NCBI GenBank assembly: GCA_964492135.1 | Contig: CAZBJW010000004.1 | Location: 294-64,293, forward strand | Source of the DNA: an uncultured Anaerolineales bacterium | GTDB taxonomy: Bacteria > Chloroflexota > Anaerolineae > UBA7937 > B3-Chlor | Reading direction: 5' to 3' | DNA: 64,000 nucleotides | Part shown: one piece after another, positions 1 through 64,000 of the stretch | How the letters are laid out: each line of letters opens with the position of its first letter | Position numbering within the stretch: the first letter of the stretch is position 1 | The notes under the pieces: model-generated | The model's database searches: none | What the model was told of the DNA's origin: nothing | What the model saw: the letters and a program-made list of their open reading frames with translations, nothing else | Program-made: the position numbers and the translations under genes

Positions 1-97
1 TGAAAACAACTCTCTCAAGAGGGACCCTACACAAAGGGGCAAGCCCCGAGGCCAACCCACAGCGCTTCCTAATTTCCCCTTCCTCAGTCAGGCACGC

Positions 98-1696
98 CTA
101 CGCTGCCGCTTCCCTCTCTTCGCTCTCCTCCGAGGAGTAGTAATGGTGATAGTAATAGTAGCCGCCTCCTGTGGGCACTACCTTGTTTAATACCACCCCC
201 AATAGCCTGACACCAGCCTTTTCCAGGGCCTCCTTCCCCTGACGACAAGCCTCGCTCCGAGTCTTTCCCGCATCAACGACTAGAAGCACGCCAGAGGATT
301 GGGAGGCGATGATGCTGGCATCCGCTACCGCCAAGACGGGCGGGCTATCCAAGATCACGACCTCTGCTTCCTCCTTGAGTCGGATCAGAAGCTCCGCCAT
401 ACTCTCCGACCCCAGGAGTTCTGCGGGGTTCGGAGGCAGAGTCCCGCTGGTCAAAAGGCGAAGGCCATGGATGGAGGTTCGGTGGAGCACTGCTTCAAGA
501 CGGAGCCCCTCGTCAACCAGGAGGTCGGTCAGCCCTGGAGCCCTCTGTAGGTCGAAGAGATCGTGAAGAGCCGGACGCCGAAGGTCTGCGTCCACCAGTA
601 CGACCTCCTTTCCCGCCTGAGCCATGACGACGCCCAAATTGGCCGCTGTGGTAGTCTTCCCCTCCAGAGGGGCAGTGCTGGTGACCAGAAGCGCGCTTGC
701 AGGGTTTCCCACAGTTGCAAAGTGGATGTTGGTTCTGAGGACGCGGTACATCTCCGAGATAGACGAACGCGGGTGCTGGAATGTGACCAGGGCATCGCTC
801 AAAGCGTTAACTCGCGCGATACGAGGTATCACGCCTAAAGTCGGGAGAGCGAGTTCCCGTTGGGCATCATCGGGGCTCTTTATGGTATCGTCCAAGTATT
901 CGAGGGAGAAGACCACCCCTATGGCCAGCATGGCTCCCACTGCCCCTGCCAGTGCCGTATTGAGAAAGGTCCGGGGGGAAACCGGCTCCTTGGGCACCAC
1001 CGCTGGCTCCACCACGATCACCGTATCCAAGGATCTCCCCTCGGCAACGCGAATCTCCTCGTAACTCCTCAGGAGGGAGGTGTAACTCTCGCGATAGAGC
1101 GCCAGGTTGTCCTCCAGCCGGGCGATCTCCTCCTGAGTACCAGGACCAGAGAGTGCTTGCAATTGACCGATCCTCTCCTCGGCCTGCTCGATCTCCGAGT
1201 TCAATCCCTCCATCTGCCGGGAAAGGCTTTCCTTCGAGGCGGCGAAGCGTTCCGATTGGATGGCTTCGTTGAGCTCTGTGAACACCTTTGGTATCTCGTT
1301 GGCCATCCTCGCTGCCAGGGAAGGATTGGCATCCTCGACGCTCACCTCGATCAGTCGGGTGTCCCGAACCGATCGCACCTCTATTTTCCCTGCCAACTCC
1401 TCAAGATCTAACTGGAGATTGAGGTTCGCAATCACCTGTTCGAGGACCGGTCTCTTCTTCAACAGTTCGCTGTAGGTTTTGGCCAACCGCTCGCTGGTGA
1501 GGAGGGAGGTATAGTCAGTGAGAGTCGGCTCGCGGGCCTGGCTGATGAGCAAGGTTGTGAAGGCGCGATAGATAGGGGGCATGCTCTTGCTCACCAAGAA
1601 GGCGGTGCCAGCAGCCAGGACGATCCCCAGGGCCATCAACCAAGCCCGTTTGCGAAGGATGGCTAAGTATTCTCTGAGGTCTAAATTTTCCTCCAT
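98..1696 (-). CDS. Polysaccharide co-polymerase (Wzz domain) fused to BY-type tyrosine autokinase
   Basis: 532 aa ORF. N-terminal TM helix (LMALGIVLAAGTAFLV), long coiled-coil periplasmic-type region, second TM (LAGAVGAMLAIGVVFSL). C-terminal P-loop domain has Walker A LEGKTTTAANLG, Walker A-prime VLVDADLRRP and Walker B VVILDSPP. C-terminal tyrosine cluster GGGYYYYHHYY. Confidence 0.85.
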   Translation of the reverse strand: MEENLDLREYLAILRKRAWLMALGIVLAAGTAFLVSKSMPPIYRAFTTLLISQAREPTLTDYTSLLTSERLAKTYSELLKKRPVLEQVIANLNLQLDLEELAGKIEVRSVRDTRLIEVSVEDANPSLAARMANEIPKVFTELNEAIQSERFAASKESLSRQMEGLNSEIEQAEERIGQLQALSGPGTQEEIARLEDNLALYRESYTSLLRSYEEIRVAEGRSLDTVIVVEPAVVPKEPVSPRTFLNTALAGAVGAMLAIGVVFSLEYLDDTIKSPDDAQRELALPTLGVIPRIARVNALSDALVTFQHPRSSISEMYRVLRTNIHFATVGNPASALLVTSTAPLEGKTTTAANLGVVMAQAGKEVVLVDADLRRPALHDLFDLQRAPGLTDLLVDEGLRLEAVLHRTSIHGLRLLTSGTLPPNPAELLGSESMAELLIRLKEEAEVVILDSPPVLAVADASIIASQSSGVLLVVDAGKTRSEACRQGKEALEKAGVRLLGVVLNKVVPTGGGYYYYHHYYSSEESEEREAAA

Positions 1697-1896
1697 TTCA
1701 TGTGGACCCCTCCCACTAGGTTGAAGATCAGGGTCGGCCAGCCCGGGCTGGCATCAACGGGCCCGGAGCCACCCGGATCGGACCCCCATCCACCATGGCC
1801 CCCAAGGTCCGGCCGAACCAGCTTCGCGACCAGATAGACTCCCCGATAGACCACCACGCAGGCCGGGGGAAAGCCTCGTTTCTCTTGCGTCTATCG

Positions 1897-2121
1897 TCAT
1901 GATCTGGTCTCCTCTTGCTCTGAGGCTGCCTCCGGCTTCACCCATCGTTTCTCAAAGCCAAAGCGCATCAGCCAGATATAGAGGGTGCTTTGGTCTACGC
2001 CGAGCTTAGCAGCTGCATGTTCCAGGAGAGCATGTTTGCTACACAACTCCTCAAGGATCTGCTCGATTGGCTTTCCCCTTTCCTCCTCGATCTGCCGCAT
2101 CCGATACGTCTTGTGAGCCAT
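1897..2121 (-). CDS. Small HTH DNA-binding protein (Cro/Fis-like), divergent from the S24 repressor gene
   Basis: 74 aa ORF with the HTH-like segment AAAKLGVDQSTLYIWLMRFG. Transcribed divergently from the CI-like gene at 2267. Confidence 0.5.
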   Translation of the reverse strand: MAHKTYRMRQIEEERGKPIEQILEELCSKHALLEHAAAKLGVDQSTLYIWLMRFGFEKRWVKPEAASEQEETRS

Positions 2122-2129
2122 GGCCTATC

Positions 2130-2281
2130 CTTAAGCGTCGCTTAAGCTCGTCATCAGTCTTTCCTTAACTCAAGTGCAAGACTATAGGCTCATGCCGAGC
2201 CTACAGATATTGTAGCATATTCTTAAGCCTTTGTCAAGTTCTTTCATGATATACTCTAGATAGACATTGAAAGGACTTAAG
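2130..2281. promoter_or_regulatory. Divergent intergenic control region with four perfect CTTAAG palindromes (candidate operators)
   Basis: CTTAAG at 2130-2135, 2141-2146, 2222-2227 and 2276-2281, plus a degenerate CTTAAC near 2164. An extended -10-like TGATATACT lies just upstream of the 2267 start. Confidence 0.35.
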
Positions 2282-2974
2282 GAAGTGCCTACAAAGAAAT
2301 TCGTTGGTGCCCGGATTCGCGAGGCCCGGGAAGCCAAGGGTTGGAGTCAACAGGAACTCGGCCAGCGTTTTGGGGTTTCTCACGCCGCGATTTCTGATCT
2401 AGAGCGCGGTGTCACTCAGAAAATAGATATCGATGATTTAGAGCGGCTCGCGGCTCTCCTTGATCGGCCACTCAATTACTTCTTGGGGCGCGAGACCGAG
2501 GAGGATAGGAGAGCCGCGGAGTTGAAACGGCTGGCGAACGAAGCGGAACGCCTGCGCCGGGAGGTCAGAGAACTTGAAAGCGACTATCTGCTGGATACTA
2601 TGGCCGTGCCTCTCGTTGGTGCCGTCCCTGGGAGGTATGCCGACTTTCGGGACCAGGCAGAAGCTGACGAGTTCCATCCGATCCGCAGGACAGCCATCCA
2701 CGCTGAGGGGGCTTATTGCCTCCAAGTGACAGACGATTCGATGATAGACCAAGGTATCTTCGATGGAGACATGGTTTTCGTCGACAAGATGGTGAGGCCG
2801 GAGGATGGGGATGTTGTGATCGCTCGCAAGGGCGGTGAGGTGGTAATCCGGGTCTTTCGAGAGGGTGACAATGGCCCCTATCTTGAGCCTGCCAACAAAG
2901 GGTATAGGAGACTCCGTTTGAAGGAGGTGGAGATCATCGGTGTGGTGGTGGAATCCAAGAGGGCGTATAGATGA
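2267..2974 (+). CDS. CI/LexA-like repressor: XRE-family HTH + S24 self-cleaving peptidase domain
   Basis: 235 aa. N-terminal HTH is GWSQQELGQRFGVSHAAISDLERG, followed by a coiled-coil linker. C-terminal S24 signature VTDDSMIDQGIFDGDMVFVD...VVIARKGGEVVIRVF (Ser/Lys dyad context). Confidence 0.85.
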   Translation: MKGLKEVPTKKFVGARIREAREAKGWSQQELGQRFGVSHAAISDLERGVTQKIDIDDLERLAALLDRPLNYFLGRETEEDRRAAELKRLANEAERLRREVRELESDYLLDTMAVPLVGAVPGRYADFRDQAEADEFHPIRRTAIHAEGAYCLQVTDDSMIDQGIFDGDMVFVDKMVRPEDGDVVIARKGGEVVIRVFREGDNGPYLEPANKGYRRLRLKEVEIIGVVVESKRAYR

Positions 2975-3722
2975 AAGTTGATGGTTCATAGATCGTAAGC
3001 CTAGTGGTGGCGCGGTCCTGTATCTCTCAAGCGTGATCAAAGGTGGTTGGTCGCGTAGGAGGTACTCGGAAGATCAACAACTGATCCACCGATCATGCAT
3101 GGTCTGTTAGGCTCGCTGCCATTGCTGGAGTGGGTTCCTCCCAGCTCATCAGGGCCCCCTTGAGCAGCCGGACTCGCAGGGCTTGGCGAGAGAGAAGAGA
3201 GTTGTAGTAGGCATCATCTAACTCAGTATGCGACTCCAAGATCACCCTCTCTTTGGAGAAGGAAAGGGTCTTGGGCACCTACTCCTCCCCATCCTCTCCC
3301 CGACCGTCAGGTTGTTATGCTGAGCCAAGGAGGCGTTTATCTCCCTAGCACAGCCACAGGAAACCAGGCTCTCGATTATCTCCTCAAGCTCGCCAAAGAC
3401 ATCCTCTTCTTACCTCGCACCATCCTAGACGATAGAATCACTCTCCTGGGAAGTGGTACCGAAGTCTATAGACATCCCATACGATCTCCCCAAACGGTTG
3501 GTCGTGGAGAACAAAAGGCCTCGGCGTCTCCGCGAGGCCATCGATGAGCGCCCTCCATAGCCAGGCTCTCCATCACCCCGGCAGAAAGCGCTCCCTCACC
3601 TCGATTCCCCTACCAACCCGCTCTTCCTTCCCCGTAACTGGGTTTTGCTTGGTGGGCACCTTACGCCGAGTCTAAGCTCTCATGGTCTCCAGCCACTACC
3701 CTCCTGGGGAGATACTCCCCCA

Positions 3723-4163
3723 TCATAGACGCTGGCATCGGGCCTGCATCAAAAGTTCGGGGACCTGGAAGTGATCGGCCATCTCCGTGAGATCCATCCG
3801 TTGAGCGAGGCAGACCCTCAGCTCGCCCTCGAGCACCAGGAGATGGAAGGCGAACTCGCGAGCCTCCCTCCCCTGGGAGAGGGTTCGCTGAAGGTCGGTC
3901 TGGTTCAAGCAGAAGAGCTGATTGCCGGCATGCAAGAAGTGATCTCCCAAGACATGGCCCATGAGCTCTCGGACATATCTGGTATCTGTGATGGAATTTT
4001 TGACGGCAACGTGGTGTCCAACGACCATCTCTTGAACCCTGCCCTTCAGCGGAAAACGCGTCACTTTCAGATCCTCTCCCTCGAGGATCGCCTCCACGTC
4101 TACGGGAGTGGAGAGTTTATATCTCTTCCAGATAGGGGCAGCTCGTTGGGATGCCACAGACAT
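3723..4163 (-). CDS. ImmA/IrrE-like (M78-type) protein, paralog 1, with no adjacent HTH partner
   Basis: 146 aa. Segment YVRELMGHVLGDHFLHAGNQLFC...AREFAFHLLV resembles the ImmA/IrrE core, but the first His of HEXXH is Arg. Clearly paralogous, at the nucleotide level too, to 6806-7279. Confidence 0.5.
   Translation of the reverse strand: MSVASQRAAPIWKRYKLSTPVDVEAILEGEDLKVTRFPLKGRVQEMVVGHHVAVKNSITDTRYVRELMGHVLGDHFLHAGNQLFCLNQTDLQRTLSQGREAREFAFHLLVLEGELRVCLAQRMDLTEMADHFQVPELLMQARCQRL
3741..4163. repeat. Diverged duplicate A of the ImmA-like gene segment
   Basis: Aligns base by base with 6856-7279. Long identical runs include ggacctggaagtgatcggccatctccgtgag and ggtcggtctggttcaagcagaagagctgattgccggcatgcaagaagtgat. 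Weaker similarity continues at 3480-3550 versus 6590-6660. Confidence 0.8.
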
Positions 4164-4317
4164 GGGATACTCGATCCCCCCTGGCCGGCCCTGACCCCAA
4201 CCGCTGCCACCTGCCAGTCACGTCGCTGCCCGGTCTGGACAGTTTTGTGGCTAACATGCCCCGCGGCCTGCAAGCCGAACTGGCCGACTACGACGAGGGG
4301 CAAGGTTGGATCGTCCT

Positions 4318-4859
4318 GGCTTGGTCTACTTCCTGGCTCGGATGTACCTGATCATCACCTTGATGGTATCCAACGTGATCGCCGTCCACGGTTTCGCCGG
4401 GAAGAAGGAGCGCAAGACCTAGAGGCGCTACCGTAGACGCCCACTACTGACCGGCAGCTGTTCCTGGGCAAGCTGCTCACCGCCTGACTGCCGGCGATGG
4501 GGGTGGCCCTGGGTGGCTTTGTGCTCTAGGGGCCCGTGGCTAGCCTGGACGGTGATGGCGTGGATCTTCTTCCCCAACACCATGTGGCTGGGGTTGGTGG
4601 TCTGGGTGGCACCGGCCATGGTCAGGCTGGGCACGATCGTGCTGGTCTCGGCGCGGGTGCGGGGCTTTCAGGAGCCCTACCAGTTGGGGATCCCGTCGTC
4701 CTGCCTATCCCCCTGCTGGTGATCGGCCAGGCCAGTGGGATGGTGTACTTCAGCCTGGGATTGGTGCTGCTCAGCCTGGTCTTATGGGTGCTAGCTGCGG
4801 CGCTGCTGTGGTTTAGCGGACGGGCGCTCCAGCGAAGCGAACTCATCGCCCGGTTATAA
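4318..4859 (+). pseudogene. ABC-2 (NatB-like) transporter permease remnant, frameshifted and with an internal stop
   Basis: Pieces in different frames: ...VIAVHGFAGKKERKT / LEALP*TPTTDRQLFLGKLL / ...LVLLSLVLWVLAAALLWFSGRALQRSELI. They match the GEKERGTLE...GK motif region and the C-terminus of ABC-2 permeases. The N-terminal part is missing. Confidence 0.45.
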
Positions 4860-4915
4860 AACGTGTTTGTCAGCCGCTAACTGGTAGCAGAGTTATCGAA
4901 GCATGGAAAAGAAGG

Positions 4916-5284
4916 TCAAGCCAGCTCCATGGTGAGGGGAATGCCCTCCTGGGCCACGTTCTCGTAGAGGCTGAAGCGTTCTCGCTCCATCCGCTGCCAG
5001 CGCTCTTGACCAATAACCCGGGGGGCGATGAGAACGCCATATTCCAGCGATACATCGGAGGCTACATTGCTGACGGCATGCCGAAAACGCCAATCGTCCT
5101 CATCTACGATGAGCAGGATGTCTATGTCGGACTCCGAATGGCTGTCGCCACGGGCCTTAGAACCAAAGAGAATGGCTTGAAAGACGCGACCCGGATAGTG
5201 TGCCCACAACCTGGCTAGAAAACCCTCGATCGCTTCCCGTTCCTTTGACTGGAGCAGTTCAACAAGTCGTGGATTCACAGCCAT
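4916..5284 (-). CDS. Nucleotidyltransferase (MNT-type antitoxin of a HEPN/MNT pair)
   Basis: 122 aa with the minimal nucleotidyltransferase motif LFGSKARGDSHSESDIDILLIV. Overlaps the upstream HEPN gene by 10 nt. Confidence 0.85.
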   Translation of the reverse strand: MAVNPRLVELLQSKEREAIEGFLARLWAHYPGRVFQAILFGSKARGDSHSESDIDILLIVDEDDWRFRHAVSNVASDVSLEYGVLIAPRVIGQERWQRMERERFSLYENVAQEGIPLTMELA

Positions 5285-5685
5285 TCCTTCTCCTTGAGAT
5301 ACGCTTCCACCCGGCTCACAAAACGCCGAGAGTCGTTGAGGTCCTCTTTGGCCTGATCAGCAGTTGTCGTCTCCTTGATTTCGTAATCGCCAAGGTGGCG
5401 ATCGTCGATCACCCGGCCGTAGATGCGGCTATACTCGGCCTCAATCAGGCCTGGCTTCACAAACCGCTCGCGAAAGGCGCTGATCGCCCCGCTGTGCTTA
5501 CTGCGGGCCAGCCTCTGGGTAGACAGCATGGCATTGGCTGCGTAGAAGATGGCATAGTAGGCTCGGTTGACAGCCGAGGCGTAGAAGCCGTCATTCAGAT
5601 TGCGCGCGGCCACCAGAAGCATCTGGTGAGCGCGATCCACGTAAAGCGCCACTTCACGGCCCCGGGCAAGAGGCTCTTCAGACAT
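5275..5685 (-). CDS. HEPN domain protein (toxin partner of MNT)
   Basis: 136 aa, all-helical. HEPN-like segments are NRAYYAIFYAANAML and IDDRHLGDYE. Operon overlap with the MNT gene. Confidence 0.75.
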   Translation of the reverse strand: MSEEPLARGREVALYVDRAHQMLLVAARNLNDGFYASAVNRAYYAIFYAANAMLSTQRLARSKHSGAISAFRERFVKPGLIEAEYSRIYGRVIDDRHLGDYEIKETTTADQAKEDLNDSRRFVSRVEAYLKEKEWL

Positions 5686-6805
5686 TGATTATCGCTCCCC
5701 ACCACCCTCGATGAGAGTATACAGTAGTTTGAGGAGAAGGACAAGTGGAAAGGGGCAGGGAGGTTGTGTTCACCGATCGGTTCCTGAGGCTCACCTCTGG
5801 GTCGACCGACGATTGATTCTAGCCTTATCTTCCCTTCTGGCCGGGGTGGAAGGCAGTCTGGCCACCAGTTTCAAAGGGGGAAGCTCCTCAGCGACGAGGG
5901 AGTAGGACCGGCACCGGTCGCGACTCCTCCCCTGGCCTGCCATCTCCAGAGCAGCCAGGACAGGCTGGTACGCCTTTGGGGAGGCGTGCCAGCGCAGCCT
6001 CTGCCACTACCCCTCCCAGGCACCTGACTCTCCTACAAAGAGAGCTTACACCTACGATTCACCCGTCCTGTCATCGGTTGAAATGAGCAAGCTGCCCCCC
6101 TACCGAAGCGGCTCGATCGCCTCGCAGACCAACAGATCTATTATTCAAGCACCCCTCTCTCTTTGAGGAGGGTGGATAGAGGGAGTTGCGTAAGGGGATC
6201 GGGTTAGGGGCTTCTTTTGGCCCTCAGGTGCGCCAGTTGAAACTGTGCTTCATGGCTTCGAAAATAGCCGCAGTTTAGCCGCTAGGTCCAGACGGACCAT
6301 AGTCGCTCGTGGCGAGACAAAGTAGGTCGGTCATCGCCGTCCGACAGGTGAGTGCGGCAAATTTACGTCGTAAAAGGAATATATGGGCTCGTGGCGCAGC
6401 CGTTGGGAGGGCAGTTAGCAGAGGAGAGCTGCCGATGGGTTCTATCGAGCCCGGCTCGGTGCGAAATCATAGGTGTTCGGAAGACCACGACGCGGTCTCG
6501 CCAACGCGCGCGGGTGTTGCTTTTCCGTTCGTCCGGCGCATTTCTTCCCCTTGATACCTAACTCCCCTCCCTGCCCAGCCTTGTCGAGGGTTATGATCTC
6601 CCTAAACCGTTGCTCGTGGAGAACAAGAGACCTCGCCATCTCGGTGAGGTGATGGATCAACGCATCTCCTGGGGCCGGGCTCCTGGGGAGCCAAGGCGGC
6701 CGGGGCGCCTCTGGGGGAGGCCCCTACCAGCATCAGCGGTTCTTTCTGTGACTGCGCCTTTGCTGATGATGGCATGATGAATCGGCGCTTCGATGGTCTC
6801 CTGGT

Positions 6806-7279
6806 TCACCTTCCTTGCCATGCTACGCTGCTTCCCATGGATAGGGTCTCGCATCGGGCCTGCATGAAGAGTGCGGGGACCTGGAAGTGATCGGCCATCT
6901 CCGTGAGTCCCATCCGTTGAGCGAGGCATGCTCTCATCTCCTCCTCAGGCACCAGGAGATGAAAGGCGAACTCGCGCGCTTCCCTCTCCTGGGAGAGGGT
7001 CCGTTGAAGGTCGGTCTGGTTCAAGCAGAAGAGCTGATTGCCGGCATGCAAGAAGTGATGTCCCAAGACATGGGCCATGAGCTCTCGAATGTATCTGGTG
7101 TTGGTGATGGAGTCCTTGATGCCGATGTCACGTCCAACGATCACTTCGGGAACCCTGCCTGCGAAGGGGAAACGGGTAATTTCCAGATCCTCCCCCTCCA
7201 GGATCGGATCCAGGTCTACGGGAGTGGAGAGTTTGTATCTTTCTCCGATAGGGGCAGCTCGTTGGGATGCTCGAGACAT
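6806..7279 (-). CDS. ImmA/IrrE-like (M78-type) protein, paralog 2, downstream of an XRE regulator
   Basis: 157 aa with YIRELMAHVLGHHFLHAGNQLFC...AREFAFHLLVPEEEM. Sits directly downstream of the XRE HTH gene, the classic ImmR/ImmA arrangement. Confidence 0.6.
   Translation of the reverse strand: MSRASQRAAPIGERYKLSTPVDLDPILEGEDLEITRFPFAGRVPEVIVGRDIGIKDSITNTRYIRELMAHVLGHHFLHAGNQLFCLNQTDLQRTLSQEREAREFAFHLLVPEEEMRACLAQRMGLTEMADHFQVPALFMQARCETLSMGSSVAWQGR
6856..7279. repeat. Diverged duplicate B of the ImmA-like gene segment
   Basis: See 3741-4163. Confidence 0.8.
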
Positions 7280-7336
7280 GAGAGTGCTCGATTCCGCCCC
7301 TTTGGCGGGGCCTGGCAGGCTGAAGACCCATGCCGA

Positions 7337-7672
7337 TCAGGTAGACTCGGCCCGCTTCGACAGGACGAACTGAATGTAGTCGAAGACGGACTTCTTCTCC
7401 TCCCGGGTCATCCCTTCGATGTAGTTCATCATAACCAGGAGGCTAGGCTCCGATTTAGGGAAGGAGCCCACGATGATCTCCTCCACCGGGACACCCAAAG
7501 TGTGGGCGATGGAGAGGGCCACGTGCATATAGACGTTTTCCTTGCGGTCGGTCTCGATCTTGGAGATGAGACTTCGGTCCACCTGGGCCCTATCGCCCAG
7601 CTCGTCCTGGGTCCAGCCGTCGATTTCATCCCTCAGATACCGGACCCTTTCGCCGTCGATCTCGTATTTCAT
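7337..7672 (-). CDS. XRE-family HTH transcriptional regulator (ImmR-like)
   Basis: Start chosen at the internal ATG (7672), which has GGGGAGAG upstream. The product MKYEIDGERVRYLRDEIDGWTQDELGDRAQVDRSLISKIETDRK is a canonical XRE HTH. The longer ORF reaching 7813 would run across the promoter region. Confidence 0.8.
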   Translation of the reverse strand: MKYEIDGERVRYLRDEIDGWTQDELGDRAQVDRSLISKIETDRKENVYMHVALSIAHTLGVPVEEIIVGSFPKSEPSLLVMMNYIEGMTREEKKSVFDYIQFVLSKRAEST

Positions 7673-7687
7673 CTCTCCCCTGATGCA

Positions 7688-7716
7688 AGGATACCACATT
7701 TTGTGCCGCTTGTCAA
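7688..7716 (-). promoter_or_regulatory. Candidate sigma-70 promoter for the XRE/ImmA operon
   Basis: On the minus strand: TTGACA (7716-7711), 17 nt spacer, TGgTATCCT (-10 at 7693-7688). The -35 sits inside the palindrome CTTGT-TG-ACAAG. Confidence 0.45.
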
Positions 7717-7768
7717 CAAGACGTCGCTGTAATGGAGGGAATAGGCTGACTTTTAAGGTAAAAAGGGC

Positions 7769-7797
7769 TTGACAGATTAGCACATTCGTGCTATAAT
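7769..7797 (+). promoter_or_regulatory. Perfect consensus sigma-70 promoter (TTGACA-17-TATAAT with TGn extension)
   Basis: TTGACA at 7769-7774, 17 nt spacer ending in TGC, TATAAT at 7792-7797. Back to back with the minus-strand promoter. Reads into the ATG at 7820. Confidence 0.6.
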
Positions 7798-7819
7798 TGT
7801 GATGCTCTTCCACGAGACC

Positions 7820-8052
7820 ATGAACAGAAAAGACGAGATCCTTGAATTCATACGTGAGTTCCGAAACGCCATGGGCTATGCCCCCAGCTTCAGGGAGATC
7901 GTAGTTGGAACCTCGGTGGCCTCCACTCGACGGTCCACCGATATCTGGTGAGGTTGGAGGAGGACGGGCTCATCCGCCGGGCCAAGGAGACCGCTCGGTC
8001 CATCATATCCCTGGATGGGCAGGGGGCGTCTTCTTTTTGGCTCAGGATGTGA
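7820..8052 (+). pseudogene. LexA-N-terminal-type winged-helix repressor gene, split by a frameshift
   Basis: Frame 1 gives MNRKDEILEFIREFRNAMGYAPSFREI..., stopping at 7949-7951. The +2 frame continues LGGLHSTVHRYLVRLEEDGLIRRAKETARSIISLDGQG..., stopping at 8050-8052. Joined, the two pieces reproduce the LexA DNA-binding domain pattern. Confidence 0.5.
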
Positions 8053-8154
8053 CTCTCGTCCATAAAGGAGACGAAGCCAGAGCTTGTCATGGTAGAGCGG
8101 ACGTGTCGGAGCATGCTAGAGGAGTTCGATATCTTCTCTAGTTAGGAGGCGAGA

Positions 8155-10845
8155 GTGACCTTCGCAGATATCCAGGGGAGCAGATTGAACACTGAGGAGG
8201 ATCTACTCTTGGAAATCACCCCACCTCGCGACAACGAGCGGGATGCTGCAGCGGTGGAGGATATGCTGGCTGCCCTCTCGTTGAGCGAGCCCTTTTCCCT
8301 GGAAATCGCGGGCGAGGCGGGAAGGAAGCGCTTCCTGGCCAGGGGCTCAGCGCGGGCCATCGAGCATCTCCGGTCGCGCCTGGCGGGGATCTACCCTCAC
8401 GCTGGTTTGGAGGTGGTGAACCCCGCTCGGGAGCCCCGTCGGGACCCGGCCCGACCACGTCCAGGGGAGCGGGCTCTGACGATGGAACTCTATCTCCGGA
8501 CGGGTCCTCACCTCCCCATAAAGACCTATACCACCTACCAGGACGAAAGAGTTCGGGGCTCGGATCCACTCCTGGAAGTCCTCTCAGCATTGGGCGCTCG
8601 AGGACGAGCCCTGACTCAGTTGATCCTTAGACCGGCGCCAGACAACTGGTCGGAGAGGTACCTCGACCTGGCTCGCCAGCGCCATTGGCAGGAGCGGAAA
8701 GCCTCTCCTCGGGGGCAGGCCGCGGTGGGGATCTTCCTTCTAATGGTATTCTGGGCCCTGTTTCTCTTCTTGAGAGCCTTCTTCTGGTGGCTGGAGGGGC
8801 TGAGAGGCCATGCACTTCTGGCGGGGATGGCTCTCTTCCTGGGAGAGGTGGCCTTGTTCTATCCCCTGCGGTCTCTGACCCGAGAAGATGATCCCCAGAT
8901 CGTGCGGGAGAAGGTCCACCTGCCCGCCTTCGAGACCTGGCTACGGATCGCCACCTTCACGGAAGAGGTGGTGGAGTTGGAAGAGAGGATGTGGGACATT
9001 GTCTCAGCGTACAGGCTCTACAACCTGCCAGCTGGGAACGGCTTCCTGGCCAGAAAGGTGGCCTTCGACCCCACTGACATAGGTACAGACCCCCTGGCGA
9101 TCGATCTTCCCCTCTTGGGGAGGAATATCAGGTCCTGGTGGGCGAGAAAGCCAATCCTCAACGTCAGGGAGTTGGCCAGCCTGTGGCACCTGCCCCTGGG
9201 AGAGGTTGAGGTGCAGGGGCTGAGGCGTGCCCCCGCCCGAGTGGTTCTCCCTGTAACGGAGGTATCGGGGGAGGGGATCCTCTTGGGCCACTCGGTCCAT
9301 CAGGGCCGGCGAGTGGAGGTGCGGCTCCCCTTCGAGATCCTCCATCACAACATCTTCTTGGTGGGGAAGACCCAGCGGGGGAAGTCTAACCTGATGCAGC
9401 TCCTGGCGGAGGCGGCCTTGGCCGCGGGCGACCGGGCGGTGGTGGTGATCGATCCCCACGTGGACCTCGTTCGCTCACTGCAAGCTCGCATCCCACCCGG
9501 CCACGAGGAGCGGGTGATACTCATCGACCTCTTCGATCAAGACTCCCCGGTAGGGATCAACCTTCTGGAGTACCAGCAAGAGAGCCCCATCGACCGGGAC
9601 AAGGTGGTGGCAGACATCATCGACAGCTTCTCCGACATCTGGGTCCGCTTCTGGGGTCCTCGCATGGAGATCTACCTGAGGTGGGCGCTCCTGACCCTGG
9701 CCGAACATAACCGAACCGCAAAGCGGCAGATGACCATCCTGGAGGTCAACCTCCTTCTATCGGATGAGAGGTTCCGTGGGGATATCCTCCGCCAGATCAG
9801 GGATCCGGAGATCCACCGCTGGTGGCGGGAGGAGTACGAACCCCTCAGATTGAGACATTCCCGCTTCATGATGGAGGTCATCTCTCCCGTAAAGACCAAA
9901 ATCGACCGCTTCGTGGCCTCCAGGATCGCCAAGAACGTCCTGGGACAGCCTCGGTCAAGTGCAGACATCGGAAGGGCGATCCAAGACCGGAAGATCGTAC
10001 TGGTGAACCTGGCCTCAGGTCTGGTGGGGAAGGAGACGGCTTCTCTTCTGGGCTCGGCCATCTTGGATATTCTAGCTTCGGTCTTCCGCTATCAGGCGCA
10101 AGAGGAGAGACGGCGGCGAGCCCTGGCCACCGTGATCGTGGACGAGATCCAGGCCATCGAAGGATCGGGGAGGAAGTATAGGGAGTTCTTGCAGGAGCTT
10201 TCCAAGTTCGGCGCCAACGTGGTCCTGGGCACCCAGAGCCTGGCCATGATCGAGACGATGGAACCCGGTCTGAAAGGGGCCATCTTCGCCAATTCGAGCA
10301 CTCTGTTCCTCTTCGAGTCCAGTGCCGAGGACGCCCGCTATCTGGTTCATGAGTTGGATCGACCCGTCTCGGTAACCGATCTGACGAACCTGGGCCCCTA
10401 CCGTTGTTATGTCAAGACCATGATCAGCGGGGAGCGGATCCCGGTCTTCACCCTGGAGAGTCTCCCACCTCAACCAGGTTCTTGGGAGCAGGCGAAGCGA
10501 GTGCGAATGCTCTCCCAGAAGCACTATGGGCGCGATAGGGCTGAGGTGGAGGCGGAGAGAACGACCAGCATCCAAGAGCGCTACTACCCTGTGACCCTCC
10601 CCGTGGAGAAGGTGGTTGCCCAGGCGCCAGCCGGGTCACGCCCCTACCCCAACAATACACCCAGGGAGAAGACAGGAGCAGACGGCGATGCTGCGGAAGC
10701 GGCGGGCGAGGCGGTAGAGACTCCTCATCACGTAGGGGGCGCCTCCGCGGAGGCGGCTCTCGATGAGGAGCTCCGGCGTCTTAGGCGCAACCGGGCACGT
10801 CGCCAGCGAAGCAAGAAGAGCACGAATGATCGTTTCTCAGAATAG
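8155..10845 (+). CDS. Membrane-anchored P-loop ATPase of the TraD/TraG/VirD4 coupling-protein / HerA-FtsK type
   Basis: 896 aa. It has a soluble N-terminal region of about 190 aa and two TM helices (AAVGIFLLMVFWALFLFLRAFFWWL, ALLAGMALFLGEVALFYPL). Walker A is FLVGKTQRGKSNLMQ followed by VVVIDPHVDL. Walker B is ATVIVDEIQAI. Basic/acidic C-terminal tail. Confidence 0.6.
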   Translation: MTFADIQGSRLNTEEDLLLEITPPRDNERDAAAVEDMLAALSLSEPFSLEIAGEAGRKRFLARGSARAIEHLRSRLAGIYPHAGLEVVNPAREPRRDPARPRPGERALTMELYLRTGPHLPIKTYTTYQDERVRGSDPLLEVLSALGARGRALTQLILRPAPDNWSERYLDLARQRHWQERKASPRGQAAVGIFLLMVFWALFLFLRAFFWWLEGLRGHALLAGMALFLGEVALFYPLRSLTREDDPQIVREKVHLPAFETWLRIATFTEEVVELEERMWDIVSAYRLYNLPAGNGFLARKVAFDPTDIGTDPLAIDLPLLGRNIRSWWARKPILNVRELASLWHLPLGEVEVQGLRRAPARVVLPVTEVSGEGILLGHSVHQGRRVEVRLPFEILHHNIFLVGKTQRGKSNLMQLLAEAALAAGDRAVVVIDPHVDLVRSLQARIPPGHEERVILIDLFDQDSPVGINLLEYQQESPIDRDKVVADIIDSFSDIWVRFWGPRMEIYLRWALLTLAEHNRTAKRQMTILEVNLLLSDERFRGDILRQIRDPEIHRWWREEYEPLRLRHSRFMMEVISPVKTKIDRFVASRIAKNVLGQPRSSADIGRAIQDRKIVLVNLASGLVGKETASLLGSAILDILASVFRYQAQEERRRRALATVIVDEIQAIEGSGRKYREFLQELSKFGANVVLGTQSLAMIETMEPGLKGAIFANSSTLFLFESSAEDARYLVHELDRPVSVTDLTNLGPYRCYVKTMISGERIPVFTLESLPPQPGSWEQAKRVRMLSQKHYGRDRAEVEAERTTSIQERYYPVTLPVEKVVAQAPAGSRPYPNNTPREKTGADGDAAEAAGEAVETPHHVGGASAEAALDEELRRLRRNRARRQRSKKSTNDRFSE

Positions 10846-10892
10846 AGGAGGTCAAGGTCGAAGAGCATACCATCCGCAAGATCGAACTGGAG

Positions 10893-12734
10893 ATGCTGCA
10901 CTGGCTGATCAGCTATCCTCTGATGAGCGCTTACCAACTCGCGGTCGGGTTGGGTCTGGACTGGGGCTCAGTCAAGGGGTACCTGAGACACCTGGCGGAT
11001 GAACTGGGTTTCCTCGAACGGCTGTCATGTGCGGACCCCGGGCTTCGAAAAGGGGTGCAAGCCTACATCCCCACGGACGAGGGCATCAGGGCTCTCGCTC
11101 AGGAGCAGGGGCTATCCAATGTCCAGTGCGCCCGCCAGCACGGCCTGACTAAGGGCCGTCTCTATAAGATAATCAATAGCCTCCCCTTCTACTATGGATT
11201 GCGCACCTTCGTGGTTCGGCTGGGCGAAACGGCCCGCCGCCACGGGCAGATGGTGGCTCTCTTCGAGGAGGAGCCGCTGTTTCGCTTCATCAGGGGCGGC
11301 CGCGAGCGCCGTTTCCGCCCTGATGCCTTCTCGGTCTATCGGGCTGGAAATGCGGCCTATCCCTTCATCCTCTTGTGGGACGCGGGGTACGGTCGGGTCA
11401 GCCACTTCCGTGGAAGGGTGGATAGGCTCCATGACCTCAGGGAGGCGGATCGTTATCCCTTCCCGGCGAAATATCGCCGCTTTCCCGCCGTGGCTGTGGT
11501 GACTACCGATCGCTGGCGGCTTCTCGAGTGGCAGCGGATGGTGCGTCTTTCAGCCATTCGACGCCGGTCGGCGGAGGTGCAGCTCTATCTCACCCTGAGG
11601 CGTGACCTGCGCCCCGGGCCCGAGGGAGAAGAGTGGAACTTCTTCCGTCCCGTCTGGGTCGATGGAGCAGGGCAGAGGGTGCCCTTCTTGAATGGGGCTC
11701 CCTCTTTCCCTTGGGAGGAGTACCGCACTTTCCGGGAGGAGCGTCTCTCCCCCGGGGAGGCCCCTCGCCGGTCTCGTCGCAAGATCCTGGGCGATCCTCT
11801 CCTGGAGAAGGCTCAAGCGCTGAGGAACCTCTTCCCACGGGCAGGGGAAGAGGAGATCGCCCTGGTCAACCTGGCCCTGCGCCGCAGGGAGAAGGAGGTG
11901 CTCCTTTGGATCGGGGACCACCCGCTTCTCTCAGTGAGACTGCTGGCTCTCTTCATGGGGAACCGAGAGAGCACTATCCAGAGAGACATCCCCCGCCTGG
12001 CCAAGCTGGGCCTGATAGAACAGGCTGAGCCTCCAGATGGTTTCCAGGGCGAGGCCATGTACCTCTTGACCGATCAGGGTGTGAGGTGGCTGGTGAAGCG
12101 GCGGCGGGAAAAGCACCGAGCCTTCGTCCTACGCCACTGGCGACGGACGGTGAGGTGGATGCTGGTCCACCTTCGGCATACGCGAGCCCTCTACGAGTGC
12201 ATGGCCGCCTTCGCAGCCCCTGATCTCACAACCGGCCCTCCTGGTTCGTGCGGGTTGCACCTCTGGGAGAGCGAGTTTCGCACACACCGACGGTACGAGT
12301 ACCGGGGACTCAACCGGGTCTTCACCCCGGATGCGTATGGGGTTTTTCGACTTGGAGATCGTGGCTATCGCTTCTTCCTGGAGGTGGACAGGGATACCGT
12401 GCATGGGCGTTTACTGCAGAGAAAAGTAGAGAGTTACTATATCTTCCGGCGTAGCCGGGAGTTCGTGGAGCATGGCTTTGCTTTCCCTTCGGTCTTGGTG
12501 GTGACGACTACCCTGGGCCGGGCGAGAGGCATCCTCTCCACCTTCCAGCGAGTTGCCGGCTGGTTGGGTGTAGGGGTTCTCCCCCTCTACGTGACGACGC
12601 AGCAACTGGTCGCCGCCGAGGGCCCTCTGGCTCCCATCTGGCTTACACCGGCATCCAAGAACCCCGTCCACTGGTTGCCCATGGACAACCCTCCCGCTGA
12701 AGGGGAGGAAGACACCCGTGAGCCGCGTCGATGA
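10893..12734 (+). CDS. Tandem replication-relaxation (Replic_Relax-like) protein: two wHTH + nuclease-like repeats
   Basis: 613 aa. Repeat 1: LEMLHWLISYPLMSAYQLAVGL...FRPDAFSVYR...FILLWDAGYG. Repeat 2: EKEVLLWIGDHPLLSVRLLALFMG...FTPDAYGVFR...FFLEVDRDTVHGRLLQRKVESYY. The start is uncertain: the reading frame is open from 10830 and GAGGAGG lies at 10845-10851, but there is no canonical start before 10893. Confidence 0.6.
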   Translation: MLHWLISYPLMSAYQLAVGLGLDWGSVKGYLRHLADELGFLERLSCADPGLRKGVQAYIPTDEGIRALAQEQGLSNVQCARQHGLTKGRLYKIINSLPFYYGLRTFVVRLGETARRHGQMVALFEEEPLFRFIRGGRERRFRPDAFSVYRAGNAAYPFILLWDAGYGRVSHFRGRVDRLHDLREADRYPFPAKYRRFPAVAVVTTDRWRLLEWQRMVRLSAIRRRSAEVQLYLTLRRDLRPGPEGEEWNFFRPVWVDGAGQRVPFLNGAPSFPWEEYRTFREERLSPGEAPRRSRRKILGDPLLEKAQALRNLFPRAGEEEIALVNLALRRREKEVLLWIGDHPLLSVRLLALFMGNRESTIQRDIPRLAKLGLIEQAEPPDGFQGEAMYLLTDQGVRWLVKRRREKHRAFVLRHWRRTVRWMLVHLRHTRALYECMAAFAAPDLTTGPPGSCGLHLWESEFRTHRRYEYRGLNRVFTPDAYGVFRLGDRGYRFFLEVDRDTVHGRLLQRKVESYYIFRRSREFVEHGFAFPSVLVVTTTLGRARGILSTFQRVAGWLGVGVLPLYVTTQQLVAAEGPLAPIWLTPASKNPVHWLPMDNPPAEGEEDTREPRR

Positions 12735-13113
12735 TCCATCTTTCAGTATCCTCCGTTCATTCACCTTACTCATGGAGGCCAAATCGCCGGATCTGTATCT
12801 TCACTGCTTGAGGGTGGCCTCTCTGGCCGTTGCTCCAAGGCAGGCGCTCGATCTCTCGGAGAGCGCCCAGCTGGAACTGGAGGTGGGCGCGGGGCTTCAT
12901 GATCTGGGCAAGCTGGCCCTTCCCGACGCCATCATGGGCAAGGGGGAGAGCTTGGGCGAAGCGGAGATGGCTGCCATTCGGACACATCCTGAGTTGGGAG
13001 AGCGCATTCTCTCCCCGCTTCCAGTGGCGGACGAGGGGCGGAAGGTGGTCCACTGCCACCACGAGCGCATGAGTGGGGAGGGTTACCCCAGACGGCTTTG
13101 TCTTCACCGCTAA
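12718..13113 (+). pseudogene. HD-GYP domain fragment (truncated at both ends)
   Basis: HCLRVASLAV...GLHDLGKLALPDAIMGKGESLGEAEMAAIRTHPELGERIL...HCHHERMSGEGYP. There is no sensor or receiver part upstream, and the sequence ends 7 codons after GYP. Confidence 0.6.
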
Positions 13114-13480
13114 AACGCCGAACGAGATCACCCATGAGCACCACCTGACTAACGCTCTGAGGGCCTTATATCAATTTCTGAGAGTGATGAGTCATCTTGG
13201 GGGGAGACAAGCTGGGACCTATTCTCATGCAGCTCCCTCCTACTGTGCACTTTGGCTACAGAAACCCACTGGAGGGATTCCTTGCGGGGTTGCCGCGCGA
13301 TCAGGAGTTCGCTGTCGAATTTCGAGATGACTTTGGGTCCAAGAGGATGTCTTTGAACTGCTGCGGCATCACGGCGTTGCCTGGTGCATCACAGATACCG
13401 ACCTGATACCGGCCATCCCCGAGATCACCGCTGACTTCACCTACATACGTTGGATCAGGGATCGTCGCGCGCGAGTAGGA
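13085..13480 (+). pseudogene. DUF72-family gene remnant, N-terminally truncated and frameshifted
   Basis: Pieces in three frames: PDGFVFTAKTPNEITHEHHL...LYQFL / DKLGPILMQLPPTV...EFAVEFRD / EDVFELLRHHGVAWCITDTD...ITADFTYIRW. These are classic DUF72 motifs. Confidence 0.6.
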
Positions 13481-13821
13481 TCCCGTCGTGGGAAGATCGA
13501 TCCTGATCTCACACCTGGTTGCCCCTTTCAATCGCGGGGTGGTAAAATATACCATGCCAAGGCCACTAGATGGAACGGGCACCAGGGGCGCCGAGCGTAG
13601 CTCTCCCCAAGTCTGTCTGGCCAATTGTAACCTGGGGATGGCCTTTTCTCTAGACTTCGAGGTGTGCAAAGGGATGCCTCGTTCCTCACTTGCCTGCCGT
13701 TGGTTCAAGTGACTCGCTATAACGAGAGGACGTGACCTAGGCACCTTGGTGGGGGGTCACACCTGCGGGTAGTGTCGCTTATCCTGACCTGCCGCGCCCA
13801 TAACAACCGCACCTTCAAACC

Positions 13822-13849
13822 TTGACCTTGGGACGGGTTCAGCTATACT
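13822..13849 (+). promoter_or_regulatory. Candidate promoter of the vapB-like gene
   Basis: TTGACC (13822-13827), 16 nt spacer, TATACT (13844-13849). Followed by a small inverted repeat, GGCTA-n5-TAGCC. Confidence 0.4.
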
Positions 13850-13890
13850 CTACATTGGTGGCTAGACTATAGCCGCAGAAGACGCACGAA

Positions 13891-14172
13891 GTGGCAAGCG
13901 TTAGGAAATTGTCATCCAAGGGGCAAGTAGTCGTCCCTGAGGATCTAGGCCGCCAGTATGGGATTGATTCGGGCCATCTCCTGATGGTAGAAGACAGTGA
14001 AGGTGGCATCCGAGTCTTGCCCTTGCCCAAAGATCCCTTGAGAGCGATCGCTGGCCGTCTTGCCGGGAAGCCAGGACTAGAGGTTCTTAAGGGCGAACGG
14101 GAGCGGGAGCTAAAGGCAGACGAGGAGAGAACCCAGCGCCTAGCAGGGAAGCGAGAGTCAACTACCCCATAG
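13891..14172 (+). CDS. AbrB/SpoVT-type antitoxin (VapB-like)
   Basis: 93 aa, GTG start. The N-terminus VRKLSSKGQVVVPEDLGRQYGIDSGHLLMVEDSEGGIRVLP is a swapped-hairpin AbrB fold signature. Confidence 0.7.
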   Translation: MASVRKLSSKGQVVVPEDLGRQYGIDSGHLLMVEDSEGGIRVLPLPKDPLRAIAGRLAGKPGLEVLKGERERELKADEERTQRLAGKRESTTP

Positions 14173-14493
14173 ATAAATCCAGGGGCTTGTCCCTGGCGCC
14201 ACAGGAGGTCCTGTGTCCGAGACGTATGGCTGGTTGACAACAGCCCGACGGAGAATATCCGCCGCGAGTTACAGGCTAAGCCTGACGCCGAGGGTTTTAC
14301 CCGCACAGCGATTCGTGTGCAGAACCCGTTACCTCCGCTTGTTAAGGTGCAAAAGCCGTTTCTCCGCCGTGCGGAGTGCCTTGCGACCCTACAAACAGTA
14401 TAGGACAAATTTGCTAACTTTGCAAAAAAGGAGAATCGCGGCGCTCCTCCCCACACCTGAAAGAGGGGGTATCCGCGCCCGAAAGGATTTCCG

Positions 14494-14870
14494 ATGAGAG
14501 AGGTGTTGCACGGCAGCTCCCTGGTGGCCCTCATCCACAAACAGGCTGGCTATACTATGTCTACCGCCTGATTGAACGGGCCCAGGAGGGAGACGCGGAT
14601 ATCTACTTCTCTGAAATTGACTATGGTGAGATCCTCTACGTTGTGGCCAGAACGGGGGGAACAAAGGAACTTGAATATCACAGACGAGTCCTTCCAGCGC
14701 TTCCAATCACCCTTGTGCCGGTAGATCGTGCGCTGATTGAGCGAGGTGCAGAGATCAAAGCGTTGCCAGGCGGTGCTTTCCTAGAGGCGATCTGTGCTGC
14801 CCTGGCTGAGCGGCTTGATGCTACTGTGGTGACTGGGGACCAAGGGTGTCAAAAAACGAGACCGGGTTGA
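14494..14870 (+). pseudogene. PIN-domain toxin (VapC-like), frameshifted and separated from its antitoxin
   Basis: MREVLHGSSLVALIHKQAGY runs to a stop at about 14569. The -1 frame continues YRLIERAQEGDADIYFSEIDYGEILYVV...LPITLVPVD...AICAALAERLDATVVTGDQG. The first catalytic Asp position reads His/Gly. Confidence 0.6.
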
Positions 14871-14871
14871 A

Positions 14872-16407
14872 GTGGACACTGGCAAAGCAGACCAAAAGCC
14901 CGTAGGAGTTGGTGTGACCAGAACGGCAATCAAGAGATTTCTCAGCCCAGGCGAAACCCTTTCTCAGCAGGTGGTCCGCGGCGGCTTCTGGGTGTTCGCA
15001 ATCCGGATCGTGTCACGGCTCTTCAGCCTGGCGCGCACTATTGTGCTGGCTCGGCTGCTTGCGCCGAAGGATTTCGGACTGTTCGGGATCGCGCTTCTCG
15101 CGATGTCTGCTCTGGAGACGTTCTCACAGACGGGGTTTCAGCAGGCGCTCGTCCAGAAGAAGAGGGCCATAAGACCCTATCTGGACACCGCCTGGACAGT
15201 CCAGGCGATCCGTGGGGCAGCCCTGGCATTTATTCTCTTTGGGATTGCCCCCTATGTGGCGGTGTTCTTCGGCGAGCGAACGGCCGCAGCACTACTGCGC
15301 GTGTTGGGGCTCTCGATGCTCTTTCAGGGCTTCGCCAACATCGGGGTCGTCTACTTCCAAAAGGAACTGGAGTTTCACAAGCAGTTCGTTTACCAGCTGA
15401 GCGGCACTTTGGTGGATCTTGTGGTAGCAATCACCGCCGCTCTTCTGCTCCGGAACGCTTGGGCGCTCGTCTTCGGGCTCTTGGCCGGGAACCTCGTGCG
15501 GACAGTGGCGTCATACTTGATTCACCCTTATCGGCCGAGATTGCGGTTGGAAGGAGCGAGAGCGAAGGAGTTGTATGACTTCGGGAGATGGATATTAGGT
15601 TCGAGTGTGCTTGTATTCCTCACTACTCAGGGCGACGACATCTTCGTAGGAAAGTTGCTTGGTGTGACAGCACTCGGTTTCTATCAGTTGGCTTACCGAA
15701 TCTCAAATATGCCAGCAACAGAGATAACGCACGTAATTTCGCAGGTAACATTCCCAACTTACTCGAAGCTACAAGATGACCTTTCCAAACTAAGGGAAGG
15801 CTATTTGAAAGTGCTGCAGGTTACAGTCTTTATCTCCGCACCACTAGCAGGAATGATTTTTGTCCTGTCTCGCGAATTCACTCACCTATTTCTAGGAGAA
15901 AAATGGATGCCAATGGTGCCGGCAGTGCAGGCGCTGGTGTTGGCCGGTTTGGTAAGGTCAGTAGTAGCGACAACGGGTCCGGTATTTCAGGGGGTTGGAA
16001 AGCCACAAATAGAAACGAAGGGGCACATACTCCGATTATCGGTGTTGGCAATCTCAATCTATCCCCTAACTGTTCGGTGGGGAATAGTGGGTGCCTCGGT
16101 CAGTGTATTCTTAAGTATCCTCGTGTCCGCCATTGGGTTTAGTTATATGACGGTAAGGATTACCAAGTGTGGAATTAGAGAGTTTAGTAAAGCGGTGGTA
16201 CCCCCATTGATAAATGCGCTAATTATGATTTGGCTAATATACCTCCTTAAGATTAAGGTGGGTGCGGTTGGAATTCTGGGATTTACCCTGCTTGCCGCTA
16301 TAGGTGGGGTCAGCTATCTTGCCGTAGCATCTCTCTTAGATCGGTTCTCAAATTATAGGATGCACTCACTAATAAGAGAATCTTTATCGGCACTCCGAGG
16401 GAATTAA
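14872..16407 (+). CDS. Wzx-type oligosaccharide flippase (MOP/PST family), copy 1
   Basis: 511 aa polytopic protein. N-terminal signature ARTIVLARLLAPKDFGLFGIALLAMSALETFSQTGFQQALVQKK. Confidence 0.8.
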   Translation: MDTGKADQKPVGVGVTRTAIKRFLSPGETLSQQVVRGGFWVFAIRIVSRLFSLARTIVLARLLAPKDFGLFGIALLAMSALETFSQTGFQQALVQKKRAIRPYLDTAWTVQAIRGAALAFILFGIAPYVAVFFGERTAAALLRVLGLSMLFQGFANIGVVYFQKELEFHKQFVYQLSGTLVDLVVAITAALLLRNAWALVFGLLAGNLVRTVASYLIHPYRPRLRLEGARAKELYDFGRWILGSSVLVFLTTQGDDIFVGKLLGVTALGFYQLAYRISNMPATEITHVISQVTFPTYSKLQDDLSKLREGYLKVLQVTVFISAPLAGMIFVLSREFTHLFLGEKWMPMVPAVQALVLAGLVRSVVATTGPVFQGVGKPQIETKGHILRLSVLAISIYPLTVRWGIVGASVSVFLSILVSAIGFSYMTVRITKCGIREFSKAVVPPLINALIMIWLIYLLKIKVGAVGILGFTLLAAIGGVSYLAVASLLDRFSNYRMHSLIRESLSALRGN

Positions 16408-16458
16408 GTAGCCCATAGGTGTTTGTTTTCTTAACTTATTCGGCAAAAAGCTTGGGGA

Positions 16459-16752
16459 ATGATCATAATGTGCAAATGCCAAGAGAATGGCGATACGATA
16501 ACAAGGCTAAGGCAATTTTACGATTCTTCCGATACTTATCTGGGCGGGCTTAAGAAGTATGATGAACAATCATTCGCTTCGTATCTTAGTTTAATTGAAA
16601 ATATTGTGCCTCGTGGCTCATTGATTCTCGATTGTGGTTGCGGCATAGGATTTTCATCCTATCTCCTTACGAAACGCGGCTTTCGGGTAATAGGAATGGA
16701 TATATCGGAACTTTTTATAGCAGAAGCAAAGCTGTACAATCTTTCTATATAA
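16459..16752 (+). CDS. Class I SAM-dependent methyltransferase, apparently C-terminally truncated
   Basis: 97 aa. SAM motif I is LILDCGCGIGFSSYLLTKRGFRVIGMDIS. The ORF ends shortly after motif II. The region is AT-rich. Confidence 0.55.
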   Translation: MIIMCKCQENGDTITRLRQFYDSSDTYLGGLKKYDEQSFASYLSLIENIVPRGSLILDCGCGIGFSSYLLTKRGFRVIGMDISELFIAEAKLYNLSI

Positions 16753-16795
16753 AAGCTAGGAAAAGCCCCTGCATAATCGTAGGAGTTAAAGAACG

Positions 16796-17425
16796 ATGCC
16801 CGAGGTAGATCCTGCCCATTACTACGAGACGAACTACGACACCAAAGCGCGGTTTTGTAGCTACTGGCATCAGATTCAAGAACTTGTTTCGCTGGAGCCG
16901 GACACCGTCCTAGAGATCGGAGTGGGGAGTGGCTTTGTGTGCAACTACCTGAAGCAAAGAGGTTTCAAGGTAACTACGCTTGATATTAACAAACAGCTAA
17001 ATCCCGACAAAGTTGGCTCTGTGCTTACAATTCCTTTCCCTGAAGGATCTTTTGAAGTTGTAGCGTGCTACGAGGTACTTGAGCACTTGCCTTTTGAGGA
17101 TTTTTCGAAAGCGCTAAAGGAAATACATCGTGTTTCGAGGTTGCATGCCGTTTTGTCGCTTCCAGATCGCACAAGAGCCTACCGACTTGATGTCCAGATT
17201 CCCAAAATTGGTGAATTCAAAATGCTCGTACCCTTTCCACGGCTGAAGGCACCCGTACATAGATTTGACGGTCAACATTTCTGGGAGATAGGTAAGGCAG
17301 GTTATCCGTTGCGAAAGGTGACGAACGAAATACAAAGGGCTGGATTTGAGATCAAGAAGACTTACCGGGTCTTCGAGATGCCTTATCACCGGTTCTTTAT
17401 TCTAGACAAGCTTAGAGGAGAGTGA
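16796..17425 (+). CDS. Class I SAM-dependent methyltransferase
   Basis: 209 aa with VLEIGVGSGFVCNYLKQRGFKVTTLDIN and FEVVACYEVLEHLP. Confidence 0.8.
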   Translation: MPEVDPAHYYETNYDTKARFCSYWHQIQELVSLEPDTVLEIGVGSGFVCNYLKQRGFKVTTLDINKQLNPDKVGSVLTIPFPEGSFEVVACYEVLEHLPFEDFSKALKEIHRVSRLHAVLSLPDRTRAYRLDVQIPKIGEFKMLVPFPRLKAPVHRFDGQHFWEIGKAGYPLRKVTNEIQRAGFEIKKTYRVFEMPYHRFFILDKLRGE

Positions 17426-17544
17426 GTGCACACGCTGGGAAAAAACCGGCGGTGAGCGTGGTGATTCCCTCCTATAACCGGGCACACCTGCTGGGCCAGG
17501 CGATCCAAAGTGTGTTGAACCAAACCTACCAGGACTATGAGTGA
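17422..17544 (+). pseudogene. GT2 glycosyltransferase N-terminal stub (40 codons)
   Basis: KKPAVSVVIPSYNRAHLLGQAIQSVLNQTYQDYE followed by a stop, which falls exactly where the DxD-bearing strand should follow. Confidence 0.6.
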
Positions 17545-17866
17545 TTTGGAAGCATCTTACCGGTTACTTCTTTCCTCCAACCCGTAAAGAGATGACAAAA
17601 CTCGGAAGCCGCGGTGTGGCACGTACTCTGGCCGTTACAATCGACCTCTCGATCTGACAGATATGGAAACCTGGGGTTTTGTGCTCTCGGAGTTCTAGAT
17701 AGGCATACAACGACGGGACACAAACACAGTCCTGTGGCGGGATGGTTTGCCCCATAGGGGTTTCAACGGCTTGAGGTGTACGGAGGGATCCATTCCTCGA
17801 CGCTTTCGTAAGGCGCTCGCCGAAGGGAAATAGCACCGATTCACTCGGAGATGTGAGAGGGACGCG

Positions 17867-18673
17867 ATGGCCGCTCTGAGAGAGCTGATCGAATACAGGG
17901 AGTTGATTAGGAATCTCGTGTTGCGAGATCTTAAGGTTCGATACAGGAACTCCGTTCTTGGCTTCCTCTGGTCACTGCTCAATCCGCTGGGCATGATGGT
18001 CGTGTTCACCGTGGTGTTCACCATTATGCTGCCTCAAAACGCCGTTGATCGTTTCCCCTTGTTCGTCTTGTGTGCTCTCCTCCCTTGGAACTTCTTTTCG
18101 AGCAGTGTCATGACCTCCATTCATAGCATCGTAGGTAATGCCCACCTGATCAAGAAGGTGTACTTCCCCCGAGAGGCTCTTCCTATCTCCACAGTATTGG
18201 CCAACCTAGTCAACTTCCTCTTGGCCCTCATAGTTCTTTTCGCCATGATGCTCGTCCTCAAAACTCCGCTAACTGCATGGGCTCTGCTTCTTCCGGTAAT
18301 AATCTTCGTCCAGCTGATCTTCACTCTGGGTCTGGCCTTGATCCTCTCCACTCTCAATGTCTTTTACCGCGATACCGCGGCCGTCATGGATGTAGCCATG
18401 CTGGCCTGGTTCTTCCTTACGCCGGTTTTCTATCCTATCACCATCCTGCCTCGCTATCGCACTCTCTTCGGACTCTCCCTCGACATTCAACGGTTGGCCT
18501 ACATTCTAAACCCTATGGCCTCCCTTATCGCCTCCTATAGGGTGATTCTCTATCATGGCGCTCCTCCTGCTTTCGACTTCCTGGCTAGGACCATAGTCAC
18601 CTCTTGCGCGGTTCTGGCGCTGGGCTACCTGCTCTTTGCCCGTTATAGCAGGAACTTCGCTGAGTACCTCTAA
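17867..18673 (+). CDS. wzm: ABC-2 type polysaccharide export permease (Wzm/TagG/KpsM-like) with no adjacent ATPase
   Basis: 268 aa. N-terminus ELIEYRELIRNLVLRDLKVRYRNSVLGFLWSLLNPL, plus six TM segments. No Wzt-like ABC ATPase ORF follows. Confidence 0.8.
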   Translation: MAALRELIEYRELIRNLVLRDLKVRYRNSVLGFLWSLLNPLGMMVVFTVVFTIMLPQNAVDRFPLFVLCALLPWNFFSSSVMTSIHSIVGNAHLIKKVYFPREALPISTVLANLVNFLLALIVLFAMMLVLKTPLTAWALLLPVIIFVQLIFTLGLALILSTLNVFYRDTAAVMDVAMLAWFFLTPVFYPITILPRYRTLFGLSLDIQRLAYILNPMASLIASYRVILYHGAPPAFDFLARTIVTSCAVLALGYLLFARYSRNFAEYL

Positions 18674-18725
18674 TCTGACATACGCTCCATTTGCCCTTTA
18701 CAGAGAGGCCCTTAGGGTAAGTCTA

Positions 18726-18850
18726 GCAACCCTGTGGCTAGAGCCTACTACCTGAAGAAGATCGCCGAGGGCAAGAGCAAGGGCTCTGCCTCTCCAAGCA
18801 ACTGGACACAAAGAGCCAATCCTTGAAAACATACTTTCATATTGACATAG
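18726..18850 (+). mobile_element. IS110-family transposase C-terminal remnant
   Basis: NPVARAYYLKKIAEGKSKGSA, then after a frame change LCLSKQL..., resembles the conserved IS110 C-terminal block (YY..K.AEGK...A). No intact transposase ORF. Confidence 0.4.
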
Positions 18851-19428
18851 GGCGCCTGGTAGATGAGTTGAATCATGATTGGGGCCTACGCCCCAACAGA
18901 TGATCCGCCTTTCTCTCGGGCCTGCATATCGGCGCAGGCCTCAACTAGCCTCAAGAGATCACTTAGGCTCTCTACCATGCCCGTCCTGGTCGACTTGGGC
19001 CAGGGAGGGAGATTCTACTCACTTGACTTCGTATGTTGAACCCAGTATGAACCATCTGGTAGAGCCCAAGGACTCCCCCTAAAACCCTGAAGACTTCGTC
19101 CTGAGCTCAGTCCGAAGGAAGTGGTCACGATGTCTTGGCTCACCTACGAATCTCTTCTTGCCTCCCATCATCTTATACGTAAAGTATCCCTGTGGGAGAC
19201 GATACAATCACTCTCCTAGAGGGTGGTACCGAGGTCTCTGAATATTACGGGTATCGGCTTGCAAAGCGATAGTCAGGGTGAGGGGACGCCAATCTGCTAG
19301 GCCAGATCAGATCGTCATAGGCAGACGCTTCACACCTGCAAGCAACCTGACTCCAATTGAATAAAAGAGCACGAAGGATTGGCTTCCATCAGGAAAGCCG
19401 TTTTTCTCGGGAGCCTGATTCAAACCCC

Positions 19429-19868
19429 TCACTGCCCAATCTCAAACGCCACTCTAACCTGAGGATGGTATAGTTTAGTTGGTAGTCGCGCTGAGGTAGT
19501 CTCGTCCCCGCGAAGGAATGATAAGCGGCGCACCCCCACGCATAGGAGCGTGTCCTGCGGCCAATTCTCCTGCGCTGGAGAGGCCATTATCGTGTTGTAG
19601 TGAGCTCCGATGGGGTAGTCGAGGAGACTCCACTGCCGCCGCATCTCTGCCTTCTCATAGTGGCAGCCCCCAAAAAGGCCCTTCACCATGATTCGCCAAG
19701 AGGAGATAGTAGGAGTAGCCGGCATTCATAGCCACAGCGGAGCAGGCACAGTATGGAAGAAGAACCGCGTGCGATGGAAGTAGAGTTTCAGGAGACGGTC
19801 CGAGAGCTGGCCAGAACACAGTGGTAGTTCAGATTGTAGACGCTAGTTACGGTCTTGTGGGCTTTCAT
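19429..19868 (-). mobile_element. IS200/IS605- or RAYT-like Y1 transposase remnant, frameshifted
   Basis: The minus strand from ATG 19868 gives MKAHKTVTSVYNLNYHCVLASSRTVS then a stop (YH.V motif). A downstream ORF in another frame contains GLFGGCHYEK...LLDYPIGAHYNTIMASPAQENW, which is weakly RAYT-like. Confidence 0.3.
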
Positions 19869-20120
19869 GACCCAATTCTAGCACAAATGTTCCAATTGCG
19901 CAAGTTGGACGGGGAGAATTCGCCCTCCTTGGGGCCCGATGCCCGAAGGGGAACAGCGAAATTCATTTCCCCGTCTGGAGGCAGGGTGTCCTCTTGCGCA
20001 TTTTCTATAGCTTGCTCACCTCGCATATTGCGGCTTGGGCCTTCCTCCTTGACGCGCGTCGGGGCATGTTAGGCTTTATGTACCGTTGTTAGCCGTTGCC
20101 CGTACTTGAAATTGATGCTC

Positions 20121-20149
20121 TTGACAAATTCGTCAAGTCGTTGTATAGT
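20121..20149 (+). promoter_or_regulatory. Near-consensus sigma-70 promoter with an operator-like palindrome over the -35
   Basis: TTGACA (20121-20126), 17 nt spacer, TATAGT (20144-20149). Inverted repeat TTGAC-n6-GTCAA at 20121-20136. Confidence 0.55.
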
Positions 20150-20212
20150 ATACGATAATCTTTCCCGGCGGCTCCACAGTGAGGGAGCGAGAAGATTTGA
20201 GGCGGTCGACCA

Positions 20213-20965
20213 ATGGCCCGGTTCCGTTTTCTACTAGCACGCTTCAAACCCACCACTCTTCTTCCCCTGAGTGACTTGCTACTGGTGAACCTCGCTATTC
20301 TCTTGGCTTTACGGCTATGGGCCCTGAGAGATGGCCAAGAGGCATTCGGGTGGGATTTTGTCCTTTTCCAGGCTCACTGGTTCTTGGGGCTGTCAGGCCT
20401 ATGGCTCTTGATGGCTGTAATCTTGGGCTTGTACACGGCGAGGACGCGTTCCAAGGCGGCGAACAGTCTATTGGCGCTTCTGGGGATCACTGGCTTGTTC
20501 CTGCTTGCATATGTTGTGGTTTATTTCTTTGCGCCGGTTGGTATACTGCCCCGGCGTTTCGCGCTTGAGGCCGGCGTCGTCTCTTTGGTTCTTGTCGGCC
20601 TGTGGCGAGCGGCCTACATCGCCATCTCCACCGGTCTCATCCTCGCTCGGTCGGCCTCCGCTGAGCAGAGGGGTGGGGTGACGGAGCTCGTCCGCAAGGT
20701 CCTCCGCGAGACCTTTGCTTCTGACGGCCAACAGGTGAGCGAGGCCCCCTCCGTCCCTCTTGAGGGCCGAGACGTCGAGGAGAATCTCTATACCGTGCAG
20801 GAGGTGGCCGAGCTCCTCAAAGTGCATGAGGCCACCGTCTGGCGGTGGTGTCGGAGCGGCGATCTGCGGGCCTTCCGGGTGGGCCAGCAGTGGCGGATTG
20901 CGGCCAGCGACCTGCACAGGCTTATGGACGCCAAGACGGAGATGAGATCTGGTAGAGAGTCTTGA
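20213..20965 (+). CDS. Fusion protein: WbaP-type N-terminal 4-TM domain + C-terminal excisionase/MerR-type HTH
   Basis: 250 aa. Residues 1-150 align with the N-terminal membrane domain of the sugar transferase starting at 62799: FVLFQAHWFLGLSGLWLL...LVLVGLWRAAYIAI versus FVLSQAHWFGILIALWLL...LVLLGLWRGAYTVL. The C-terminus is LYTVQEVAELLKVHEATVWRWCRSGDLRAFRVGQQWRIAASDLHRLM. Confidence 0.7.
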   Translation: MARFRFLLARFKPTTLLPLSDLLLVNLAILLALRLWALRDGQEAFGWDFVLFQAHWFLGLSGLWLLMAVILGLYTARTRSKAANSLLALLGITGLFLLAYVVVYFFAPVGILPRRFALEAGVVSLVLVGLWRAAYIAISTGLILARSASAEQRGGVTELVRKVLRETFASDGQQVSEAPSVPLEGRDVEENLYTVQEVAELLKVHEATVWRWCRSGDLRAFRVGQQWRIAASDLHRLMDAKTEMRSGRES

Positions 20966-21181
20966 GTCCGCAGAGTGACTGCATTGGGGTGGAAGATCTC
21001 CTCGCAGTGGGAATTCGGCAAGTGATGGCCTGACGAAGTTTAGATGATGAGGAGAGCAGGAGGATGAACCAGATCGTCACTGTATGTGCGATCGGTTATC
21101 GATTCAGACTCGAGGAGGTAAAGCTGGCTTGGAAGACATTACCGTCTTAAGGACAGGTGGTTTCTAACCTTTTGGGGGATC

Positions 21182-21670
21182 ATGGAACATTGGTACGCTT
21201 TATACACCAAGCCACATAAAGAACGGCAGCTTAGTAGCTTCCTGGAACACAGGGGGTTCGAGACCTATCTTCCCCTCATCCAGGTTAGGAAGCGCGGCCA
21301 AGAAAAGAGTATCCCCTTCTTCTCTTGCTATCTCTTCGTCCGCGTGGGCTCCTCTAACGGCCTTCCCTCTCTGCGCTGGATCCCTGGCCTGAGAAGAATT
21401 GTCACCTTTGGCGACCAACCGGCCCTGGTTGACGAACATCTGATCTCTTTTATCAAACGGCGCCTAGCCGATATACAGGAATCGGGCTGCACAGCGTATC
21501 GGTTCAAGCCAGGCGATCGGGTAGCCATAACCTCTGGCCCCTTGAGAGATTTTGAAGCGATCTTCGACGACAAGTTGTCTTCTCGGGGCCGGGCGAGGAT
21601 CTTAGTAGATTTCCTCGGTCGATGGACGCGCTGTGAAGTAGAGACCCACTGCTTGGAGAGGGTGCGCTAG
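21182..21670 (+). CDS. Specialised NusG paralog (RfaH/LoaP/UpxY-like antiterminator)
   Basis: 162 aa. NGN domain: WYALYTKPHKERQLSSFLEHRGFETYLPLIQV...CYLFVRV. KOW domain: FKPGDRVAITSGPLRDFEAIFD. Sits at the head of a long glycan operon. Confidence 0.85.
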   Translation: MEHWYALYTKPHKERQLSSFLEHRGFETYLPLIQVRKRGQEKSIPFFSCYLFVRVGSSNGLPSLRWIPGLRRIVTFGDQPALVDEHLISFIKRRLADIQESGCTAYRFKPGDRVAITSGPLRDFEAIFDDKLSSRGRARILVDFLGRWTRCEVETHCLERVR

Positions 21671-21710
21671 GGCGTACTTCGGCCAATGGGGAAAACTGAA
21701 TAAGAGTCAG

Positions 21711-21739
21711 CAGTGCTTGCCGTCCAAGAGCAAGCACTG
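21711..21739 (+). promoter_or_regulatory. Perfect 10-bp stem hairpin in the operon leader
   Basis: CAGTGCTTGC-cgtccaaga-GCAAGCACTG with no U-tract. Followed at 21743-21753 by GGCGGAGCCTG (ops-like). A second hairpin, GTGAAAGT-gta-ACTTTCAC, lies at 21879-21897. Confidence 0.35.
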
Positions 21740-22056
21740 AACGGCGGAGCCTGCCAGGAGATCGTCAGAGTTCCCCAAACGATTCCTTGCGAAGACGCTG
21801 CCAGCTATCAAGCTCAAAATCTGACTCAGTGGTACTTGCCAAGAAGCCCTGGAACTGTCTCTCTTTTCATTGGACGTAGTGAAAGTGTAACTTTCACAAG
21901 TTTACCCTTGCGGAAGTTGTGGCCACCTGCTGGGTAGAAAGTTCGGCAATCGACCCTTCTGCAGGGTGCGGCCACCAGGGGGTGGTAAGTGAAGGTCACC
22001 GAGGGCCAGGGCGGGGGTGCCGGACTGCGTTGCTGTTCGGATAGGAGGCTAAGCCA

Positions 22057-23055
22057 TTGACGGTGTGTCTCGTCACCGGTGTCGCCGGCTTCATTGGCTC
22101 TCATCTGGCGGAGCGGCTGATCCGTGAGGGTAATCATGTGGTAGGCATCGATTGCTTCGCTGACTACTATCCACGGTGGATGAAGGAGTGCAACCTGGAG
22201 AATCTGCAGGGACATGAACGGTTCACCCTCATTGAGGCCGACCTGCTTGACCTAAACCTGGCAGCCTTTCTGCGGAGTAGGCTTTGGATGGAGACCGAGC
22301 CGACAGCGGCCGTAGACTATGTTTTTCACCTCGCCGCCCAACCCGGCGTCCGGGCATCCTGGACCAGAAATTTCGAAGTCTACGCCCGCAACAATGTCTT
22401 GGCTACGCAGCAGCTCTTGGAGGCAGTGAAGGAGACGAAGCTAAAGAAGTTCGTCTATGCGTCATCCTCTTCCGTGTACGGCGATGCGGAGAGCTTCCCC
22501 ACGCCGGAGGATGTGACGCCCCGGCCGATCTCCCCCTATGGCGTCACCAAGTTGGCCGGGGAGCACCTATGTTGGGTCTATTGGCGTAATTACAGCGTGC
22601 CTGTGGTAGGCCTGCGATATTTTACTGTGTATGGGCCGCGGCAGCGGCCGGACATGGCTTTCCACTGCTTCATCCGGGCGATGCTGGAAGGACAAGAGAT
22701 CGTGGTCTACGGTGATGGCGAGCAAACACGGGACTTCACCTACGTGGCCGATGCGGTGCAGGGGACGGTGCAGGCAGCGTTCAGCGACGCCATGGGGGAG
22801 ATCTTCAATATCGGAGGCGGCTCACGCGTGACGGTGAACGAGGCGATCCAGCTGCTGGAAAGCATCACCAGCCAGTCAGCACGCGTGCGCTACGAGGGAG
22901 CGCAGAGGGGGGACGTGCGGCATACAAAGGCCGACATTCGTAAAGCTGCCCTGGCTCTCGGCTACGAGGCGAACACCAGATTGGCGGAAGGGCTGGTGCA
23001 GGAGGTGGACTGGGTTCGGCGGATCTCACGGGTCGTTGGATCGTCCGCGAGGTAG
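22057..23055 (+). CDS. NAD-dependent nucleotide-sugar epimerase/dehydratase (extended SDR)
   Basis: 332 aa with VTGVAGFIGSHL, SSSSVYG and the catalytic YGVTK. GGAGG lies 8 nt upstream of the TTG start. Confidence 0.85.
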   Translation: MTVCLVTGVAGFIGSHLAERLIREGNHVVGIDCFADYYPRWMKECNLENLQGHERFTLIEADLLDLNLAAFLRSRLWMETEPTAAVDYVFHLAAQPGVRASWTRNFEVYARNNVLATQQLLEAVKETKLKKFVYASSSSVYGDAESFPTPEDVTPRPISPYGVTKLAGEHLCWVYWRNYSVPVVGLRYFTVYGPRQRPDMAFHCFIRAMLEGQEIVVYGDGEQTRDFTYVADAVQGTVQAAFSDAMGEIFNIGGGSRVTVNEAIQLLESITSQSARVRYEGAQRGDVRHTKADIRKAALALGYEANTRLAEGLVQEVDWVRRISRVVGSSAR

Positions 23056-23058
23056 AGG

Positions 23059-23466
23059 TCGACTATAAGGACATATCTCTTCCCGGGCCGAGGTGGTGAG
23101 GGCCACATCGCACGTCAGCAGATGGGGAGGAGGCTGAAGCAGTACGTGGAGAAAGCGAATTTGCCGGGACATGTGAGCCCGCACACCTTGCGCCACTCAG
23201 CAGCGGTGCACTATTTGATAGGAGGCGCTCCCATCACCTTCGTGCAGAATCTTCTGGGGCATGAGAGCTTGGCCATCACGGGGATATACACCCAACGGGT
23301 GGACGAGATGGCCAAGGAGATCGCTCTAAACACTAAGACGGCCATCGACGAGATCGAGGCGGCGGAGCAGGGGGAGCTCTTGAAAGAGGCGACAGAGGCG
23401 TACAAGGCGGAATTGGAGGGGTGGGATGACTTTGTGGGCCAGGTGCTGGAGTGGTTGGGAACCTAG
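23059..23466 (+). pseudogene. Tyrosine recombinase (phage integrase family) C-terminal fragment
   Basis: Begins right after the epimerase stop codon. [73 protein letters not shown] carries the HxxR, the second His and the catalytic Tyr. The N-terminal core-binding and Arg-I regions are absent. Confidence 0.7.
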
Positions 23467-23622
23467 CTTGCCGAACTTGGCAAGATTCATTGAGCGGCAC
23501 TTGCGGAAGTTTAGCGTAAGGCGGAGTTGGATCGGGCTCCCATGCACGAGTGGGATCATTTTCAGTTTAACTCAGGCGCAATCAGATCTATCGGGCTACG
23601 TCGTTGAGGAGGCCAAAAGATT

Positions 23623-24603
23623 GTGAAAAGGGCGTTAATTTGTGGCGCGGGTGGTTTCATCGGCGGGCACCTGGTGAGGAAACTCAAGCGCGAGGGCTAC
23701 TGGGTGCGCGGCGTGGACATTAAGGAGCACGAGTTTGCGCCCACGGCGGCCGATGAGTTCCTGCTGCTCGATCTGCGGGAACCGGGGAACTGCCGGGCGG
23801 TGCTGACGCTGGACGATGGGACCTTCGACGAGGTGTACCAGTTGGCGGCGGATATGGGGGGCATGGGCTTTATCTCTGTCGCTGAATGCGAGGTCTTGCG
23901 CAATAATGCCTTGATCAACATCCACATGACCCACACGGCGGCGACGATGGGCATTCCAAGGTATTTCTTCTCCTCGTCCGTTTGTGTCTACCGGGATATG
24001 CAACCCGGTGAGCCGGAGATGACTGAGGACGAGGCCATCCCGGCGAACCCGGACAACGAGTACGGCTGGGAGAAACTCTACGCCGAGCGCGTAGGTCAGG
24101 CTTACGGGCGGCGCTACGGCATGAACGTAAGGATTGCCCGGTTCCAGAATTGCTACGGCCCAGAGGGTACGTGGACCGGAGGCCGGGAAAAAGCCCCGGC
24201 GGCGATTTGCCGCAAGGTGGCTGAAGCGGAAGACGGCGGCACGATTGAGGTGTGGGGCGATGGCACGGCCATTCGTTCCTATACCTACGTGAGCGATATG
24301 CTGGATGGCATCTACATGCTGATGCAATCCGACCTGGAAAGCCCGGTCAACATTGGTTCCCCAGAGTACGTCCCGGTGGCCGAACTGGTGGCGACGGTGA
24401 TTGAGGTATCGGGCAAGAGGATCAACGCGAAGTATGTTGAAGGCCCCGTTGGCGTGCAATCGCGAAACTTCAGCAACGAGCGCATTTGCTCGATTGGATG
24501 GCGCGCCAAGGTGTCTCTGAGAGAGGGGACTGGGCTCATGTATCCGTGGATCGAGGCACAGGTGAAGGCGCAGCGAGCGCGTGAGCGTGAGGGTAAGATG
24601 TGA
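23623..24603 (+). CDS. GDP-mannose 3,5-epimerase-like SDR
   Basis: 326 aa. Family-specific blocks are QLAADMGGMGFI, PDNEYGWEKLYAE, RFQNCYGPEGTWTGGREKAPAAICRK, WGDGTAIRSYTYV and GPVGVQSRNFSN. They follow the plant GME sequence closely. Confidence 0.8.
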   Translation: MKRALICGAGGFIGGHLVRKLKREGYWVRGVDIKEHEFAPTAADEFLLLDLREPGNCRAVLTLDDGTFDEVYQLAADMGGMGFISVAECEVLRNNALINIHMTHTAATMGIPRYFFSSSVCVYRDMQPGEPEMTEDEAIPANPDNEYGWEKLYAERVGQAYGRRYGMNVRIARFQNCYGPEGTWTGGREKAPAAICRKVAEAEDGGTIEVWGDGTAIRSYTYVSDMLDGIYMLMQSDLESPVNIGSPEYVPVAELVATVIEVSGKRINAKYVEGPVGVQSRNFSNERICSIGWRAKVSLREGTGLMYPWIEAQVKAQRAREREGKM

Positions 24604-24642
24604 TGGGCAAAGGCTTGCCAGACAAGCCAAGTGTCTTGGTAA

Positions 24643-24877
<235 letters not shown>

Positions 24878-24905
24878 CAACAAGCTATGAGGAGCGGGAA
24901 ATCGG

Positions 24906-25676
24906 ATGAAGACCATAATCCTCGCTGGTGGCTTTGGCACGCGGCTCCAAGAAGAAACAACGGTTAAGCCCAAGCCCATGATTGAGATTGGCGGGCAACC
25001 GATCCTCTGGCACATTATGAACATCTATGCTACCCATGGTTACAAAGAGTTTGTCGTCGCCTTGGGGTACAAAGGAGAAAGCATCAAGAACTACTTCTTG
25101 AACTACTACTACCTGCGCACTAGTTTCAGCATGGATTTGAGTGACGGTCGCGTAGACGTTCATGACAGTGGCCGAGAGGACTGGGTTGTTCATCTGATTG
25201 ATACGGGGTTCCACACACAGACCGGAGGCCGTATCAAGCGGTTGGCTCCATGGATTGGAAACGAAACATTCATGATGACCTACGGTGATGGCGTGGCGAA
25301 TATCAATATCCGGGAGTTGGTTGCTTTTCATCGCAACCATGGGAAGCTGGCGACCATTACGGCTGTGCGCCCACCGGGCCGGTTCGGTGGTCTCAGCTTC
25401 GATGGGGATCTGGTGGCCAGATTCGCCGAAAAGCCGCAAGTCGGTGAGGGGTGGATCAACGGGGGCTTCTTTGTGCTCGAGCCGGGCGCGTTGGACTACA
25501 TCGAGGGCGATGATACCCCCTTTGAGCGGGACCCCCTGGAACGGTTGACCCAGGACGGGCAGTTGGTGGCCTATCGGCATGATGATTTCTGGCAGTGCAT
25601 GGACACACTGCGCGACGTGCGCCTGCTTGAGGCACTGTGGGCCGAGGGTAGGGCGCCATGGAAAGTGTGGGAATGA
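24906..25676 (+). CDS. rfbF: Glucose-1-phosphate cytidylyltransferase
   Basis: 256 aa. [68 protein letters not shown] is near-canonical RfbF. Confidence 0.9.
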
Positions 25677-26653
25677 CAAACTCGTTCTGGCTGGATCGGT
25701 CAACCTTCCTTACGGGGGCAACAGGGCTGTTGGGTGGCTGGTTGGTGCGTCGGTTGCTGGAATTAGGCGCTGATGTGGTATGTCTGATGCGGGATTGGGT
25801 GCCGCAGAGTGAACTTGTTCGTTCCAGGCTGATTGAACAGGTTAAAGTGGTGCGAGGCGATGTGCGTGATCAGACACTGCTGGAACGAGTGTTGGGGGAG
25901 TATGAGATCGACACCGTTTTCCATCTGGCGGCCCAGACGATTGTGAGCATCGCCAACCGCAACCCGCTTTCAACCTTTGAGACCAATATTCAGGGTACTT
26001 GGGCACTGTTGGAGGCATGTGGGCGTAGTCCTACAGTCAAACAGATCGTGTTGGCATCGTCGGACAAAGCCTATGGGGATCACGAGGAGTTGCCCTACGA
26101 CGAGGAAACGCCTCTGCAAGGCCGCCACCCCTATGATGTGAGCAAGTCGTGTGCCGACCTGATTGCTCAAGCCTACGCTACTACTTATGGCCTGCCGGTG
26201 GCGATCACCCGGTGCGGTAATTTCTACGGTGGTGGTGACCTGAACTGGAACCGCATTGTCCCTGGAACAATCCGTTCTGTGCTGCGCGGCCAGCGTCCCA
26301 TCATCCGGTCTGATGGGAACTACGTGCGGGATTACTTCTATGTGGAGGATGCTGCTGCCGCCTACATTCTGCTGGCCGAACAAATGGCTCAATGCCCGGA
26401 GCTATACGGTCAAGCGTTCAACTTCTCTAATGAAACCCCGGTGCCAGTGCTGGATCTGGTCCGGCGAATCCTGGTTCTGATGGGTTCGGACTTGCAGCCG
26501 GAGATCCGGAGCGAGGCAACCAACGAGATCCGCTACCAGTATCTTAGTGCTGAAAAGGCACGCCGAATTTTGGGTTGGAAGCCGCTATTTACGCTGGACG
26601 AAGGATTGAAGGCCACGATTGAGTGGTATCGAAGGTTTCTTGCTGATGAATAA
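25673..26653 (+). CDS. rfbG: CDP-glucose 4,6-dehydratase-like SDR
   Basis: [65 protein letters not shown] (RfbG-type block). Overlaps the rfbF stop. Confidence 0.7.
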
Positions 26654-27965
26654 TCAGGCTGATACGCTTCGAAGACAGATTATTGAATTGGTACGACAGT
26701 ATTATGCCGCGGCTTTTCCTGACGGTGCTTTTGTGCCAGGTGAGTCACCAATTCTGTATGCCGGGCGCGTCTTTGATGCGCACGAGTTGATCCATCTGGT
26801 AGAAGCGGCCCTGGATTTCTGGTTGACCACCGGACGCTTTGCTGATCGGTTCGAGCGTGAGTTTGCAGGCTTCTTCGGCCTCCGTCACGCTATTCTGGTT
26901 AATTCTGGTTCATCGGCCAATCTACTGGTGCTCTCCTGCCTGACCTCGCCCAAGTTGGCTGAGAGGCGTTTGAGCCCCGGTGATGAGGTTATCACAGTTG
27001 CAGCCGGTTTTCCGACTACGGTTAACCCGATCGTCCAAAACAGGCTTGTTCCAGTATTCATGGATGTCACGATACCCACCTACAACGTAGACGTGACACA
27101 GCTTGAAGGGGCCTATTCCGAGCGAACCCGTGCCATCATGCTTGCCCACACCCTGGGGAATCCTTTTGACCTCAATGCTGTGACGGCTTTCGCTCGACAT
27201 CACGATCTGTGGCTTATCGAAGACTGCTGTGACGCAGTGGGAGCTACCTACCACGGGCAGAAAGTAGGAACTTTCGGTGACCTGGCTACGGTGAGCTTCT
27301 ATCCAGCGCACCACATCACCACGGGCGAAGGGGGCTGCGTACTGACCGATCATCCAAAGCTCAAGACGCTGGTGGAATCTTTCCGAGACTGGGGGCGGGA
27401 CTGCTGGTGCAAGCCAGGGAAAGATAACACGTGCGGTAAGCGGTTTGACTGGCAATTGGGGGAGTTGCCTTACGGATACGACCACAAGTACACATATTCG
27501 CATATTGGGTATAATCTAAAACTGACCGATATGCAAGCAGCGGTGGGAGTAGCGCAACTGAAGAAGCTGCCATCCTTTATTGAGACACGGCGACGTCATT
27601 TCCGACTGTTACATAAGGGGTTAGAAGACCTGGAGGAATTCTTCATCCTGCCCCAATCAACCCCAGAAAGTGAACCCAGTTGGTTTGGTTTCCCATTAGC
27701 GATACGGCCCGAGGCACCGTTCACTCGGGATGAGGTCGTACGCTACCTGGAGAAGCACAAGATCGCGACCCGGCTGCTTTTTGGGGGAAACCTGGTACGG
27801 CAACCAGCCTACCGTGACGCTCCGTATCGGGTGGTTGGGAATCTGGAGAACTCGGATTTTGTGATGAATCACGTCTTCTGGATTGGCGTATACCCTGGCC
27901 TTTCGCAGGAGATGCTGGCGTATGTCATAGATGTGCTCCATCAAGGAGTGGAGGTGCTAAAATGA
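26619..27965 (+). CDS. rfbH: CDP-6-deoxy-4-keto-glucose 3-dehydrase (E1, RfbH/DdhC type, PMP and Fe-S dependent)
   Basis: 448 aa with an aminotransferase fold. His replaces the Schiff-base Lys ([14 protein letters not shown]), and the Cys cluster is [17 protein letters not shown]. Confidence 0.85.
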
Positions 27966-29800
27966 CAACTAGCAAGCAAAATGTGTTTTCCGATGCAACA
28001 GCCACAGATCGAACTGTCGAAGTCTTCAAGCAAGCTGTGCGAAAAGATTTCTCCTTTCTTAAGCAGACTACACGGCTCGACGACCTCTTCGCCAAAAGTA
28101 TCCCCCTGGCGCATGGCGCGGGGTTCCTGGTGCCGGTTTGCGAGCTGCACGCCACGGACGATGGGCTAATCGCAAAGCTGGCGCAGTGGAGAGCCGAAAA
28201 CGCCTTCGCGTACCCCACGCAATTCCCAGTGACCATTGCTGGTACGACCTCGTGGCTACGTTCGAAGCTTCTCGATGTCGAGGACCGCATCCTGTTTTTG
28301 GTTCTTGATCGGTACGGAAATCCCATCGGTCATCTCGGCTTTGCCAATGCCATTAACGATGAGGGGGAGATGGAGATTGACAACGTGGTGCGTGGCGTGA
28401 AAGGGGTCCAGCCTGGTATCATGAGCAGCGCTATGGAGGCGTTGCTGAATTGGGCAGAAGAAACCATAGGGCCTCGCGTTATCTACTTGAGAGTATTCAA
28501 CGACACTCACCACGCGATCAAGTTCTATCGTAAATTGGGCTTCGAAGACGAGCATTTACTGCCTTTGCGCCGGCATGAGGAAGGCGAAAGAGTCGAATAC
28601 CGCCCATTGGCTGAAGATGACCACGATGAACCCGATAAGTACTTTCTGCGAATGGTCTATGTGCCGGACAGAACTGCAGATGCCTCTGAAATGATCCTGA
28701 CCGCAGGACCTTCGATATCGGCTCGTGAAGCGAGCTATGCTTTGGATGCAGCTCGCTATGGTTGGAATCGCCAGTGGAGTAGCTACATCAAACGATTCGA
28801 GGCTGCCTTTGCTGAATACGTGGGGACTAAGTATGCACTCAGTACGGCGTGTGGTACCGGAGCACTGCATTTGGCGTTAGCTGCTTTAGGGATCGGACCG
28901 GGTGATGAGGTAATCGTTCCTGATGTCACCTGGGTGGCAACGGGTAATGCCGTGGTCTATGTTGGGGCTACGCCAATCTTTGCAGACATCGAGCCCGGCA
29001 GTTGGTGTCTGGATCCAGCGTCTTTTGAAGCAGCGATCACCGAGCGTACCAAGGCTGTGATACCAGTACACTTATATGGTCATCCAGCGCGGATGGACAA
29101 AATCATGGAAATTGCCCGAAAGCATAACCTCTATGTGGTTGAGGATGCAGCCCCGGCGATTGGCGCCGAGTTCCAGGGGCAAAGGACCGGGACATTTGGT
29201 GACTTTGCAATGTTTAGCTTCCAGGGCGCCAAATTGGTAGTTACAGGTGAGGGTGGCATGTTGGTTACCAATGACGATGAGCTGTACAAGAGAGTTTATG
29301 CTATTTGGGATCAAGGCCGAACACCTGGAACTTTTTGGATCAGCGAGGTTGGGTGGAAATACAAGATGTCCAACATCCAGGCGGCGATCGGTTTGGGGCA
29401 ACTGGAGCGAGTTGATGAGCTCACTGAGGCAAAGCGCCGCATTTTCTCCTGGTATGCCGAGGGGCTGAAAGATGTGCCGTATGTCAGACTAAACTATGAA
29501 ATGCCCTGGGCGCGCAGTATTTACTGGATGTCCAGTTTACTTCTGGATGAGAAAGCTGACCTTACGCGCGATGAACTGCGTGAGGCTCTCAAAGAACGCA
29601 ACGTAGATACACGATCAGTCTTCCCAGCAATCAGTCAATACCCTATATGGCCAAAGCCCCAGCAACCTCAGCCCACTGCTCTTCATGTGGGAAACCAGGC
29701 GATTAACCTACCTAGCGGAGTTTGTCTGAAGCGCGAGCAAGTAAGCTACATTTGTCGCTGTATTAAAGACATTCTGGCTGAAGGGAAATGGGTAGAGTGA
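27962..29800 (+). CDS. Bifunctional GNAT-type acyltransferase :: DegT/DnrJ/EryC1 sugar aminotransferase
   Basis: 612 aa. N-terminal domain: [21 protein letters not shown]...[15 protein letters not shown]...[12 protein letters not shown] (GNAT). C-terminal domain: [26 protein letters not shown]...[10 protein letters not shown]...[15 protein letters not shown] (Lys present). ATGA overlap with rfbH. Confidence 0.75.
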
Positions 29801-30612
29801 GCACAGGATCAAGCGCTATGCTGGCCCGTGCCATTCGTGCTCATGCTTTGCGAATGGTGAATCAAGCAAAAGCATCACATATCGGCACCTGTCTCAGCAT
29901 GGCAGACCTGCTAGCTGTGTTGTGTGGGCAGGTGCTGAAGGTAGATCCAATCCAACTAGACTGGCTCGACCGGGACCGTTTTATCCTGAGCAAGGGGCAC
30001 GGTGCTGCCATCTTGTATGCTGTGTTGGCAGAACGGAGCTTTTTCCCAGTCGAATGGCTGGACAGCTACTGCCAGAACGGCTCAATGTTGGCTGGGCATG
30101 TTACTTACGGTGTGCCAGGTGTGGAAGTTTCTACAGGCTCTTTGGGACATGGTTTGCCTATTGGTTGCGGCATGGCCCTGGCTGGCAAGCGCGAAGGCAA
30201 GTCCTACCGGGTCTTTGTAATGCTGAGTGATGGTGAGTGTGACGAAGGTTCCACATGGGAGGCAGTGCTGTTCGCACCTCATCATCGGCTGGACAACCTG
30301 ATCGCCATTGTGGACTATAACAAAATCCAAGCCTTTGGCAATGTCAAAGAAGTGCTGGACCTAGACCCACTGGCAGACAAATGGCGCGCCTTTCGGTGGG
30401 CGGTGCGAGAGATTGATGGGCACGACTATGAGCAGATCGAAGATGCCCTGACCAGCGTGCCTTTTGAACCAGGCAAGCCCAGTGCCATCGTTGCTCACAC
30501 CGTCAAGGGCAAAGGCGCCAGTTTCATGGAAAATGATCTCGTATGGCATTACAAGTCGCCTGATGACGAACAATTGGCTCAGGCACTAGCCGAGTTGGGA
30601 GTTTGCTATTGA
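29788..30612 (+). CDS. Transketolase, N-terminal (ThDP pyrophosphate-binding) subunit
   Basis: 274 aa with HIGTCLSMADLLAVL, DRFILSKGHGA, GSLGHGLPIGCGMALAGK, MLSDGECDEGSTWEA and VDYNKIQ. Confidence 0.85.
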   Translation: MGRVSTGSSAMLARAIRAHALRMVNQAKASHIGTCLSMADLLAVLCGQVLKVDPIQLDWLDRDRFILSKGHGAAILYAVLAERSFFPVEWLDSYCQNGSMLAGHVTYGVPGVEVSTGSLGHGLPIGCGMALAGKREGKSYRVFVMLSDGECDEGSTWEAVLFAPHHRLDNLIAIVDYNKIQAFGNVKEVLDLDPLADKWRAFRWAVREIDGHDYEQIEDALTSVPFEPGKPSAIVAHTVKGKGASFMENDLVWHYKSPDDEQLAQALAELGVCY

Positions 30613-31559
30613 GAACTGCTTTTATCAAAACCCTTTGTGAGCTGGCTGAGCAGGATGAACGAATTTGGCTGCTCACTGGCGATCTGGGCTATTCAGTATT
30701 AGAACGCTTCATTACACGCTTCCCTGATCGCTTTGTCAATGTGGGTGTGGCCGAGCAGAACATGACGGGCGTGGCCGCTGGCTTAGCGTTGTGCGGCAAG
30801 ATCGTTTTTACGTACTCCATCGCGAATTTCCCAATCATGCGCTGCCTGGAGCAAATTCGCAACGACGTGTGTTATCACAACTTGAATGTCAAGATTGTGG
30901 CAGTAGGAGGTGGGCTGGCCTATGGCTCAGCCGGTTATACCCATCACGCTGTCGAGGATTTAGCAGTCATGCGGGTCATGCCCAATATGACCGTTGTCGC
31001 TCCTGGCGATCCTGTTGAAGCAGGACTGGCGACCAAAGCGATAGTGAATTGGCCAGGGCCATGTTACCTACGATTGGGCAAGAGAGGTGAGCCGGCTGTT
31101 CATAGAGCCGAACCCGAGTTTCAAATTGGCAAAGCACTTGTGGTCCGAGAAGGCAACGACGTAACACTTATTAGCACAGGGGGGATGTTGGTCACAGCCG
31201 TTGAAGTGAGCGATTTGCTTGCAGCGAAGGGCGTATCAGCACGAGTAGTGAGTATGCACACTCTCAAGCCGATTGATGTGGACGCGGTACGGAAGGCAAC
31301 GCAAACAGGACTAATCGTTACCGTTGAAGAGCATACAGCAATTGGCGGACTGGGTAGCGCTGTTTCTGACGTATTGGCAACGGAAGAGAATTCCCCCTCC
31401 CTAATGACCCTGAACGCTGGAATGCAACCTGTGACGCTGGTTGGTGATCAGGCCTACTTACGTGGGCTACTAGGGCTCGAAATGCAAAGCATTGCTCGTG
31501 CGGTCTTGAGCCGTCTGGCATCTCAGAGAAGCCATGGGGCTGAGTATGGCAGCAATTAG
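30603..31559 (+). CDS. Transketolase, C-terminal (pyrimidine-binding) subunit
   Basis: 318 aa with FVNVGVAEQNMTGVAAGLALCGKIVFTYSIANF, HHAVEDLAVMRVMPNMTVVAPGD and VEEHTAIGGLGSAV. Confidence 0.85.
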   Translation: MLLRTAFIKTLCELAEQDERIWLLTGDLGYSVLERFITRFPDRFVNVGVAEQNMTGVAAGLALCGKIVFTYSIANFPIMRCLEQIRNDVCYHNLNVKIVAVGGGLAYGSAGYTHHAVEDLAVMRVMPNMTVVAPGDPVEAGLATKAIVNWPGPCYLRLGKRGEPAVHRAEPEFQIGKALVVREGNDVTLISTGGMLVTAVEVSDLLAAKGVSARVVSMHTLKPIDVDAVRKATQTGLIVTVEEHTAIGGLGSAVSDVLATEENSPSLMTLNAGMQPVTLVGDQAYLRGLLGLEMQSIARAVLSRLASQRSHGAEYGSN

Positions 31560-32391
31560 TGCTGTATTAGGCGTCTACACTGAAGAAGCACGTATCGAAT
31601 CAACACTCCGTTGCGCGTTGTGGTGTGATGAAATCGTCGTGATGGATAAGCAAAGCACCGACCGCACCCGCGAAATTGCCCAACGGTACACCGATAAAGT
31701 CTATGAGATGCCTCATTCAGAGTTTGATCCAAATGAACTTCAGAGAATCGTTGAGAGTGCCAGCGGTGAGTGGATTCTGTGGCTCACTGCCAGCGATGTC
31801 ATACACCCGGTGCTTGCTATCCAAATTCGTGAGTTGATTGAGCGTGACGACTTTCCATACGATGTTATTCATGTACCCTACCGTCGCTATGTCTTGGGCC
31901 TGGAAACGAAGCGATCGCCCTGGTATAGCAAGGTACACCCCGCTGTCTTTCGCAAACGGGTGGTGAAGATTCGTCACGACGATGTGCATGGGGCCATTAG
32001 CTTTGACACGGAGCGCCACTATGAAATGGCAAATTCCGCTGAGCATTGTATGTACCACCTCACCCATGAAACGGTAGATATTATGATGGAACGTCATTTA
32101 CGCTACTGTCGTGCCGAAGGACGCATCTTTCCGCCAGATTGGTCCATGGGTAAGGCGGCTCTAGCTACCCTAAAAGCGACTTATCGGGTATTTGTGCAGC
32201 GCAAAACACCCCTGATGGGCTGGAACGGAATTGCACTGGGAGCTGCTTATCTTTCTTACCTTTTACTCCGTTTTGTTTATATCTGGGAGCATCGCTCGTC
32301 CGAAGCCCCGGAGGTGTATCGACAGATCAGGCGCGATATTCTCGAGGCATGGAATAATCAATCACCGCTGGATGCAGGTTATGAGCGCTAG
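31534..32391 (+). CDS. GT2-family glycosyltransferase (short form)
   Basis: ISAVLGVYTEEARIESTLRCALWCDEIVVMDKQSTDRTREIAQRY...WILWLTASDVIHP. The true start may be the ATG a few codons in. Confidence 0.65.
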   Translation: MGLSMAAISAVLGVYTEEARIESTLRCALWCDEIVVMDKQSTDRTREIAQRYTDKVYEMPHSEFDPNELQRIVESASGEWILWLTASDVIHPVLAIQIRELIERDDFPYDVIHVPYRRYVLGLETKRSPWYSKVHPAVFRKRVVKIRHDDVHGAISFDTERHYEMANSAEHCMYHLTHETVDIMMERHLRYCRAEGRIFPPDWSMGKAALATLKATYRVFVQRKTPLMGWNGIALGAAYLSYLLLRFVYIWEHRSSEAPEVYRQIRRDILEAWNNQSPLDAGYER

Positions 32392-33967
32392 TCGTTTGTC
32401 TCGCGCCGAAATGGCGGTTGTTAACCTGCTCACGAGCATCCTTGCCTGGGGCTGGCCCGTGCTATTGAGCCTGGTCATTACGCCATTGCTGGTGCGGGAG
32501 CTGGGTGCGGATGCTTACGGCGTGCGGGGGCTAATTATTTCGATCACCGGCTATTTTGCCCTGCTCGATTTGGGGTTGAACGCTGCCGGGACAAAGTATT
32601 TGGCCGAATACCAAGCGAAGGGCAACAAACCACTCATTATTGAGTTGCTTGGCACAACGTTGACAACCTTTACAGTGGCCGGGTTGCTGGGGGGAGGCTT
32701 TATCTGGGCGCTGGCGGGCTGGTTCTCGAACACCGTCTTTACCATTCCCACCGACTTGCAGGTACAAAGCGTGTGGGCCTTTCGCCTCGCTGGTGTTGGC
32801 TTTTTTGTGAGCATGATTACCTGGTGGGGCTCGTCAATTCCCACCGGCTTGCAGCGTTTTGATGTCTTTAATGGCATTTCTGTGGGCTTTGGCACAATCA
32901 CCTCGCTGGGCAGCTTGGTAGCAGTGCTGCTAGGTTACGGCTTGATTGGAGTAGTGTGTGCTAATGTGCTTTCTAACATCATCGCTGTGATTGCTTATGT
33001 TATCGCTGCTCGCAAACTGTTGCCTGGCATCCTCATTCGATTCTCGTTCGACTGGGAGATGTTCAAGCGCACAACGATTTTTGGATTCTACATGGTGCTG
33101 TTTCGCATTTTTGGCATCATTTTCACTCAGCTTGATCGGACGTTGATCGGCATCTGGCTGGGGACGGCAGCTCTAACCTTTTATCTGGTACCTCACCAGA
33201 TCGCTTCGATGGTTCACCAAGTGAATGCCAAGATGATGCAGATTGTCTTCCCGATGGCTAGCGAGTTTTCGGCGGCCATGGACCAAGGGAAAGTCCGTCG
33301 CTTGTTTCTTAGGGGGACTAACCTGAGTGTGGTGGCGGGGCTAGGGATTGCCGTGCCGGTGGTGGCTCTGGCGAGGCCATTACTACAATTCTGGCTGTCA
33401 CCCGAATTCGCGGAAAAATCAACCGTTGTATTGAGCATATTGGCAGTTACCTACTTGTTGATGGGGCTGACGGCAGTGACGACTAGCGTCCTTGGTGGCA
33501 TTGGTTACCCACAGCTTGTCACAATCGGCAGCGCCACATCCGGCATTAGTGCTCTGCTCAGTTACTGGCTGCTTATTAAGCTATGGGGTATCAACGGGGC
33601 AGCGTTGGCGACAACTCTCGGCATGGTGATCACTATCGTCTACTACCTGGTTGCTTGCAAGTGGTTGGTTGGAGTTTCACTGCTGACACTGGCGCGCACC
33701 GTCTTTCGACCCCTGTTGATCGCACTGGCGATTGGTGTGCCGACTTTGCAGTTTGTCGCGCCGCGCATCGACAGTCTACGGGGTGTGCTGGTGGCTGCTG
33801 CGCTTGTGGCTGGCGTCTATGGCCTGGCGTGCTGGTTCCTAGACGTGTTTGATTCTGAAGAGAAACGAAGTCTGCTCAAGCTGGTGGGGCGCTTTGTACC
33901 CTGGTTGAGACCCGAAGAATGCGACGAGCGGGAACTCGGCGAGTCGCTAGAAGCTGAAACGCTTTGA
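32381..33967 (+). CDS. Wzx-type oligosaccharide flippase (MOP/PST family), copy 2
   Basis: Polytopic membrane protein starting MSASRLSRAEMAVVNLLTSILAWGWPVLLSLVITPLLVRELGADAYGV. The ATG overlaps the upstream stop. The 50-codon extension in the ORF track overlaps the GT2 gene and was discarded. Confidence 0.75.
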   Translation: MSASRLSRAEMAVVNLLTSILAWGWPVLLSLVITPLLVRELGADAYGVRGLIISITGYFALLDLGLNAAGTKYLAEYQAKGNKPLIIELLGTTLTTFTVAGLLGGGFIWALAGWFSNTVFTIPTDLQVQSVWAFRLAGVGFFVSMITWWGSSIPTGLQRFDVFNGISVGFGTITSLGSLVAVLLGYGLIGVVCANVLSNIIAVIAYVIAARKLLPGILIRFSFDWEMFKRTTIFGFYMVLFRIFGIIFTQLDRTLIGIWLGTAALTFYLVPHQIASMVHQVNAKMMQIVFPMASEFSAAMDQGKVRRLFLRGTNLSVVAGLGIAVPVVALARPLLQFWLSPEFAEKSTVVLSILAVTYLLMGLTAVTTSVLGGIGYPQLVTIGSATSGISALLSYWLLIKLWGINGAALATTLGMVITIVYYLVACKWLVGVSLLTLARTVFRPLLIALAIGVPTLQFVAPRIDSLRGVLVAAALVAGVYGLACWFLDVFDSEEKRSLLKLVGRFVPWLRPEECDERELGESLEAETL

Positions 33968-34029
33968 CCCATAACTTTTGCCACGTAAGACTGATAGCAA
34001 CTGGCCCACGGAATGGAGGTAGTTTCAAA

Positions 34030-35022
34030 ATGAAAGCGATTGTTACTGGTGGCGCGGGATTCATGGGTTCGCACGTTGTTGATGCGTTGCTCGAAAAGGA
34101 AGTTGAAGTTCTCGTGCTTGACGACCTCAGTGGAGGATTTCGAGAGAACGTCAGTCAACAGGCTGAGTTTGTCGAGGCGAGCATTTTAGATCACGATCTC
34201 ATCAATTCCCTATTCGAAGAGCACCGCTTTGACTATGTATTTCACCTAGCGGCATATGCTGCCGAAGGACTAAGCCACTTCATCAAACGCTTTAACTATA
34301 TGAATAACGTAGTGGGTAGTGTGAATCTCATCAATGCAGCAGTGAATTATGGGACCAAGTGTTTTTGTTTTACCTCATCAATTGCTGTGTATGGTTCCAA
34401 TCAATTGCCAATGGCTGAGGACTTGACCCCTACGCCTGAGGATTCCTATGGTATTGCCAAGCTTGCTGTGGAAAAGGAATTGCAAATCTCACATGAAATG
34501 TTCGGGTTGGACTACATTATTTTTCGTCCGCACAATGTTTATGGTGAGCGGCAAAACCTGGGGGACCGGTATCGGAACGTGATCGGCATCTTTATGAATC
34601 AGACCATGCAAGGTGAACCGCTGACGGTTTTTGGCGATGGTGAACAGACGCGAGCGTTCACTTATATCAGTGACGTAGCGCCAATAATTGCTGATAGCGT
34701 GTTTATGCCTGAAGCGTATAACCAAGTGTTCAATATTGGGGCCGATAAACCCTACTCGGTCAACAGGTTAGCGGCAGAGGTGTGCAGGGCTATGGGCGCT
34801 ACCGCGGAGATTCGCCATGTCGAACCACGTAACGAAGTTGTGCATGCCTACAGTTCACATGAGAAGGCGAAGTGTCTCTTGGGCTGGCAACCGCAGGTGG
34901 ACTTGGCTGAAGGTCTGGCTTGTATGGCAGCGTGGGCCAAGCAGGTGGGAGCCAGACGAAGTAAGCCTTTCAAAGGCATTGAGATAAGCCGCAATCTGCC
35001 CCCTGTCTGGCTAGAGGACTAG
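34030..35022 (+). CDS. NAD-dependent nucleotide-sugar epimerase/dehydratase (extended SDR)
   Basis: MKAIVTGGAGFMGSHVV preceded by GGAGG, with TSSIAVYG and the catalytic YGIAK. Confidence 0.85.
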   Translation: MKAIVTGGAGFMGSHVVDALLEKEVEVLVLDDLSGGFRENVSQQAEFVEASILDHDLINSLFEEHRFDYVFHLAAYAAEGLSHFIKRFNYMNNVVGSVNLINAAVNYGTKCFCFTSSIAVYGSNQLPMAEDLTPTPEDSYGIAKLAVEKELQISHEMFGLDYIIFRPHNVYGERQNLGDRYRNVIGIFMNQTMQGEPLTVFGDGEQTRAFTYISDVAPIIADSVFMPEAYNQVFNIGADKPYSVNRLAAEVCRAMGATAEIRHVEPRNEVVHAYSSHEKAKCLLGWQPQVDLAEGLACMAAWAKQVGARRSKPFKGIEISRNLPPVWLED

Positions 35023-35034
35023 TGGAGGTTAAGA

Positions 35035-35982
35035 GTGCCCAAGCTTTCCGTGCGAATTCCAACTCTTAATAACTACCCGGGGTTGGTCAGAGCCCTGGAG
35101 AGTGTACTGGCCCAGGACTTTGACGACATGGATATCATCATCGTGGATAATGACTCGGATGATGGCAGTTGGCCAAAGACACGCGCCCTTGTCGACCGGT
35201 ATCCTCAGATGAAAGTGATGCAGAATCCCAAGCGAGGCCTGGCTGAGAACTGGAATTATTGCGTCGAGACTGCTACAGGTGAGTATATACTTGTCTTTCA
35301 CACAGATGATGAGATGCTACCGGGAATGCTGCGTAGTTCTGTCGAGTTCTTGGATGCGCATGCCTCGGTAGGTCTTGTTCACAGTAATTGCTATGATGTC
35401 AGTCTAGATGGGAAAGAGAAACTGCGCGTCACACAAATGAAACCCATCTTGCGGGCTGGCACTGAAGCTTTGACAAAAATTGTATCTGACTGCAACATCG
35501 CCTGCTCAGCAGTAGTCGTGCGTCGAGAGTGTTATGATAGGTTGGGTTTATTTTCTCCCGCCACTCCTTCGCCGGATCCAGAGATGTGGGCACGTATTGC
35601 CAGCCAATACGATATGGGGCATATTGATGAACCACTTGTCAAAGTATACGCTCACAAGGATTCCTATGGGCGTGCTGCTATATCGAAAGACACACCTGTC
35701 GAGATTGAACATCAGTGGCGTACCCAAAACGAGAGAATAGCGAGCTATTTCCACCCAAAGGATCGTGCAAAGGCAACCCGTGGAATGGATCGTTCAATGT
35801 TCAATGGTTTGAGCTCTGCCGGTAACTTAGCCTGGACACAGCATCGGTGGAGGCGAGGACACACCTTCTTCTTGCTCACACGCAAGTATACAAACCTACC
35901 GACTTGGGCGGCCATGTATGCCAAATCTGTTCTTAGGGTGCTTAGACACACCCTACTGCGAGGCAAAGCGCATGTTTGGTGA
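35035..35982 (+). CDS. GT2-family glycosyltransferase
   Basis: LSVRIPTLNNYPGLVRALESVLAQDFDDMDIIIVDNDSDDGS and FHTDDEM. Confidence 0.85.
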   Translation: MPKLSVRIPTLNNYPGLVRALESVLAQDFDDMDIIIVDNDSDDGSWPKTRALVDRYPQMKVMQNPKRGLAENWNYCVETATGEYILVFHTDDEMLPGMLRSSVEFLDAHASVGLVHSNCYDVSLDGKEKLRVTQMKPILRAGTEALTKIVSDCNIACSAVVVRRECYDRLGLFSPATPSPDPEMWARIASQYDMGHIDEPLVKVYAHKDSYGRAAISKDTPVEIEHQWRTQNERIASYFHPKDRAKATRGMDRSMFNGLSSAGNLAWTQHRWRRGHTFFLLTRKYTNLPTWAAMYAKSVLRVLRHTLLRGKAHVW

Positions 35983-35997
35983 ATTCTCAGTTAACCA

Positions 35998-36098
35998 CCC
36001 CGCAGCAAGCTGCGGGGCTTAGCCAGCGGAAGGATTGTATTGGGGGCTGCCGCCCCCAAGCCCCCGCTCGCCATTCCTCCCCCCAGCAAGCTGGGGGG
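35998..36098. repeat. Pair of near-identical 20-nt perfect hairpins (REP-like) plus a third GC hairpin
   Basis: CCCCGCAGC-AA-GCTGCGGGG at 35998-36017, GGGGGC-tgcc-GCCCCC at 36042-36057, and CCCCCCAGC-AA-GCTGGGGGG at 36079-36098. All lie in the 133-nt gap between two GT2 genes. Confidence 0.65.
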
Positions 36099-36115
36099 TA
36101 TCCTGGCGGTTTTTC

Positions 36116-36964
36116 ATGAATCCTGATCCTTTAGTTTCTATTGTCACTCCTTCCCTCAATCAGGCTCAGTTTCTCGAAGAAACCATCCGCTCAGTGCTGA
36201 GTCAAGACTATCCGCGCATTGAGTACATAATTTGCGATGGAGGCTCGACCGATGGTAGCGTAAACATCATCCGCAAGTATGCGGATCGGCTGGCTTGGTG
36301 GTGCAGCGAGAAGGACCAGGGGCAATCAGACGCAATCAATAAGGGGTGGAAACGCGCGACAGGGGAAATCTATGCTTATCTGAATTCGGATGACACGCTG
36401 GAATCTGGCGCTGTCAGAGTGGTCGTGGAGGCTTTTCAAGCCAACCCGCACGCGGGGGTTGTGCATGGTGGATGGCGCTATATAGATGCGTATGGACATG
36501 AAATAGGTATTGGTCGCGGTGCACAGACTGATTTTAATCGGCTGCTGCGTGATGGACAGATCTCTTGTGTCGCTCAGCCAGCCTCATTCTTTCGTGCTAG
36601 TCTGGTGTGCCAGGTTGGGCTGCTTGACCGGACGTTGCATATGTCAATGGACTATGACCTGTTGCTTCGCTTGGCGCGCGTATCCGAGATGGTTTATGTG
36701 CGGCGCGTGCTCGCGAGTTACAGAATACATACCAGCGCCAAGTCACCATCTTTTGCAGAACGTCACTGGCAAGAGTCCTTATTAGTGCGAGCCCGGTATG
36801 GGGGACGCTATTTTCTTAAGCCACGTTTGCAGTATCTACGCTACCGTTTCTTGCGTGCCATGCCGAAACCTGTACAGATCTTGTTTCGGCGTTTGCGCAA
36901 TTCGGTCAAAGACCGGGTGTACTTGCAGACTGAAGAGAATGCTACGAATAAAGAGCGTTCTTAG
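36116..36964 (+). CDS. GT2-family glycosyltransferase
   Basis: MNPDPLVSIVTPSLNQAQFLEETIRSVLSQDYPRIEYIICDGGSTDGS and LNSDDTL. The start was moved to the ATG at 36116 because the upstream part of the ORF is the hairpin repeat region. Confidence 0.85.
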   Translation: MNPDPLVSIVTPSLNQAQFLEETIRSVLSQDYPRIEYIICDGGSTDGSVNIIRKYADRLAWWCSEKDQGQSDAINKGWKRATGEIYAYLNSDDTLESGAVRVVVEAFQANPHAGVVHGGWRYIDAYGHEIGIGRGAQTDFNRLLRDGQISCVAQPASFFRASLVCQVGLLDRTLHMSMDYDLLLRLARVSEMVYVRRVLASYRIHTSAKSPSFAERHWQESLLVRARYGGRYFLKPRLQYLRYRFLRAMPKPVQILFRRLRNSVKDRVYLQTEENATNKERS

Positions 36965-38303
36965 ATGGCGTTCTGCCCACTTTCATCGCGCGATGATCGC
37001 CTGTGCATTGCTCGCTATCTCTGGGCTCTTGACGCAGGGGGATCACGTTGTGCAAGCCCTCCGACGCAATTGGGCTGCTGTTGTCATTAATCAGGCGTGG
37101 AATAAGGTCACATATCGAGGGGCACGCAATGATCACCTACAGGACGGCATTCCCGATGGGTGGGGTGTAACCTGGTGGGGTGGCTCAACGCAGGTTTATG
37201 CAATTGAGAACCAAGATGCTCTGGCAGGTGATCGAGTCACCCGAATTAACCATACCAACGCTCAAGGTGGCGCGGCTTTGACTCAGAGAATAGCAGTAGA
37301 GCCCAATTCTCATCTCGTTGTCACCGTATATGCGAAGGGAGCAGGGGGAGCCATTCATGTTTGGTTCCGTACGCGGGAAGAGGGAGACTGGGTAAGAGAG
37401 GGCTTAGGAGGATGGAGATATATAGAACCGACTGAGGATTGGCAGGAGTTTCATTTGTCTGTTACTGTTCCTTCTGGCATGAATGACGCTATGCTCCTTC
37501 TATACTTAGACTCAAGAGGTTCTACATCTTTCGATGAAGCTTACGCTGGAGTGGATAATAATGGACTCTTGGGGCCCAATCTGCTTAGGAATCCCGGCTT
37601 CGAACAAGATGGCGTCTCAGAGGATCCATTGGAGTGGTGGCAAAGTCATGTTGTTACTGGAGTTCTTGTAGTGCCAGAGGGCGGTATGCCTGAGAGGCTG
37701 AGCTACTCAAATATCACTGACATGTTGGCTGGGCGATACGACGCTGTTGCACGGCGCGCACATCATTTGGGCACCCGTTGTGTCTTGGCCCCGGAGATGA
37801 CTAGTTGGTTGACTGCACTTGGCAATCAATTTGAACAAGAAGGGGGAGCGGCTGCGCGTGAGCGGCTTTATCAGCTGGCAATTAAGTTAATGCCGAATTG
37901 CCCACAGCCCTATGCTGCGCTGGCTGGACTCTACCGGTCCCACTATGCATCCTGGCGCGCGGCTGAACTTCACCATCAAGCGGCTGAGCTATCGGGTGAA
38001 ACAGCTCTGGCGGGAGCGTACTACTTTGCAGAAGGTTTTTTGCATGTGACGCATACTGGTGACATGGAACGCGCAATTCCTACTCTCCAACGGGCGGAGC
38101 AATTGAGCGGTTGGGAGGGGAATCGCTGGTATCGGGGAGCAGCTTCTTTTTACCTGGGCCGGGCTCTGGAAGCAGAGGGGCGTCTTGTAGAAGCAGCGGC
38201 TGCTTATCAGCGTGTGCTTGACTGCGCGCAGTGCAGCTATCATCACGCGGGCGCACTTGAGCGGTTGAATGCGCTATTTGGTGGGGGAGAGCAGGGTCAA
38301 TAA
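36939..38303 (+). CDS. Membrane-anchored protein with a CBM4/9-like jelly-roll region and a C-terminal TPR-like region
   Basis: N-terminal anchor MIACALLAISGLL. Carbohydrate-binding-module-like segments are GIPDGWGVTWWGG...WQEFHLSVTVP and LLRNPGFEQDGVSEDPLEWW. Helical repeats near the C-terminus include AAAYQRVLDCAQ. Start uncertain. Confidence 0.4.
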   Translation: MLRIKSVLRWRSAHFHRAMIACALLAISGLLTQGDHVVQALRRNWAAVVINQAWNKVTYRGARNDHLQDGIPDGWGVTWWGGSTQVYAIENQDALAGDRVTRINHTNAQGGAALTQRIAVEPNSHLVVTVYAKGAGGAIHVWFRTREEGDWVREGLGGWRYIEPTEDWQEFHLSVTVPSGMNDAMLLLYLDSRGSTSFDEAYAGVDNNGLLGPNLLRNPGFEQDGVSEDPLEWWQSHVVTGVLVVPEGGMPERLSYSNITDMLAGRYDAVARRAHHLGTRCVLAPEMTSWLTALGNQFEQEGGAAARERLYQLAIKLMPNCPQPYAALAGLYRSHYASWRAAELHHQAAELSGETALAGAYYFAEGFLHVTHTGDMERAIPTLQRAEQLSGWEGNRWYRGAASFYLGRALEAEGRLVEAAAAYQRVLDCAQCSYHHAGALERLNALFGGGEQGQ

Positions 38304-39835
38304 TGGACTTGTCACTAGGTCGTGGAATTGCCCGAATCAGATGGAGCCATCTGGCTGCCATCGTGGTTCTGGTATCCACGGCAGTCGCCGGATTGCTCGT
38401 CGCTCGTACCCCCAAACTTGCTTATATTGTTCTGTTATGCGAGGGATTTGTAGCGCTGAGCATCTGGATTTTGACATCCTCCGAGCGCGTATGTTGGTAT
38501 ATGCTATTGGGGACTGTTTTTGTAGCGGCCTTTGGCGCTTTTTTGGATATCATCCTGCATATGCCCTTCATGTGGTTGTTGAGTTTATTTGTGATTTACT
38601 TCTTTGCGTTATTGCAGATTAGAGGGAGCCTATTCCCTGTTGGAGCAACTAGCATTAAGAAAAGTCTCCCGCTAATCGGCACAGCCCTACTTTGTTATGC
38701 GATCTACTACTTTCTGCAATCAATACGAGTCGGCATCAATGGGTTACTGGGCTTTCGCAAGCCGTTCACAAACTTGGCCTTCTATCTTATCACCTTTCAG
38801 TTACTCTTAAGGGCGGACAGAGATGAGTTGAGGGACCGATTGCGTGATTTTGCACTGGTTATTCTGGTTGCCGGCATCTTTGTAGCCAGCTATGCCATCT
38901 TTCAGTACGTGGTTGGCGAACAGTTCTTGAGGAGCCGGGGTTTAGTAGAAGCAGCATCGTCTCACCAAGGATGGTATGGGAAGGGCATGATGGCATTCCG
39001 TCCGTATGGAACCATGCGGCGTGCTGAGGGACTGGGGTCTTTTCTTTATCTGGACATCGTGATGGCTATGATACTTCTCGGGTTGGGCTATCGCCGCCGG
39101 AGATTGGTCTGGTTCAACTTGATTCTGGTAGCCCCGGCGCTCATCCTTAGTATGAGCCTGGTGTCTATTGTCACCACCGGTTTGTTTTTTCTCCTCACAG
39201 TGCCTGTTGGCTTCTCGGAACTCCGCAAATATGCTGTTCCTTTATTTCTGATTTTGTTGGTAGCGGCGATTGGAGTAAACTATATTTCGGGCAACATGCT
39301 TCTTGGGAGATTCATGTGGCATCTAGAGCGAGCACAAGAAGGTGAGGGGCGTTTGGAACTGACTATGAATTGGGGGCGAGAGATAATGGTGCGATCTATT
39401 CCCCAAAATCTACTTGGAAGCGGCATTTGCACAGGAATCGATGATGCAACTCTAATTCGAATAAGGGGCGTTTTGGATGCACTTGGAATTCCAGTTGGAC
39501 CCTTGTTCGCTTGTTCTTGGCAATTTGAGGTCCACGACAATTTATATGCGGTTACCTATCTGGAGATTGGCTTTATTGGATTCATCTTGCTACTCCTGCC
39601 TATGCTGTTGGCCTTTCCCATAAGGCAGCATTTGCGGTATCTGAGGCCAGTTTCGGCGCGCGAGGCATATCGTTCGTTGGCCAATTTTGTCATAGCTGCT
39701 ATTCCGGCTGGTCTTGTTGCTGGCTTGCTTGGGCCCATGCCGGTTTGCATGTATTTTTGGATACTGATGGCTTTCTTGGACACTGGAGGAATGGCTGCGC
39801 GGTCTTCCGCAGCGAGTTCTTTCAGGACAGCCTGA
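38303..39835 (+). CDS. Wzy/O-antigen-polymerase-like polytopic membrane protein
   Basis: 510 aa with 10 or more hydrophobic segments and one large loop. Its position next to GT and flippase genes supports the call. No strong sequence motif was recognised. Confidence 0.5.
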   Translation: MDLSLGRGIARIRWSHLAAIVVLVSTAVAGLLVARTPKLAYIVLLCEGFVALSIWILTSSERVCWYMLLGTVFVAAFGAFLDIILHMPFMWLLSLFVIYFFALLQIRGSLFPVGATSIKKSLPLIGTALLCYAIYYFLQSIRVGINGLLGFRKPFTNLAFYLITFQLLLRADRDELRDRLRDFALVILVAGIFVASYAIFQYVVGEQFLRSRGLVEAASSHQGWYGKGMMAFRPYGTMRRAEGLGSFLYLDIVMAMILLGLGYRRRRLVWFNLILVAPALILSMSLVSIVTTGLFFLLTVPVGFSELRKYAVPLFLILLVAAIGVNYISGNMLLGRFMWHLERAQEGEGRLELTMNWGREIMVRSIPQNLLGSGICTGIDDATLIRIRGVLDALGIPVGPLFACSWQFEVHDNLYAVTYLEIGFIGFILLLLPMLLAFPIRQHLRYLRPVSAREAYRSLANFVIAAIPAGLVAGLLGPMPVCMYFWILMAFLDTGGMAARSSAASSFRTA

Positions 39836-39904
39836 TTCAGAGAAACGAAACTGTTATCAAAGTGCTTTACAACTGAGCAGCGAAGGAGACCTGTTATCAG
39901 AATC

Positions 39905-41008
39905 TTGGTCGTAGCCAACATGTATCCCAACGAAAGGAAGCCTTACGCAGGCTCTTTTATAAAGGAGCATGTTGAGATTTTGCGGCGCAAGGGCATAGAG
40001 TGTCTGGTGGTGGCAAATAGAGATAGCCGTCGTGGCTTCTTTAACGCCTTACGAAAATACTCCTTATTGACGGCTCGTGTTCTCATTGCGTCCGTTTCTC
40101 AGGATTTCGACTTGGTGCATGCGCATTCGACTTTCTTTGCCGGTATCATCACAGCATTTGCGATGTGGACCCGGAGAACCCCCTTGATCATTACGGCTCA
40201 CGGTACTGATGATGTCGCTCAGTTTCCTCAAAGGAATTTACTTCATAATCATGAATGGTTGGCAAAGTGGTTGACAAGAATTTGTCTGAAGCGTGCGGAT
40301 CACATTATTGCGGTCAGCAACTATCTTCGGGAGCTCCTGGCCATGGAGTTGGTGGGCAGTGACAAGAAAATAAGTGTGATTGGCATGGGAGTCAATACCA
40401 ATCTCTTCCATGCTATAGGGAAAAGGGAAGCCAGGAGACAACTGGACCTACCATTGCAAGACAAAATACTACTCTATGTGGGTAATTTGCAACCTCTTAA
40501 AGGGTGTCAATACCTAATCCGAGCAATGGCTCTGATGAAACGTCCAGACTGTCGTTTAGTGATGGTCGGAGAAGGGCGAGAAAAGAGACGCTTGAAAACA
40601 TTGTCTGATAGCCTGGGTCTACCTGTAACATTCGTAGGGGCAATCCTCAAAGAGGAAGTGCTACTTTGGATGTCAGCGGCTGATTTACTCGTGCACCCGA
40701 CTCTTAGCGAAGGGTTTGGCCTGGTGGTTTTAGAAGCCTTGAGTTGCGGCTTGCCTGTCGTCGCGTCCAACGTGGGTGGTATTCCCGAACAAATCAATGA
40801 TGGCGTCAATGGTTATCTTGTGGAACCAGCTAATGTTCCTGCTCTTGCCGAAGCGATTAACAACGGCCTGAAAGAAGGGACGGATTTAAGCACTCATTGT
40901 CGGCAGACTGCTCTGCAACACGATATCGATTTGCAGGTTGATCGCGTGCTAGCCGTGTATAATACGGTGTTGGGTATGCAAGCTCAAGAACGATTTAGAC
41001 TTTCTTAA
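39905..41008 (+). CDS. GT4-family (GT-B) glycosyltransferase
   Basis: LVHPTLSEGFGLVVLEALSCGLPVVASNVGGIPEQINDGVNGYLVEP. Confidence 0.85.
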   Translation: MVVANMYPNERKPYAGSFIKEHVEILRRKGIECLVVANRDSRRGFFNALRKYSLLTARVLIASVSQDFDLVHAHSTFFAGIITAFAMWTRRTPLIITAHGTDDVAQFPQRNLLHNHEWLAKWLTRICLKRADHIIAVSNYLRELLAMELVGSDKKISVIGMGVNTNLFHAIGKREARRQLDLPLQDKILLYVGNLQPLKGCQYLIRAMALMKRPDCRLVMVGEGREKRRLKTLSDSLGLPVTFVGAILKEEVLLWMSAADLLVHPTLSEGFGLVVLEALSCGLPVVASNVGGIPEQINDGVNGYLVEPANVPALAEAINNGLKEGTDLSTHCRQTALQHDIDLQVDRVLAVYNTVLGMQAQERFRLS

Positions 41009-41052
41009 CCCTGTGTAGCCAAAATCAGTAGAAAGCAACTGGCGAAAAGTCT

Positions 41053-42222
41053 ATGCATCGCATTGCGGTTGTGGCTCATAAAGACTACCCCGGGGGTGTG
41101 CGCGAACGACGTGAAGTGGAGGCCCTGATCAGTGCTGGATATGAAGTGGATGTGATTTGTTTACATCAGCCAGGTCAGCTCTGCCGAGAATCACGGGGGA
41201 ATCCCCGTATATACAGAATGCCCCTCGGTCATAAGCGAACTGGCAAAGTGCGCTATCTATTTGAATACAGTGCTTTCTTTCTGCTTGCTTTCCTAAGCCT
41301 TTCATTGTTACAATTGCGTCGGCATTATGCCGTTGTACAAGTGCATAATATTCCTGACTTTCTAGTGTTTACAGCACTACTCCCTAAATTTCAGGGGGCA
41401 CGTGTTTTGTTAGATATTCGAGATCCTATGCCAGAGACATTCCAGTGCAAGTACGGGTTGTCAAAGGATAGTCCTTGGGTAGCTCTGCTGCGATGGATTG
41501 AGCGAATTTCTATAAATTTCTCGGATCATGTACTGACCGTCCATGAACCGTTGAAGCAAATTCATATCCAACGAGGATGCCCCGCTGATCGCATTAGCGC
41601 GATCGTGAACCTGCCAGATGAACGCATATTTCAACCCAGTGTTTGTTCAATATGGCCTCGCTCGGTACCACCGAACTTCGTTATCATCTATGCGGGAACT
41701 CTAGGCGAGAGGCACGGGATACAGACGGCGTTGCGTGGATTACCTCTTTTGATCAAAGACATTCCTGGTTTGCGTCTACGTATAATAGGGGATGGCGAGT
41801 ATCTGGATGAGCTCAAACAACTGGCTAAATCTCTAGAAGTTTGTGCGTATGTTCGCTTTGAGCCGGCCATACCCCTAGATAAAATACCTGATCAATTGCA
41901 GCAAGCTGATGTGGGAATTTGTCTTCAGGAAGGTTTGTTTGGAGAATTGGCCTTCCCAACAAAAGTAGGTGAGTATATAGCGATGGGCCTGCCTGCTATT
42001 GTTTCAGAGACGGGTATCACTCGTATGTATCTCAATAACGACATGGTGGCCTTCATTCGACCCGGCGATGAGGTAGCTTTTGCCTCACAAGTGCGCAAGC
42101 TTTACACCGATCCCGCTTATGCTCGTCACTTGGTCGCTAACAGTCGGCGTTTTTTGGAAACACGGAACTGGACTAGTGAAAAAGTGCGCTATTTAGGAAT
42201 CATCAACAGCCTTATTTCGTGA
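41053..42222 (+). CDS. GT4-family (GT-B) glycosyltransferase
   Basis: FVIIYAGTLGERHGI...LRLRIIGDGEY...GELAFPTKVGEYIAMGLPAIVSETG. Confidence 0.8.
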   Translation: MHRIAVVAHKDYPGGVRERREVEALISAGYEVDVICLHQPGQLCRESRGNPRIYRMPLGHKRTGKVRYLFEYSAFFLLAFLSLSLLQLRRHYAVVQVHNIPDFLVFTALLPKFQGARVLLDIRDPMPETFQCKYGLSKDSPWVALLRWIERISINFSDHVLTVHEPLKQIHIQRGCPADRISAIVNLPDERIFQPSVCSIWPRSVPPNFVIIYAGTLGERHGIQTALRGLPLLIKDIPGLRLRIIGDGEYLDELKQLAKSLEVCAYVRFEPAIPLDKIPDQLQQADVGICLQEGLFGELAFPTKVGEYIAMGLPAIVSETGITRMYLNNDMVAFIRPGDEVAFASQVRKLYTDPAYARHLVANSRRFLETRNWTSEKVRYLGIINSLIS

Positions 42223-42250
42223 TTACCTTGAGGGGAGATTATTGTCTCAT

Positions 42251-42489
42251 TACGAGCGGGAGGCAGACAGAACTCTTTGGAGCCAATGCTACCCTGCTGT
42301 GTGGCATCACCATCGGTCGCTAGGTCCTGATCGGCGCGGGCAGTGTGGTCACACATGAAGTACCGGGCTCCGCCCTCGTCTACGGCAACCCAGCGTGGCA
42401 GTACGGCTGGAGTTCAACGACGCTTCGCCGGCTGCGAGTGCGGGCTGGTGTATCAGAAGCAAGGAGATGTAGTGGAGGAGTTGCGATGA
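42251..42489 (+). pseudogene. C-terminal remnant of a left-handed beta-helix N-acetyltransferase (paralog of 45355-45954)
   Basis: YEREADRTL / FGANATLLCGITIGR-stop(42321)-VLIGAGSVVTHEVPGSALVYGNPA / ECGLVYQKQGDVVEEL. Parallels REEYDRTL...GANATLLCPITIGRHALVGAGAVVTRDVPDFALVYGNPA...QCGLRYRKTG in the intact copy. Same ATGA overlap with the following DegT gene. Confidence 0.65.
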
Positions 42490-43595
42490 ACATTCCCCTG
42501 GTTGATCTGCGCGCCCAGTACGACGAACTCCGCGGGCAGATAGACGCTGCTGTGCGCGATATCATTGACCGTTCGTCGTTCATCGGGGGGCCTTACGTCG
42601 AGGGCTTTGAACGGGACTTCGCAACCTATTGCCGTGTGCACTATGCCGTTGGTACTTCTTCGGGTACCTCCGCTCTGCATCTAGCCTTGCTAGCCTGCGA
42701 TGTGGGGCCGGGAGATGAAGTCATCACCACCCCCCATACCTTCACTGCGACTGCCGAGGCCATCTTCCACGCTGGAGCCAGGCCTGTCTTCGTGGACATT
42801 GATATGGATTCGTATGAAATAGATCCAACTCAGATCGAAGACACCGTTACCGAGAGGACTAAAGCCATCATCCCTGTTCACCTCTACGGCCGCCCAGCGG
42901 AGATGGATCCCATCATGGACATTGCTAACCGACATGGTCTGAAAGTGATCGAGGACGCAGCTCAGGCCCACGGAGCCGAATACAAGGGGCAGCGGGTGGG
43001 TTCCATTGGCAATGTGGCTTGCTTCAGCTTCTACCCGGCCAAGAACCTAGGGGCTTACGGAGACGGCGGGATAGTGATCACCAACAACGAGGAGATCGCC
43101 AAGGAGGTGCGGATACTGCATGACCATGGACGACGGGAGAAGTATGAGCATCTGTTGGTGGGCTATGGCTACCGACTAGATGCCCTGCAGGCGGCCATTC
43201 TTAAAGTCAAGCTAGCACACCTCGACGAATGGAACCAGCGGCGGCGGGAGAGCGCCGAGACCTACTGCGAATTGCTCAATGGCCTCGATTTGGTGCTACC
43301 GACCGAGCCGGAACATCTTAGATCCGTCTATCACCTATTCGTCGTGCGCACCCCACGGCGCGATGCGCTGCGAAAGCACTTGCGTGCCAAAGGGATCCAC
43401 ACTGGCATCCATTACCCCATCCCCTTGCATCTGCAACCATGTTTCAATCAGCTAGGTTACAGCGGGGGAGATTTCCCCAATGCCGAGAAAGCCGCCGAAG
43501 AGGTGCTATCTTTGCCCCTCTACCCTGAGTTAACAGAGGTGCAAATTGGCTACATCGCCGATTCAGTCCGCACTTTCTTCAACCGAATCAGTTAA
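42486..43595 (+). CDS. DegT/DnrJ/EryC1/StrS sugar aminotransferase (WbpE-like)
   Basis: MNIPLVDLRAQYDELRGQIDAAVRDIIDRSSFIGGPYVEGFERDFA..., SGTSALHLALLA, IEDAAQAHGA, FSFYPAKNLGAYGDGG. Confidence 0.85.
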   Translation: MNIPLVDLRAQYDELRGQIDAAVRDIIDRSSFIGGPYVEGFERDFATYCRVHYAVGTSSGTSALHLALLACDVGPGDEVITTPHTFTATAEAIFHAGARPVFVDIDMDSYEIDPTQIEDTVTERTKAIIPVHLYGRPAEMDPIMDIANRHGLKVIEDAAQAHGAEYKGQRVGSIGNVACFSFYPAKNLGAYGDGGIVITNNEEIAKEVRILHDHGRREKYEHLLVGYGYRLDALQAAILKVKLAHLDEWNQRRRESAETYCELLNGLDLVLPTEPEHLRSVYHLFVVRTPRRDALRKHLRAKGIHTGIHYPIPLHLQPCFNQLGYSGGDFPNAEKAAEEVLSLPLYPELTEVQIGYIADSVRTFFNRIS

Positions 43596-43627
43596 TCTGC
43601 TAGCTTGCTCAGAATAGGAGATACTGT

Positions 43628-45328
43628 ATGCGTAACGGACAAAGAGTGCTAATCATCGGTCTGGACGGTGCCACGCTGGACATCATTGAGCCGATGGCTC
43701 GAGAGGGTAAATTGCCAACCTTTGCACGCTTGATGCGCGAAGGGAGCTATGGTCGGCTCGAATCGGTGCCTAATACTTGGAGTCCAGCTGCGTGGACATC
43801 ATTTATGACTGGGACGAATCCTGGCAAGCATGGTATTCTCTACTTCGATAAACGCATACCTGGAAGCTATGAAAGCCGATACATCAGCGGCGCCTCGCGC
43901 TCTGGCCATACCTTCTGGGAAGCACTAAGCAACATGGGAAAGCGTGTGGGCGTGGTAAACGTGCCTATGACTTATCCCGCTCAACATTTGAATGGTTTCA
44001 TGATTGCCGGTCTCGATGCCCCGGGCCTCGACAGCCCAGGTTTTGCCTATCCATCTGAACTGCAAGATGAGTTAGGGCGCATGGGCTATATCATCCAGCC
44101 CGGCATCCAAACATACATCAAATCTGGTCGGTTAGCTGAGGGAGCACACCGCCTATACGAGACAACGAATAAGCGAGCGGCAACAGTGCATTACCTGATG
44201 GATGCCTACCCTGACTGGGATCTCTTTGTAGTTGTCTTCAACCAACTGGATGCAGCTCAGCATGCGTACTGGAGGTATATGGATGGCAATCATCTAGAGC
44301 ATGACCCTGAAGCCGCTCGCGAGCTTGGTCACGTCATCCCTGATCTCTACATCAAGCTCGATCACGAGGTGGGTCGTCTGATTTCCCGCTGCCCCAACAC
44401 GATTGTGATTGTGATGTCGGACCATGGCTTCGGGTTCAAGCAAGAAGGCGCCTTCTACATTAACGAATGGTTAGCAGCCCAAGGCCTATTGGCATACACT
44501 AAAGCTATAGATCGCAGTGGTTCGTCGTTGCGAAGCCTGGCTGTGAGTATGCTACGCTGGGGACACTACCAGATTGATAAGAATCTCACTCGAGACACCA
44601 AATTGCGTCTCATGCGGGTGGTCCCGGGCTTACGTGGCAAAGTCGAGTCTGCCATCCGTCTGGGTGGAGTTGATTGGTCAAAGACCCAAGCTTTCTGCGA
44701 CAATGCACGTGATGAAATTTGGATTAATCTGAAGGGGCGTTTCCCACAAGGTATCGTTACTGAAGGTGCCGAGTACAATGCATTGTGCCAACGCATTAGT
44801 GAGGAATTGATGACTTGGCGTGATACCGAAACCGGTGTGCCACTCGTCAAGCGCGTGTATCGCCGTGAAGAACTCTATCATGGACCAAACTTGTATGAGA
44901 CCCCCGACTTGCTTGTACGTTGGCGAGACGTACAAATTCACGGTGTGAGAGCAGGTGATTTCATTTTACGTCGCGACAATCTGAGGAAGAGTGCATCACA
45001 GAGTCCCGTAAGCGGAGGGCATCGATTCCATGGTATCCTATTCTTACATGGTCCTGGCATCCGTCAGGGCATTAAGTTAACAGGTCCATCGATCATGGAT
45101 ATCGCGCCGACGATATCGTATTTGTTCAACGCAGGTATTTCCAGTGATTTCGACGGGCGTGTGCTTCTTGACGTTTTCGAGGACTATCTTATCCAGAAAA
45201 CCTCACCTGGGCAGAGCGATCAATCAAGGGCCCACGGGGATTTACCCGATCAACCCACCATTGGTTATTCAGAGGAGGAAGTAGAACAAATCGCAGAACG
45301 ATTGAGGGGACTTGGTTACTTTAGCTAG
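43628..45328 (+). CDS. Alkaline-phosphatase-superfamily protein (nucleotide pyrophosphatase/phosphodiesterase type)
   Basis: 566 aa with VLIIGLDGATLDII, SVPNTWSPAAWTSFMTGTNPGKHG, VIVMSDHGFG and GGHRFHGILFLHGPGI. Confidence 0.75.
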   Translation: MRNGQRVLIIGLDGATLDIIEPMAREGKLPTFARLMREGSYGRLESVPNTWSPAAWTSFMTGTNPGKHGILYFDKRIPGSYESRYISGASRSGHTFWEALSNMGKRVGVVNVPMTYPAQHLNGFMIAGLDAPGLDSPGFAYPSELQDELGRMGYIIQPGIQTYIKSGRLAEGAHRLYETTNKRAATVHYLMDAYPDWDLFVVVFNQLDAAQHAYWRYMDGNHLEHDPEAARELGHVIPDLYIKLDHEVGRLISRCPNTIVIVMSDHGFGFKQEGAFYINEWLAAQGLLAYTKAIDRSGSSLRSLAVSMLRWGHYQIDKNLTRDTKLRLMRVVPGLRGKVESAIRLGGVDWSKTQAFCDNARDEIWINLKGRFPQGIVTEGAEYNALCQRISEELMTWRDTETGVPLVKRVYRREELYHGPNLYETPDLLVRWRDVQIHGVRAGDFILRRDNLRKSASQSPVSGGHRFHGILFLHGPGIRQGIKLTGPSIMDIAPTISYLFNAGISSDFDGRVLLDVFEDYLIQKTSPGQSDQSRAHGDLPDQPTIGYSEEEVEQIAERLRGLGYFS

Positions 45329-45354
45329 AACCTTCGATCGAGCACGGAGCACCC

Positions 45355-45954
45355 ATGCGGGATACAGACCAGATACATATTCATCCGACTGCTTTAGTGG
45401 AATCAAGCACTATTGGTAATGGGACTCGCATCTGGGCTTTTGTCCATGTGCTCCAAGGGGCCCAGATTGGTGAGGATTGCAACATTGGCGATCACTGCTA
45501 CATCGAAGACGGCGTTCGTATCGGCGATGAGGTGGTCATCAAGAATGGTGTCTCCCTCTGGACCGGTGTGACGATCGAGGATCGCGTCTTTATCGGCCCC
45601 AACGTCACCTTCACCAACGACTTGGTGCCCCGGGCCAAGGTTTATCGAGAGGAGTACGACCGCACCCTGGTCAAAGAAGGGAGTAGCATCGGCGCCAATG
45701 CTACTCTGCTTTGTCCCATTACCATTGGCCGCCACGCCCTTGTGGGCGCGGGGGCTGTTGTCACCCGCGACGTGCCTGACTTTGCCCTTGTCTACGGCAA
45801 CCCTGCCCGGCTCCATGGCTTCGTCTGCAAGTGCGGCCAGAGATTGCCCTTCGAGCCGGATGAGAAGAACGAGGCCACCGCTACCTGTCAATGCGGTTTG
45901 CGCTATCGCAAAACCGGTCTCCGGGTTGAACATATGGAAAAGCTTATAGCATGA
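45355..45954 (+). CDS. Left-handed beta-helix sugar N-acetyltransferase (WbpD/WlbB-like)
   Basis: 199 aa. IHPTALVESSTIGNGTRIWAFVHVLQGAQIGEDCNIGDHCYIEDGVRIGDEVVIKNGVSLWTGVTIEDRVFIGPNVTFTND shows hexapeptide repeats. Confidence 0.8.
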   Translation: MRDTDQIHIHPTALVESSTIGNGTRIWAFVHVLQGAQIGEDCNIGDHCYIEDGVRIGDEVVIKNGVSLWTGVTIEDRVFIGPNVTFTNDLVPRAKVYREEYDRTLVKEGSSIGANATLLCPITIGRHALVGAGAVVTRDVPDFALVYGNPARLHGFVCKCGQRLPFEPDEKNEATATCQCGLRYRKTGLRVEHMEKLIA

Positions 45955-46236
45955 ACATTCCACCACGCTGACCATCTGTACCTAGTTCGAGTGCTGGAGT
46001 GAGGCGGGATACGCGAGGCCTTAATTGATCGAGGTATCATCACTGGCTTGCATTACCCCGTCCCTCTGCACTTGCAGGAGGCTTATCTCTGTCTGGGCCA
46101 TCACCAAGGTGCCTTCCCTGCCGCTGAAGAGGCAGCTCGTACTGTGCTCTCTCTGCCTATGCATCCACGTCTGACGAAAAAGCAAGTAGATTACGTGAGT
46201 CACACTATCAAAGAGGCGCTGAAGCTGACGGGTTAA
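45951..46236 (+). pseudogene. DegT-type aminotransferase remnant (first 6 codons + C-terminal ~75 codons)
   Basis: MNIPPR then a stop. In another frame, HLYLVRV...REALIDRGIITGLHYPVPLHLQEAYLCLGHHQGAFPAAEEAARTVLSLPMHPRLTKKQVDYVSHTIKEAL parallels the C-terminus of 42486-43595. Confidence 0.65.
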
Positions 46237-46265
46237 TTCGCCCGATTGGTGTCAGGATAGAAACG

Positions 46266-46949
46266 ATGCAAATCGCGCGTTCAGATACCTTTATCCAAGA
46301 CAAACGTCTGTATCTCGTCATCAAACGAGGCATGGACATCGTCGGTGCCCTAGTGGGCCTGATCCTGTTCGGCCCCCTGATGCTCATCATCGCCATCGCC
46401 ATCAAGTTGGATTCCCGCGGTCCGGTCCTCTTTGTGCAGAAGGCGATCGGCAAAGATGGCAAACCCTTCAACATGATCAAATTTCGTTCGATGTATCACG
46501 GGGCCGACGAGACTGAACACCGGCGCTTTGTCGAAGCCTTTGTGCAGGGCGAGAAGACCGGTCGTGACATTGATCCACGGACTGGTGAGCCGGCTTACAA
46601 AATCGTCGACGATCCCCGAATTACGCGTGCGGGTCATTTTCTGCGCCGGACCGGGCTGGACGAGGCACCCCAGTTCTTCAATGTCCTAAAAGGCGACATG
46701 AGCCTGGTGGGGCCTCGTCCCCCACTCCCCTATGAGTACTCCCTGTACGACGATTGGGCCAAACAGCGCTTAGTCGTGCGCCCTGGCATCACCGGTTTGC
46801 ACCAGATCCGGAAGCGCAGCCGGACTAACTTCCGGGAAATGGTGGAGACCGATCTAGAATATATTGAAAAGATGTCATTGTGGCTGGACATCAAGCTTCT
46901 GCTCCTGACGATCCCTGTAATCACTATCCTGGGCAAAGGAGCGTATTGA
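46266..46949 (+). CDS. Small polyprenyl-phosphate sugar-phosphate transferase (PglC/WecP-like bacterial sugar transferase)
   Basis: 227 aa with KRGMDIVGALVGLILFGPLMLIIAIAIKLDSRGPVLFVQ, KFRSM, DDPRITRAGHFLRRTGLDEAPQFFNVLKGDMSLVGPRPPLP. Confidence 0.85.
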   Translation: MQIARSDTFIQDKRLYLVIKRGMDIVGALVGLILFGPLMLIIAIAIKLDSRGPVLFVQKAIGKDGKPFNMIKFRSMYHGADETEHRRFVEAFVQGEKTGRDIDPRTGEPAYKIVDDPRITRAGHFLRRTGLDEAPQFFNVLKGDMSLVGPRPPLPYEYSLYDDWAKQRLVVRPGITGLHQIRKRSRTNFREMVETDLEYIEKMSLWLDIKLLLLTIPVITILGKGAY

Positions 46950-47015
46950 GGAGACAGAGGGGCAAAGGATCTAGACCAGCCGAAACCGAAAGGTTGATAA
47001 GGAAGAAGGCAAGCA

Positions 47016-48101
47016 TTGGAGAGGAAATCTGCAACTCGCAGTTTGAAACCTGGAACCGGCTCAGCAACGTTCAGCGGTCAGCTGGCAGCGGATATTGGTA
47101 TCGGCATTGTGGGCGTTGGCTACTGGGGACCTAATTTAGTCCGAGTGTTCGACCAGCTTGCAGACTGTCAAATCATCAAAGTCTGTGACATGAAACCAGG
47201 GCGTTTGCAGTATATCCGGGACCGCTTCCCAGACTTGGAGCTCACCGATGATTACCAGGACTTGCTAGGCAGCTCGCATATTGATGCCGTCGTGATCGCC
47301 ACACCGGTATCGACTCACCATACTCTAGCAATGGAAGCTCTGAGGGCCGGCAAGCACGTTTTCGTCGAGAAGCCCCTGGCGGCCACCAGCACCGAGGCGG
47401 AAGCCATGGTTAAACTGGCTGCCCGCCAGGGATTGGTGGTGGCCACAGGGCATATCTTCGTGTACCATCCAGCTGTAACTGCAATGAAGAAGACCATTGA
47501 ACGCGGCGAAATCGGCCAGATCTGTTATGCTGAGTCTAGCCGGGTCAACTTAGGCCCACCAGCGTCAAAGGTTAACGTCATCTGGGATCTAGCTGTCCAT
47601 GACGTATCCATCCTGATTTATCTATTTGGGCAGCACCCCGTAGAAGTTACGGCCTATGGCCGGCGCTTCGTTCATCCCACGCTGACAGATGTCGCCTTCA
47701 TTCACCTATGCTTCGCCGATGGTACCATGGCCCAACACCACGTGAGTTGGCTGTCGCCCAACAAAGTGCGCCGCTTCTTCGTCGCAGGCACCGGGGCTTC
47801 GATGATCTTCGATGACACCAAAAGCAGCGGCAAACTGACCATGTTCGATCAGGGTGTGGACAGCCGCATTGGCCTTGGGGACGAGGAGGTGGTGGAGCTA
47901 TATTACAAGCCTGGGGAAGTGTATGTCCCCAAGTTGTCAACTGTTGAACCTTTGAAGATCGAGTGCCAACATTTCCTTGACTGTGTAAGAAAGGAGCACA
48001 GACCGCTTGCGAACGGCGTAGCCGGTCTGAATGTAGTCAAGATTCTAGAGGCTGCCGACTGTTCTATCGCCCAGGACTCGAAACCTGTGAGGCTGACATG
48101 A
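47016..48101 (+). CDS. Gfo/Idh/MocA-family NAD-dependent sugar oxidoreductase (WbpB-like)
   Basis: IGIVGVGYWGPNLVRVF (Rossmann), HVFVEKPLA (EKP motif). The start (TTG at 47016) is uncertain. Confidence 0.8.
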   Translation: MERKSATRSLKPGTGSATFSGQLAADIGIGIVGVGYWGPNLVRVFDQLADCQIIKVCDMKPGRLQYIRDRFPDLELTDDYQDLLGSSHIDAVVIATPVSTHHTLAMEALRAGKHVFVEKPLAATSTEAEAMVKLAARQGLVVATGHIFVYHPAVTAMKKTIERGEIGQICYAESSRVNLGPPASKVNVIWDLAVHDVSILIYLFGQHPVEVTAYGRRFVHPTLTDVAFIHLCFADGTMAQHHVSWLSPNKVRRFFVAGTGASMIFDDTKSSGKLTMFDQGVDSRIGLGDEEVVELYYKPGEVYVPKLSTVEPLKIECQHFLDCVRKEHRPLANGVAGLNVVKILEAADCSIAQDSKPVRLT

Positions 48102-49210
48102 AAGTTTTGGTGACAGGTGGAGCTGGCTTCATCGGCTCTCACACTGTAGATCTATTATTGGAAAAGGGATATGAAGTACGAGTTTTCGATAATTTGACTT
48201 CACCTGTTCACCGGGACAGGCAAATCCCAGATTACGTGCCCCTAGATGATGTGGAGTTCATCCGCGGCGATGTGCGGGATAAAGGGACATGGGGTAAGGC
48301 TCTAAAGGGCGTGGACTTCGTTTTCCATTTGGCCGCCTACCAGGATTACCTCCCCGATTTCTCTAAGTTTTTCCACGTCAATAGCGTGGGAACGGCGCTG
48401 CTCTATCAGCTAATCGTGGAGAAGAAATATCCTGTTCAGAAGATTGTCGTAGCTTCCTCTCAAGCCACCTACGGCGAAGGTAAATATGAATGTCCTAAAC
48501 ACGGAGCCCAATATCCGGGGCCGCGCTCTCTCGAACAATTAATGAACGGGAAGTGGGAACTTCAATGCCCCATTTGTCGGGAGGAGATGAAGCCTCTGCC
48601 GACCGATGAATCTGCGATAAATCCCCATAACCAGTATGCGATATCCAAATACACCCAGGAGATGATTGCCCTTGGTCTGGGCAAGCGCTATCGTATCCCT
48701 ACCGTATGTGCGCGCTATTCCATTACTCAGGGCGCGCGGCAGTCCTTCCGCAACGCCTACTCCGGCATCCTGCGCATCTTCACCATGCGCTTACTGAATA
48801 ACAAACCTCCCATCGTGTATGAGGACGGGCAGCAGTTGCGGGACTATGTCTATGTGGGCGATGTGGCAAGAGCAAATCTCCTTGTCATGGAGGACGACCG
48901 TGCCGATTACCAAGTCTTTAACGTGGGCGGGAACAAGGTCACTACCGTCTTAGAATACGCCCATCTGCTTGCCGAGAAGCTTGGCAAGGACACTGAGCCA
49001 ATGATCCCAGGCGAATTCCGCTTTGGCGACACGCGCCACATCATCTCCGACATCGACAAGCTGCGAGCTCTTGGCTGGGAGCCAGTCACGCCGTTGGAGC
49101 AAATCATCGAGGAGTATATCGAGTGGGCACGAAAACAACCGGACTTTGAAGATTATTACGTCGAAGCAGAGAGGGCCATGAAGGAGATGGGGGTCATCAG
49201 GATGGCCTAA
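48098..49210 (+). CDS. Extended SDR nucleotide-sugar epimerase/dehydratase carrying a Cys/His-rich insertion
   Basis: MKVLVTGGAGFIGSHTV, SSQATYGEG, catalytic YAISK. Between them sits a ~35 aa insert, KYECPKHGAQYPGPRSLEQLMNGKWELQCPICREEM. Confidence 0.8.
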   Translation: MKVLVTGGAGFIGSHTVDLLLEKGYEVRVFDNLTSPVHRDRQIPDYVPLDDVEFIRGDVRDKGTWGKALKGVDFVFHLAAYQDYLPDFSKFFHVNSVGTALLYQLIVEKKYPVQKIVVASSQATYGEGKYECPKHGAQYPGPRSLEQLMNGKWELQCPICREEMKPLPTDESAINPHNQYAISKYTQEMIALGLGKRYRIPTVCARYSITQGARQSFRNAYSGILRIFTMRLLNNKPPIVYEDGQQLRDYVYVGDVARANLLVMEDDRADYQVFNVGGNKVTTVLEYAHLLAEKLGKDTEPMIPGEFRFGDTRHIISDIDKLRALGWEPVTPLEQIIEEYIEWARKQPDFEDYYVEAERAMKEMGVIRMA

Positions 49211-49252
49211 GCGGGATTGCCAACGGGGGCCCAGGGAGAAGGAGTTGAGACC

Positions 49253-50137
49253 TTAGCAAGTTTGCCATTTTAGTTGCTCTCCATATGTGGCATGAGGTTT
49301 GAACGGGTGTTGGCACTCCTCGATGGTGCTTCCTAAGAGCTGCATCTTCGAAAGGTTGCTTGTCCCAAGGCCTTTCGCCTCGCAGTAGTTCAAGTATCCT
49401 ACCCCGGAGGGGTCGAAGCCCATGATCTTAGCCGCGACACAATCCGCAGCGAGGAAGTCGGTGCTGGCAATAGCGATGCCTAATTCTACCGGTTCGCCAA
49501 AGGCGGGGCCATTCCCTTCCATCCCCAGGAAGCCGTCAATGACACTGAGGTGGGGTGGGATGATTTTGGCCAACTCGAAGAGGCTGAGATTCATGGCCCG
49601 ATAACCTTGGTGTAGGGCTTTCTTGTCATGCCCTTGTTCATCCCAAATTAGGCTGCCTACTACCATATTCTTCAGCGAAAGCGTGACAATGACGCTATCG
49701 TGAGTTTTGGGCGGGCAGACGGAAATGCGATAGTTGCTCTCTACAACTGTCTTGGCCACCCTGAGAAAAAACGGTCGTAATTGTCGATTGTATACCTGCA
49801 CCTCAACATAGTCATCGTGATCCAAATCCAAGAACTCAACATCATAGCTCTTCCCCAGCTCGAGATAGCCAGCGTCTAGGAAAGCCTGCATAGTGTCTAT
49901 GGCCCCCGAACCCTCGCCGATGCAAACTTTGCCTGCGCCTTTCTGTCTGAGGAAATCCAACACGGCTCTGATGGCATCGACATGGGTGATGGCCACCGGG
50001 CGTTTCGGGTAGCCCAGGTTAGGCTTTACCAGGATTTTGCTTCTTGATACCACCTCTATGTCAGATTCGACTAGATTGAGTGCTCGAAGGACGTTCTCAT
50101 ACCTGTCCGTTCCTTTGACCAATGAGACTCTGACCAT
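49253..50137 (-). CDS. DUF362-domain protein
   Basis: 294 aa with ILVKPNLGYP, THVDAIRAVLDFLRQKG and GFLGMEGNGP. Only sizeable minus-strand gene inside the glycan locus. Confidence 0.6.
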   Translation of the reverse strand: MVRVSLVKGTDRYENVLRALNLVESDIEVVSRSKILVKPNLGYPKRPVAITHVDAIRAVLDFLRQKGAGKVCIGEGSGAIDTMQAFLDAGYLELGKSYDVEFLDLDHDDYVEVQVYNRQLRPFFLRVAKTVVESNYRISVCPPKTHDSVIVTLSLKNMVVGSLIWDEQGHDKKALHQGYRAMNLSLFELAKIIPPHLSVIDGFLGMEGNGPAFGEPVELGIAIASTDFLAADCVAAKIMGFDPSGVGYLNYCEAKGLGTSNLSKMQLLGSTIEECQHPFKPHATYGEQLKWQTC

Positions 50138-50311
50138 CCTAAGCCCAAGCCCCTTGAGAACTAGTTAAGTCCAACTAAATTATACTACTCTATGGGGCAA
50201 ATCCAAACCATGAATGTCAAAGGATTCTTGATCGTGACTTCCGCAAGGTGACGTTAGTCGAATAGTGGCTCCTCTGTATGATCCTGGGTCCGTTTGGATT
50301 AGTAGAAGACT

Positions 50312-51037
50312 ATGAAAGCGATCATCTTGGTAGCTGGTGAAGGAACACGTTTGCGGCCTCTGACCTTCGATTGCCCCAAAGCTCTGCTGCCTATCGCGAG
50401 CAAGCCGTTACTGGAGCACACCATTGATTTGCTCAAGTGTCATGGGATAGCCCAGATTGCCCTCAACCTCCACCACAAGCCCGAAGTCATCACGAAGCAC
50501 TTTGGCGACGGGCGGGATTTCGGGGTAGAGATAACGTATTCCCTAGAGGAGTCCATCTTGGGTACGGCCGGGGCAGTCAAGAAGTTAGAGGGCTACTTCG
50601 ATGACACCTTCGTTGTGGTTTACGGCGATGTCTTGACCAATGTTAACATACGGAGCCTTGTAAGTTTCCATGATATACAAAGGGGATTGGGTACCATCGC
50701 TGTATATCAGGTGGATGACCCTTCAGCTTGTGGCCTCGTTGAATTGGGCGATCATTGGAGGATAACCCGCTTCGCGGAGAAGCCACCGCCTGATGAGATC
50801 TTCACCGATCTAGCCAACACAGGGATATTCGTCTTGGAACCAGAGGTTATCGATTATATTCCATCTGGCACCTTTTATGATTTCGGCCATGATCTCTTCC
50901 CAAGGCTTCTTGAAGAAGGCGTCCCCATGTACGGTTATCCCATCTCTGATACCGATTACCTCCTCGATATTGGGACGATAGATCACTACGAGAGAGCGCA
51001 ACGGGAGTGGCCTGTCATTTGTGGGTCACCGGCTTAA
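50312..51037 (+). CDS. hddC: Sugar-1-phosphate nucleotidyltransferase (HddC-like, heptose-1-P guanylyltransferase candidate)
   Basis: MKAIILVAGEGTRLRPLTFDCPKALLPIASKPLLEHTIDLL. Context includes GHMP kinase, SIS isomerase and HAD phosphatase genes. Confidence 0.65.
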   Translation: MKAIILVAGEGTRLRPLTFDCPKALLPIASKPLLEHTIDLLKCHGIAQIALNLHHKPEVITKHFGDGRDFGVEITYSLEESILGTAGAVKKLEGYFDDTFVVVYGDVLTNVNIRSLVSFHDIQRGLGTIAVYQVDDPSACGLVELGDHWRITRFAEKPPPDEIFTDLANTGIFVLEPEVIDYIPSGTFYDFGHDLFPRLLEEGVPMYGYPISDTDYLLDIGTIDHYERAQREWPVICGSPA

Positions 51038-51163
51038 GTTCCTCGATACCTCCACCATGCTTTATTCCACAAACCAGATAGTTGGGGACGTTAACAATCC
51101 ATAGATCCAGTATGGGTGGTTGGTCGCCATAGTTTTTTCGACAACGGGAGGTAATGATATCAC

Positions 51164-52195
51164 ATGCTGATTGTCCGGACACCGGTAAGGATAAGCTTCG
51201 CCGGCGGGGGCACCGATTTGGAAGCGTACTATGGTCGCTACGGTGGCTGCGTGGTCAGTACCACCATTGACAAATACTTCTACGTCTTCCTGAACGTCAA
51301 CGAGGATGATGACATCCAGATCAACTCGTCCGACTACCACACCTTCTATCGCCATAATCCTGACCAAGTCCTGCTGGTGGACGGTGATCTGGCTCTGCCC
51401 AAGGCGGTCTTGAATCACTTCGGCATCCACAAGGGCCTCTCCATGTTTCTGGCCTCGGAGATCCCGCCGGGTACGGGTCTGGGCTCCTCCGGCAGCGTGG
51501 CCGTAGCCATGGTCAAAGCGATCAGCACCGCCTGTGGCTTGAACCTCCCCAAAGAGGAGATCGCCGAGCTGGCTTGCCACATTGAGATCGACAAGTTGGG
51601 CATGCCCGTGGGCAAGCAGGACCAGTACGCAGCCGCCTTTGGGGGATTTAACTTCATCACCTTCACCTCGGAAGGGATTGTAGTGGAACCCCTAAGTATC
51701 GCCCCTGAAATCCGGCGTCACCTGAAGAAAAGCCTGCTCCTTTTCTTTACCGGTTCCAGCCGTGATTCTGCCAAGATTCTTAAGGAGCAGAAGAGGTCAA
51801 GCGAGAAAGATGACCCCCAGGTCATTGCCGCGCTACATGCCGCAAAGGAGACGGCCCTTGAGCTCAAAGCCTGCCTTGAGCGGGGTGACCTGCGTCGGTT
51901 CGGTGAGCTGTTGGATCTCACCTGGCAGCATAAGAAGCGTTTTGCTTCTGGCATTACCAACCCTCTCATCGACGAGTGCTACGCGCTGGCCCTGGCCAAC
52001 GGGGCTTTAGGAGGGAAAATCACGGGAGCCGGTGGCGGTGGTTTCCTAATGTTATATTGTGAAGAAGAATATCGAGACCAAGTAACAAAGATTCTGGAGG
52101 AAAAAGGCCTCAAGCGTATGGATTTCCACTTTGAAACCGAGGGAGCGAGGATCCTGGTCAATGCCGGGCTCAGCTTGACCGCCAGCGGAGCGTAG
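51164..52195 (+). CDS. hddA: GHMP-family sugar kinase (HddA-like, D-glycero-D-manno-heptose 7-phosphate kinase candidate)
   Basis: MLIVRTPVRISFAGGGTDLEAYYGRYGGCVVSTTIDKYFYV, GHMP motif IPPGTGLGSSGSVAVA, C-terminal GKITGAGGGGFLM. Confidence 0.7.
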   Translation: MLIVRTPVRISFAGGGTDLEAYYGRYGGCVVSTTIDKYFYVFLNVNEDDDIQINSSDYHTFYRHNPDQVLLVDGDLALPKAVLNHFGIHKGLSMFLASEIPPGTGLGSSGSVAVAMVKAISTACGLNLPKEEIAELACHIEIDKLGMPVGKQDQYAAAFGGFNFITFTSEGIVVEPLSIAPEIRRHLKKSLLLFFTGSSRDSAKILKEQKRSSEKDDPQVIAALHAAKETALELKACLERGDLRRFGELLDLTWQHKKRFASGITNPLIDECYALALANGALGGKITGAGGGGFLMLYCEEEYRDQVTKILEEKGLKRMDFHFETEGARILVNAGLSLTASGA

Positions 52196-52223
52196 GCTTC
52201 CAATCTGGGGTGGACAAGACACC

Positions 52224-53639
52224 ATGTACAAAAGGAACCAATACCTTTGTCTTCGTGCGGGTTTGATTGTGCTAGACACCGTCGCTATCGGGGGTGCTCT
52301 ATTCTTAGCCTACAACCTTCGCTTCAGGAGTGGCCTGCTACCGTTTGTGGAGCGCTATAGTCCTGTCCAGGGCGTTTACGTAATGGTTATTCTCATGGCC
52401 ATCCCCATCTGGATTCTCATATTTGCGCTCAACGGCCTGTATGATCCTCACAATTTGTTGGGAGGGCCTCAGGAGTACGCCAAGGTGGTCAACGCCAGCT
52501 CTTTCGGGGTGTTGGGTCTCGTGGTGCTTACGTTCTTCCAACGTGACCTCATCGTGTCCCGGAGCTGGCTACTCCTCTCATGGCTACTGGCCACCATATT
52601 TGCTGGGACGGCCCGGTTCACCGCGCGGCGTATTGTGTTCGGCTTGCGCAGGCAAGGCCTCTTCATTACTAAGGTCCTCATCGTTGGGGTCAACGAGCAA
52701 GCCAGAGCCATCGCTAATCAATTGCACTCTCCCAGTGACTCGGGGGTGGAAGTCTTGGGCTTTGTGGACGATTTCCTGCCTTCGGGGACCAAGGTGATGG
52801 GGGATCTGAAGGTCTTGGGCCCGCCCACGGCCCTGGCCAAATTGGCGGAAAAGACAGATGCCAGTGAAATCATCGTTGTGCCCAGCGCTATGGCCTGGGA
52901 AAGCTTCCAGGAGACCATACAAAGCACCGCCTCAGCCCTTAATAGCGTGGAGGTGAAGCTTTCCCCCGGCTTCTACGAGATCCTGACCACGGGAGTGCGG
53001 GTGAGCCACAAGAACTTCATCCCCTTGCTCACGGTGGAGAAAGTACGTCTCACCGGCATTGATGCCCTTCTCAAAACTATCCTCGATTACGGGGGGGGCT
53101 TATTGTTGACCCTGCTCTTGGCTCCTCTGATGGCGATCGTTGCCCTGCTTATCAAGCTCAGCGGGCCCGGACCCATCGTTGACCCACATCCAGTGGTAGG
53201 ATGCCGTGGGGTGACCTTCCGTACCTGGAAATTCCGCGTCCGCTTTGTACCAGTCTCCTCCAAAGGTGGAAGTACCAGCTCAACGGCCCCCGAGCTGCAC
53301 TGCGCCCACCCACTTGATCGGTGGCTCTTTCGCACAGGCTTGGATAAGCTCCCCCAGCTTTTCAACCTCCTACGAGGGCAGATGAGCCTGGTAGGACCCC
53401 GTAACATCCCAGTAGAACGGGCAGCGGCCTACGAACGATGGCTGACAAGCCTTATGGCGGTCAAGCCAGGGATCACAGGCCCTTGGATGGTGGTCGGCCC
53501 AGATGTAGATTCCGTGGAGGTAGAAATACGCTGGGACATATACTATATCCGGAACTGGACCATCTGGCTGGACCTTCAGATCTTATTTCAGACGCTTCTA
53601 CGCATCCTGCGTGGGCAACGTCCAGTGGGAAGTCGATGA
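52224..53639 (+). CDS. WbaP-like polyprenyl glycosylphosphotransferase paralog with degenerate catalytic motifs
   Basis: 471 aa with N-terminal TM bundle, central Rossmann-like VLIVGVNEQA and a C-terminal PGT fold. However it reads LDKLPQ instead of LDELPQ (D374 K375, nt 53343-53348), KFRVR instead of KFRSM, GPRN instead of GPRP, HPLDR instead of DPR.T, and PWMVVGPD instead of LWQV.GR. Confidence 0.75.
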   Translation: MYKRNQYLCLRAGLIVLDTVAIGGALFLAYNLRFRSGLLPFVERYSPVQGVYVMVILMAIPIWILIFALNGLYDPHNLLGGPQEYAKVVNASSFGVLGLVVLTFFQRDLIVSRSWLLLSWLLATIFAGTARFTARRIVFGLRRQGLFITKVLIVGVNEQARAIANQLHSPSDSGVEVLGFVDDFLPSGTKVMGDLKVLGPPTALAKLAEKTDASEIIVVPSAMAWESFQETIQSTASALNSVEVKLSPGFYEILTTGVRVSHKNFIPLLTVEKVRLTGIDALLKTILDYGGGLLLTLLLAPLMAIVALLIKLSGPGPIVDPHPVVGCRGVTFRTWKFRVRFVPVSSKGGSTSSTAPELHCAHPLDRWLFRTGLDKLPQLFNLLRGQMSLVGPRNIPVERAAAYERWLTSLMAVKPGITGPWMVVGPDVDSVEVEIRWDIYYIRNWTIWLDLQILFQTLLRILRGQRPVGSR

Positions 53640-53674
53640 CAAGGAATCAACCTATCCCGTCCAGGAGGTAAGGG

Positions 53675-54238
53675 ATGGACCCCGTGGCCGAGTACCTGGC
53701 TGAAGTGGAACAGATGGTAGCTCGCATGCCCCAGGATCAGATTCAGCAGGTTGTTGAGGTTCTATTGGATGCTTGGCGCCATCAGAAGCAAGTGTTCATT
53801 ATTGGAAACGGGGGGAGCGCAGCCACTGCTTCTCACTTTGCCAACGATCTCAATAAAGGGACGATGGTTCCTGGGAAACGTCGCTTTCGGGCTATATCTC
53901 TCACCGACAACGTACCTTTGATAACCGCCTGGGCCAACGACACGGCCTATGAGAACATCTTCGCGGAACAATTGCTCAATTTCCTGCGGGAGGGGGACGT
54001 GGTCATCGCCATGAGCACCAGTGGCAACTCGGCCAACGTCTTGCGGGCCGTGGAAGTCGGCCGGGCCGCAGGAGCCATCACCATTGGTTGGACCGGCCAA
54101 CCAGGCGGGCGCCTAGGGGATTTGGTCGATCACTGCATCCACGTCCCGACGGAGTGTATGGAACAAATCGAAGATGCCCACATGGTGTTGGACCACGTCA
54201 TCACCACAACCTTGCGCCGGGTGATTGCCAACATGTAA
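53675..54238 (+). CDS. gmhA: SIS-domain phosphoheptose isomerase
   Basis: 187 aa with VFIIGNGGSAATASHFANDL, VVIAMSTSGNSANV and IEDAHMVLDHV. Confidence 0.8.
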   Translation: MDPVAEYLAEVEQMVARMPQDQIQQVVEVLLDAWRHQKQVFIIGNGGSAATASHFANDLNKGTMVPGKRRFRAISLTDNVPLITAWANDTAYENIFAEQLLNFLREGDVVIAMSTSGNSANVLRAVEVGRAAGAITIGWTGQPGGRLGDLVDHCIHVPTECMEQIEDAHMVLDHVITTTLRRVIANM

Positions 54239-54296
54239 GCCAGCTTGTCTAACTCAAGCGAGGGGGAGAGTGCGGGACCGTAAAGGGTCAAAGCCT

Positions 54297-54476
54297 TTGA
54301 ATAAGCGATGGGGCTCCTTTGTAGCAGGGGCAACAAATTTCCTTTTATGGATTCTCATCTCTCTGTTGGCTATCGCCTTTATCAGAGAGCATCCTTATCT
54401 TGGTCTGGCCATAGCGCTGGCAGGAGGGGTAATCGTAGGCCTTGCCTCCTCAACCGCATTCGAGTCTAAGCCCTAG
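54297..54476 (+). CDS. Small two-TM membrane protein, paralog A (TTG start inferred from paralog)
   Basis: (M)NKRWGSFVAGATNFLLWILISLLAIAFIREHPYLGLAIALAGGVIVGLASSTAFESKP aligns end to end with the 58294-58476 product. Confidence 0.5.
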   Translation: MNKRWGSFVAGATNFLLWILISLLAIAFIREHPYLGLAIALAGGVIVGLASSTAFESKP

Positions 54477-54504
54477 CGGGTTGCCATTATTGGCGGAGGA
54501 GCTT

Positions 54505-55068
54505 ATGCGGCCAACTATCCTTCTGGATCGTGACGGGGTGATCAACGAAAACCGCCGAGACTACGTGAAGAGCTGAGATGAATTTGTCTTCTTACCGAGG
54601 GCGCTTCCCTCCCTGCGCTGGTTAGCCAGAACGCCTTTCGCTACCATAGTTGTCTCTAACCAATCGGCTATCGACAGAGGTTTGGTGTCGTTAGAGGAGG
54701 TGGATCACATCAATGATCGTATGCCGAGGGAGATTGAGGAAGCGAATGGTAGGGTAGACGGTATTTACATTTGCCCCGATCGTCCAGATGAGGGGCGTGA
54801 CTGTCGGAAACCGAAGGTGGGCCTCCTCTATCAGGCAGCTGATGAATTGGGCATCGATCTGGCATTCTCCTACCTGGTGGGAGACGCCTTGTCTGACATA
54901 GAGGCTGCTCTTGCGGCGGGATGCACTCCCGTTCTCGTACTCACCAAGCGGGGACGGAAAGAACCACCGAAGGTTCGTCATGCTGGGCGAACTGGCTTTT
55001 TCCAAGCGGCAGACCTAGCAGAAAGCATCGACTTGATCCTGGAGTTATCCTCCGGTCGTCGATCATAG
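54505..55068 (+). pseudogene. gmhB: D,D-heptose 1,7-bisphosphate phosphatase (HAD) paralog interrupted by one in-frame TGA
   Basis: MRPTILLDRDGVINENRRDYVKS-TGA(54574-54576)-DEFVFLP...VVSNQSAIDRG...YICPDRPDEGRDCRKPKVGLL...YLVGDALSDIEAA. The intact paralog has Trp (TGG) at the TGA position. Confidence 0.75.
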
Positions 55069-55409
55069 CAGCGCCATCTCCCATCGAGACTCTGTGTTAA
55101 CGTCTTTGGCTTGGAGTGACAGAAGATACACGAATGCGAATTAGAAGGTGCTGATACCTGTCCATGCATCATCCGGGTTGAGTGGGCTTGCCAATAGGCA
55201 AGGCAGAGGACTACGTGATAAAGAGTAACGCTAAGCCAAAGTGACCATCCTCAGCCAGATACAGGTAGCTCATCTCGCCATAGCGCACGCAGTACTTCTT
55301 AGCCTTGCCGACGAACGGGGTATCACCGCTGACCAATCGATAGGCTTCATGTTGCCGGAGGAAGTGCCAGCCAAGAAGATGGGAATCAAGTAGGAGTTTG
55401 GAGGGATAG

Positions 55410-56864
55410 ATGAATTGTCCTGGGGATAGGTTCCCCATCCCTATTAGATTTGGCACCGACGGCTGGCGGGGCGTCATCAGTGATGATTTCACCTTTGCCA
55501 ACCTTCGGCTAGTTGCCCAAGCGGTAGCCGATCACTTCACCGAGCAAGGGCAAGCCCAGAAGGGATTGGTCGTCGGATTCGATACTCGCTTCCTCTCCGA
55601 TCGCTATGCTATCGAGGTGAGCCGCGTGTTGGCGGCCAACGGCATCCAGGTCTACCTCACCAGGTCGGATTGTCCAACCCCGGCATTGTCTTACGCCATC
55701 ACCAATCTAAGCGCTGCTGGGGGCATCATGATCACGGCCAGCCACAACCCCCCTCGCTACAACGGCCTAAAGCTCAAAGCCTCTTTTGGCGGCTCCATGA
55801 TGCGCGAGGAGACACAACGAATCCAAGAGCGACTAGATATCCTGGCCACGAAAGAGAGATACCAGCCGAACCTCATGGACTATGAGGCCGCTCTGGCAGG
55901 GAAATCGATAAGCCGCATCGATCCTCTGCCAGCATATCTCGACCACATCCAATCCCTGGTGAACCTTGGACTCATCGGTCGATCTAGATTGCGAGTCGCC
56001 GTCGACCCCATGTACGGCGCGGCGCGAGGCTACGTCAAGGCCTTCTTACAAGAGGCTGGCTGCTATGCCAGAGAGATCCACGGGGAGATGAATCCTGGTT
56101 TCGGGGGGTTACACCCGGAGCCCATCGGCCGCAATCTAGAAGAGTTGATGGATCTGGTAGCTGCAGGACCCTACGATGTGGGCCTTGCAACTGACGGCGA
56201 TGGCGACCGCATCGGAGCTGTGGACGCTACTGGTCGCTTCGTCGATCCCCAGACCATATTCTGTCTGGTGCTGCGCCACTTGGTCGAGGAGCGGAAGCTT
56301 TCCGGAGCGGTGGTGAAAACCGTCTCCACGACGCAGGCCGCCAACGTGATGGCCGAAAGGTATGGACTGCCCCTCTTCGAGACACCCGTAGGCTTCAATC
56401 ACATCTGCGATCTGATTCTCAAGAACGATGTTCTCATCGGAGGGGAAGAAAGCGGTAGCATTACCATTAAAGAGCACATACCGGACGCCGATGGTATTCT
56501 CATGGCCCTACTGTTGGTGGAGATAATGGCCACCCATGACGAGCCTTTGCATGTCATCATCGACGAGATGATGCAGGAGATAGGTGCCTTTCGCTATGCG
56601 AGGGAGGATGTTCCTGTTGGTCCTTTCTCCAGGGAGGAGCTCTTAGATCGGCTGGTTGAAGAAGCCCCGGTCGACATCGGGGGTGTCAGAATAATTGGAG
56701 TGGGCAACACTGATGGCATCAAGTATCACCTACAGGATGGCAGTTGGCTTCTCATTCGTCCGTCGGGGACCGAGCCACTCTTGAGGATCTATGCCGAGGG
56801 AAGAAGTTGGGAGCAAGTAAAGAGGCTTCTCGCTGAAGGAAAAGCGTTGGCGGACAGTAGATAG
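55410..56864 (+). CDS. Phosphoglucomutase/phosphomannomutase family protein
   Basis: 484 aa with FGTDGWRG, the active-site loop ITASHNPPRYNGLK, the metal loop ATDGDGDRIGAVD, and GEESGS. Confidence 0.9.
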   Translation: MNCPGDRFPIPIRFGTDGWRGVISDDFTFANLRLVAQAVADHFTEQGQAQKGLVVGFDTRFLSDRYAIEVSRVLAANGIQVYLTRSDCPTPALSYAITNLSAAGGIMITASHNPPRYNGLKLKASFGGSMMREETQRIQERLDILATKERYQPNLMDYEAALAGKSISRIDPLPAYLDHIQSLVNLGLIGRSRLRVAVDPMYGAARGYVKAFLQEAGCYAREIHGEMNPGFGGLHPEPIGRNLEELMDLVAAGPYDVGLATDGDGDRIGAVDATGRFVDPQTIFCLVLRHLVEERKLSGAVVKTVSTTQAANVMAERYGLPLFETPVGFNHICDLILKNDVLIGGEESGSITIKEHIPDADGILMALLLVEIMATHDEPLHVIIDEMMQEIGAFRYAREDVPVGPFSREELLDRLVEEAPVDIGGVRIIGVGNTDGIKYHLQDGSWLLIRPSGTEPLLRIYAEGRSWEQVKRLLAEGKALADSR

Positions 56865-56892
56865 GTATCGGGTCGATTTTTGAGAGCAGAAA

Positions 56893-57126
56893 ATGAGGGC
56901 CCTTATCACCGGTGGCGCAGGCTTCCTGGGATCAGCGCTAGCGAACTATCTCGCCGAGGCTGGGCATCACGTCCGGGTGTTGGAGGATCTCAGCTCCGGT
57001 GATACGAGCCACTTGCACGCGCAGGTGTACTTCGAGAGAGGGATAATCAGGGACCTACCACGACCATGGGCCCCTTTGCGCAATGTAGAGTGTGTCTATC
57101 ATGCTGAGGCGGTTGCGAGGTCCTGA
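56893..57126 (+). pseudogene. N-terminal stub of an SDR epimerase/dehydratase
   Basis: MRALITGGAGFLGSALANYLAEAGHHVRVLEDLSSGD... ends after 77 codons, immediately before the RelE/Phd cassette. Confidence 0.65.
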
Positions 57127-57149
57127 TGACTACCGGTCGCGAGTCTTTT

Positions 57150-57434
57150 TCACCTTTGCCGTAGCCACTTTTCAAGATCTCTGCGATGAACTACGGCGAG
57201 GATATGGACCTCTTCACCGATGACTTCGTACAGAACCCTATGGTCCCCGACTCGCAATCGGACGAACTGATCCCGCTGTCCCTTGAGTCGCTTCCACTTC
57301 TTACCTGGAGGATAAGGGTCTTTTGCGAGGGCTAAGATCGCTCTGGTGAGCCTCTGTCGTTCATGAGGATCAAGAGAGCGGAGCTTTTTCGAGGGGCTGG
57401 CAGCGATCTTGAGGGCATACTGGGGGCTGGGCAA
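57150..57434 (-). CDS. RelE/ParE-family toxin
   Basis: 94 aa with LKGQRDQFVRLRVGDHRVLYEVIGEEVHILAVVHRRD. Confidence 0.8.
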   Translation of the reverse strand: MPSPQYALKIAASPSKKLRSLDPHERQRLTRAILALAKDPYPPGKKWKRLKGQRDQFVRLRVGDHRVLYEVIGEEVHILAVVHRRDLEKWLRQR

Positions 57435-57450
57435 CGGTCAAACCTCTGTG

Positions 57451-57711
57451 TTATTCGCGCAGGGATTCTTTGAGGGTTTCCTCGGTTTGAAACTGACCGC
57501 TCTCAATCTCAGTTCGTGCTTTGGAGCGAAGATCTGCGAAGAACGGATGCCGAGCAAGGATGTAATCTTCCAGATCATCCTCGGTTATGGGTGTGAGCAA
57601 GCCAACTGGGGTACCACGGTAGGTAATGATAAACTCTCTCCCCTTTTCCCGAACCTGCTTGATTATGTCTGTAGCATGGGCTTTCAGCTCTCTGACGCCC
57701 ACGGTGGGCAT
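57451..57711 (-). CDS. Phd/YefM-family antitoxin
   Basis: Start moved to the internal ATG (57711), which has GGAGG upstream. Product begins MPTVGVRELKAHATDIIKQVREKGREFIITYRGTPVGLLTPI. Confidence 0.8.
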   Translation of the reverse strand: MPTVGVRELKAHATDIIKQVREKGREFIITYRGTPVGLLTPITEDDLEDYILARHPFFADLRSKARTEIESGQFQTEETLKESLRE

Positions 57712-58293
57712 AAGCACCTCCTGTGGTCGCATTGGTGACCACATTATATCGCAGAAAGACGAATTTGTCAAAAGAGATAGGGTTCCTGCAGTCGGTCAAG
57801 GTGATGTCCAGATTGCGGAAGATGGGCTCTATAATGGCGAACCGAATCATGGGAGAGTCTCTTTTCTATCATCGAGAAGCGAAGACTCTGCTGATGCGGC
57901 GTAGAGACGGGACATGGTTAGGGTTGTACCATTCATCTCCCGTTTCACGGTGGCTACGTGTCCTTTCGCCCATGCGAGTGCGCAGGATGGCCGATTACGG
58001 TAGTTTCACAAGATACTCAGGGTTCTGGGCTGTCGAGGGCAGTAGCAATCTGCAAGGTGATATCTTTCGCTAGTCTATCTATCAAGTGTGTGCAGATCCC
58101 TGTGGTGGCTAGGCTTGCATGAGACGTCCCCCCATCTGACTTGGACGTCTGCAAACATACCTTGGGGAATTTGTGCCAGTATAGTGTAGACCGCGATGGA
58201 CTTTCGCAAGGCATACCTGGACAAAACGGAAGTGTACTACTCCACCGACTAGATGAGGGTCGTGCTAAGTGATAACATCACAAAGGAAGGGTG

Positions 58294-58476
58294 ATGTTGA
58301 ATAGCAGGCGGAGTTTCCCTGCAGCCGGGGCCGCCATTTTTCTTCTGTGGATACTTTTCTCCCTGCTAGCCATTGCCTACGTTGGAGATCGCCCCTACCT
58401 TGGCCTAACAATCGCCCTGACCGGAGGCGTGATCATAGGTCTGGTCTGCATGCGGACCTTCGAGTCCAAGTCATAG
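58294..58476 (+). CDS. Small two-TM membrane protein, paralog B
   Basis: MLNSRRSFPAAGAAIFLLWILFSLLAIAYVGDRPYLGLTIALTGGVIIGLVCMRTFESKS, with AAGGAAGGG upstream. Confidence 0.5.
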   Translation: MLNSRRSFPAAGAAIFLLWILFSLLAIAYVGDRPYLGLTIALTGGVIIGLVCMRTFESKS

Positions 58477-58508
58477 CGGGGTTGTTGATGAAAGACGGAA
58501 GTGAGGAT

Positions 58509-59072
58509 ATGCGGCGAGCCATCTTTCTGGATCGTGACGGCGTCCTAAATGAGAATAGAAGAGATTACGTCAAAAGCTGGCAGGAAATTGTCTTTCTCCC
58601 CCGAGTCTTCGAAGCTCTCCGGGAGCTGGCCCGAAGGAACTGGTTGGTTTTGGTAGTCACCAATCAATCGGCCATCAATCGGGGGCTGGTCTCTCAGGCC
58701 TCAGTGGACGACATCCATCGTCGAATGTTGGATTCCATTGAGCGCCGCGGGGGACGGATCGAGGCGGTGCTGTACTGCCCTCACCGGCCGGAAGAGAACT
58801 GCGATTGCCGTAAGCCTCGGGCAGGCCTCCTCCTACAGGCAGCGGAGCAATTCAACATCGATTTGAGCCGCTCGTACCTCATCGGCGACGCCTTGAGCGA
58901 CATCATCGCCGGGCTAGGCGCAGGTTGCCGGCCCATCCTGGTTCTCACGGGGAGAGGGCGAGAGGAATTGGTTCGCCTCAGGACGGGGGGGCACGGCGGA
59001 TATCGGGTAGCAGCAGACCTCTGGGAGGCTGTTGATGTGATCATAACGGAAAATGAAGGGAAGAATCACTAG
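58509..59072 (+). CDS. gmhB: D,D-heptose 1,7-bisphosphate phosphatase (HAD superfamily)
   Basis: MRRAIFLDRDGVLNENRRDYVKSWQEIVFLP...VVTNQSAINRG...LYCPHRPEENCDCRKPRAGLL...YLIGDALSDIIAG. The start was chosen by homology to the paralog; an upstream ATG at 58488 is possible. Confidence 0.8.
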   Translation: MRRAIFLDRDGVLNENRRDYVKSWQEIVFLPRVFEALRELARRNWLVLVVTNQSAINRGLVSQASVDDIHRRMLDSIERRGGRIEAVLYCPHRPEENCDCRKPRAGLLLQAAEQFNIDLSRSYLIGDALSDIIAGLGAGCRPILVLTGRGREELVRLRTGGHGGYRVAADLWEAVDVIITENEGKNH

Positions 59073-59140
59073 AACAGTCTATCACAGACGATCTCGCTAG
59101 GAAACGGATGGTGCTTTGTCCAATGAACATCGGCAAGTGA

Positions 59141-60517
59141 GTGGTTAGAGTGGTGAGGCAGAACTTCGTGGGTGTCAGGCGGGTCTTGCGCTGGATGATG
59201 AACGTCGTTATGGGCGTTGAGATCTGGCTGCTCATAATCTTGTACGTCATGCTTGTTTTCTCTGACCGCATCCCCATCGCTGGACTTGCCGCCCTATGCC
59301 TGATCTGGATCGCCCGCCGGGTGACGACCGGTACCTTGAGCGCAAGGACCCCTATGGATATGCCCATCCTGGGGATCCTGATCATGGTGCCGGTGAGTCT
59401 ATATGCCTCTGTGGACTGGACACTGAGTCTGCCCAAAGTGCATGGGGTTATCCTCGGGGTTGCTCTCTTCTATGCGGTGGTCAATCGGGTTCGTACAGTG
59501 CGAGAGGTTTGGCTCGCAGCTTTCGGTGTGGTTTTGATCAGCGCGGCTTCCGCTCTCCTGGGAGTTGTGGGTACCGATTGGTTTGAAAGTAAACTCTTCG
59601 CCTTGCCCCATATCTATGGCCGCCTGCCTCATCTGATTCGAGGAATACCTCGGTCCCTAAGGGGAGGGTTTCACCCCAATGGCATAGGAGGAACGTTGAT
59701 CTTCTTCGTGCCCGTACTGGTGAGTCTGATCCTAGCCAGCGGTGACCTCAAGCGCACCCAGTTTGTGGCTGACGATCTGCTCCTTCGCCTCTGGCGAGCA
59801 TGGCATCGCCATATTCTTGTTGGGTGCCTACTGGTCACCTTATCCACCCTCATCCTGACGAAATCCCGGGGCTCGTTTATCGGGGTGGCTGTGGGCCTTT
59901 TGGCTCTGGGGATATGGCGGGACCGTCGGTTTCTGTGGATCATCCCCGCAGCAGCCTTGGGCCTCTTCGTGGCAGTTCAGGTCTGGGGAGAGGAGGCGCT
60001 GGTGCAGTTCGCGTTACGTATGGATATCGTCGGCGGAGGCATTACGGGTACCATGCAGAGCCGGATGGAGGTATGGCAGAGGGCGATATACATGATCCAG
60101 GACTTCCCTTACACGGGCATCGGGATCGGCACCTTTGATAAAGTGGCCAACGCCATGTATCCTTTTTTCCTGTTGGGGCCTGATGCCAAAGTTACCCACG
60201 CGCACAATACGTTGCTTGAAGTCGGTGTAGACCTGGGGATCCCCGGTTTGCTGGCGTACGTGGCGCTTTTAACCTGTTTTGCGGTCGCTGCCTGGAGTGC
60301 TTATCACACCCTGAGCGACAGGGCGTTGCAAGCGTTGATCGTGGGGCTGGCTTGTGGAATGTTGGCCCATCAGGTCTTCGGGCTAACCGATGCTTTTCTA
60401 CTAGGCACCAAGCCTGGCGTGGTCATGTGGGCGTTCCTGGGTCTCGTGGGTGGCTTGTATGTACACCGGAAGAGCTTGGGGCGTGGCCTTAAGGCGGGCT
60501 CGGCCTCAACGACCTAG
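59141..60517 (+). CDS. O-antigen ligase/polymerase family (Wzy_C-type) membrane protein
   Basis: 458 aa, polytopic. LTKSRGSFIGVAVGLLALG and HAHNTLLEVGVDLGIPGLLAYVALL are typical of the family. Confidence 0.75.
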   Translation: MVRVVRQNFVGVRRVLRWMMNVVMGVEIWLLIILYVMLVFSDRIPIAGLAALCLIWIARRVTTGTLSARTPMDMPILGILIMVPVSLYASVDWTLSLPKVHGVILGVALFYAVVNRVRTVREVWLAAFGVVLISAASALLGVVGTDWFESKLFALPHIYGRLPHLIRGIPRSLRGGFHPNGIGGTLIFFVPVLVSLILASGDLKRTQFVADDLLLRLWRAWHRHILVGCLLVTLSTLILTKSRGSFIGVAVGLLALGIWRDRRFLWIIPAAALGLFVAVQVWGEEALVQFALRMDIVGGGITGTMQSRMEVWQRAIYMIQDFPYTGIGIGTFDKVANAMYPFFLLGPDAKVTHAHNTLLEVGVDLGIPGLLAYVALLTCFAVAAWSAYHTLSDRALQALIVGLACGMLAHQVFGLTDAFLLGTKPGVVMWAFLGLVGGLYVHRKSLGRGLKAGSASTT

Positions 60518-60607
60518 GGGCAGCCAGCCCTAGGTCGCAGATCAGGCTGATATCGAGAAGACGAAGAGGGATACTGGGGTGGAGGCTTCAGAAGGGGCAA
60601 CGAGACG

Positions 60608-61660
60608 ATGATCTTATGGGATAAGGCCAACGGCCTGTGGCAGCAGGCAAACATCCGGGGAGTCCGGATTGCTGTGGGCACCGTCCTCAGTCTGGTCTTC
60701 CTGTGGCTGGCCTTCCGGGATGTGCCCATCTCCCAGGTCATTGCGGTCTTCGCGCGGGCCGATTATAGATTCGTGGCCTTTGCCCTACTCTTGGTCCTCA
60801 TCAGCCCTCTCCTACGGGCAGCCCGCTGGAAACTTCTGTATCATCCGGATCAAGATGGCTTGCGCCACTACAGGTTGGCTATCTTTCTCCTCATCAGCCA
60901 GATGCTCAACATCGTCGCCCCCGCCCGCCTGGGGGAGGTGGCCCGTATTTACTTCATGGGCCGCCTCGAGGGTCGCAGCCGGGCTCGTACCTTGGGCACC
61001 ATCGCAGTGGAGAAATGGCTGGACATCCTCATGCTCTTTCTCTTAGTGCTAGTCGTCCCCCTCTTCGTCTCTCCTCCCCCCTGGTTTCAAGGCTCCTGGG
61101 CAACGCTGGCCCTGTTCGCTTTCGCCTTTTTCGCCATCGCGCTCCTAGCCTCCTACAGCAAGGGTCAGCTTTTGAGAGTCGTAGAATTCCTCTCCCGCCT
61201 CTTACCGAAGAGCTGGCGAGCGCGAGTTCACCGCACGACCGGCCTGGCCCTGGACAGTTTAGATGTCTTGCGCTCTCCCTGGGTGGGACTTCTGCTACAA
61301 GGCTGGTCTCTTCTCATCTGGGGCCTTAGCATATTCATCAATTATGTCATCTTTCTAGCCGTAGGCTTCTCTCTCCCCTTCACTGCCGCCATCTTTCTGT
61401 TGGCTGTGCTTCAGGTAGGAGTGGCTATCCCCTCGGCTCCGGGCAAGGTAGGGATCTTCCATTACTTATGCGTATTGGCTCTAGCTACTTTCGGGGTGGA
61501 GAAAGGGGCCGCTTTGGCGTATGCTGTACTCCTCTACTTCGTGGTGTTCGGCCCGCCCTCGATCCTAGGTGCCTTCTTCCTTTGGTGGGAGAGTGTGCAT
61601 CGGGAGAGGGTGAGCCTGGCTGTCTCGGGAAGCGAGTCATGCACCAGCGATCCCCATTGA
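60608..61660 (+). CDS. Flippase-like membrane protein (UPF0104 / lysyl-PG-synthase TM-domain family)
   Basis: 350 aa with LSLVFLWLAFRDVPISQVIAVFARADYRFVAFALLLVLISPLLRAARWKLL and ARLGEVARIYF. Confidence 0.65.
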   Translation: MILWDKANGLWQQANIRGVRIAVGTVLSLVFLWLAFRDVPISQVIAVFARADYRFVAFALLLVLISPLLRAARWKLLYHPDQDGLRHYRLAIFLLISQMLNIVAPARLGEVARIYFMGRLEGRSRARTLGTIAVEKWLDILMLFLLVLVVPLFVSPPPWFQGSWATLALFAFAFFAIALLASYSKGQLLRVVEFLSRLLPKSWRARVHRTTGLALDSLDVLRSPWVGLLLQGWSLLIWGLSIFINYVIFLAVGFSLPFTAAIFLLAVLQVGVAIPSAPGKVGIFHYLCVLALATFGVEKGAALAYAVLLYFVVFGPPSILGAFFLWWESVHRERVSLAVSGSESCTSDPH

Positions 61661-62667
61661 TCTCCGTCGTCATCCCCGCCTACAACGCCGCTGAGACCTT
61701 AGAGCCATGTCTGGAGGCCTTGGAAAGCCAGACATTGGCCCGGGGCCAGTACGAGGTGATCGTGGTGGATGATGGCTCCGCCGACGCAACGGCTGAGATC
61801 GCTAGAGGTCATGAATCGGTGGCACCCCTATTCCAATCCCACAAGGGTCCAGCGGCGGCTAGAAACCTAGGAACCAGGCACGCAAGGGGGCCCATTGTCC
61901 TTTTCACCGACGCCGACTGCGTCCCTAGCCCTGATTGGATCGAGGCCATGAGTGCGCCATTCTCAGATGACGAGGTTACAGGAGTGGGCGGGGTCATCCG
62001 CACCCACCAGCGAGGCTTAGTTCCCCGCTTCATCCAACTAGAGTTTGACGACCGCTTCGAGAGGCTCGCCAAATACCCCTCTATCGACTTCATCTGTACG
62101 GCAACAGGGGGCTTCAGGAGAGATGTCTTTCTGGAGAGCGGAGGCTTCCGTGAGGATCTTCTAGGCGCCGAGGACGCGGAATTCTCCTTCCGGTTGGCCA
62201 GTGCCGGCCACGAAATGGTCTTCGTCCCCCAGGCCATCGTTTATCACTCCCACCCGCAATCCCTCTTGGAATACGCCCGGCGAAAGTGCACCTACGCCTA
62301 TTGGAGGCTCATGGTCTATCTGGGGCACCCGCACAAGGTCATAGTCGATTCCCGCACCCCGCAGACCCAGAAGGTCCAAATCGGTCTCGTGTTTCTCCTG
62401 GTAGTTGCCGCTCTGGGGGCCATCTTCTGGAGAGGAATCATCTGGCTAGCTGGAGGGCTCTTAGCCTTATTTCTCCTGACGGCTTTGCCCTTCTGGTGGA
62501 AAAGCGTGCGCCGGGATATAGTAGTCGGTGCTTTCCTGCCCTTGCTTCTCTTGGTGGGCACTGCCTCGGTGGCGGCTGGGCTGGCGACTGGGGCGGTCTG
62601 CTATGGGATACAAGAGATGATCCGGAGATCAGGGGTCGGCGGTCAGACGGCGTCTCCTGATCTATAA
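61639..62667 (+). CDS. GT2-family glycosyltransferase with C-terminal TM helices
   Basis: MHQRSPLISVVIPAYNAAETLEPCLEALESQT...VIVVDDGSADAT...FTDADCVP...GAEDAEFSFRL, followed by 3-4 hydrophobic segments. The start overlaps the upstream gene. Confidence 0.85.
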   Translation: MHQRSPLISVVIPAYNAAETLEPCLEALESQTLARGQYEVIVVDDGSADATAEIARGHESVAPLFQSHKGPAAARNLGTRHARGPIVLFTDADCVPSPDWIEAMSAPFSDDEVTGVGGVIRTHQRGLVPRFIQLEFDDRFERLAKYPSIDFICTATGGFRRDVFLESGGFREDLLGAEDAEFSFRLASAGHEMVFVPQAIVYHSHPQSLLEYARRKCTYAYWRLMVYLGHPHKVIVDSRTPQTQKVQIGLVFLLVVAALGAIFWRGIIWLAGGLLALFLLTALPFWWKSVRRDIVVGAFLPLLLLVGTASVAAGLATGAVCYGIQEMIRRSGVGGQTASPDL

Positions 62668-62798
62668 TCATCAGTGATTGCCCCTTCCCTACCTGGAGTG
62701 CACAAGCTCCGTTTGTACCCTGATCGAAACCGAGAGTTTCTTTGTCCAAAATCTCACCGCTGCGCTGTCTGATGAACCTGTCCAACATGGAAGGAAAC

Positions 62799-64000
62799 AT
62801 GGATCTTAGGTGGCATCTTCAGATATCCGCACGAAAGACCCTGCTAACCGTAGGGGATTTCATACTGGTGAACGGCGCTGCGTTGATCACGCTTTGGGTA
62901 TGGACGTTGCAAGACCCTGGGCAAAGTTTTTCTGGGGGATTCGTCCTCTCCCAGGCGCATTGGTTCGGCATTCTGATAGCCCTCTGGCTCCTCTCGGCTT
63001 CCCTTAACAACCTCTATAGCCTCAGGGTGGCCAGCGACCTTCGGTCTACCGCCATGAGCCTGGTCAGGACCACGGCCTTAGTGCTCCTGATCCATCTGAT
63101 GATCCACTTTCTCGCTCCATGGCAGTTGCTTCCCCTGAGGGTGGTTCTTTATCACACTTTGGGAACCCTCGTCCTGCTTGGCCTCTGGCGCGGGGCCTAC
63201 ACCGTTCTCTTCAGCCCTCCTGCCTTTCGGCGCCGAGCTGTTGTGGTAGGAACTGGACAAGCCGGCGAAGCCATCGTCCGGGCCATCCGCGAGAACCTTC
63301 CCTCAGAATACGAGTTGCTTGGCTTCATGGACAACGATCCGGCAAAACAAGGGCAAATCATCGAAGGACTGCCCATCATCGGAACGCGGCGGGACCTAGT
63401 CGCCTTGGTGAAGGCGAAGGACGTCTCCGAGATCATCTTGGCCGTCACGGGCGAGATGGACCAGGAGTTCATGCGGGCGGTTGTGGAGAGCGAAGGGCAA
63501 GGGTTACAGATTACCCCCATGGCCTTCCTCTACGAGGAGATCACTGGTCGAGTGCCAGTGGAACATATGGGGGATAACTGGTTCCCAGTGCTGCCTCGTA
63601 ACAGCGGGGCAGTCGGTCACCTATACCCATGTCTCAAGCGCTCCACGGATATCCTCGCCGCTAGCGTTGGGCTAGCTATCGTCGCCTGCCTCCTCCCCGT
63701 CTTAGCGCTGGCCATCTACCTCGATTCACCGGGGCCGATTTTCTACGTCCAAGAGCGGGTGGGCAAGGGTGGTCGCGTCTTTGACCTCCTGAAGTTCCGC
63801 TCCATGGTCCCTGACGCCGAGGTGAACGGTGGAGCTGTCTGGGCTGAGGAAAACGATCCTCGCGTTACCCGGGTGGGCCGCTTTCTCCGCCGCACAATGC
63901 TGGACGAACTGCCCCAATTCATCAATGTCTTACGGGGGGAGATGAGCATCGTTGGTCCCCGACCAGAGCGGCCGTTTTTCGACGATCAGCTCGCGGAGGA
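62799..64000 (+). CDS. WbaP-like polyprenyl glycosylphosphotransferase (3-prime partial, runs off the window)
   Basis: This open frame is not in the ORF track because there is no stop before the window end. It reads MDLRWHLQISARKTLLTVGDFILVNGAALITLW...RRRAVVVGTGQAGEAI...KRSTDILAASVGLAIVACLLPVLALAIYLDSPGPIFYVQERVGKGGRVFDLLKFRSM...NDPRVTRVGRFLRRTMLDELPQFINVLRGEMSIVGPRPERP. In-frame ATGs at 62772 and 62787 are alternative starts. Confidence 0.85.
   Translation, partial: MDLRWHLQISARKTLLTVGDFILVNGAALITLWVWTLQDPGQSFSGGFVLSQAHWFGILIALWLLSASLNNLYSLRVASDLRSTAMSLVRTTALVLLIHLMIHFLAPWQLLPLRVVLYHTLGTLVLLGLWRGAYTVLFSPPAFRRRAVVVGTGQAGEAIVRAIRENLPSEYELLGFMDNDPAKQGQIIEGLPIIGTRRDLVALVKAKDVSEIILAVTGEMDQEFMRAVVESEGQGLQITPMAFLYEEITGRVPVEHMGDNWFPVLPRNSGAVGHLYPCLKRSTDILAASVGLAIVACLLPVLALAIYLDSPGPIFYVQERVGKGGRVFDLLKFRSMVPDAEVNGGAVWAEENDPRVTRVGRFLRRTMLDELPQFINVLRGEMSIVGPRPERPFFDDQLAE

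What the first reader, a model, noticed from the sequence alone, without database searches (positions are those of the whole stretch)
7337..12734. Minimal mobile-element core: a divergent repressor switch feeds a lone membrane-anchored DNA-translocase-like ATPase plus a replication-relaxation protein, with no T4SS, canonical relaxase or integrase
Two back-to-back promoters lie at 7688-7797, one of them a perfect TTGACA-17-TATAAT. They separate an XRE+ImmA operon from a rightward operon made of a LexA-type wHTH gene, an 896-aa two-TM P-loop ATPase (Walker A GKTQRGKS, VVVIDPH, Walker B VIVDEIQ; TraD/VirD4/HerA-FtsK-like) and a 613-aa tandem Replic_Relax-like protein. I see no mating-pore genes, no MOB relaxase and no integrase within 10 kb. 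Single-translocase DNA transfer is known in actinomycete TraB plasmids and in Thermus TdtA transjugation, so this could be a comparably minimal transfer or maintenance module, or the stranded core of a decayed element. The pairing and its control logic are not something I can assign to a described element type.
Basis: partly seen in the sequence, partly recalled or inferred. Interest (0 to 1): 0.65.

Follow-up and report, generated by a model that had tools for sequence, protein, structure and literature searches.

The report
Decayed conjugative element missing its mating machinery
This is the leftover of an integrative conjugative element in a sediment Chloroflexota genome: a roughly 26-kb deletion removed the pilus and secretion genes and placed the element's repressor switch directly beside its coupling ATPase and relaxase, so it is a decayed known kind of element and not a new minimal transfer system.

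Summary
The pairing is not a minimal design.

- **Relatives.** In every close relative (50-92% identical ATPase) the same ATPase and Replic_Relax genes end a roughly 40-kb element. Its order is serine recombinase, ImmA, XRE, divergent promoters, LexA-type wHTH, Tad-pilus genes, VirB6-like/VirB4-like/M23 type IV secretion genes, coupling ATPase, Replic_Relax, HD, ParA, ParB.
- **Window.** Bases 6710-8111 match the switch end of that element and 8115-13099 match its far end. About 26.2 kb between them is gone.
- **Further decay.** The wHTH gene has two 1-base deletions. The relaxase lost its ancestral start codon. The HD gene is cut at about 13106. Recombinase, ParA and ParB are absent.
- **Assembly check.** Contigs from two independent metagenome runs span both junctions at chromosomal depth.
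- **Identities.** The ATPase models as a TrwB/VirD4-type coupling protein. Replic_Relax (PF13814) is the MOBC relaxase family, so "no canonical relaxase" is wrong.
- **Context.** Coupling-protein + MOBC pairs without a secretion system recur in Dehalococcoidia, about half with a serine recombinase. That is a described mobilizable-element layout.

Verdict: an ordinary decayed element. Whether the intact coupling protein and relaxase still act in trans is open.

The parts
6604..6774 (+). Remnant of a small (86-aa) gene. In intact relatives this gene lies between the serine recombinase and ImmA. This is the leftmost trace of the element; no recombinase follows.
   Evidence: tblastn with the L091 86-aa product: 46% identity, E 4e-10. 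blastn homology to L091/L092 starts at 6710/6621.
6806..7279 (-). ImmA-like metalloprotease (Peptidase_M78), 157 aa, intact ORF.
   Evidence: Pfam PF06114, 47.6 bits. 85% identical to the ImmA gene of the intact element L091.
7337..7672 (-). XRE-family (ImmR-like) repressor, 111 aa, intact ORF.
   Evidence: Pfam HTH_19/HTH_31/HTH_3. 86% identical over its full length to the L091 XRE.
7688..7797 (.). Divergent promoter region of the element. Leftward TTGACA-17-TATCCT at 7716-7688; rightward perfect TTGACA-17-TATAAT at 7769-7797.
   Evidence: Consensus scan. Both hexamer pairs are invariant in the intact relatives L091 and L092.
7802..8111 (+). LexA_DNA_bind wHTH gene, now a pseudogene with two 1-base deletions (about 7925 and about 8030). 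From the ATG at 7820 the reading frame stops at 7951.
   Evidence: tblastn gives three segments in three frames. Nucleotide alignment with L091/L092 shows the two deletions. Intact homologues are 106-112 aa. The repaired reading scores 47 bits to PF01726.
8105..8116 (.). Deletion joint. About 26.2 kb carrying the Tad-pilus and type IV secretion genes is missing relative to intact relatives.
   Evidence: Window 8111 matches L091 10312 (record position 87587). Window 8115 matches L001 9961 (record position 113771 on the same contig). Logan contigs of runs X1 and X2 span 7689-8334 and 7689-8348 with 0 differences at chromosomal depth.
8113..8145 (+). Last 10 codons (MLEEFDIFSS*) of the 92-aa gene that precedes the coupling protein in intact elements.
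   Evidence: Alignment with L001 (...ELEEYEILSS*).
8155..10845 (+). VirD4/TrwB-type coupling protein (T4CP), 896 aa, intact ORF. N-terminal DUF8128-type domain, two transmembrane helices, then the ATPase with an all-alpha domain.
   Evidence: Pfam DUF87 and TrwB_AAD_bind. PDB profile search gives TrwB as best hit, E 1.4e-7. AlphaFold model has pLDDT 78.8. Foldseek to TrwB gives TM 0.61-0.66 normalised to the target. 92% identical to P0001 of an intact element.
10893..12734 (+). Tandem Replic_Relax (MOBC-family) relaxase, 613 aa. The N copy is degenerate and the C copy keeps the candidate catalytic residues. The ancestral start ATG is now ATA at 10842-10844, and a new ATG lies at 10893.
   Evidence: PF13814, 73.4 bits. 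Halves 27% identical, E 2e-9. P479, D480, E497, D499 and K511 are invariant. Start-codon change shown. 84% identical to relaxases of intact relatives.
12718..13106 (+). 5' part of the element's HD-domain gene. It is truncated: homology to intact elements stops at about 13106. This is the right end of the remnant; ParA and ParB are missing.
   Evidence: Pfam HD_5 covers positions 7-118 of 170. blastn homology ends at 13099 and the alignment confirms it. X1/X2 contigs span 12253-14185 and 11846-14185 with 0 differences.
3480..4193 (-). Second, partial copy of the same switch end: ImmA' at 3723-4163 plus a trace of the small gene. It has no XRE.
   Evidence: Direct repeats 3480-4024 against 6592-7140, 79-86% identity. 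Pfam Peptidase_M78. blastn to L091/L092 gives 80-83%.

Best explanation
Window 6604-13106 is a non-autonomous remnant of an integrative conjugative element (ICE) family found in Chloroflexota.

In the intact element, an ImmR-like XRE repressor and an ImmA-like protease are transcribed leftward, towards a serine recombinase. A strong divergent promoter drives one long rightward gene array: LexA-type wHTH, Tad-like pilus genes, VirB6-like/VirB4-like/M23 type IV secretion genes, VirD4-type coupling protein, MOBC relaxase, HD protein, ParA and ParB.

In this genome an illegitimate deletion of about 26.2 kb joined the 3' end of the wHTH gene to the last 30 bases of the gene that precedes the coupling protein. 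That removed all pilus and pore genes. Further decay:
- it broke the wHTH gene twice;
- it destroyed the relaxase's original start codon;
- it cut the HD gene;
- it removed the recombinase, ParA and ParB.

Shown here: the homology, the breakpoints, the pseudogenisation, and the reality of the junctions in reads-derived contigs.

Inferred from established knowledge of ICEBs1-type switches, VirD4 coupling proteins and MOBC relaxases: if the XRE repressor is lifted, the perfect promoter now transcribes the coupling protein and relaxase directly. Without a pore, an integrase or a known oriT, the remnant cannot excise or transfer itself.
For: - **Gene order in relatives.** All close relatives have the same order, with VirB4-like, TrbL_3, M23 and TadE genes directly upstream of the ATPase and relaxase: P0001 92%, P0002 90%, P0003 89%, P0004 87%, P0005 60% identical.
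- **Switch belongs to the same element.** The wHTH/XRE/ImmA switch and a serine recombinase lie on the same contigs, 26 kb upstream of the coupling protein.
- **Homology blocks.** blastn gives window 6710-8111 = L091 8874-10312 (82%) and window 8115-13099 = L001 9961-14993 (88.5%). Nothing else of these loci is in the window.
- **Joint detail.** The end of the wHTH gene and the last 10 codons of the 92-aa gene abut at 8105-8116.
- **Independent assemblies.** Two runs have error-free contigs across both junctions at the depth of the flanking chromosome.
- **Decay marks.** Two frameshifts in the wHTH gene, ATG to ATA at the relaxase start, and a truncated HD gene followed by an internal DUF72 fragment.
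- **No other machinery in the window.** The rest is polysaccharide biosynthesis with no integrase or secretion genes.
- **Coupling-protein identity.**
- **Relaxase identity.**, with PMC5357655 and PMC12857230.
- **Phylogenetic position.** In the coupling-protein tree the window sequence nests inside the clade of intact elements, as sister to L001. Its loss of the secretion genes is therefore recent and private.
Against: - The coupling protein and relaxase ORFs (4.5 kb) carry no frameshift or stop.
- They keep every family-invariant residue.
- Their lineage-specific pN/pS is 0.11 and 0.20, the same range as intact relatives.
- A new in-frame ATG appeared exactly where the relaxase needed one.

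These points fit either a very recent deletion or continued selection for a trans-acting role. 'Dead remnant' may therefore be too strong for these two genes.

Limits of the evidence:
- I saw contigs, not raw reads, across the junctions.
- The ends and oriT of the intact element were not defined.
Confidence: 0.85

Rival explanations
1. Functional hitcher. The remnant is retained because its coupling protein and MOBC relaxase still work. They would use the pore of a related intact element in the same cell to mobilise DNA from a retained oriT. Because there is no recombinase, transfer would be Hfr-like and carry adjacent chromosome, here a polysaccharide locus. Alternatively, the retained XRE/ImmA pair gives immunity against related elements.
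For: - Both ORFs are intact and keep all invariant residues.
- Lineage-specific pN/pS is 0.11 and 0.20, no higher than in intact relatives.
- The relaxase start codon was replaced by a new ATG 17 codons downstream. Its 60%-identical relative also starts about there.
- Both indels in about 5.7 kb of element coding sequence fall in the 0.3-kb wHTH gene. This is my own arithmetic: about 0.3% by chance if indels were uniform, though one lies in a T-run.
- Related element copies are present in the same metagenome (variant contigs).
- Blocks of 97-100% identity to L001 inside the coupling-protein gene show recent exchange with other copies.
- Coupling-protein + MOBC pairs without a secretion system form multi-species clades in Dehalococcoidia. 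This layout is a described mobilizable-element class (PMC5357655).
Against: - There is no recombinase, so it is not an integrative mobilizable element in the defined sense.
- No oriT was identified. It may lie in the deleted or truncated parts.
- The new relaxase start has GGAG directly abutting the ATG, which is poor spacing.
- Gene conversion from intact copies or a recent deletion would also explain the intact ORFs without selection.
- No expression data exist.
- Co-residence of an intact element in the same cell was not shown.
Confidence: 0.2
2. This is a self-sufficient minimal transfer or maintenance module in which a single membrane-anchored translocase plus a replication-relaxation protein moves DNA without a secretion system, as in actinomycete TraB plasmids or Thermus TdtA.
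For: - No pore genes lie in the window.
- Both ORFs are intact.
- A strong promoter lies upstream.
Against: - The ATPase is TrwB/VirD4-like, not FtsK-like.
- All five closest relatives place the pair behind a VirB4-type secretion cluster.
- The promoter-to-ATPase adjacency is a deletion scar with truncated genes on both sides.
- VirD4-type coupling proteins are known to work only by docking a relaxosome onto a VirB4-containing channel (established knowledge; PMC12857230).
Confidence: 0.02
3. Assembly artefact. The junctions are chimeric joins between an element contig and chromosomal contigs in a metagenome assembly.
For: - The window comes from a metagenome.
- The region has several paralogous copies in the sample.
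- Contigs fragment inside 8.3-12 kb.
Against: - Logan contigs from two separate runs cross each junction with 0 differences, at the same depth as the flanks: about 40x and 87x.
- Microhomology at the left joint is at most about 5 bases, too short for a k=31 graph mis-join.
- The wHTH frameshifts and the diverged sequence (82-88% to relatives) are specific to this copy.
Confidence: 0.03
4. Exaptation. The ATPase plus nuclease-fold pair under an ImmA/XRE (CapP/CapH-like) switch now serves as a defence or stress-induced system.
For: - ImmA and XRE match the CapP/CapH regulator models.
- The ATPase weakly matches mad8 and HerA models.
- A HEPN/MNT pair lies nearby.
Against: - The ATPase matches are generic P-loop similarity (47 and 18 bits).
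- The relaxase matches no defence model.
- The same switch controls a conjugation operon in intact relatives.
- No other genome shows this fused arrangement.
Confidence: 0.03

Closest known systems
ICEBs1-type integrative conjugative elements (ImmR/ImmA switch divergent from the conjugation operon)
   Same: An XRE repressor and an M78 protease are co-transcribed towards the recombinase, divergent from a strong promoter that heads the whole conjugation gene array. This layout is conserved in the intact relatives.
   Different: - The recombinase is a large serine recombinase, not a tyrosine integrase.
- The relaxase is MOBC, not MOBT.
- The coupling protein is VirD4-like.
- The first rightward gene is a LexA-type wHTH.
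- Intact relatives carry a Tad-like pilus cluster.
- In the window the recombinase, pilus and pore genes are all missing.
VirD4/TrwB-family type IV coupling proteins (e.g. TrwB of R388)
   Same: N-terminal membrane anchor, Walker A and B motifs, and a TrwB-like nucleotide-binding plus all-alpha domain fold (TM 0.61-0.66 to TrwB). It is encoded next to a relaxase and, in relatives, next to a VirB4-like gene.
   Different: About 190 extra N-terminal residues (DUF8128-type domain) precede the two transmembrane helices. Sequence identity to TrwB is only 15-18%.
MOBC relaxases (TraX of pAD1, MobC of CloDF13; Pfam PF13814 Replic_Relax)
   Same: PF13814 domain at 73 bits, an N-terminal winged helix, and a position beside a coupling protein in a conjugation cluster (PMC5357655, PMC12857230).
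   Different: This one is a tandem of two wHTH + Replic_Relax units, of which only the C-terminal unit keeps the invariant D/E/D/K residues. No nicking data exist.
Integrative mobilizable elements of 'class 8' (VirD4 coupling protein + MobC relaxase + serine integrase; Coluzzi et al. 2017, PMC5357655)
   Same: A coupling protein and a MOBC relaxase side by side with no secretion system. The same compact layout, with a serine recombinase, occurs in Dehalococcoidia loci such as L075.
   Different: The window copy has no recombinase. By phylogeny it derives from a full conjugative element through a private deletion, not from one of the secretion-less lineages.
Single-translocase DNA transfer (Streptomyces TraB, Thermus TdtA)
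   Same: Only that a P-loop DNA-handling ATPase is present without pore genes in this window.
   Different: Those translocases are FtsK-like or HerA-like and act without a relaxase. This ATPase is TrwB-like, is paired with a relaxase, and belongs to a family that sits behind VirB4-type clusters.

Membership tests
VirD4/TrwB-type coupling protein (T4CP) | N-terminal transmembrane anchor | tested here: met
   Two long hydrophobic helices at residues 186-213 and 217-242 in the sequence and in the AlphaFold model.
VirD4/TrwB-type coupling protein (T4CP) | Walker A and Walker B motifs conserved across the family | tested here: met
   GKTQRGKS (T406, G409, K410) and VIVDEIQ (D663, E664) are invariant in a 20-sequence alignment.
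VirD4/TrwB-type coupling protein (T4CP) | TrwB-like fold including the all-alpha domain, rather than an FtsK, HerA or VirB4 fold | tested here: met
   Foldseek to TrwB gives TM 0.61-0.66 (normalised to the target) over about 460 columns, and 0.54 to DotL. VirB4 hits reach TM 0.3 or less, and HerA 0.50-0.53 with rmsd 18. Pfam TrwB_AAD_bind scores 25.4 bits against a 20.5 cut-off. The PDB profile search ranks TrwB first.
VirD4/TrwB-type coupling protein (T4CP) | Encoded together with a relaxase and a separate VirB4-type ATPase | tested here: met
   Met in relatives: 54 of 68 family loci with 10 kb of upstream sequence, and all five close relatives. In the window itself VirB4 is absent.
VirD4/TrwB-type coupling protein (T4CP) | Hexameric DNA-dependent ATPase that docks the relaxosome to the channel | not testable with these tools
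   Needs biochemistry. A hexamer prediction was not run.
MOBC relaxase (PF13814) | Replic_Relax domain above the Pfam cut-off | tested here: met
   73.4 bits against a 25.3 cut-off, residues 337-526. PF13814 is equated with the CONJscan MobC profile in PMC5357655.
MOBC relaxase (PF13814) | Winged-helix DNA-binding domain N-terminal to the nuclease core | tested here: met
   Weak MarR_2 hit. Foldseek matches to MarR-family wHTH regulators at probability 1.0. TraX has such a domain (PMC12857230).
MOBC relaxase (PF13814) | PD-(D/E)XK-type catalytic core | tested here: inconclusive
   P479, D480, E497, D499 and K511 are invariant in 8 sequences down to 28% identity. The model has pLDDT 68, and Foldseek did not match a nuclease core. 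The fold assignment rests on PMC3424549.
MOBC relaxase (PF13814) | Site-specific nicking at a cognate oriT | not testable with these tools
   No oriT was recognised. The repeat search found nothing convincing.
Integrative conjugative element (autonomous) | Own mating-pore (VirB4-type secretion) genes | tested here: not met
   tblastn of all secretion and pilus proteins of L001, L002, L005, L009 and L091 finds none in the 64-kb window. They are present in all close relatives.
Integrative conjugative element (autonomous) | Own integrase or recombinase, and attachment sites | tested here: not met
   No serine recombinase hit. No integrase domain in any large ORF of the window. Relatives have a 517-aa serine recombinase 1.1-1.3 kb left of ImmA.
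ICEBs1-type ImmR/ImmA switch | XRE repressor and M78 protease in one leftward unit, divergent from the promoter of the transfer genes | tested here: met
   Gene order and domains. Promoter hexamers are conserved in intact relatives.
ICEBs1-type ImmR/ImmA switch | Protease cleaves the repressor on induction | not testable with these tools
   Needs experiment.
Integrative mobilizable element, class 8 (coupling protein + MobC + serine integrase) | Serine integrase adjacent to the coupling-protein and relaxase pair | tested here: not met
   Absent from the window. Present in family loci such as L075.
Single-translocase transfer (TraB/TdtA type) | FtsK/HerA-type translocase acting without a relaxase or a secretion system in the family | tested here: not met
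   The fold is TrwB-like. A relaxase gene follows the ATPase in 77 of 80 loci, and a VirB4-type cluster precedes it in most.

The most novel reading that the evidence does not exclude
The remnant is not debris but a selected trans-acting mobilisation unit. It would be an ImmR-controlled coupling protein plus MOBC relaxase that borrows the pore of a co-resident intact element and, lacking a recombinase, drives Hfr-like transfer of the neighbouring polysaccharide-biosynthesis genes. More broadly, its parent may be an undescribed Chloroflexota conjugative-element family that combines a Tad-type pilus with a VirB4-type channel, a DUF8128-bearing coupling protein and a tandem MOBC relaxase. That family has repeatedly shed its pore genes to give mobilizable lineages.
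Probability: 0.15. Interest if true: 0.5.

Novelty: new member of a known kind. Interest (0 to 1): 0.22.

Why it matters
- **For this window.** An apparently novel 'minimal transfer module' is explained as ordinary decay of a conjugative element. It should not be counted as a new system.
- **For annotation in general.** A coupling protein and a Replic_Relax protein found alone should first be compared with relatives for a deletion scar. Replic_Relax should also be read as a MOBC relaxase.
- **Wider value, which lies outside the window.** Intact relatives define a widespread and apparently undescribed conjugative-element family in uncultured Chloroflexota. Several secretion-less offshoots of that family bear on how mobilizable elements arise from conjugative ones.

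Tried and rejected
- **Phage origin.** phrog_5156 matches the ATPase (E 6e-43) and phrog_9381 matches the relaxase. The only phage record with a match is Bacillus phage G at 21% identity. Rejected.
- **Plasmid origin.** 76 plasmid records match, all below 31% identity and covering only the ATPase half. Uninformative.
- **Integration-site clues.** No tRNA or Rfam family is present in the window.
- **oriT search.** Looked for direct or inverted repeats in non-coding parts of intact relatives and of the window. Nothing convincing.
- **Expression.** No RNA run holds the sequence.
- **Intact element in the same sample.** I tried to lay the metagenome contigs on the intact relative L001. Co-residence is therefore inferred only from variant contigs laid on the window.
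- **Source record.** Exact look-up of the window's own relaxase found no record.
- **Relaxase structure.** PDB sequence search found nothing meaningful. The fold search matched only the wHTH part.
- **Defence-system reading.** Only generic matches.
- **86-base 'skip' joint (7840 to 7927).** It comes from a paralogous copy about 85% identical that heads a 17-kb contig in X2. It is not a variant of this locus.
- **Candidate ends.** A 41-base direct repeat (3427-3467 and 19197-19237) was considered. It does not match the ends of the element in relatives. Left unexplained.


Full report
**What is in the sequence**

- An ImmA-like Peptidase_M78 gene (6806-7279, minus strand) and an XRE gene (7337-7672, minus strand) are read leftward.
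- The 147-base gap to the right holds a leftward TTGACA-17-TATCCT (7716-7688) and a perfect rightward TTGACA-17-TATAAT (7769-7797). The consensus scan finds 5 promoter-like sites in 6.9 kb, against 1.5 +/- 1.3 in shuffles.
- Rightward follow a LexA_DNA_bind winged-helix reading frame, an 896-aa P-loop ATPase (8155-10845) with the quoted motifs, and a 613-aa Replic_Relax protein (10893-12734).
- The ATPase passes the Pfam cut-offs of both DUF87 and TrwB_AAD_bind.
- The two halves of the Replic_Relax protein are 27% identical (E 2e-9), so it is a true tandem.

Three details were missed or misread.
1. The winged-helix gene is broken. From the ATG at 7820 the frame stops at 7951, and the rest of the domain continues in another frame.
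2. The HD-domain ORF that overlaps the end of the relaxase gene (12718-13113) covers only positions 7-118 of a 170-position profile.
3. Replic_Relax (PF13814) is not an orphan family. It is the Pfam domain of the MOBC relaxase superfamily, whose prototype is TraX of pAD1 (PMC5357655; PMC12857230; fold assignment in PMC3424549).

**What the relatives show**

A search of 5.8 billion proteins found the ATPase family to be common in Chloroflexota. Five close relatives are 92, 90, 89, 87 and 60% identical. I fetched the DNA around all five. In each case the ATPase and the Replic_Relax gene are the tail of one co-directional cluster:
- TadE-type pilins and several unknown genes;
- a 670-735-aa TrbL_3 (VirB6-like) protein;
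- a 600-aa AAA_10/P-loop_TraG (VirB4-like) ATPase;
- an M23 peptidase and a 92-aa gene;
- then the ATPase, Replic_Relax, an HD protein (absent in the 60%-identical relative), ParA and ParB.

A search with the repaired winged-helix protein returned intact homologues of 106-112 aa. Two of them lie on the same contigs as the close ATPase relatives. Their surroundings give the other end of the element:
- a 517-aa serine recombinase, a small gene, ImmA and XRE, all leftward;
- then the divergent promoter region;
- then the winged-helix gene, a 311-aa gene, a CpaE/ParA-like ATPase, a T2SSE (CpaF-like) ATPase, two T2SSF proteins, a small pilin-sized gene and TadE/Tad proteins.

On contig CAYLIE010000002.1 the winged-helix gene is at 87276-87596 and the coupling ATPase starts at 113811. 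The intact element is therefore about 40 kb. The ATPase and relaxase lie 26 kb downstream of the switch.

**The window is that element with its middle removed**

- blastn aligns window 6710-8111 to the switch end of the relative (L091 8874-10312, 82% identity).
- blastn aligns window 8115-13099 to the far end (L001 9961-14993, 88.5% identity).
- Nothing else from these loci is in the window at DNA or protein level.
- In the relative's coordinates the two blocks end and start at 87587 and 113771, so about 26.2 kb is missing.
- At the joint (8105-8116) the winged-helix gene runs to within 9 bases of its stop. It is followed at once by the last ten codons of the 92-aa gene (MLEEFDIFSS*, against ELEEYEILSS* in the relative). 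At most a few bases of microhomology are present.
- On the right, homology stops at about 13106 inside the HD gene. An internal fragment of a DUF72 gene follows.
- On the left, only a trace of the small gene next to ImmA remains (6604-6774). No recombinase is present.
- The promoter region, including both hexamer pairs, is conserved in the intact relatives. The switch is therefore the element's own, not something assembled here.

**Further decay**

- Against the intact relatives, the winged-helix gene has two single-base deletions, one near 7925 and one in a T-run near 8030.
- The relaxase's ancestral ATG is ATA in the window (10842-10844). Translation can start only at a new ATG at 10893, where relatives have Ile.
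- A second, partial copy of the ImmA end lies at 3480-4193.
- The rest of the window, from about 14.8 kb and especially 20-64 kb, is polysaccharide biosynthesis with no integrase or secretion gene. A Wzz/tyrosine-kinase gene lies at the left edge.

**Are the junctions real?**

Two sediment-metagenome runs hold 89% of the sampled words of this stretch. In each, a contig covers 7689-8334 or 7689-8348 with no difference. Another covers 12253-14185 or 11846-14185 with no difference. All sit at the depth of the flanking chromosome, about 40x and about 87x. Extra depth and variant contigs inside 6.8-12 kb show that related copies of the element exist in the same samples. An apparent 86-base skip at 7840 to 7927 belongs to one such paralogue, about 85% identical, which heads a 17-kb contig. 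I only had contigs, not raw reads.

**What the two proteins are**

*The ATPase.*
- A profile of the ATPase family finds TrwB as the best solved relative (E 1.4e-7).
- The AlphaFold model has mean pLDDT 78.8. It shows an N-terminal alpha/beta domain, two transmembrane helices (186-242) and the ATPase.
- Foldseek aligns about 460 columns to TrwB with TM 0.61-0.66 normalised to TrwB, and 0.54 to DotL. VirB4 chains reach only 0.3 or less, and HerA 0.5 with rmsd 18.
- With a separate VirB4-like gene in the same cluster, this is the element's VirD4-type coupling protein.

*The relaxase.*
- It has two wHTH + Replic_Relax units.
- P479, D480, E497, D499 and K511 of the C-terminal unit are invariant down to 28% identity.
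- The N-terminal unit has LLWD where the C-terminal unit has LEVD, in all relatives.
- Its model is mediocre (pLDDT 68), and Foldseek recognises only MarR-like winged helices. The nuclease fold therefore rests on the literature.

**Is a lone pair ever a working unit?**

I fetched 80 family loci from species-representative genomes and scanned them with iterated profiles.
- The relaxase follows the coupling protein in 77 of 80 loci.
- Of 68 loci with 10 kb of upstream sequence, 54 have VirB4-like and TrbL_3 genes just upstream and 14 have none.
- The 14 form three multi-species clades plus singletons in a coupling-protein tree.
- Seven of the 14 have a serine recombinase within 10 kb downstream.
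- One of them, L075, reads methylase, HNH, coupling protein, relaxase, small gene, serine recombinase. This is the compact 'VirD4 coupling protein + MobC relaxase + serine integrase' layout described for streptococcal mobilizable elements (PMC5357655).

The pairing is therefore a described element type, and it has arisen repeatedly from full conjugative elements. The window copy does not belong to those lineages. It sits inside the clade of intact elements, next to L001, and it has no recombinase.

**Dead or still useful?**

The coupling-protein and relaxase ORFs are intact.
- Changes private to the window lineage give pN/pS 0.11 and 0.20, as in the intact relatives (0.11-0.17 and 0.17-0.29).
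- The relaxase gained a replacement start codon.
- Both indels in about 5.7 kb of element coding sequence fall in the 0.3-kb winged-helix gene.

This fits either a recent deletion or continued selection. Blocks of 97-100% identity to L001 inside the coupling-protein gene (8315-8914 and 9515-10314, against 76-92% elsewhere) show recent exchange with other copies. That exchange could also keep the gene intact. No oriT was found and no expression data exist. I put about 0.2 on a trans-acting role.

**Verdict**

The 'decayed element' alternative is right, and the 'minimal transfer module of an undescribed type' is not. This is a new member of a known kind: a deletion remnant of a conjugative element. 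Interest is low for the window itself. Modest interest attaches to the parent element family and its secretion-less offshoots in Chloroflexota.

Noticed in passing
L091 1-20321 and L001 1-17000 (same contig, GCA_964383935.1 CAYLIE010000002.1); also L092 and L009: Intact parent element of about 40 kb in uncultured Chloroflexota. It carries a serine recombinase, an ImmA/XRE switch, a LexA-type wHTH, a full Tad-like pilus set (CpaE-like, CpaF-like, two TadB/C-like, TadE) joined to a VirB6-like/VirB4-like/M23 cluster, a VirD4-like coupling protein with a DUF8128 N-domain, a tandem MOBC relaxase, HD, and ParA/ParB. One full-text search found no paper describing such elements in Chloroflexi. The recombinase gene overlaps the 3' end of dnaX in L091, which suggests integration there.
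   Followed up: partly
L017, L020, L023, L027, L031, L037, L045, L054, L061, L063, L067, L072, L075, L080: Fourteen Dehalococcoidia loci have the coupling-protein and relaxase pair but no VirB4/TrbL_3 within 10 kb upstream. They form three clades plus singletons, and seven have a serine recombinase downstream. They are probably integrative mobilizable elements derived repeatedly from the conjugative family.
   Followed up: partly
window 14147-14503: A non-coding repeat of about 350 bases at about 4x the chromosomal depth in both metagenome runs, with contigs breaking at its ends. A copy 79.5% identical is inserted between two secretion-cluster genes in relative L005 (2180-2530). No Rfam match. 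Possibly a small non-autonomous mobile element.
   Followed up: partly
window 3480-4193 versus 6592-7280: Direct duplication (79-86% identity, 3.1 kb apart) of the ImmA gene and the sequence downstream of it. The left copy (ImmA' at 3723-4163, minus strand) lacks an XRE partner. It may be the relic of a second, tandemly inserted element.
   Followed up: partly
window 4916-5685 (minus strand): A HEPN (5275-5685) plus minimal nucleotidyltransferase (4916-5284) pair, the usual HEPN/MNT toxin-antitoxin layout, lying between the two ImmA copies.
   Followed up: no
window 8315-8914 and 9515-10314: Blocks of 97-100% nucleotide identity to relative L001 inside the coupling-protein gene, flanked by 76-92% identity. 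This is a mosaic pattern pointing to recent recombination between element copies from different genomes.
   Followed up: partly
window 2267-2974 (plus strand): An XRE-HTH plus Peptidase_S24 protein (CI/LexA-type self-cleaving repressor, 235 aa) between the Wzz/tyrosine-kinase gene and the element relics. Its origin, host or another mobile element, was not determined.
   Followed up: no
window 13073-13330 and 18700-20200: Gene debris around the remnant. There is an internal DUF72 fragment right after the truncated HD gene. A mostly non-coding stretch reads like the C-terminal end of an IS110-type transposase by eye (...YYLKKIAEGKSKG..., about 18740-18800). A 41-base direct repeat occurs at 3427-3467 and 19197-19237, with raised depth near 19150-19240.
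   Followed up: no
window 7792-7822: In the relatives, the annotated start of the wHTH gene (ATG at window 7805) lies only 7 bases after the -10 hexamer, and the next ATG (7820) has no Shine-Dalgarno sequence. The first gene of the transfer operon may therefore be translated from a leaderless or near-leaderless mRNA.
   Followed up: no
window 14872-64000: A very large polysaccharide-biosynthesis region: flippases, several epimerases/dehydratases, three DegT-type aminotransferases, glycosyltransferases, a Wzy-like polymerase, and a NusG-paralogue (21182-21670) ahead of the operon. GC falls to 0.47-0.49 at 15-18 kb and 39-42 kb.
   Followed up: no

Follow-up and report, generated by a model that had tools for sequence, protein, structure and literature searches.

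The head of this glycan locus raises the question of what is done by a protein that carries the membrane bundle of a phosphoglycosyl transferase (PGT) and ends, in place of the enzyme, in a DNA-binding domain. We analysed a stretch of 64,000 nucleotides from an uncultured Anaerolineales bacterium, called the window below, in which the gene is laid out as follows:

20213-20965, + strand: ORF of the putative regulator, 250 aa, starting with ATG and with GAGG upstream at 20199-20202
20213-20656, + strand: four-transmembrane-helix (4-TM) module, aa 1-148, homologous to the N-terminal bundle of large monotopic PGTs (Lg-PGTs)
20657-20779, + strand: variable cytoplasmic linker, aa 149-189, probably flexible, as judged from pLDDT and the family alignment
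20780-20932, + strand: winged helix-turn-helix (HTH) domain HTH_17 of the BldC/excisionase type, aa 190-240 (Pfam PF12728)

A preliminary description of the sequence had taken this ORF for a WbaP-type membrane domain fused to an excisionase-family HTH, the catalytic domain being replaced by a linker and a DNA-binding domain. Profile searches matched both domains (TIGR03025 and PF12728, respectively) and found HTH_17 and no Bac_transf in ORF 20213-20965, giving a 250-aa protein that runs from four N-terminal TM helices through a variable linker of ~40 aa to the HTH_17 winged helix. As neither the Rossmann-like cytosolic DUF of Lg-PGTs (PF13727) nor the catalytic Bac_transf domain with its re-entrant helix (PF02397) was matched in the window protein by Pfam, the protein cannot be a transferase. 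A homolog with an additional PAS domain (P0035) matches PF13727 with its TM3-TM4 stretch alone, at profile positions 2-68.

The hydropathy of the protein shows four peaks, centred near aa 26, 65, 97, and 130, and an AF2 model, of modest overall confidence (pLDDT 64), places helices at aa 13-39, 47-70, 82-106, and 114-153 in the membrane module. In agreement with the preliminary description, the window encodes three PGT proteins, two Lg-PGTs and one small PGT:

62799-64000, + strand: Lg-PGT (4-TM bundle, PF13727 and Bac_transf), running off the end of the window; TIGR03025, 298.6 bits
52224-53639: second Lg-PGT
46266-46949: small PGT

Only the first of these, which has the CoA_binding_3 and Bac_transf domains of the Lg-PGT architecture, resembles the N-terminal domain of the fusion protein; the membrane module has its closest paralog in the 4-TM bundle of this enzyme, a candidate partner of the protein. 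BLASTP aligned the two with 38% identity across aa 15-171 (E 7e-25) and tblastn with 43% identity across aa 14-135, and a comparison of the profiles of the family N-domain and the PGT N-domain confirmed the similarity across 128 columns (hhalign probability 100%, E 7e-40). The motifs D-x3-VN, HWF, LWLL, YFFAP..LPR, and GLWR are common to the module and the PGTs. The curated NCBIfam models were likewise matched in their N-terminal parts only, TIGR03025 (Lg-PGT) at model positions 1-116 by the window protein and TIGR03023 (WcaJ) by the PAS variant. When the whole AF2 model was compared with the PDB using Foldseek, the HTH part was matched and no credible match to the membrane part was found, and a search of PDB chains by sequence with the family profile did not reach the WbaP chain; the term "WbaP-type" therefore rests on the Anaerolineae Lg-PGTs and on TIGR03025 and TIGR03023. 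Compared with Lg-PGTs such as WbaP, WcaJ, and CpsE, the protein retains a homologous N-terminal bundle with the conserved motifs but lacks both the PF13727 DUF and Bac_transf. The 4-TM bundle and the DUF are reused as a pair in PglF-like dehydratases (PMC10942596), and the fusion protein is thus a third context for the bundle and the first one, found here, without the DUF. Some short matches to the bundle alone were suspected to be stand-alone modules and turned out to be truncated Lg-PGTs carrying the start of PF13727.

The preliminary description supposed that the HTH lies in the cytoplasm, and the predicted topology places it there, because the number of TM helices is even, the N-terminus has a net charge of ~+3, and the domain that follows the homologous bundle in the WbaP structure is cytosolic (PMC10942596). 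The HTH itself was recognised at aa 192-240 by PF12728 (E 8e-18, 64.9 bits against a cut-off of 27) and by the NCBIfam model TIGR01764 "excise" (E 4e-13, 49.4 bits against a cut-off of 28.8). In the AF2 model, it adopts a winged-helix fold (strands 192-194, 220-223, and 226-230; helices 195-202, 206-215, and 231-246) with a pLDDT of 72-79. A profile search of the PDB retrieved BldC (6amk/6ama; E 8e-6) and also Pukovnik Xis, and in Foldseek BldC and Xis, with target-normalised TM-scores of 0.77 and 0.79, were among the best structural matches, as was RacA. BldC, solved in complex with DNA, and this phage Xis are the nearest relatives of known structure. The family has 23 invariant columns between E197 and L234; one of them, R211 in the motif TVWRW, aligns with the arginine of TVTRW in BldC, which we infer to be the guanine-contacting Arg30 of the published structure (PMC5859096), assuming a three-residue tag offset in the chain numbering. 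The domain shares fold and family with BldC (6AMA/6AMK) and Xis, but these are small soluble proteins of 55-70 aa, whereas here it sits at the C-terminus of a polytopic membrane protein of 250 aa. Against the NCBIfam model for BldC, NF033787, the protein scored 26.6 bits where 77 is the cut-off, and it differs from a stand-alone winged HTH in its fused membrane module.

Neither the literature nor the curated families, NCBIfam included, yielded a paper or family with the bundle joined to HTH_17, and literature searches on excisionase-type regulators bound to the membrane and on transmembrane proteins with HTH_17 found nothing relevant, in line with the earlier remark that no regulator of this type had been described. 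The family consists of 33 clusters with 43-100% identity, and the full-length architecture was found in ~8-10 of 1.84 billion representatives, these being clustered at 50% identity. Every source that is named belongs to the Anaerolineae, and the GTDB matches are three Anaerolineae/Anaerolineales MAGs; the family is a narrow one, of uncultured Anaerolineae within one class of Chloroflexota. Within it, the fusion is kept in many metagenomes as well as in the three GTDB genomes. The HTH evolves with dN/dS of 0.09-0.28 and the TM module with 0.37-0.56, which is only moderately low, while the linker reaches 0.86-1.8; purifying selection acts on both ordered domains but not on the linker. Linker length and sequence differ across the family, aa 151-189 have a pLDDT below 50 in the AF2 model, and one subclade carries an inserted PAS sensor domain here (P0035, 4-TM bundle-PAS-HTH_17). 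The alternative that the preliminary description had itself raised, a truncated PGT or a recent rearrangement, is rejected on the 33 clusters and the dN/dS of both domains. The fusion reading survived all three refuting tests set out in that description, on topology, on profile similarity of the N-terminal part, and on conservation in other genomes.

The region upstream of the gene contains the elements by which its transcription could be controlled:

20068-20098, + strand: candidate operator of three 10-bp-phased direct repeats, GTTAGGCTTT / ATGTACCGTT / GTTAGCCGTTG
20121-20149, + strand: sigma-70-type promoter TTGACA-17-TATAGT, with the -35 hexamer at 20121-20126 and the -10 hexamer at 20144-20149
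20150-20212, + strand: conserved 5' leader, including the GAGG at 20199-20202 as Shine-Dalgarno sequence

The promoter matches the consensus at 11 of 12 positions. Across four related loci, the window and those labelled L002, L003, and L008, its -35 hexamer is invariant, as is the stretch AGTCGTTGTATA, and a clade at ~50% protein identity (L068) shows CTTGACAAATTCG...TATAAT at the same place. The near-consensus promoter of the preliminary description thus stands and is conserved, but the palindrome TTGAC-n6-GTCAA that had been noted around its -35 hexamer does not hold as an operator: the right arm (20132-20136) varies in L002, L003, and L008, and, as the window has 90 palindromes of the 5-n6-5 type, this one is no more than expected by chance. 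Phased CGTTG repeats are the better operator candidate on sequence grounds. In the candidate operator, which covers about -88 to -58 relative to the predicted start of transcription, an activator-like position, CGTTG cores lie at 20084 and 20094, and a further CGTTG at 20139-20143 in the promoter spacer abuts the -10 hexamer; the repeat motif pair occurs in the window at 20068-20098 only. In most subclades examined, the family gene is preceded by phased CGTTG or YGTTG repeats (L002, L003, L004, L008, L010, L005-7, L009, L063, and L066), and in L001 and L068 by looser CGTTG repeats. Strict runs of at least three repeats numbered four in the family loci, each a short way 5' of the gene, against zero in 1.55 Mb of control loci, and there were no phased runs at three stand-alone Anaerolineae HTH_17 genes used as controls (L011-L013), whose products are 43-50% identical to the HTH of the fusion protein. 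Clades differ in where the repeats stand with respect to the putative promoter, and in distant ones a different putative promoter precedes them. They could instead serve another factor, for example one of the OmpR type (Trans_reg_C), as such proteins likewise bind direct repeats; genes for them lie upstream of the fusion gene in L002, L003, and L063, and tblastn found none in the upstream 1.5 kb in the window.

Downstream, the gene is followed by a NusG paralog, as the preliminary description had stated and as the match of ORF 21182-21670 to PF02357 bears out, and by further conserved non-coding sequence:

20966-21181, + strand: conserved non-coding spacer between the fusion gene and the NusG paralog, from the alignment of four loci
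21182-21670, + strand: specialised NusG paralog (RfaH/UpxY/LoaP-like; PF02357, E 2e-14)
21671-21913, + strand: conserved leader part 3' of the NusG paralog, the end of the head module

The best NCBIfam matches of the paralog, each short of its cut-off, were RfaH (96.6 bits) and UpxY (66 bits), and its orthologs adjoin or lie near the fusion gene in L002-4, L008, L063-65, and L068. Together, these elements make up a head module of ~1.9 kb (20007-21913) that precedes variable glycan genes: blastn alignments starting at 20007 extend to 21767-21913 with 81-83% identity in L002, L003, L004, and L008, and synteny is lost on both sides. The non-coding parts are well kept, the 5' leader being nearly invariant in the four close-clade loci, the upstream region showing 88% mean column identity against dS of 0.29-0.51 in the adjoining coding sequence, and the spacer 83% across the window, L002, L003, and L008. 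A search of Rfam over 18600-23700 with a permissive E-value gave two chance-level matches and no JUMPstart/ops element or riboswitch. The family neighbours are always glycan genes, namely the RfaH/UpxY-like NusG paralog, Wzz or Wzy; Wzz neighbours the gene in L001 and follows it directly in several clades, and in L005/6 Wzy lies upstream and Wzz downstream. The gene of the PAS variant lies between one for an OmpR-type response regulator and those for Wzz and the NusG paralog, with a 5-nt gap followed by an overlap. The window itself encodes Wzz at 98-1696 and Wzy at 59141-60517.

On balance, we favour the reading that the protein is a membrane-tethered one-component transcription regulator heading Anaerolineae polysaccharide loci, and that it is probably autoregulatory. 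By analogy with BldC, which oligomerises head-to-tail on tandem direct repeats (PMC5859096), the cytoplasmic HTH would bind the phased CGTTG repeats head-to-tail upstream of its own promoter; tandem direct repeats of 10 bp do lie upstream of the gene, though their core is CGTTG and that of BldC AATT-N4-C (PMC5859096). The regulator would thereby act on transcription of its own gene and of the NusG paralog and, by way of this antiterminator, on the long glycan operon. Input would come through the 4-TM module, which may work by pairing with Wzz or with the homologous bundle of the cognate Lg-PGT, or by binding the lipid ligand of that bundle. Such an input would govern assembly of the tethered HTH on DNA, and expression of the locus would then track the state of the membrane assembly machinery. 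DNA binding by the HTH, its regulatory sign, and the membrane signal are all inferences from these features, and the protein may, as the preliminary description suggested, couple transcription to lipid-carrier or priming-complex status.

The same general logic, in which a DNA-binding domain is held at the membrane and an envelope or membrane signal acts directly on a promoter, is known from ToxR, TcpP, CadC, TfoS, and ChiS. Those proteins have an N-terminal DNA-binding domain of the OmpR or AraC type and a periplasmic sensor, mostly with a single TM helix, whereas the regulator has the reversed order, four TM helices first and an excisionase/BldC-type HTH last, with almost no periplasmic mass, and has borrowed its membrane module from a biosynthetic enzyme. 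It would work like the ToxR/CadC-like class and is not a member of it, as domain order and domain types differ. In having a specialised NusG paralog at the start of a glycan locus together with a small locus-specific regulator gene, the head module resembles the RfaH/ops and Bacteroides UpxY/UpxZ systems, of which the latter pairs a NusG paralog with such a regulator. UpxZ is a soluble inhibitor of heterologous UpxY and is not known to be a membrane or DNA-binding protein, whereas the regulator here is a membrane protein with a DNA-binding domain. The proposed regulator would add a new layout to the few membrane-tethered transcription factors and extend the BldC/Xis-type winged helices, so far small soluble proteins, to an integral membrane protein. 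Its practical impact is limited for now, as the family is confined to uncultured Anaerolineae; a small gene, a promoter, a repeat element, and a candidate partner enzyme, all in one locus, nevertheless make a testable system.

The fusion may also bear on the enzymes from which the module came. The roles of the accessory domains of Lg-PGTs were called unclear in the WbaP structure paper (PMC10942596). Here the 4-TM bundle occurs without the catalytic part, under selection, joined to a putative DNA-binding output and once with a PAS domain in between, which suggests that it is self-sufficient and has an interaction or sensing role beyond that of a catalytic anchor. We tentatively propose, as one possibility, that the bundle is an autonomous sensing or docking module, for undecaprenyl phosphate, lipid-linked intermediates or the Wzz/Wzy/PGT complex, of which a copy has been wired to a BldC-type domain. 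If true, a glycan operon and its dedicated antiterminator would here receive direct transcriptional feedback from the lipid-carrier or priming stage, the first case of its kind, and the fusion would be a natural "Rosetta stone" by which the accessory membrane domain in the most abundant class of PGTs is assigned a function.

A bundle that docks on the assembly machinery could alternatively do most of its work there. The protein would then modulate or scaffold the priming complex post-translationally, its four TM helices pairing with the Lg-PGT, Wzz or Wzy and tuning priming or chain length, while the HTH would be secondary or would contact other proteins, such as the NusG paralog, and transcription would not be the main output. 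The bundle of WbaP provides a dimer contact via helix 3 (PMC10942596), the module resembles just one of the two Lg-PGTs in the window, Wzz comes directly after the gene in several clades, and PMC12802240 describes the regulation of PGTs by protein partners. The HTH, however, is the most constrained part of the protein by dN/dS and invariant columns and retains the arginine aligned with the DNA-contacting one of BldC, and the conserved repeat element goes with the gene. We consider this modulator role unlikely as the whole account, yet it is compatible with the one-component regulator and fits as its input half.

The repeats admit a second use, that of an architectural tether by which the protein anchors the DNA of the glycan locus at the membrane, where the membrane proteins of the locus would be made, with no classical on/off role. 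A model for this is RacA, which anchors the chromosome and which, like Xis, is an architectural MerR-like winged helix among the best structural matches. Multiple phased repeats suit filament-like binding (PMC5859096), and a permanently membrane-bound state and a long flexible linker are also in keeping with a tether. Against this, only one small repeat cluster was found per locus, and both the PAS variant and the position at a promoter, beside an antiterminator gene, point to signal-dependent regulation; we give the tether little credence as an alternative to the regulator.

Because HTH_17 is the excisionase family, the protein could also be a recombination directionality factor acting with a nearby tyrosine recombinase and directing the exchange or inversion of glycan cassettes. 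Intact tyrosine recombinase genes indeed follow the NusG paralog in L002, L003, and L004, recombinase remnants at 23068-23466 and 58020-58133 flank the variable gene block of the window, and synteny is lost right after the head module. However, no recombinase was found near the gene in L001, L005/6, and L063, the recombinase of the window is a dead fragment while the fusion gene is intact and constrained, and the repeats lie at the promoter of the gene and not at a recognisable att-like junction. Known directionality factors, to our knowledge, do not feature a membrane anchor, and such a role seems quite improbable. That the gene is a functionless, decaying remnant of a duplicated PGT joined by chance to an HTH draws its sole support from the paralogy to the 62799 PGT and from a frameshifted family copy (P0018) and is already contradicted, to the point of being hardly credible, by the full-length architecture kept across clades to ~43% identity, by purifying selection on both domains, and by the conservation of promoter, leader, and neighbourhood. 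The gene of the PAS variant lies between one for an OmpR-type response regulator and those for Wzz and the NusG paralog, with a 5-nt gap followed by an overlap.

The studied span holds a gene for a protein in which the four-TM membrane module (4TMH) of a large monotopic phosphoglycosyl transferase (Lg-PGT) is joined by a linker to a DNA-binding domain:

20121-20965, forward strand: studied span, promoter and single ORF
20213-20965, forward strand: fusion ORF, 250 aa, with ribosome-binding site GAGG 10 nt 5'

Residues 192-240 match HTH_17 (Pfam, E 8e-18), labeled "excisionase family DNA-binding" by NCBIfam; the first ~150 residues have no Pfam family of their own. This N terminus aligns with that of the protein encoded at 62799 (38% identity, 157 residues, E 7e-25), which carries CoA_binding_3 (PF13727) and Bac_transf (PF02397), reaches the TIGR03025 cut-off, and is thus an Lg-PGT as the WbaP structure paper understands the term, with a layout of four-TM bundle, DUF, and catalytic core (PMC10942596). 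Profile-profile alignment of the family N-domain with 21 PGT N-domains gave a probability of 100% (E 7e-40, 128 columns), the common motifs being D-x3-VN, HWF, LWLL, YFFAP..LPR, and GLWR, and curated Lg-PGT models match the family only via model positions 1 to ~116 (TIGR03025; TIGR03023 WcaJ for one member). The pairwise, profile-profile, Pfam, and NCBIfam matches thus agree with the preliminary description, which had proposed a WbaP-type N-terminal membrane domain fused to an excisionase-family HTH and three PGT proteins in the window. The latter are two Lg-PGTs and one small PGT, among which the membrane module resembles only the 62799 enzyme. While it has the 4TMH in common with Lg-PGTs, the fusion protein lacks the DUF and the catalytic domain and is therefore not a PGT.

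The earlier requirement of a cytoplasmic HTH is consistent with the predicted topology. Hydropathy shows four peaks (~aa 26, 65, 97, and 130), and the even number of helices puts the C terminus on the same side of the membrane as the N-terminal tail, whose net charge is ~+3 (24 family members). In WbaP, the domain after the four-TM bundle caps the cytosolic loops of the bundle (PMC10942596). By the positive-inside rule and this homology, the HTH is probably cytoplasmic. The AF2 model, of modest confidence (mean pLDDT 64), has four long helices, disorder at 151-189, and a winged helix at 192-246.

The window is a large glycan locus with Wzz/BY-kinase, Wzx, an ABC-2 transporter, many sugar-nucleotide enzymes, glycosyltransferases, Wzy, and the three PGTs. 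That the fusion gene heads a glycan operon with a NusG paralog next to it was borne out by the close clade (loci L002, L003, L004, and L008), where the gene is followed by ~220 nt, an ortholog of the window's NusG paralog (21182-21670), and variable glycan genes. The best NCBIfam scores of the paralog are to RfaH and UpxY, both under cut-off. This head module of ~1.9 kb (20007-21913) has 81-83% nucleotide identity within the clade (blastn), synteny being lost on both sides; its two non-coding spacers have mean column identities of 88% and 83%, and coding-sequence dS is 0.29-0.51. The non-coding stretches flanking the NusG paralog gene (20966-21181 and 21671-21913) are ~81-83% identical in the same four loci, matching the coding parts, gave no Rfam match, and may contain additional regulatory elements of DNA or RNA. 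The PAS clade has a response regulator gene first, then 4TMH-PAS-HTH, then Wzz after a 5-nt gap, and last an overlapping NusG paralog gene; another clade has Wzy 5' of the fusion gene and Wzz directly 3', and in L001 Wzz lies 3 kb downstream. A second, more divergent NusG paralog (40-48% identity), accompanied by short Trans_reg_C (OmpR-type) ORFs, lies 5' of the fusion gene in L002 (1959-2396) and L003 (5034-5387); both are absent from the window. There, the ~1.3 kb that separate the ABC-2 transporter gene from the head module (18674-20006) yielded neither a convincing ORF nor an Rfam match; short segments at ~18943-19093 resemble L002 DNA downstream of the NusG paralog, which suggests rearranged remnants.

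The promoter, TTGACA-17-TATAGT at 20121-20149, was rightly described as near-consensus: 11 of the 12 positions agree, and the close clade shows no variation in the -35 or the spacer end. A near-identical promoter, CTTGACAAATTCG...TATAAT, precedes the family gene in L068, from a clade of ~50% protein identity. The palindrome TTGAC-n6-GTCAA at the -35, to which significance had been given, is unconserved and one of 90 of its type in the window, and we therefore rejected it as an operator. The conserved feature 5' of the gene consists of CGTTG-core direct repeats that recur every 10 bp:

20068-20098, forward strand: repeats GTTAGGCTTT / ATGTACCGTT / GTTAGCCGTTG, CGTTG cores at 20084 and 20094

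An additional core at 20139 lies beside the -10 hexamer. Equivalent repeats, in two to four copies and always on the coding strand, are found upstream in L002-4, L008, L010, L005-7, L009, L063, and L066, and looser versions in L001 and L068. Strict runs (at least three YGTTG, spaced 9-11 nt apart) number four in the family loci, all of them just 5' of the fusion gene, and none in the 1.55 Mb, searched on both strands, of 52 unrelated loci, which include loci with stand-alone Anaerolineae HTH_17 genes. The window and L068 have their repeats 5' of the -35, at ~-88 to -58; this placement is activator-like, and one core adjoins the -10.

In all distant clades, the repeats directly follow CCGTATCTTTT-N13/14-CGTTATA or CCGTATCTTT(T)-N13/14-CGTTATA:

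L005 3533-3570, L009 322-360, L001 9718-9755, L010 2909-2945, L063 9847-9880, L068 422-460: positions of the element

In L005, L009, L010, L001, and L063 this element may be a promoter itself. Its spacing and CGT-type downstream box are reminiscent of ECF-sigma promoters; inspection by eye of the region upstream in the window showed no clear counterpart. Between repeats and start codon, four distant-clade loci conserve a leader element:

L005 3925-3975, L001 9845-9915, L009 530-575, L010 3062-3112: GGCCGGCACA-N10-TGTGC...GGTCTGGCGGAGCCTGCC

Its core GGCGGAGCCTG resembles the E. coli ops/JUMPstart sequence GGCGGTAGCGTG, so that the NusG paralog might load there. In the close clade there is GGCGGCTCCACAGTG (window 20165-20179).

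Among solved structures, the C-terminal domain is most closely related to the BldC-DNA complexes 6AMK/6AMA (profile E 8e-6; Foldseek TMt 0.77, 33% identity), alongside Pukovnik Xis (TMt 0.79), with RacA and RdfS next. BldC forms head-to-tail oligomers on tandem direct repeats by its winged helix alone (PMC5859096). The family-invariant "TVWRW" aligns with BldC "TVTRW", and its Arg would be the counterpart of the guanine-contacting Arg30 of the BldC paper (PMC5859096), if the numbering of the PDB chain is shifted by a three-residue tag. From this we infer the fusion HTH as binder of the CGTTG repeats; alternatively, these could be bound by an OmpR-type regulator, such as L002, L003, and L063 encode upstream. 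The window has no such gene upstream of the fusion gene.

We regard the fusion protein as probably a membrane-tethered, autoregulatory transcription regulator, every functional step of which we infer. The cytoplasmic winged helix, on its ~40-residue linker, would assemble on the phased repeats at the head-module promoter and set the level of the fusion protein and of the RfaH-like antiterminator, which would be needed for read-through of the long glycan operon. Input would come from the four-TM module, which might pair with its homolog in the 62799 Lg-PGT or with Wzz, or might bind the same lipid as the Lg-PGT bundle; in WbaP, the 4TMH contributes a helix-3 dimer contact (PMC10942596). The sign of regulation could be either: the repeats have an activator-like position in the window and L068, one core abuts the -10, and in L005, L009, L010, L001, and L063 the repeats follow the other, putative promoter element. 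A rival reading, a post-translational modulator of the priming complex, overlaps the input half of this mechanism. A further rival sees the protein as a RacA-type architectural tether between DNA and membrane.

The fusion protein would work like the membrane-bound one-component regulators ToxR, CadC, and TfoS but differs from them in domain types and order, while BldC and Xis, which its output domain resembles, are small soluble proteins. In agreement with the preliminary description, literature, family, and annotation searches found no curated family, source annotation, or paper describing such a regulator. We rate the protein a membrane-tethered transcription factor, a known kind, whose input module is without precedent. 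It is chiefly of value as a hint from nature at what the Lg-PGT accessory membrane domain does, a function so far unexplained.

The protein might instead be a recombination directionality factor for the tyrosine recombinase next to the NusG paralog in L002-4, but this enzyme is absent from other clades and only fragments remain in the window:

23068-23466, forward strand: tyrosine-recombinase remnant, C-terminal fragment, 114 aa
58020-58133, reverse strand: tyrosine-recombinase remnant

As the remnants bracket the window's ~35-kb variable glycan gene block and related loci have intact recombinase genes directly after the NusG paralog (coordinates noted: L002 5519-6487 and 8241-8669; L003 7606-8589), the arrangement suggests exchange of glycan gene cassettes by site-specific recombination behind a constant head module. 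Separately, an apparent integrated mobile element (2267-14540) lies between the Wzz/BY-kinase and Wzx flippase genes:

98-1696, reverse strand: Wzz/BY-kinase gene
2267-2974: S24/LexA-like repressor, in the element
8155-10845: HerA/TrwB-like ATPase, in the element
10893-12734: Replic_Relax protein, in the element
14872-16407: Wzx flippase gene

A decaying remnant is contradicted by the conservation of the family. Word-indexed search gave 33 clusters (90% identity level) of 43-100% identity, almost every one with HTH_17 and a length of 225-290 aa. When 1.84 billion representatives were searched exhaustively by profile, only ~8-10 had the full-length architecture, the remaining matches being Lg-PGT N termini or lone HTH_17 domains; short N-domain-only matches were rejected as stand-alone proteins, being truncated Lg-PGTs. 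Among GTDB species genomes, three MAGs have the full-length gene, all Anaerolineae or Anaerolineales, and the family is confined to uncultured Anaerolineae. Public annotations are generic ("helix-turn-helix domain-containing protein", "excisionase family DNA binding protein"). Regional dN/dS among four close relatives was:

aa 1-148, membrane module: 0.37-0.56
aa 149-189, linker: 0.86-1.8
aa 190-240, HTH: 0.09-0.28

The contrast indicates two constrained domains with a free tether between them and, with the clusters and MAGs, speaks for a fusion conserved in other genomes as opposed to one recent rearrangement. The family member P0035 (369 aa) has a PAS domain (aa 169-282) between the four-TM module and HTH_17, by sequence the input-sensor-output layout of a one-component signaling protein, which argues against an incidental HTH. 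In P0018 (243 aa; contig of 105,977 bases), the C-terminal 70 residues are the +1 frame of the HTH-coding region, a frameshifted copy due to either mutation or assembly error in its contig. The HTH_17 subtype LTVQEVADYLKVS..TVWRWC..G.LPAF is common in Anaerolineae, elsewhere as a ~70-aa stand-alone gene or as the N-terminal domain of ~900-aa proteins; HTH (9998-10237) and large protein (10292-12589) are split in L012 and fused in L013 (9902-12619).

Follow-up and report, generated by a model that had tools for sequence, protein, structure and literature searches.

A split transketolase-like gene pair as a candidate two-carbon-branching enzyme in a bacterial dideoxy-sugar operon

The window, a 64,000-nucleotide stretch of DNA from an uncultured Anaerolineales bacterium, contains a tightly coupled set of glycan genes in the order rfbF-rfbG-rfbH-GNAT::AT-TKN-TKC-GT2-wzx, where GNAT::AT is an acyltransferase-aminotransferase (AT) fusion and TKN and TKC (hereafter TK-N and TK-C) are the two halves of a transketolase (TK):

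24906..25676, + strand: rfbF, glucose-1-phosphate cytidylyltransferase, which makes CDP-glucose (TIGR02623 equivalog, 383 bits, cut-off 300)
25658..26653, + strand: rfbG-like NDP-hexose 4,6-dehydratase of a distinct subtype (Pfam Epimerase/GDP_Man_Dehyd)
26619..27965, + strand: rfbH (E1), CDP-6-deoxy-4-hexulose 3-dehydrase (NF011936, 739 bits)
27962..29800, + strand: GNAT N-acyltransferase fused to a DegT-family aminotransferase (Pfam Acetyltransf_3/1 + DegT_DnrJ_EryC1)
29818..30612, + strand: TK-N, ThDP (PP) domain subunit (PF00456, Transketolase_N, E 4e-49, 168 bits)
30609..31559, + strand: TK-C, Pyr and C-terminal domain subunit (PF02779, Transket_pyr, E 6e-34; PF02780, Transketolase_C, E 7e-25)
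31534..32391, + strand: GT2 glycosyltransferase, overlapping the TK-C stop (PF00535, 34 bits)
32231..33967, + strand: Wzx-type flippase, same operon (Polysacc_synt_3 and Polysacc_synt)

An earlier note on this DNA had placed a split transketolase at 29788-31559, and that assignment holds. The longest open reading frames (TK-N, 29788-30612, 274 aa; TK-C, 30603-31559, 318 aa) lie on the same strand, carry the N- and C-half Pfam domains, and contain the motifs quoted at the time, GSLGHGLP and SDGECDEGSTWEA in TK-N and VGVAEQNM in TK-C. All three transketolase-fold domains (PF00456, PF02779, and PF02780) score above their gathering thresholds; only TK-family domains are detected by Pfam, the single-chain TPP_enzyme_N/M/C fold being absent from the pair. 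On the NF004559 transketolase model TK-N scores 279 bits and TK-C 205 bits, a sum of ~484 against a cut-off of 488 that was set for a fused 627-residue model. Among solved structures, both halves come nearest to the split transketolase of Carboxydothermus hydrogenoformans (6YAK for TK-N, E 8e-79; 6YAJ for TK-C, E 2e-68).

The public gene call for TK-N (P0001) is 264 aa long, which puts its start at ATG 29818, 7 nt downstream of an AGGA. From this ATG, TK-N begins 17 nt after the stop of the aminotransferase gene, and the overlap claimed for these two genes is thus start-codon dependent. The overlap claimed between the two halves stands, the most likely start of TK-C being the TTG at 30609, which meets the TK-N stop as TTGA. 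Because every junction from rfbF to the downstream GT2 gene overlaps or spans ≤20 nt, the pair and the sugar genes can be read as one operon. The GT2 enzyme is a candidate transferase of the product sugar. It is unrelated to the GtrB/PgfS-like GT2 encoded behind the TK pair in other loci.

The upstream genes had been read as rfbFGH followed by the fusion. This reading is secure for rfbF and rfbH, whereas the rfbG-like dehydratase reaches 220 bits on TIGR02622, under the cut-off of 278. A dehydratase with 56-78% identity occupies the same position in sister cassettes, and 24 of 85 loci have an rfbF relative (44-62% identity) ahead of the TK pair. RfbH has Cys204, Cys262, Cys264, and Cys272 (spacing 58/2/8), with the PLP lysine replaced by histidine (AHH motif, YPAHHIT); its true start is probably the ATG overlapping the rfbG stop. 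In the AT domain of the fusion, for which the closest structure is perosamine synthase 3BN1 (E 2e-89), the PLP lysine is kept (SFQGAKL). RfbF, the RfbG-like dehydratase, and RfbH would together yield CDP-4-keto-3,6-dideoxy-D-glucose. A crude motif scan of the window and of TK loci L001-L085 found no gene for an E3 (RfbI/AscD-type) reductase, so that the 3-deoxy intermediate is only assumed to form.

Alignment to human TK and 6YAK shows that TK-N keeps His37, His77, His110, His258, Asp155, and Asn185 (human numbering), and alignment to human TK and 6YAJ shows that TK-C keeps Arg318, Ser345, Glu366, Arg474, and the histidine at position 428, with the equivalent of the cofactor-activating Glu366 sitting in VAEQNM. 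The ThDP/Mg motif, GDG-X(25-30)-N, is present as SDG...N, its first glycine being serine in 93% of the clade to which the pair belongs. Across this clade, His37, His77, His110, His258, and the position-428 histidine are invariant or near-invariant. Position 428 corresponds to yeast His481; in transketolase engineering work, this residue and human His110 are the ones that bind the hydroxymethyl group of the donor. TK-N also carries the clade-specific changes G36S, Q127H, G154S (SDG for GDG), and G259Y. In TK-C, His416 is replaced by Gly and Glu423-Asp424 by Ser-Ala (AVGGGLAYGSAGYTHH versus canonical ATHAGLTVGEDGASHQ). Arg318, Ser345, His416, and Arg474 (human numbering) make up the sugar-phosphate site, and Asp424 corresponds to yeast Asp477, which contacts the acceptor C2-OH; with His416 and Asp424 gone, these canonical features are incomplete in the pair. 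The His416 position is Gly in 97% of the clade, and the Asp424 position is Asp in 0 of the 76 clade members examined, GEDG occurring only in the canonical L083. This signature, in which ThDP-binding and catalytic residues are retained while His416 and Asp424 are gone, recurs in 76 of 78 TK-C sequences from the loci, in ~148 of the top 150 representatives of 50%-identity clusters, and in 10 of 10 fusion-linked TK-C sequences.

Relatives of the pair occur in glycan clusters at 80 genome loci, which represent more than 12 phyla. The clade is very large, its 150 closest representatives falling into at least ~125 clusters at 50% identity, and it is nearly always found inside glycan gene clusters. 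Carriers are soil, freshwater, and host-associated bacteria. The pair falls in a clade separate from canonical split TKs: in a neighbor-joining tree of TK-C, the canonical enzymes (C. hydrogenoformans, L083, and P0264) fall outside as the sister group. The pair is very probably not a housekeeping transketolase; the longest contig on record with this gene spans 64,964 bp, little more than the window. Two kinds of locus recur. In type A, the pair is in tight linkage with rfbF and a 4,6-dehydratase; type B loci, about half of the clade, are PglF/PglC/DegT clusters, and their chemistry may differ from that of type A. In cassettes that do not have the fusion, an SDR of ~310 aa is encoded directly upstream of TK-N, in the order rfbF-4,6-dehydratase-(rfbH or C-methyltransferase)-SDR-TKN-TKC, as on plasmid pHY1 of Methylovirgula sp. 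HY1, where the plasmid TK is unlikely to be the cell's only one. Certain TK cassettes carry one or two sugar C-methyltransferases and seem complete without the TK. We found no paper assigning a function to the clade. Cultured carriers include, besides Methylovirgula sp. HY1, Bradyrhizobium diazoefficiens SZCCT0138, Janthinobacterium sp. CG3, and Paraburkholderia piptadeniae STM7183.

When loci are anchored on the GNAT/AT enzyme and not on the TK, 17 contexts result (the window, L015, L018, L038, and L088-L101 minus L099), and a ThDP enzyme adjoins the GNAT/AT in 16 of them. The split TK lies directly downstream in 13 (with a small methyltransferase between in 2), an enzyme of the TPP_enzyme_N/M/C decarboxylase fold is present in 3, and the remaining context, a 3.8-kb contig, has neither. 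The cassette with rfbF, rfbH, and the fusion recurs in L015 (Terracidiphilus), L018 (Holophagae), L038 (Verrucomicrobia), L088 (Microcoleus), L090, L091, L092, and L094, and in part in L093 and L097. The L089 cassette reads rfbF-rfbG-rfbH-fusion (67/73% identity)-TPP_enzyme (571 aa)-GT2 (308 aa), with the TPP_enzyme exactly in the slot of the transketolase. Its best PDB match is 5AHK (440 bits; true acetolactate synthases score 304 bits). This swap of a YerE-type enzyme for the TK looks like a non-orthologous displacement. In L099, GNAT and AT are separate genes and the TK pair lies on the opposite strand.

The exchange, seen by anchoring on the fusion, is the strongest evidence that C-4 of CDP-4-keto-3,6-dideoxyhexose is the site at which the pair adds a branch, the carbonyl of which would next be the substrate of the aminotransferase. 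Because a YerE-type branching enzyme needs the 4-keto group, the AT domain of the fusion would not consume that group and would act later. The earlier note's suggestion that the pair is no pentose-phosphate enzyme but a candidate for C2 branching is supported by four independent lines: the glycan context, the altered acceptor site, the position of canonical split TKs as a sister group, and the displacement in L089. Most likely, the pair is a two-piece transketolase-like ThDP enzyme that adds a C2 branch to a rare dideoxy sugar.

Going beyond the observed domain and residue content, operon structure, conserved contexts, and positional exchange, we infer an acceptor, a donor, an order of steps, and a product. 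The pair would load a C2 unit on ThDP, most likely α,β-dihydroxyethyl (glycolaldehyde) from hydroxypyruvate or a ketose, and add it to the C-4 carbonyl to give a tertiary alcohol with a 4-C-glycolyl (hydroxyacetyl) branch. The AT domain of the upstream fusion would then aminate the side-chain carbonyl and its GNAT domain N-acylate the amine, and the resulting CDP-3,6-dideoxy-4-C-(1-acylamino-2-hydroxyethyl)hexose would enter a Wzx-dependent surface polysaccharide. As a whole, this reading of the pair as a heteromeric ThDP carboligase, with its specific branch, amination, and N-acylation, is the one we put forward, tentatively and at somewhat below even probability. The outcome of the E3 scan, the C-methyltransferase cassettes that seem complete without the TK, and the type B loci weigh against it.

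It is possible, if a good deal less likely, that branching does occur at C-4 but that pyruvate is decarboxylated as in DXS, a pyruvate-decarboxylating relative of transketolase in the same superfamily. The product would then bear a YerE-type acetyl branch and become an aminated, yersiniose-type 4-C-(1-acylaminoethyl) sugar. TK-C scores 159 bits on the dxs model, and without His416 and Asp424 a ketose-phosphate donor would lose contacts. Furthermore, the fusion is 67-73% identical whether it precedes the TK pair or the YerE-type enzyme, suggesting similar substrates; near-identical partner aminotransferases beside both enzyme types could mean one shared acetyl branch. TK-N, however, is clearly of the transketolase type (NF004559 279 versus dxs 28 bits; Transketolase_N 168 versus DXP_synthase_N 22.5 bits), and the donor-hydroxymethyl histidines (His110 and position 428) are nearly invariant in the clade. 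A TylF-like O-methyltransferase adjoins the TK in 23 loci, and also in L088, but is not part of the YerE-type cassette, as might be expected if the branch carried one more hydroxyl. Glycolaldehyde rather than acetaldehyde as the transferred unit, and with it a branch different from that made by YerE, is only mildly favored.

The AT domain of the fusion is most like C-4 aminotransferases such as perosamine synthase, which on its own suggests use of the 4-keto group and is a counterpoint to C-4 branching. If the fusion acted at C-4, a CDP-4-acylamino-3,4,6-trideoxyhexose would be formed by a pathway formally complete without the TK, the pair doing other work on the glycan (e.g. on another substituent or acyl group), and the DegT neighbor in type B loci could be a PglE-type partner of PglF. 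We consider this improbable, as it leaves unexplained both the YerE-type enzyme in the TK slot and the alternation of SDR and aminotransferase directly upstream of the TK, and it leaves no carbonyl acceptor for the ThDP carbanion, which requires one.

Acceptors of transketolases are normally aldehydes, and the pair could, with the adjacent aminotransferase or reductase, convert an aldehyde into a small ketose or aminopolyol, initially free and later used as a non-sugar substituent of the polysaccharide; some loci do have an AsnB-like amidotransferase (10 loci) or an aldo-keto reductase (11 loci) near the TK. The tight linkage of type A loci to rfbF and the 4,6-dehydratase, the nucleotide-sugar type of the partner aminotransferase, and the exchange with a YerE-type enzyme make this quite improbable. 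Last, although the pair as a whole closely resembles a split TK known to work, and despite the presence of HddC-, HddA-, GmhA-, and GmhB-like genes at 50312-59072, 19-27 kb downstream, there is very little chance that the pair is an ordinary transketolase supplying a precursor (e.g. sedoheptulose-7-P for the GDP-heptose genes) or serving as the housekeeping enzyme, given that His416 and Asp424 are lost, that the clade is not accompanied by heptose genes (GmhA at one TK locus, HddA at none), and that the clade resides in glycan clusters, including one on a plasmid, on a branch separate from the canonical split TKs.

The preferred reading, C-4 branching with a glycolaldehyde unit, might extend to the clade as a whole, although we hold that extension with less assurance than the proposal for the window. 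Its members would be ketone-accepting, TK-derived carboligases that place hydroxyacetyl branches on NDP-4-keto-6-deoxy sugars of both CDP-hexose and UDP-HexNAc lineages, with later steps that aminate and N-acylate, reduce, or O-methylate the branches.

Branched-chain sugars shape O-antigens, capsules, and antibiotics, and enzymes that form tertiary alcohols are wanted as biocatalysts. To our knowledge, branching of nucleotide sugars has been demonstrated for only two families of ThDP enzyme, the YerE-like and the E1-type. Transketolases have been proposed in this role for a few Streptomyces pathways only (PMC12247030). Here, a TK-derived clade with a remodeled acceptor site is widespread in glycan clusters and, in one conserved cassette, swaps with a YerE-type enzyme. 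If our reading of the pair is correct, it predicts undescribed sugar structures and natural ketone-accepting transketolases able to use hydroxylated donors. Should it apply across the clade, these would be the first natural transketolases to form tertiary alcohols, and classes of 4-C-(1-amino- or 1-hydroxy-2-hydroxyethyl) sugars never reported in bacterial glycans would be expected.

The pair shares its two-gene architecture and three domains with the C. hydrogenoformans enzyme (6YAK/6YAJ) and, with that enzyme and canonical TKs (human, 4KXU), the Asp and Asn that bind ThDP, the activating Glu, the catalytic histidines, and two phosphate-binding arginines. It has SDG, GSLGHG, WHY, Gly, and Ser-Ala, however, where canonical TKs have GDG, GSLGQG, WHG, His416, and Glu423-Asp424, and it belongs to a separate clade and to a glycan operon rather than a central-metabolic setting. 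The gene order of type B loci matches that of the wps-2 exopolysaccharide cluster of Actinoplanes missouriensis (AMIS_56700-56730), with methyltransferase-TK-N-TK-C-DegT but without rfbF/G/H; its authors gave no function, and a deletion mutant had no visible phenotype (PMC13390465). In the miharamycin and amipurimycin pathways, split-gene TKs are the proposed agents that would attach a hydroxyacetyl unit to a keto sugar and so yield a tertiary alcohol, although none has been characterized in vitro and a ketone acceptor has never been demonstrated for any transketolase (PMC12247030); the same source relays the in silico prediction of 13 Streptomyces TKs by Krug et al. 2024. By description only, these resemble the pair as split TKs in keto-sugar clusters, but they belong to Streptomyces secondary metabolism, whereas the clade occupies CDP- and UDP-sugar glycan clusters in many phyla.

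AviB1/AviB2, the aldgarose enzymes, and KbDH-α/β are, like the pair, two-subunit ThDP enzymes; they install C2 branches on NDP-keto sugars that are later reduced, aminated, or oxidized (PMC12247030). They are pyruvate-using members of the E1_dh family, unlike TK-N (E1_dh, PF00676, 29 versus Transketolase_N 168 bits), and known examples come from actinomycete antibiotic clusters with dTDP-type sugars. YerE of yersiniose A biosynthesis and its relatives (ErwE, JanthE, and PpYerE) share the rfbF/G/H setting, hence CDP-4-keto-3,6-dideoxyglucose, together with a ketone-modifying enzyme, and the proposed reaction type, ThDP-dependent carboligation onto a C-4 ketone (PMC12247030, PMC9306805); characterized YerE-like relatives branch 4-keto sugars (PMC12247030). 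YerE is a single-chain TPP_enzyme_N/M/C protein of an unrelated fold family and decarboxylates pyruvate to give an acetyl branch, whereas a glycolaldehyde unit is expected from a TK-type enzyme such as the split pair. The SDR upstream of TK-N in fusion-free cassettes parallels YerF beside YerE, and the use of ThDP enzymes to branch NDP-4-keto sugars, followed by reductases or transaminases that modify the branches, is established (PMC9306805).

The two halves of a transketolase (TK) described in the earlier note are both present as open reading frames (ORFs) with Pfam transketolase domains, and the motifs it quoted are found in them. ORF calling places this pair, TK-N and TK-C, in a same-strand gene run at ~24.9–34 kb of the window:

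Upstream of the TK pair: rfbF (TIGR02623, 383 bits)
Upstream of the TK pair: 4,6-dehydratase (TIGR02622, 220 bits, below the cut-off of 278)
Upstream of the TK pair: genuine rfbH/E1 (NF011936, 739 bits)
Upstream of the TK pair: GNAT::DegT aminotransferase fusion, 612 aa (domain matches)
29788–30612: TK-N, longest ORF (Pfam Transketolase_N, E 4e-49)
30603–31559: TK-C, longest ORF (Transket_pyr, E 6e-34; Transketolase_C, E 7e-25)
Downstream of the TK pair: GT2, Wzx flippase and further glycosyltransferases

From rfbF through to the GT2 gene, neighboring genes overlap or lie no more than 20 nt apart, which bears out the claim that the transketolase halves are packed with the sugar genes in the manner of a co-transcribed unit. 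The overlap claimed between TK-N and TK-C also stands, probably as a TTGA shared by the TK-N stop and a TTG start of TK-C at 30609, whereas the one claimed between TK-N and the aminotransferase gene hinges on which start codon TK-N uses. Because the public gene model of TK-N (P0001) is 264 aa long, we place its start at ATG 29818, which has AGGA upstream and lies 17 nt past the aminotransferase stop. The naming of an rfbFGH set is sound for rfbF and rfbH, whereas the rfbG-like dehydratase scores under its family cut-off. RfbH has Cys204/262/264/272 spaced 58/2/8 and a His in place of the PLP lysine. Although these E1-type Fe-S cysteines and the His-for-Lys change are kept, neither the window nor TK loci L001–L085 yielded an E3 reductase gene of the RfbI/AscD type, an absence that is provisional because the scan was a crude regular expression for Fer2 and FNR motifs.

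Genomic context, active site, and phylogeny together argue that the window pair is not a housekeeping enzyme. Among solved structures, both halves come nearest to the split enzyme of Carboxydothermus hydrogenoformans (6YAK/6YAJ; E 8e-79 and 2e-68). They were aligned to it and to human transketolase, and changed residues were placed by direct homology with transketolases of known structure. In human numbering, the pair retains His37, His77, His110, His258, Asp155, Asn185, Glu366, Arg318, Ser345, and Arg474, as well as a His at position 428 (yeast His481). In TK-C, the phosphate ligand His416 (yeast His469) is replaced by Gly and Glu423-Asp424 by Ser-Ala, the equivalent yeast Asp477 being the binder of the acceptor C2 hydroxyl; the canonical ATHAGLTVGEDGASHQ thus reads AVGGGLAYGSAGYTHH. 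This altered signature is present in 76 of 78 TK-C proteins from genome loci, with one clear exception (L083, from a Dehalococcoidales metagenome-assembled genome (MAG)) that is fully canonical. Among the 150 best cluster representatives at 50% identity, ~148 share it, as do all 10 TK-C proteins that accompany the fusion. Other clade-specific positions are G36S, Q127H, G154S (GDG to SDG), and G259Y in TK-N and S387Y, T388S, and F389I in TK-C. In a neighbor-joining tree of TK-C without support values, the canonical split enzymes (C. hydrogenoformans, L083, and P0264) branch as sister to one glycan-cluster clade, in which the window protein groups with members from the type A cassettes described below.

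Metagenomes from several phyla hold thousands of TK-N relatives at 72–85% identity. When one genome per species was scanned, 80 TK loci came up at 51–72% identity, with hosts from Acidobacteriota, Planctomycetota, Verrucomicrobiota, Chloroflexota, Nitrospirota, many Proteobacteria, CPR bacteria, an Altiarchaeote, Bacteroidales, and Lachnospiraceae. ORFs were called in these loci, compared with the window proteins, and clustered, and cluster representatives were labelled by Pfam and NCBIfam. Most loci fall into two architectures. Type A begins with rfbF and a 4,6-dehydratase, followed by rfbH, a sugar C-methyltransferase, or nothing, and ends with a ~310-aa SDR or the GNAT::aminotransferase fusion, TK-N, TK-C, and often a GtrB/PgfS-like GT2. 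Type B runs from a PglC-like transferase, sometimes an aldo-keto reductase, and a small TylF-like methyltransferase through TK-N and TK-C to a DegT aminotransferase and a PglF-like dehydratase. The gene adjoining the pair upstream (77 scanned) is an SDR in 17 cases, a DegT aminotransferase in 16, a TylF-type methyltransferase in 15, and an aldo-keto reductase in six; downstream (66 scanned), it is DegT in 14, GT2 in 13, and Bac_transf in seven. The window cassette, rfbF through TK-C, is also carried by Terracidiphilus (L015), a Holophagae MAG (L018), and a Verrucomicrobia MAG (L038). In cultured Methylovirgula sp. HY1, plasmid pHY1 carries rfbF, rfbG, an oxidoreductase gene, rfbH, a transketolase gene, and a gene for a transketolase C-terminal protein, adjoining genes for a GT2 and a GtrA protein and rfbBCDA; the two transketolase genes there are MHY1_RS17110/17115.

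The type B loci imply that the same clade also acts on a sugar derived from UDP-HexNAc, and their chemistry may differ from that of type A. Their TylF-like methyltransferase is 56–70% identical across phyla (L013, L047, and L051, for example, in the range L006–L084), and no conserved N-acetyltransferase was found among their neighbor families. On plasmid p5 of Azospirillum argentinense Az39 (L087, 48336–50098), the genes around a 51%-identity TK pair encode a B12-binding radical SAM protein, a cobalamin-dependent protein, a SAM methyltransferase, a kinase, and an oxidoreductase, with no annotated nucleotide-sugar genes nearby; this locus may represent a different use of the clade. A conserved TK-N–TK-C–GT2 core, suggested by the first contexts, was dropped because the GT2 found 3′ of the pair elsewhere, a GtrB/PgfS/ArnC-like polyprenyl-phosphate transferase, occurs in only 18 loci and the 285-aa window GT2 is unrelated to it.

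Were C-4 amination the whole task of the aminotransferase, copies of the fusion with no ThDP enzyme beside them should be common. Relatives of the fusion number in the hundreds at 66–85% identity, including Microcoleus and other cyanobacteria. A metagenome scan returned mostly plain aminotransferases, and the GNAT part was present in only ~10 loci, so the context statistics are small (n = 17: the window, L015, L018, L038, and L088–L101 except L099). A split transketolase lies directly downstream in 13 of these GNAT/aminotransferase contexts, including two with an intervening TylF-like methyltransferase (L038 and L088) and two with more divergent pairs (L095 and L098). Three others have a TPP_enzyme_N/M/C protein, and the last is a 3.8-kb contig on which neither is visible. 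At L099, GNAT and aminotransferase are separate and the TK pair is on the opposite strand. Locus L089 has the order rfbF (62%), rfbG (72%), rfbH (58%), fusion (67/73%), TPP_enzyme (571 aa), and GT2 (308 aa), and a decarboxylase-family ThDP enzyme thus occupies the exact slot of the window's TK pair. Its best PDB match is 5AHK (440 bits), ahead of real acetolactate synthases (304 bits) and 8RPH (290 bits). We take 5AHK to be YerE of Pseudomonas protegens, its match being well above that to true acetolactate synthases, and 8RPH presumably is JanthE. Structures of both enzymes exist (PMC12247030).

This exchange of TK for TPP_enzyme is the pattern expected of non-orthologous displacement between branching enzymes. 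A YerE-type enzyme needs a 4-keto group, and therefore the aminotransferase of the fusion would have to wait for the branch and use its carbonyl; L089 thus likely fixes the order of steps as branching first and amination later. In other type A cassettes, an SDR alternates with the fusion directly upstream of the TK pair, mirroring the YerE/YerF pair. Such alternation fits the modification of acetyl branches by reductases, transaminases, or oxygenases (PMC9306805). In L100 (8010–10757), an intein that includes a LAGLIDADG endonuclease domain splits the rfbH homologue (61% identity), whose product is 915 aa long; the cassette also holds TPP_enzyme and separate GNAT and aminotransferase genes. 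At L098 (9538–11934), a 798-aa fusion of a 4,6-dehydratase-like SDR and an RfbH-like DegT protein directly follows the divergent TK pair.

In the pathway that we propose, RfbF, the dehydratase, and RfbH would make CDP-4-keto-3,6-dideoxyglucose, and the transketolase-like enzyme would form a ThDP-bound C2 carbanion and add it to C-4. The fusion would then aminate and N-acylate the branch ketone, and the sugar would enter a Wzx-dependent polymer. Both phosphate-site Arg residues are kept, and the C-4 carbonyl is as many bonds from the sugar 1-phosphate as C-1 is from the phosphate of erythrose 4-phosphate; the former phosphate site may therefore receive the diphosphate of the CDP-sugar. The sugar ring would fit into the space freed by the missing His416 and Asp424. 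The donor is the weakest point of the proposal. A glycolaldehyde unit would agree with a TK-N that is clearly of the transketolase and not the DXS type, with an O-methyltransferase often found beside the pair, and with conservation of the two His residues to which transketolase engineering work assigns binding of the hydroxymethyl group of the donor. A pyruvate-derived acetyl unit would agree with the near-identical fusions beside both TK-type and YerE-type enzymes. The lost ketose-phosphate contacts make hydroxypyruvate or pyruvate, both small 2-oxo acids, a likelier donor than a sugar phosphate.

Several points count against branching by the TK pair. No transketolase has been demonstrated on a ketone acceptor, and the split transketolases proposed for miharamycin and amipurimycin remain unproven, the in-silico set being 13 Streptomyces enzymes (PMC12247030). 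The nearest match of the aminotransferase domain, perosamine synthase, aminates C-4, and some TK cassettes hold one or two C-methyltransferases, which would yield a very crowded sugar. The lack of an E3 hit in the motif scan weighs on the same side.

Other features of the window are as follows:

2267–2974 and 8155–12734: LexA/S24-type repressor, HerA/TrwB-like ATPase (896 aa), and relaxase-like protein (Replic_Relax)
23122–23466: phage-type integrase fragment (114 aa, C-terminal part only), just upstream of the CDP-sugar cassette
36798–38303 and 38303–39835: ORFs of 501 and 510 aa, no Pfam match
42345–49210: WbpB/WbpE/WbpD-like set (DegT aminotransferase, hexapeptide acetyltransferase, GFO/IDH/MocA oxidoreductase, SDR) with PglC-like initiating transferase and alkaline-phosphatase-family protein
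50312–59072: heptose genes (NTP transferase, GHMP kinase, SIS isomerase, HAD phosphatase) with WbaP-like transferase and phosphomannomutase

The first group resembles what is left of an integrative or conjugative element and adjoins the polysaccharide region. GC content drops from ~0.59 to 0.47–0.55 over 24–42 kb, and this drop and the integrase fragment suggest that the cassette was acquired horizontally. The 510-aa ORF, rich in hydrophobic stretches, may be a Wzy-type polymerase. The probable product of the WbpB/WbpE/WbpD-like set is a diacetamido sugar that goes into the same polymer, and the heptose genes form a probable GDP-D-glycero-D-manno-heptose pathway. Supply of sedoheptulose 7-phosphate to these genes was rejected as the role of the TK pair because they do not co-occur with the clade in other loci and the active site is altered.

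Literature searches joining transketolase with dideoxy, branched, or nucleotide sugars, O-antigen, or DegT found no functional study of the clade, and the phrase "split transketolase" had no match. Only a 2025 review and a description of the Actinoplanes missouriensis wps-2 cluster surfaced; the latter, the one paper found to mention such genes in a polysaccharide cluster, has the order methyltransferase, TK-N, TK-C, DegT with no function assigned (PMC13390465). The clade is large, spread across many phyla, and without an assigned function in any paper found. The window pair shares its fold and sequence family with canonical transketolases but lacks two of their defining active-site features. 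By proposed function, it is closest to YerE-like and E1-type branching enzymes, with which it shares no homology of the relevant kind. Branching of nucleotide keto-sugars by ThDP enzymes is known; what would be new is a transketolase-derived enzyme as its agent.
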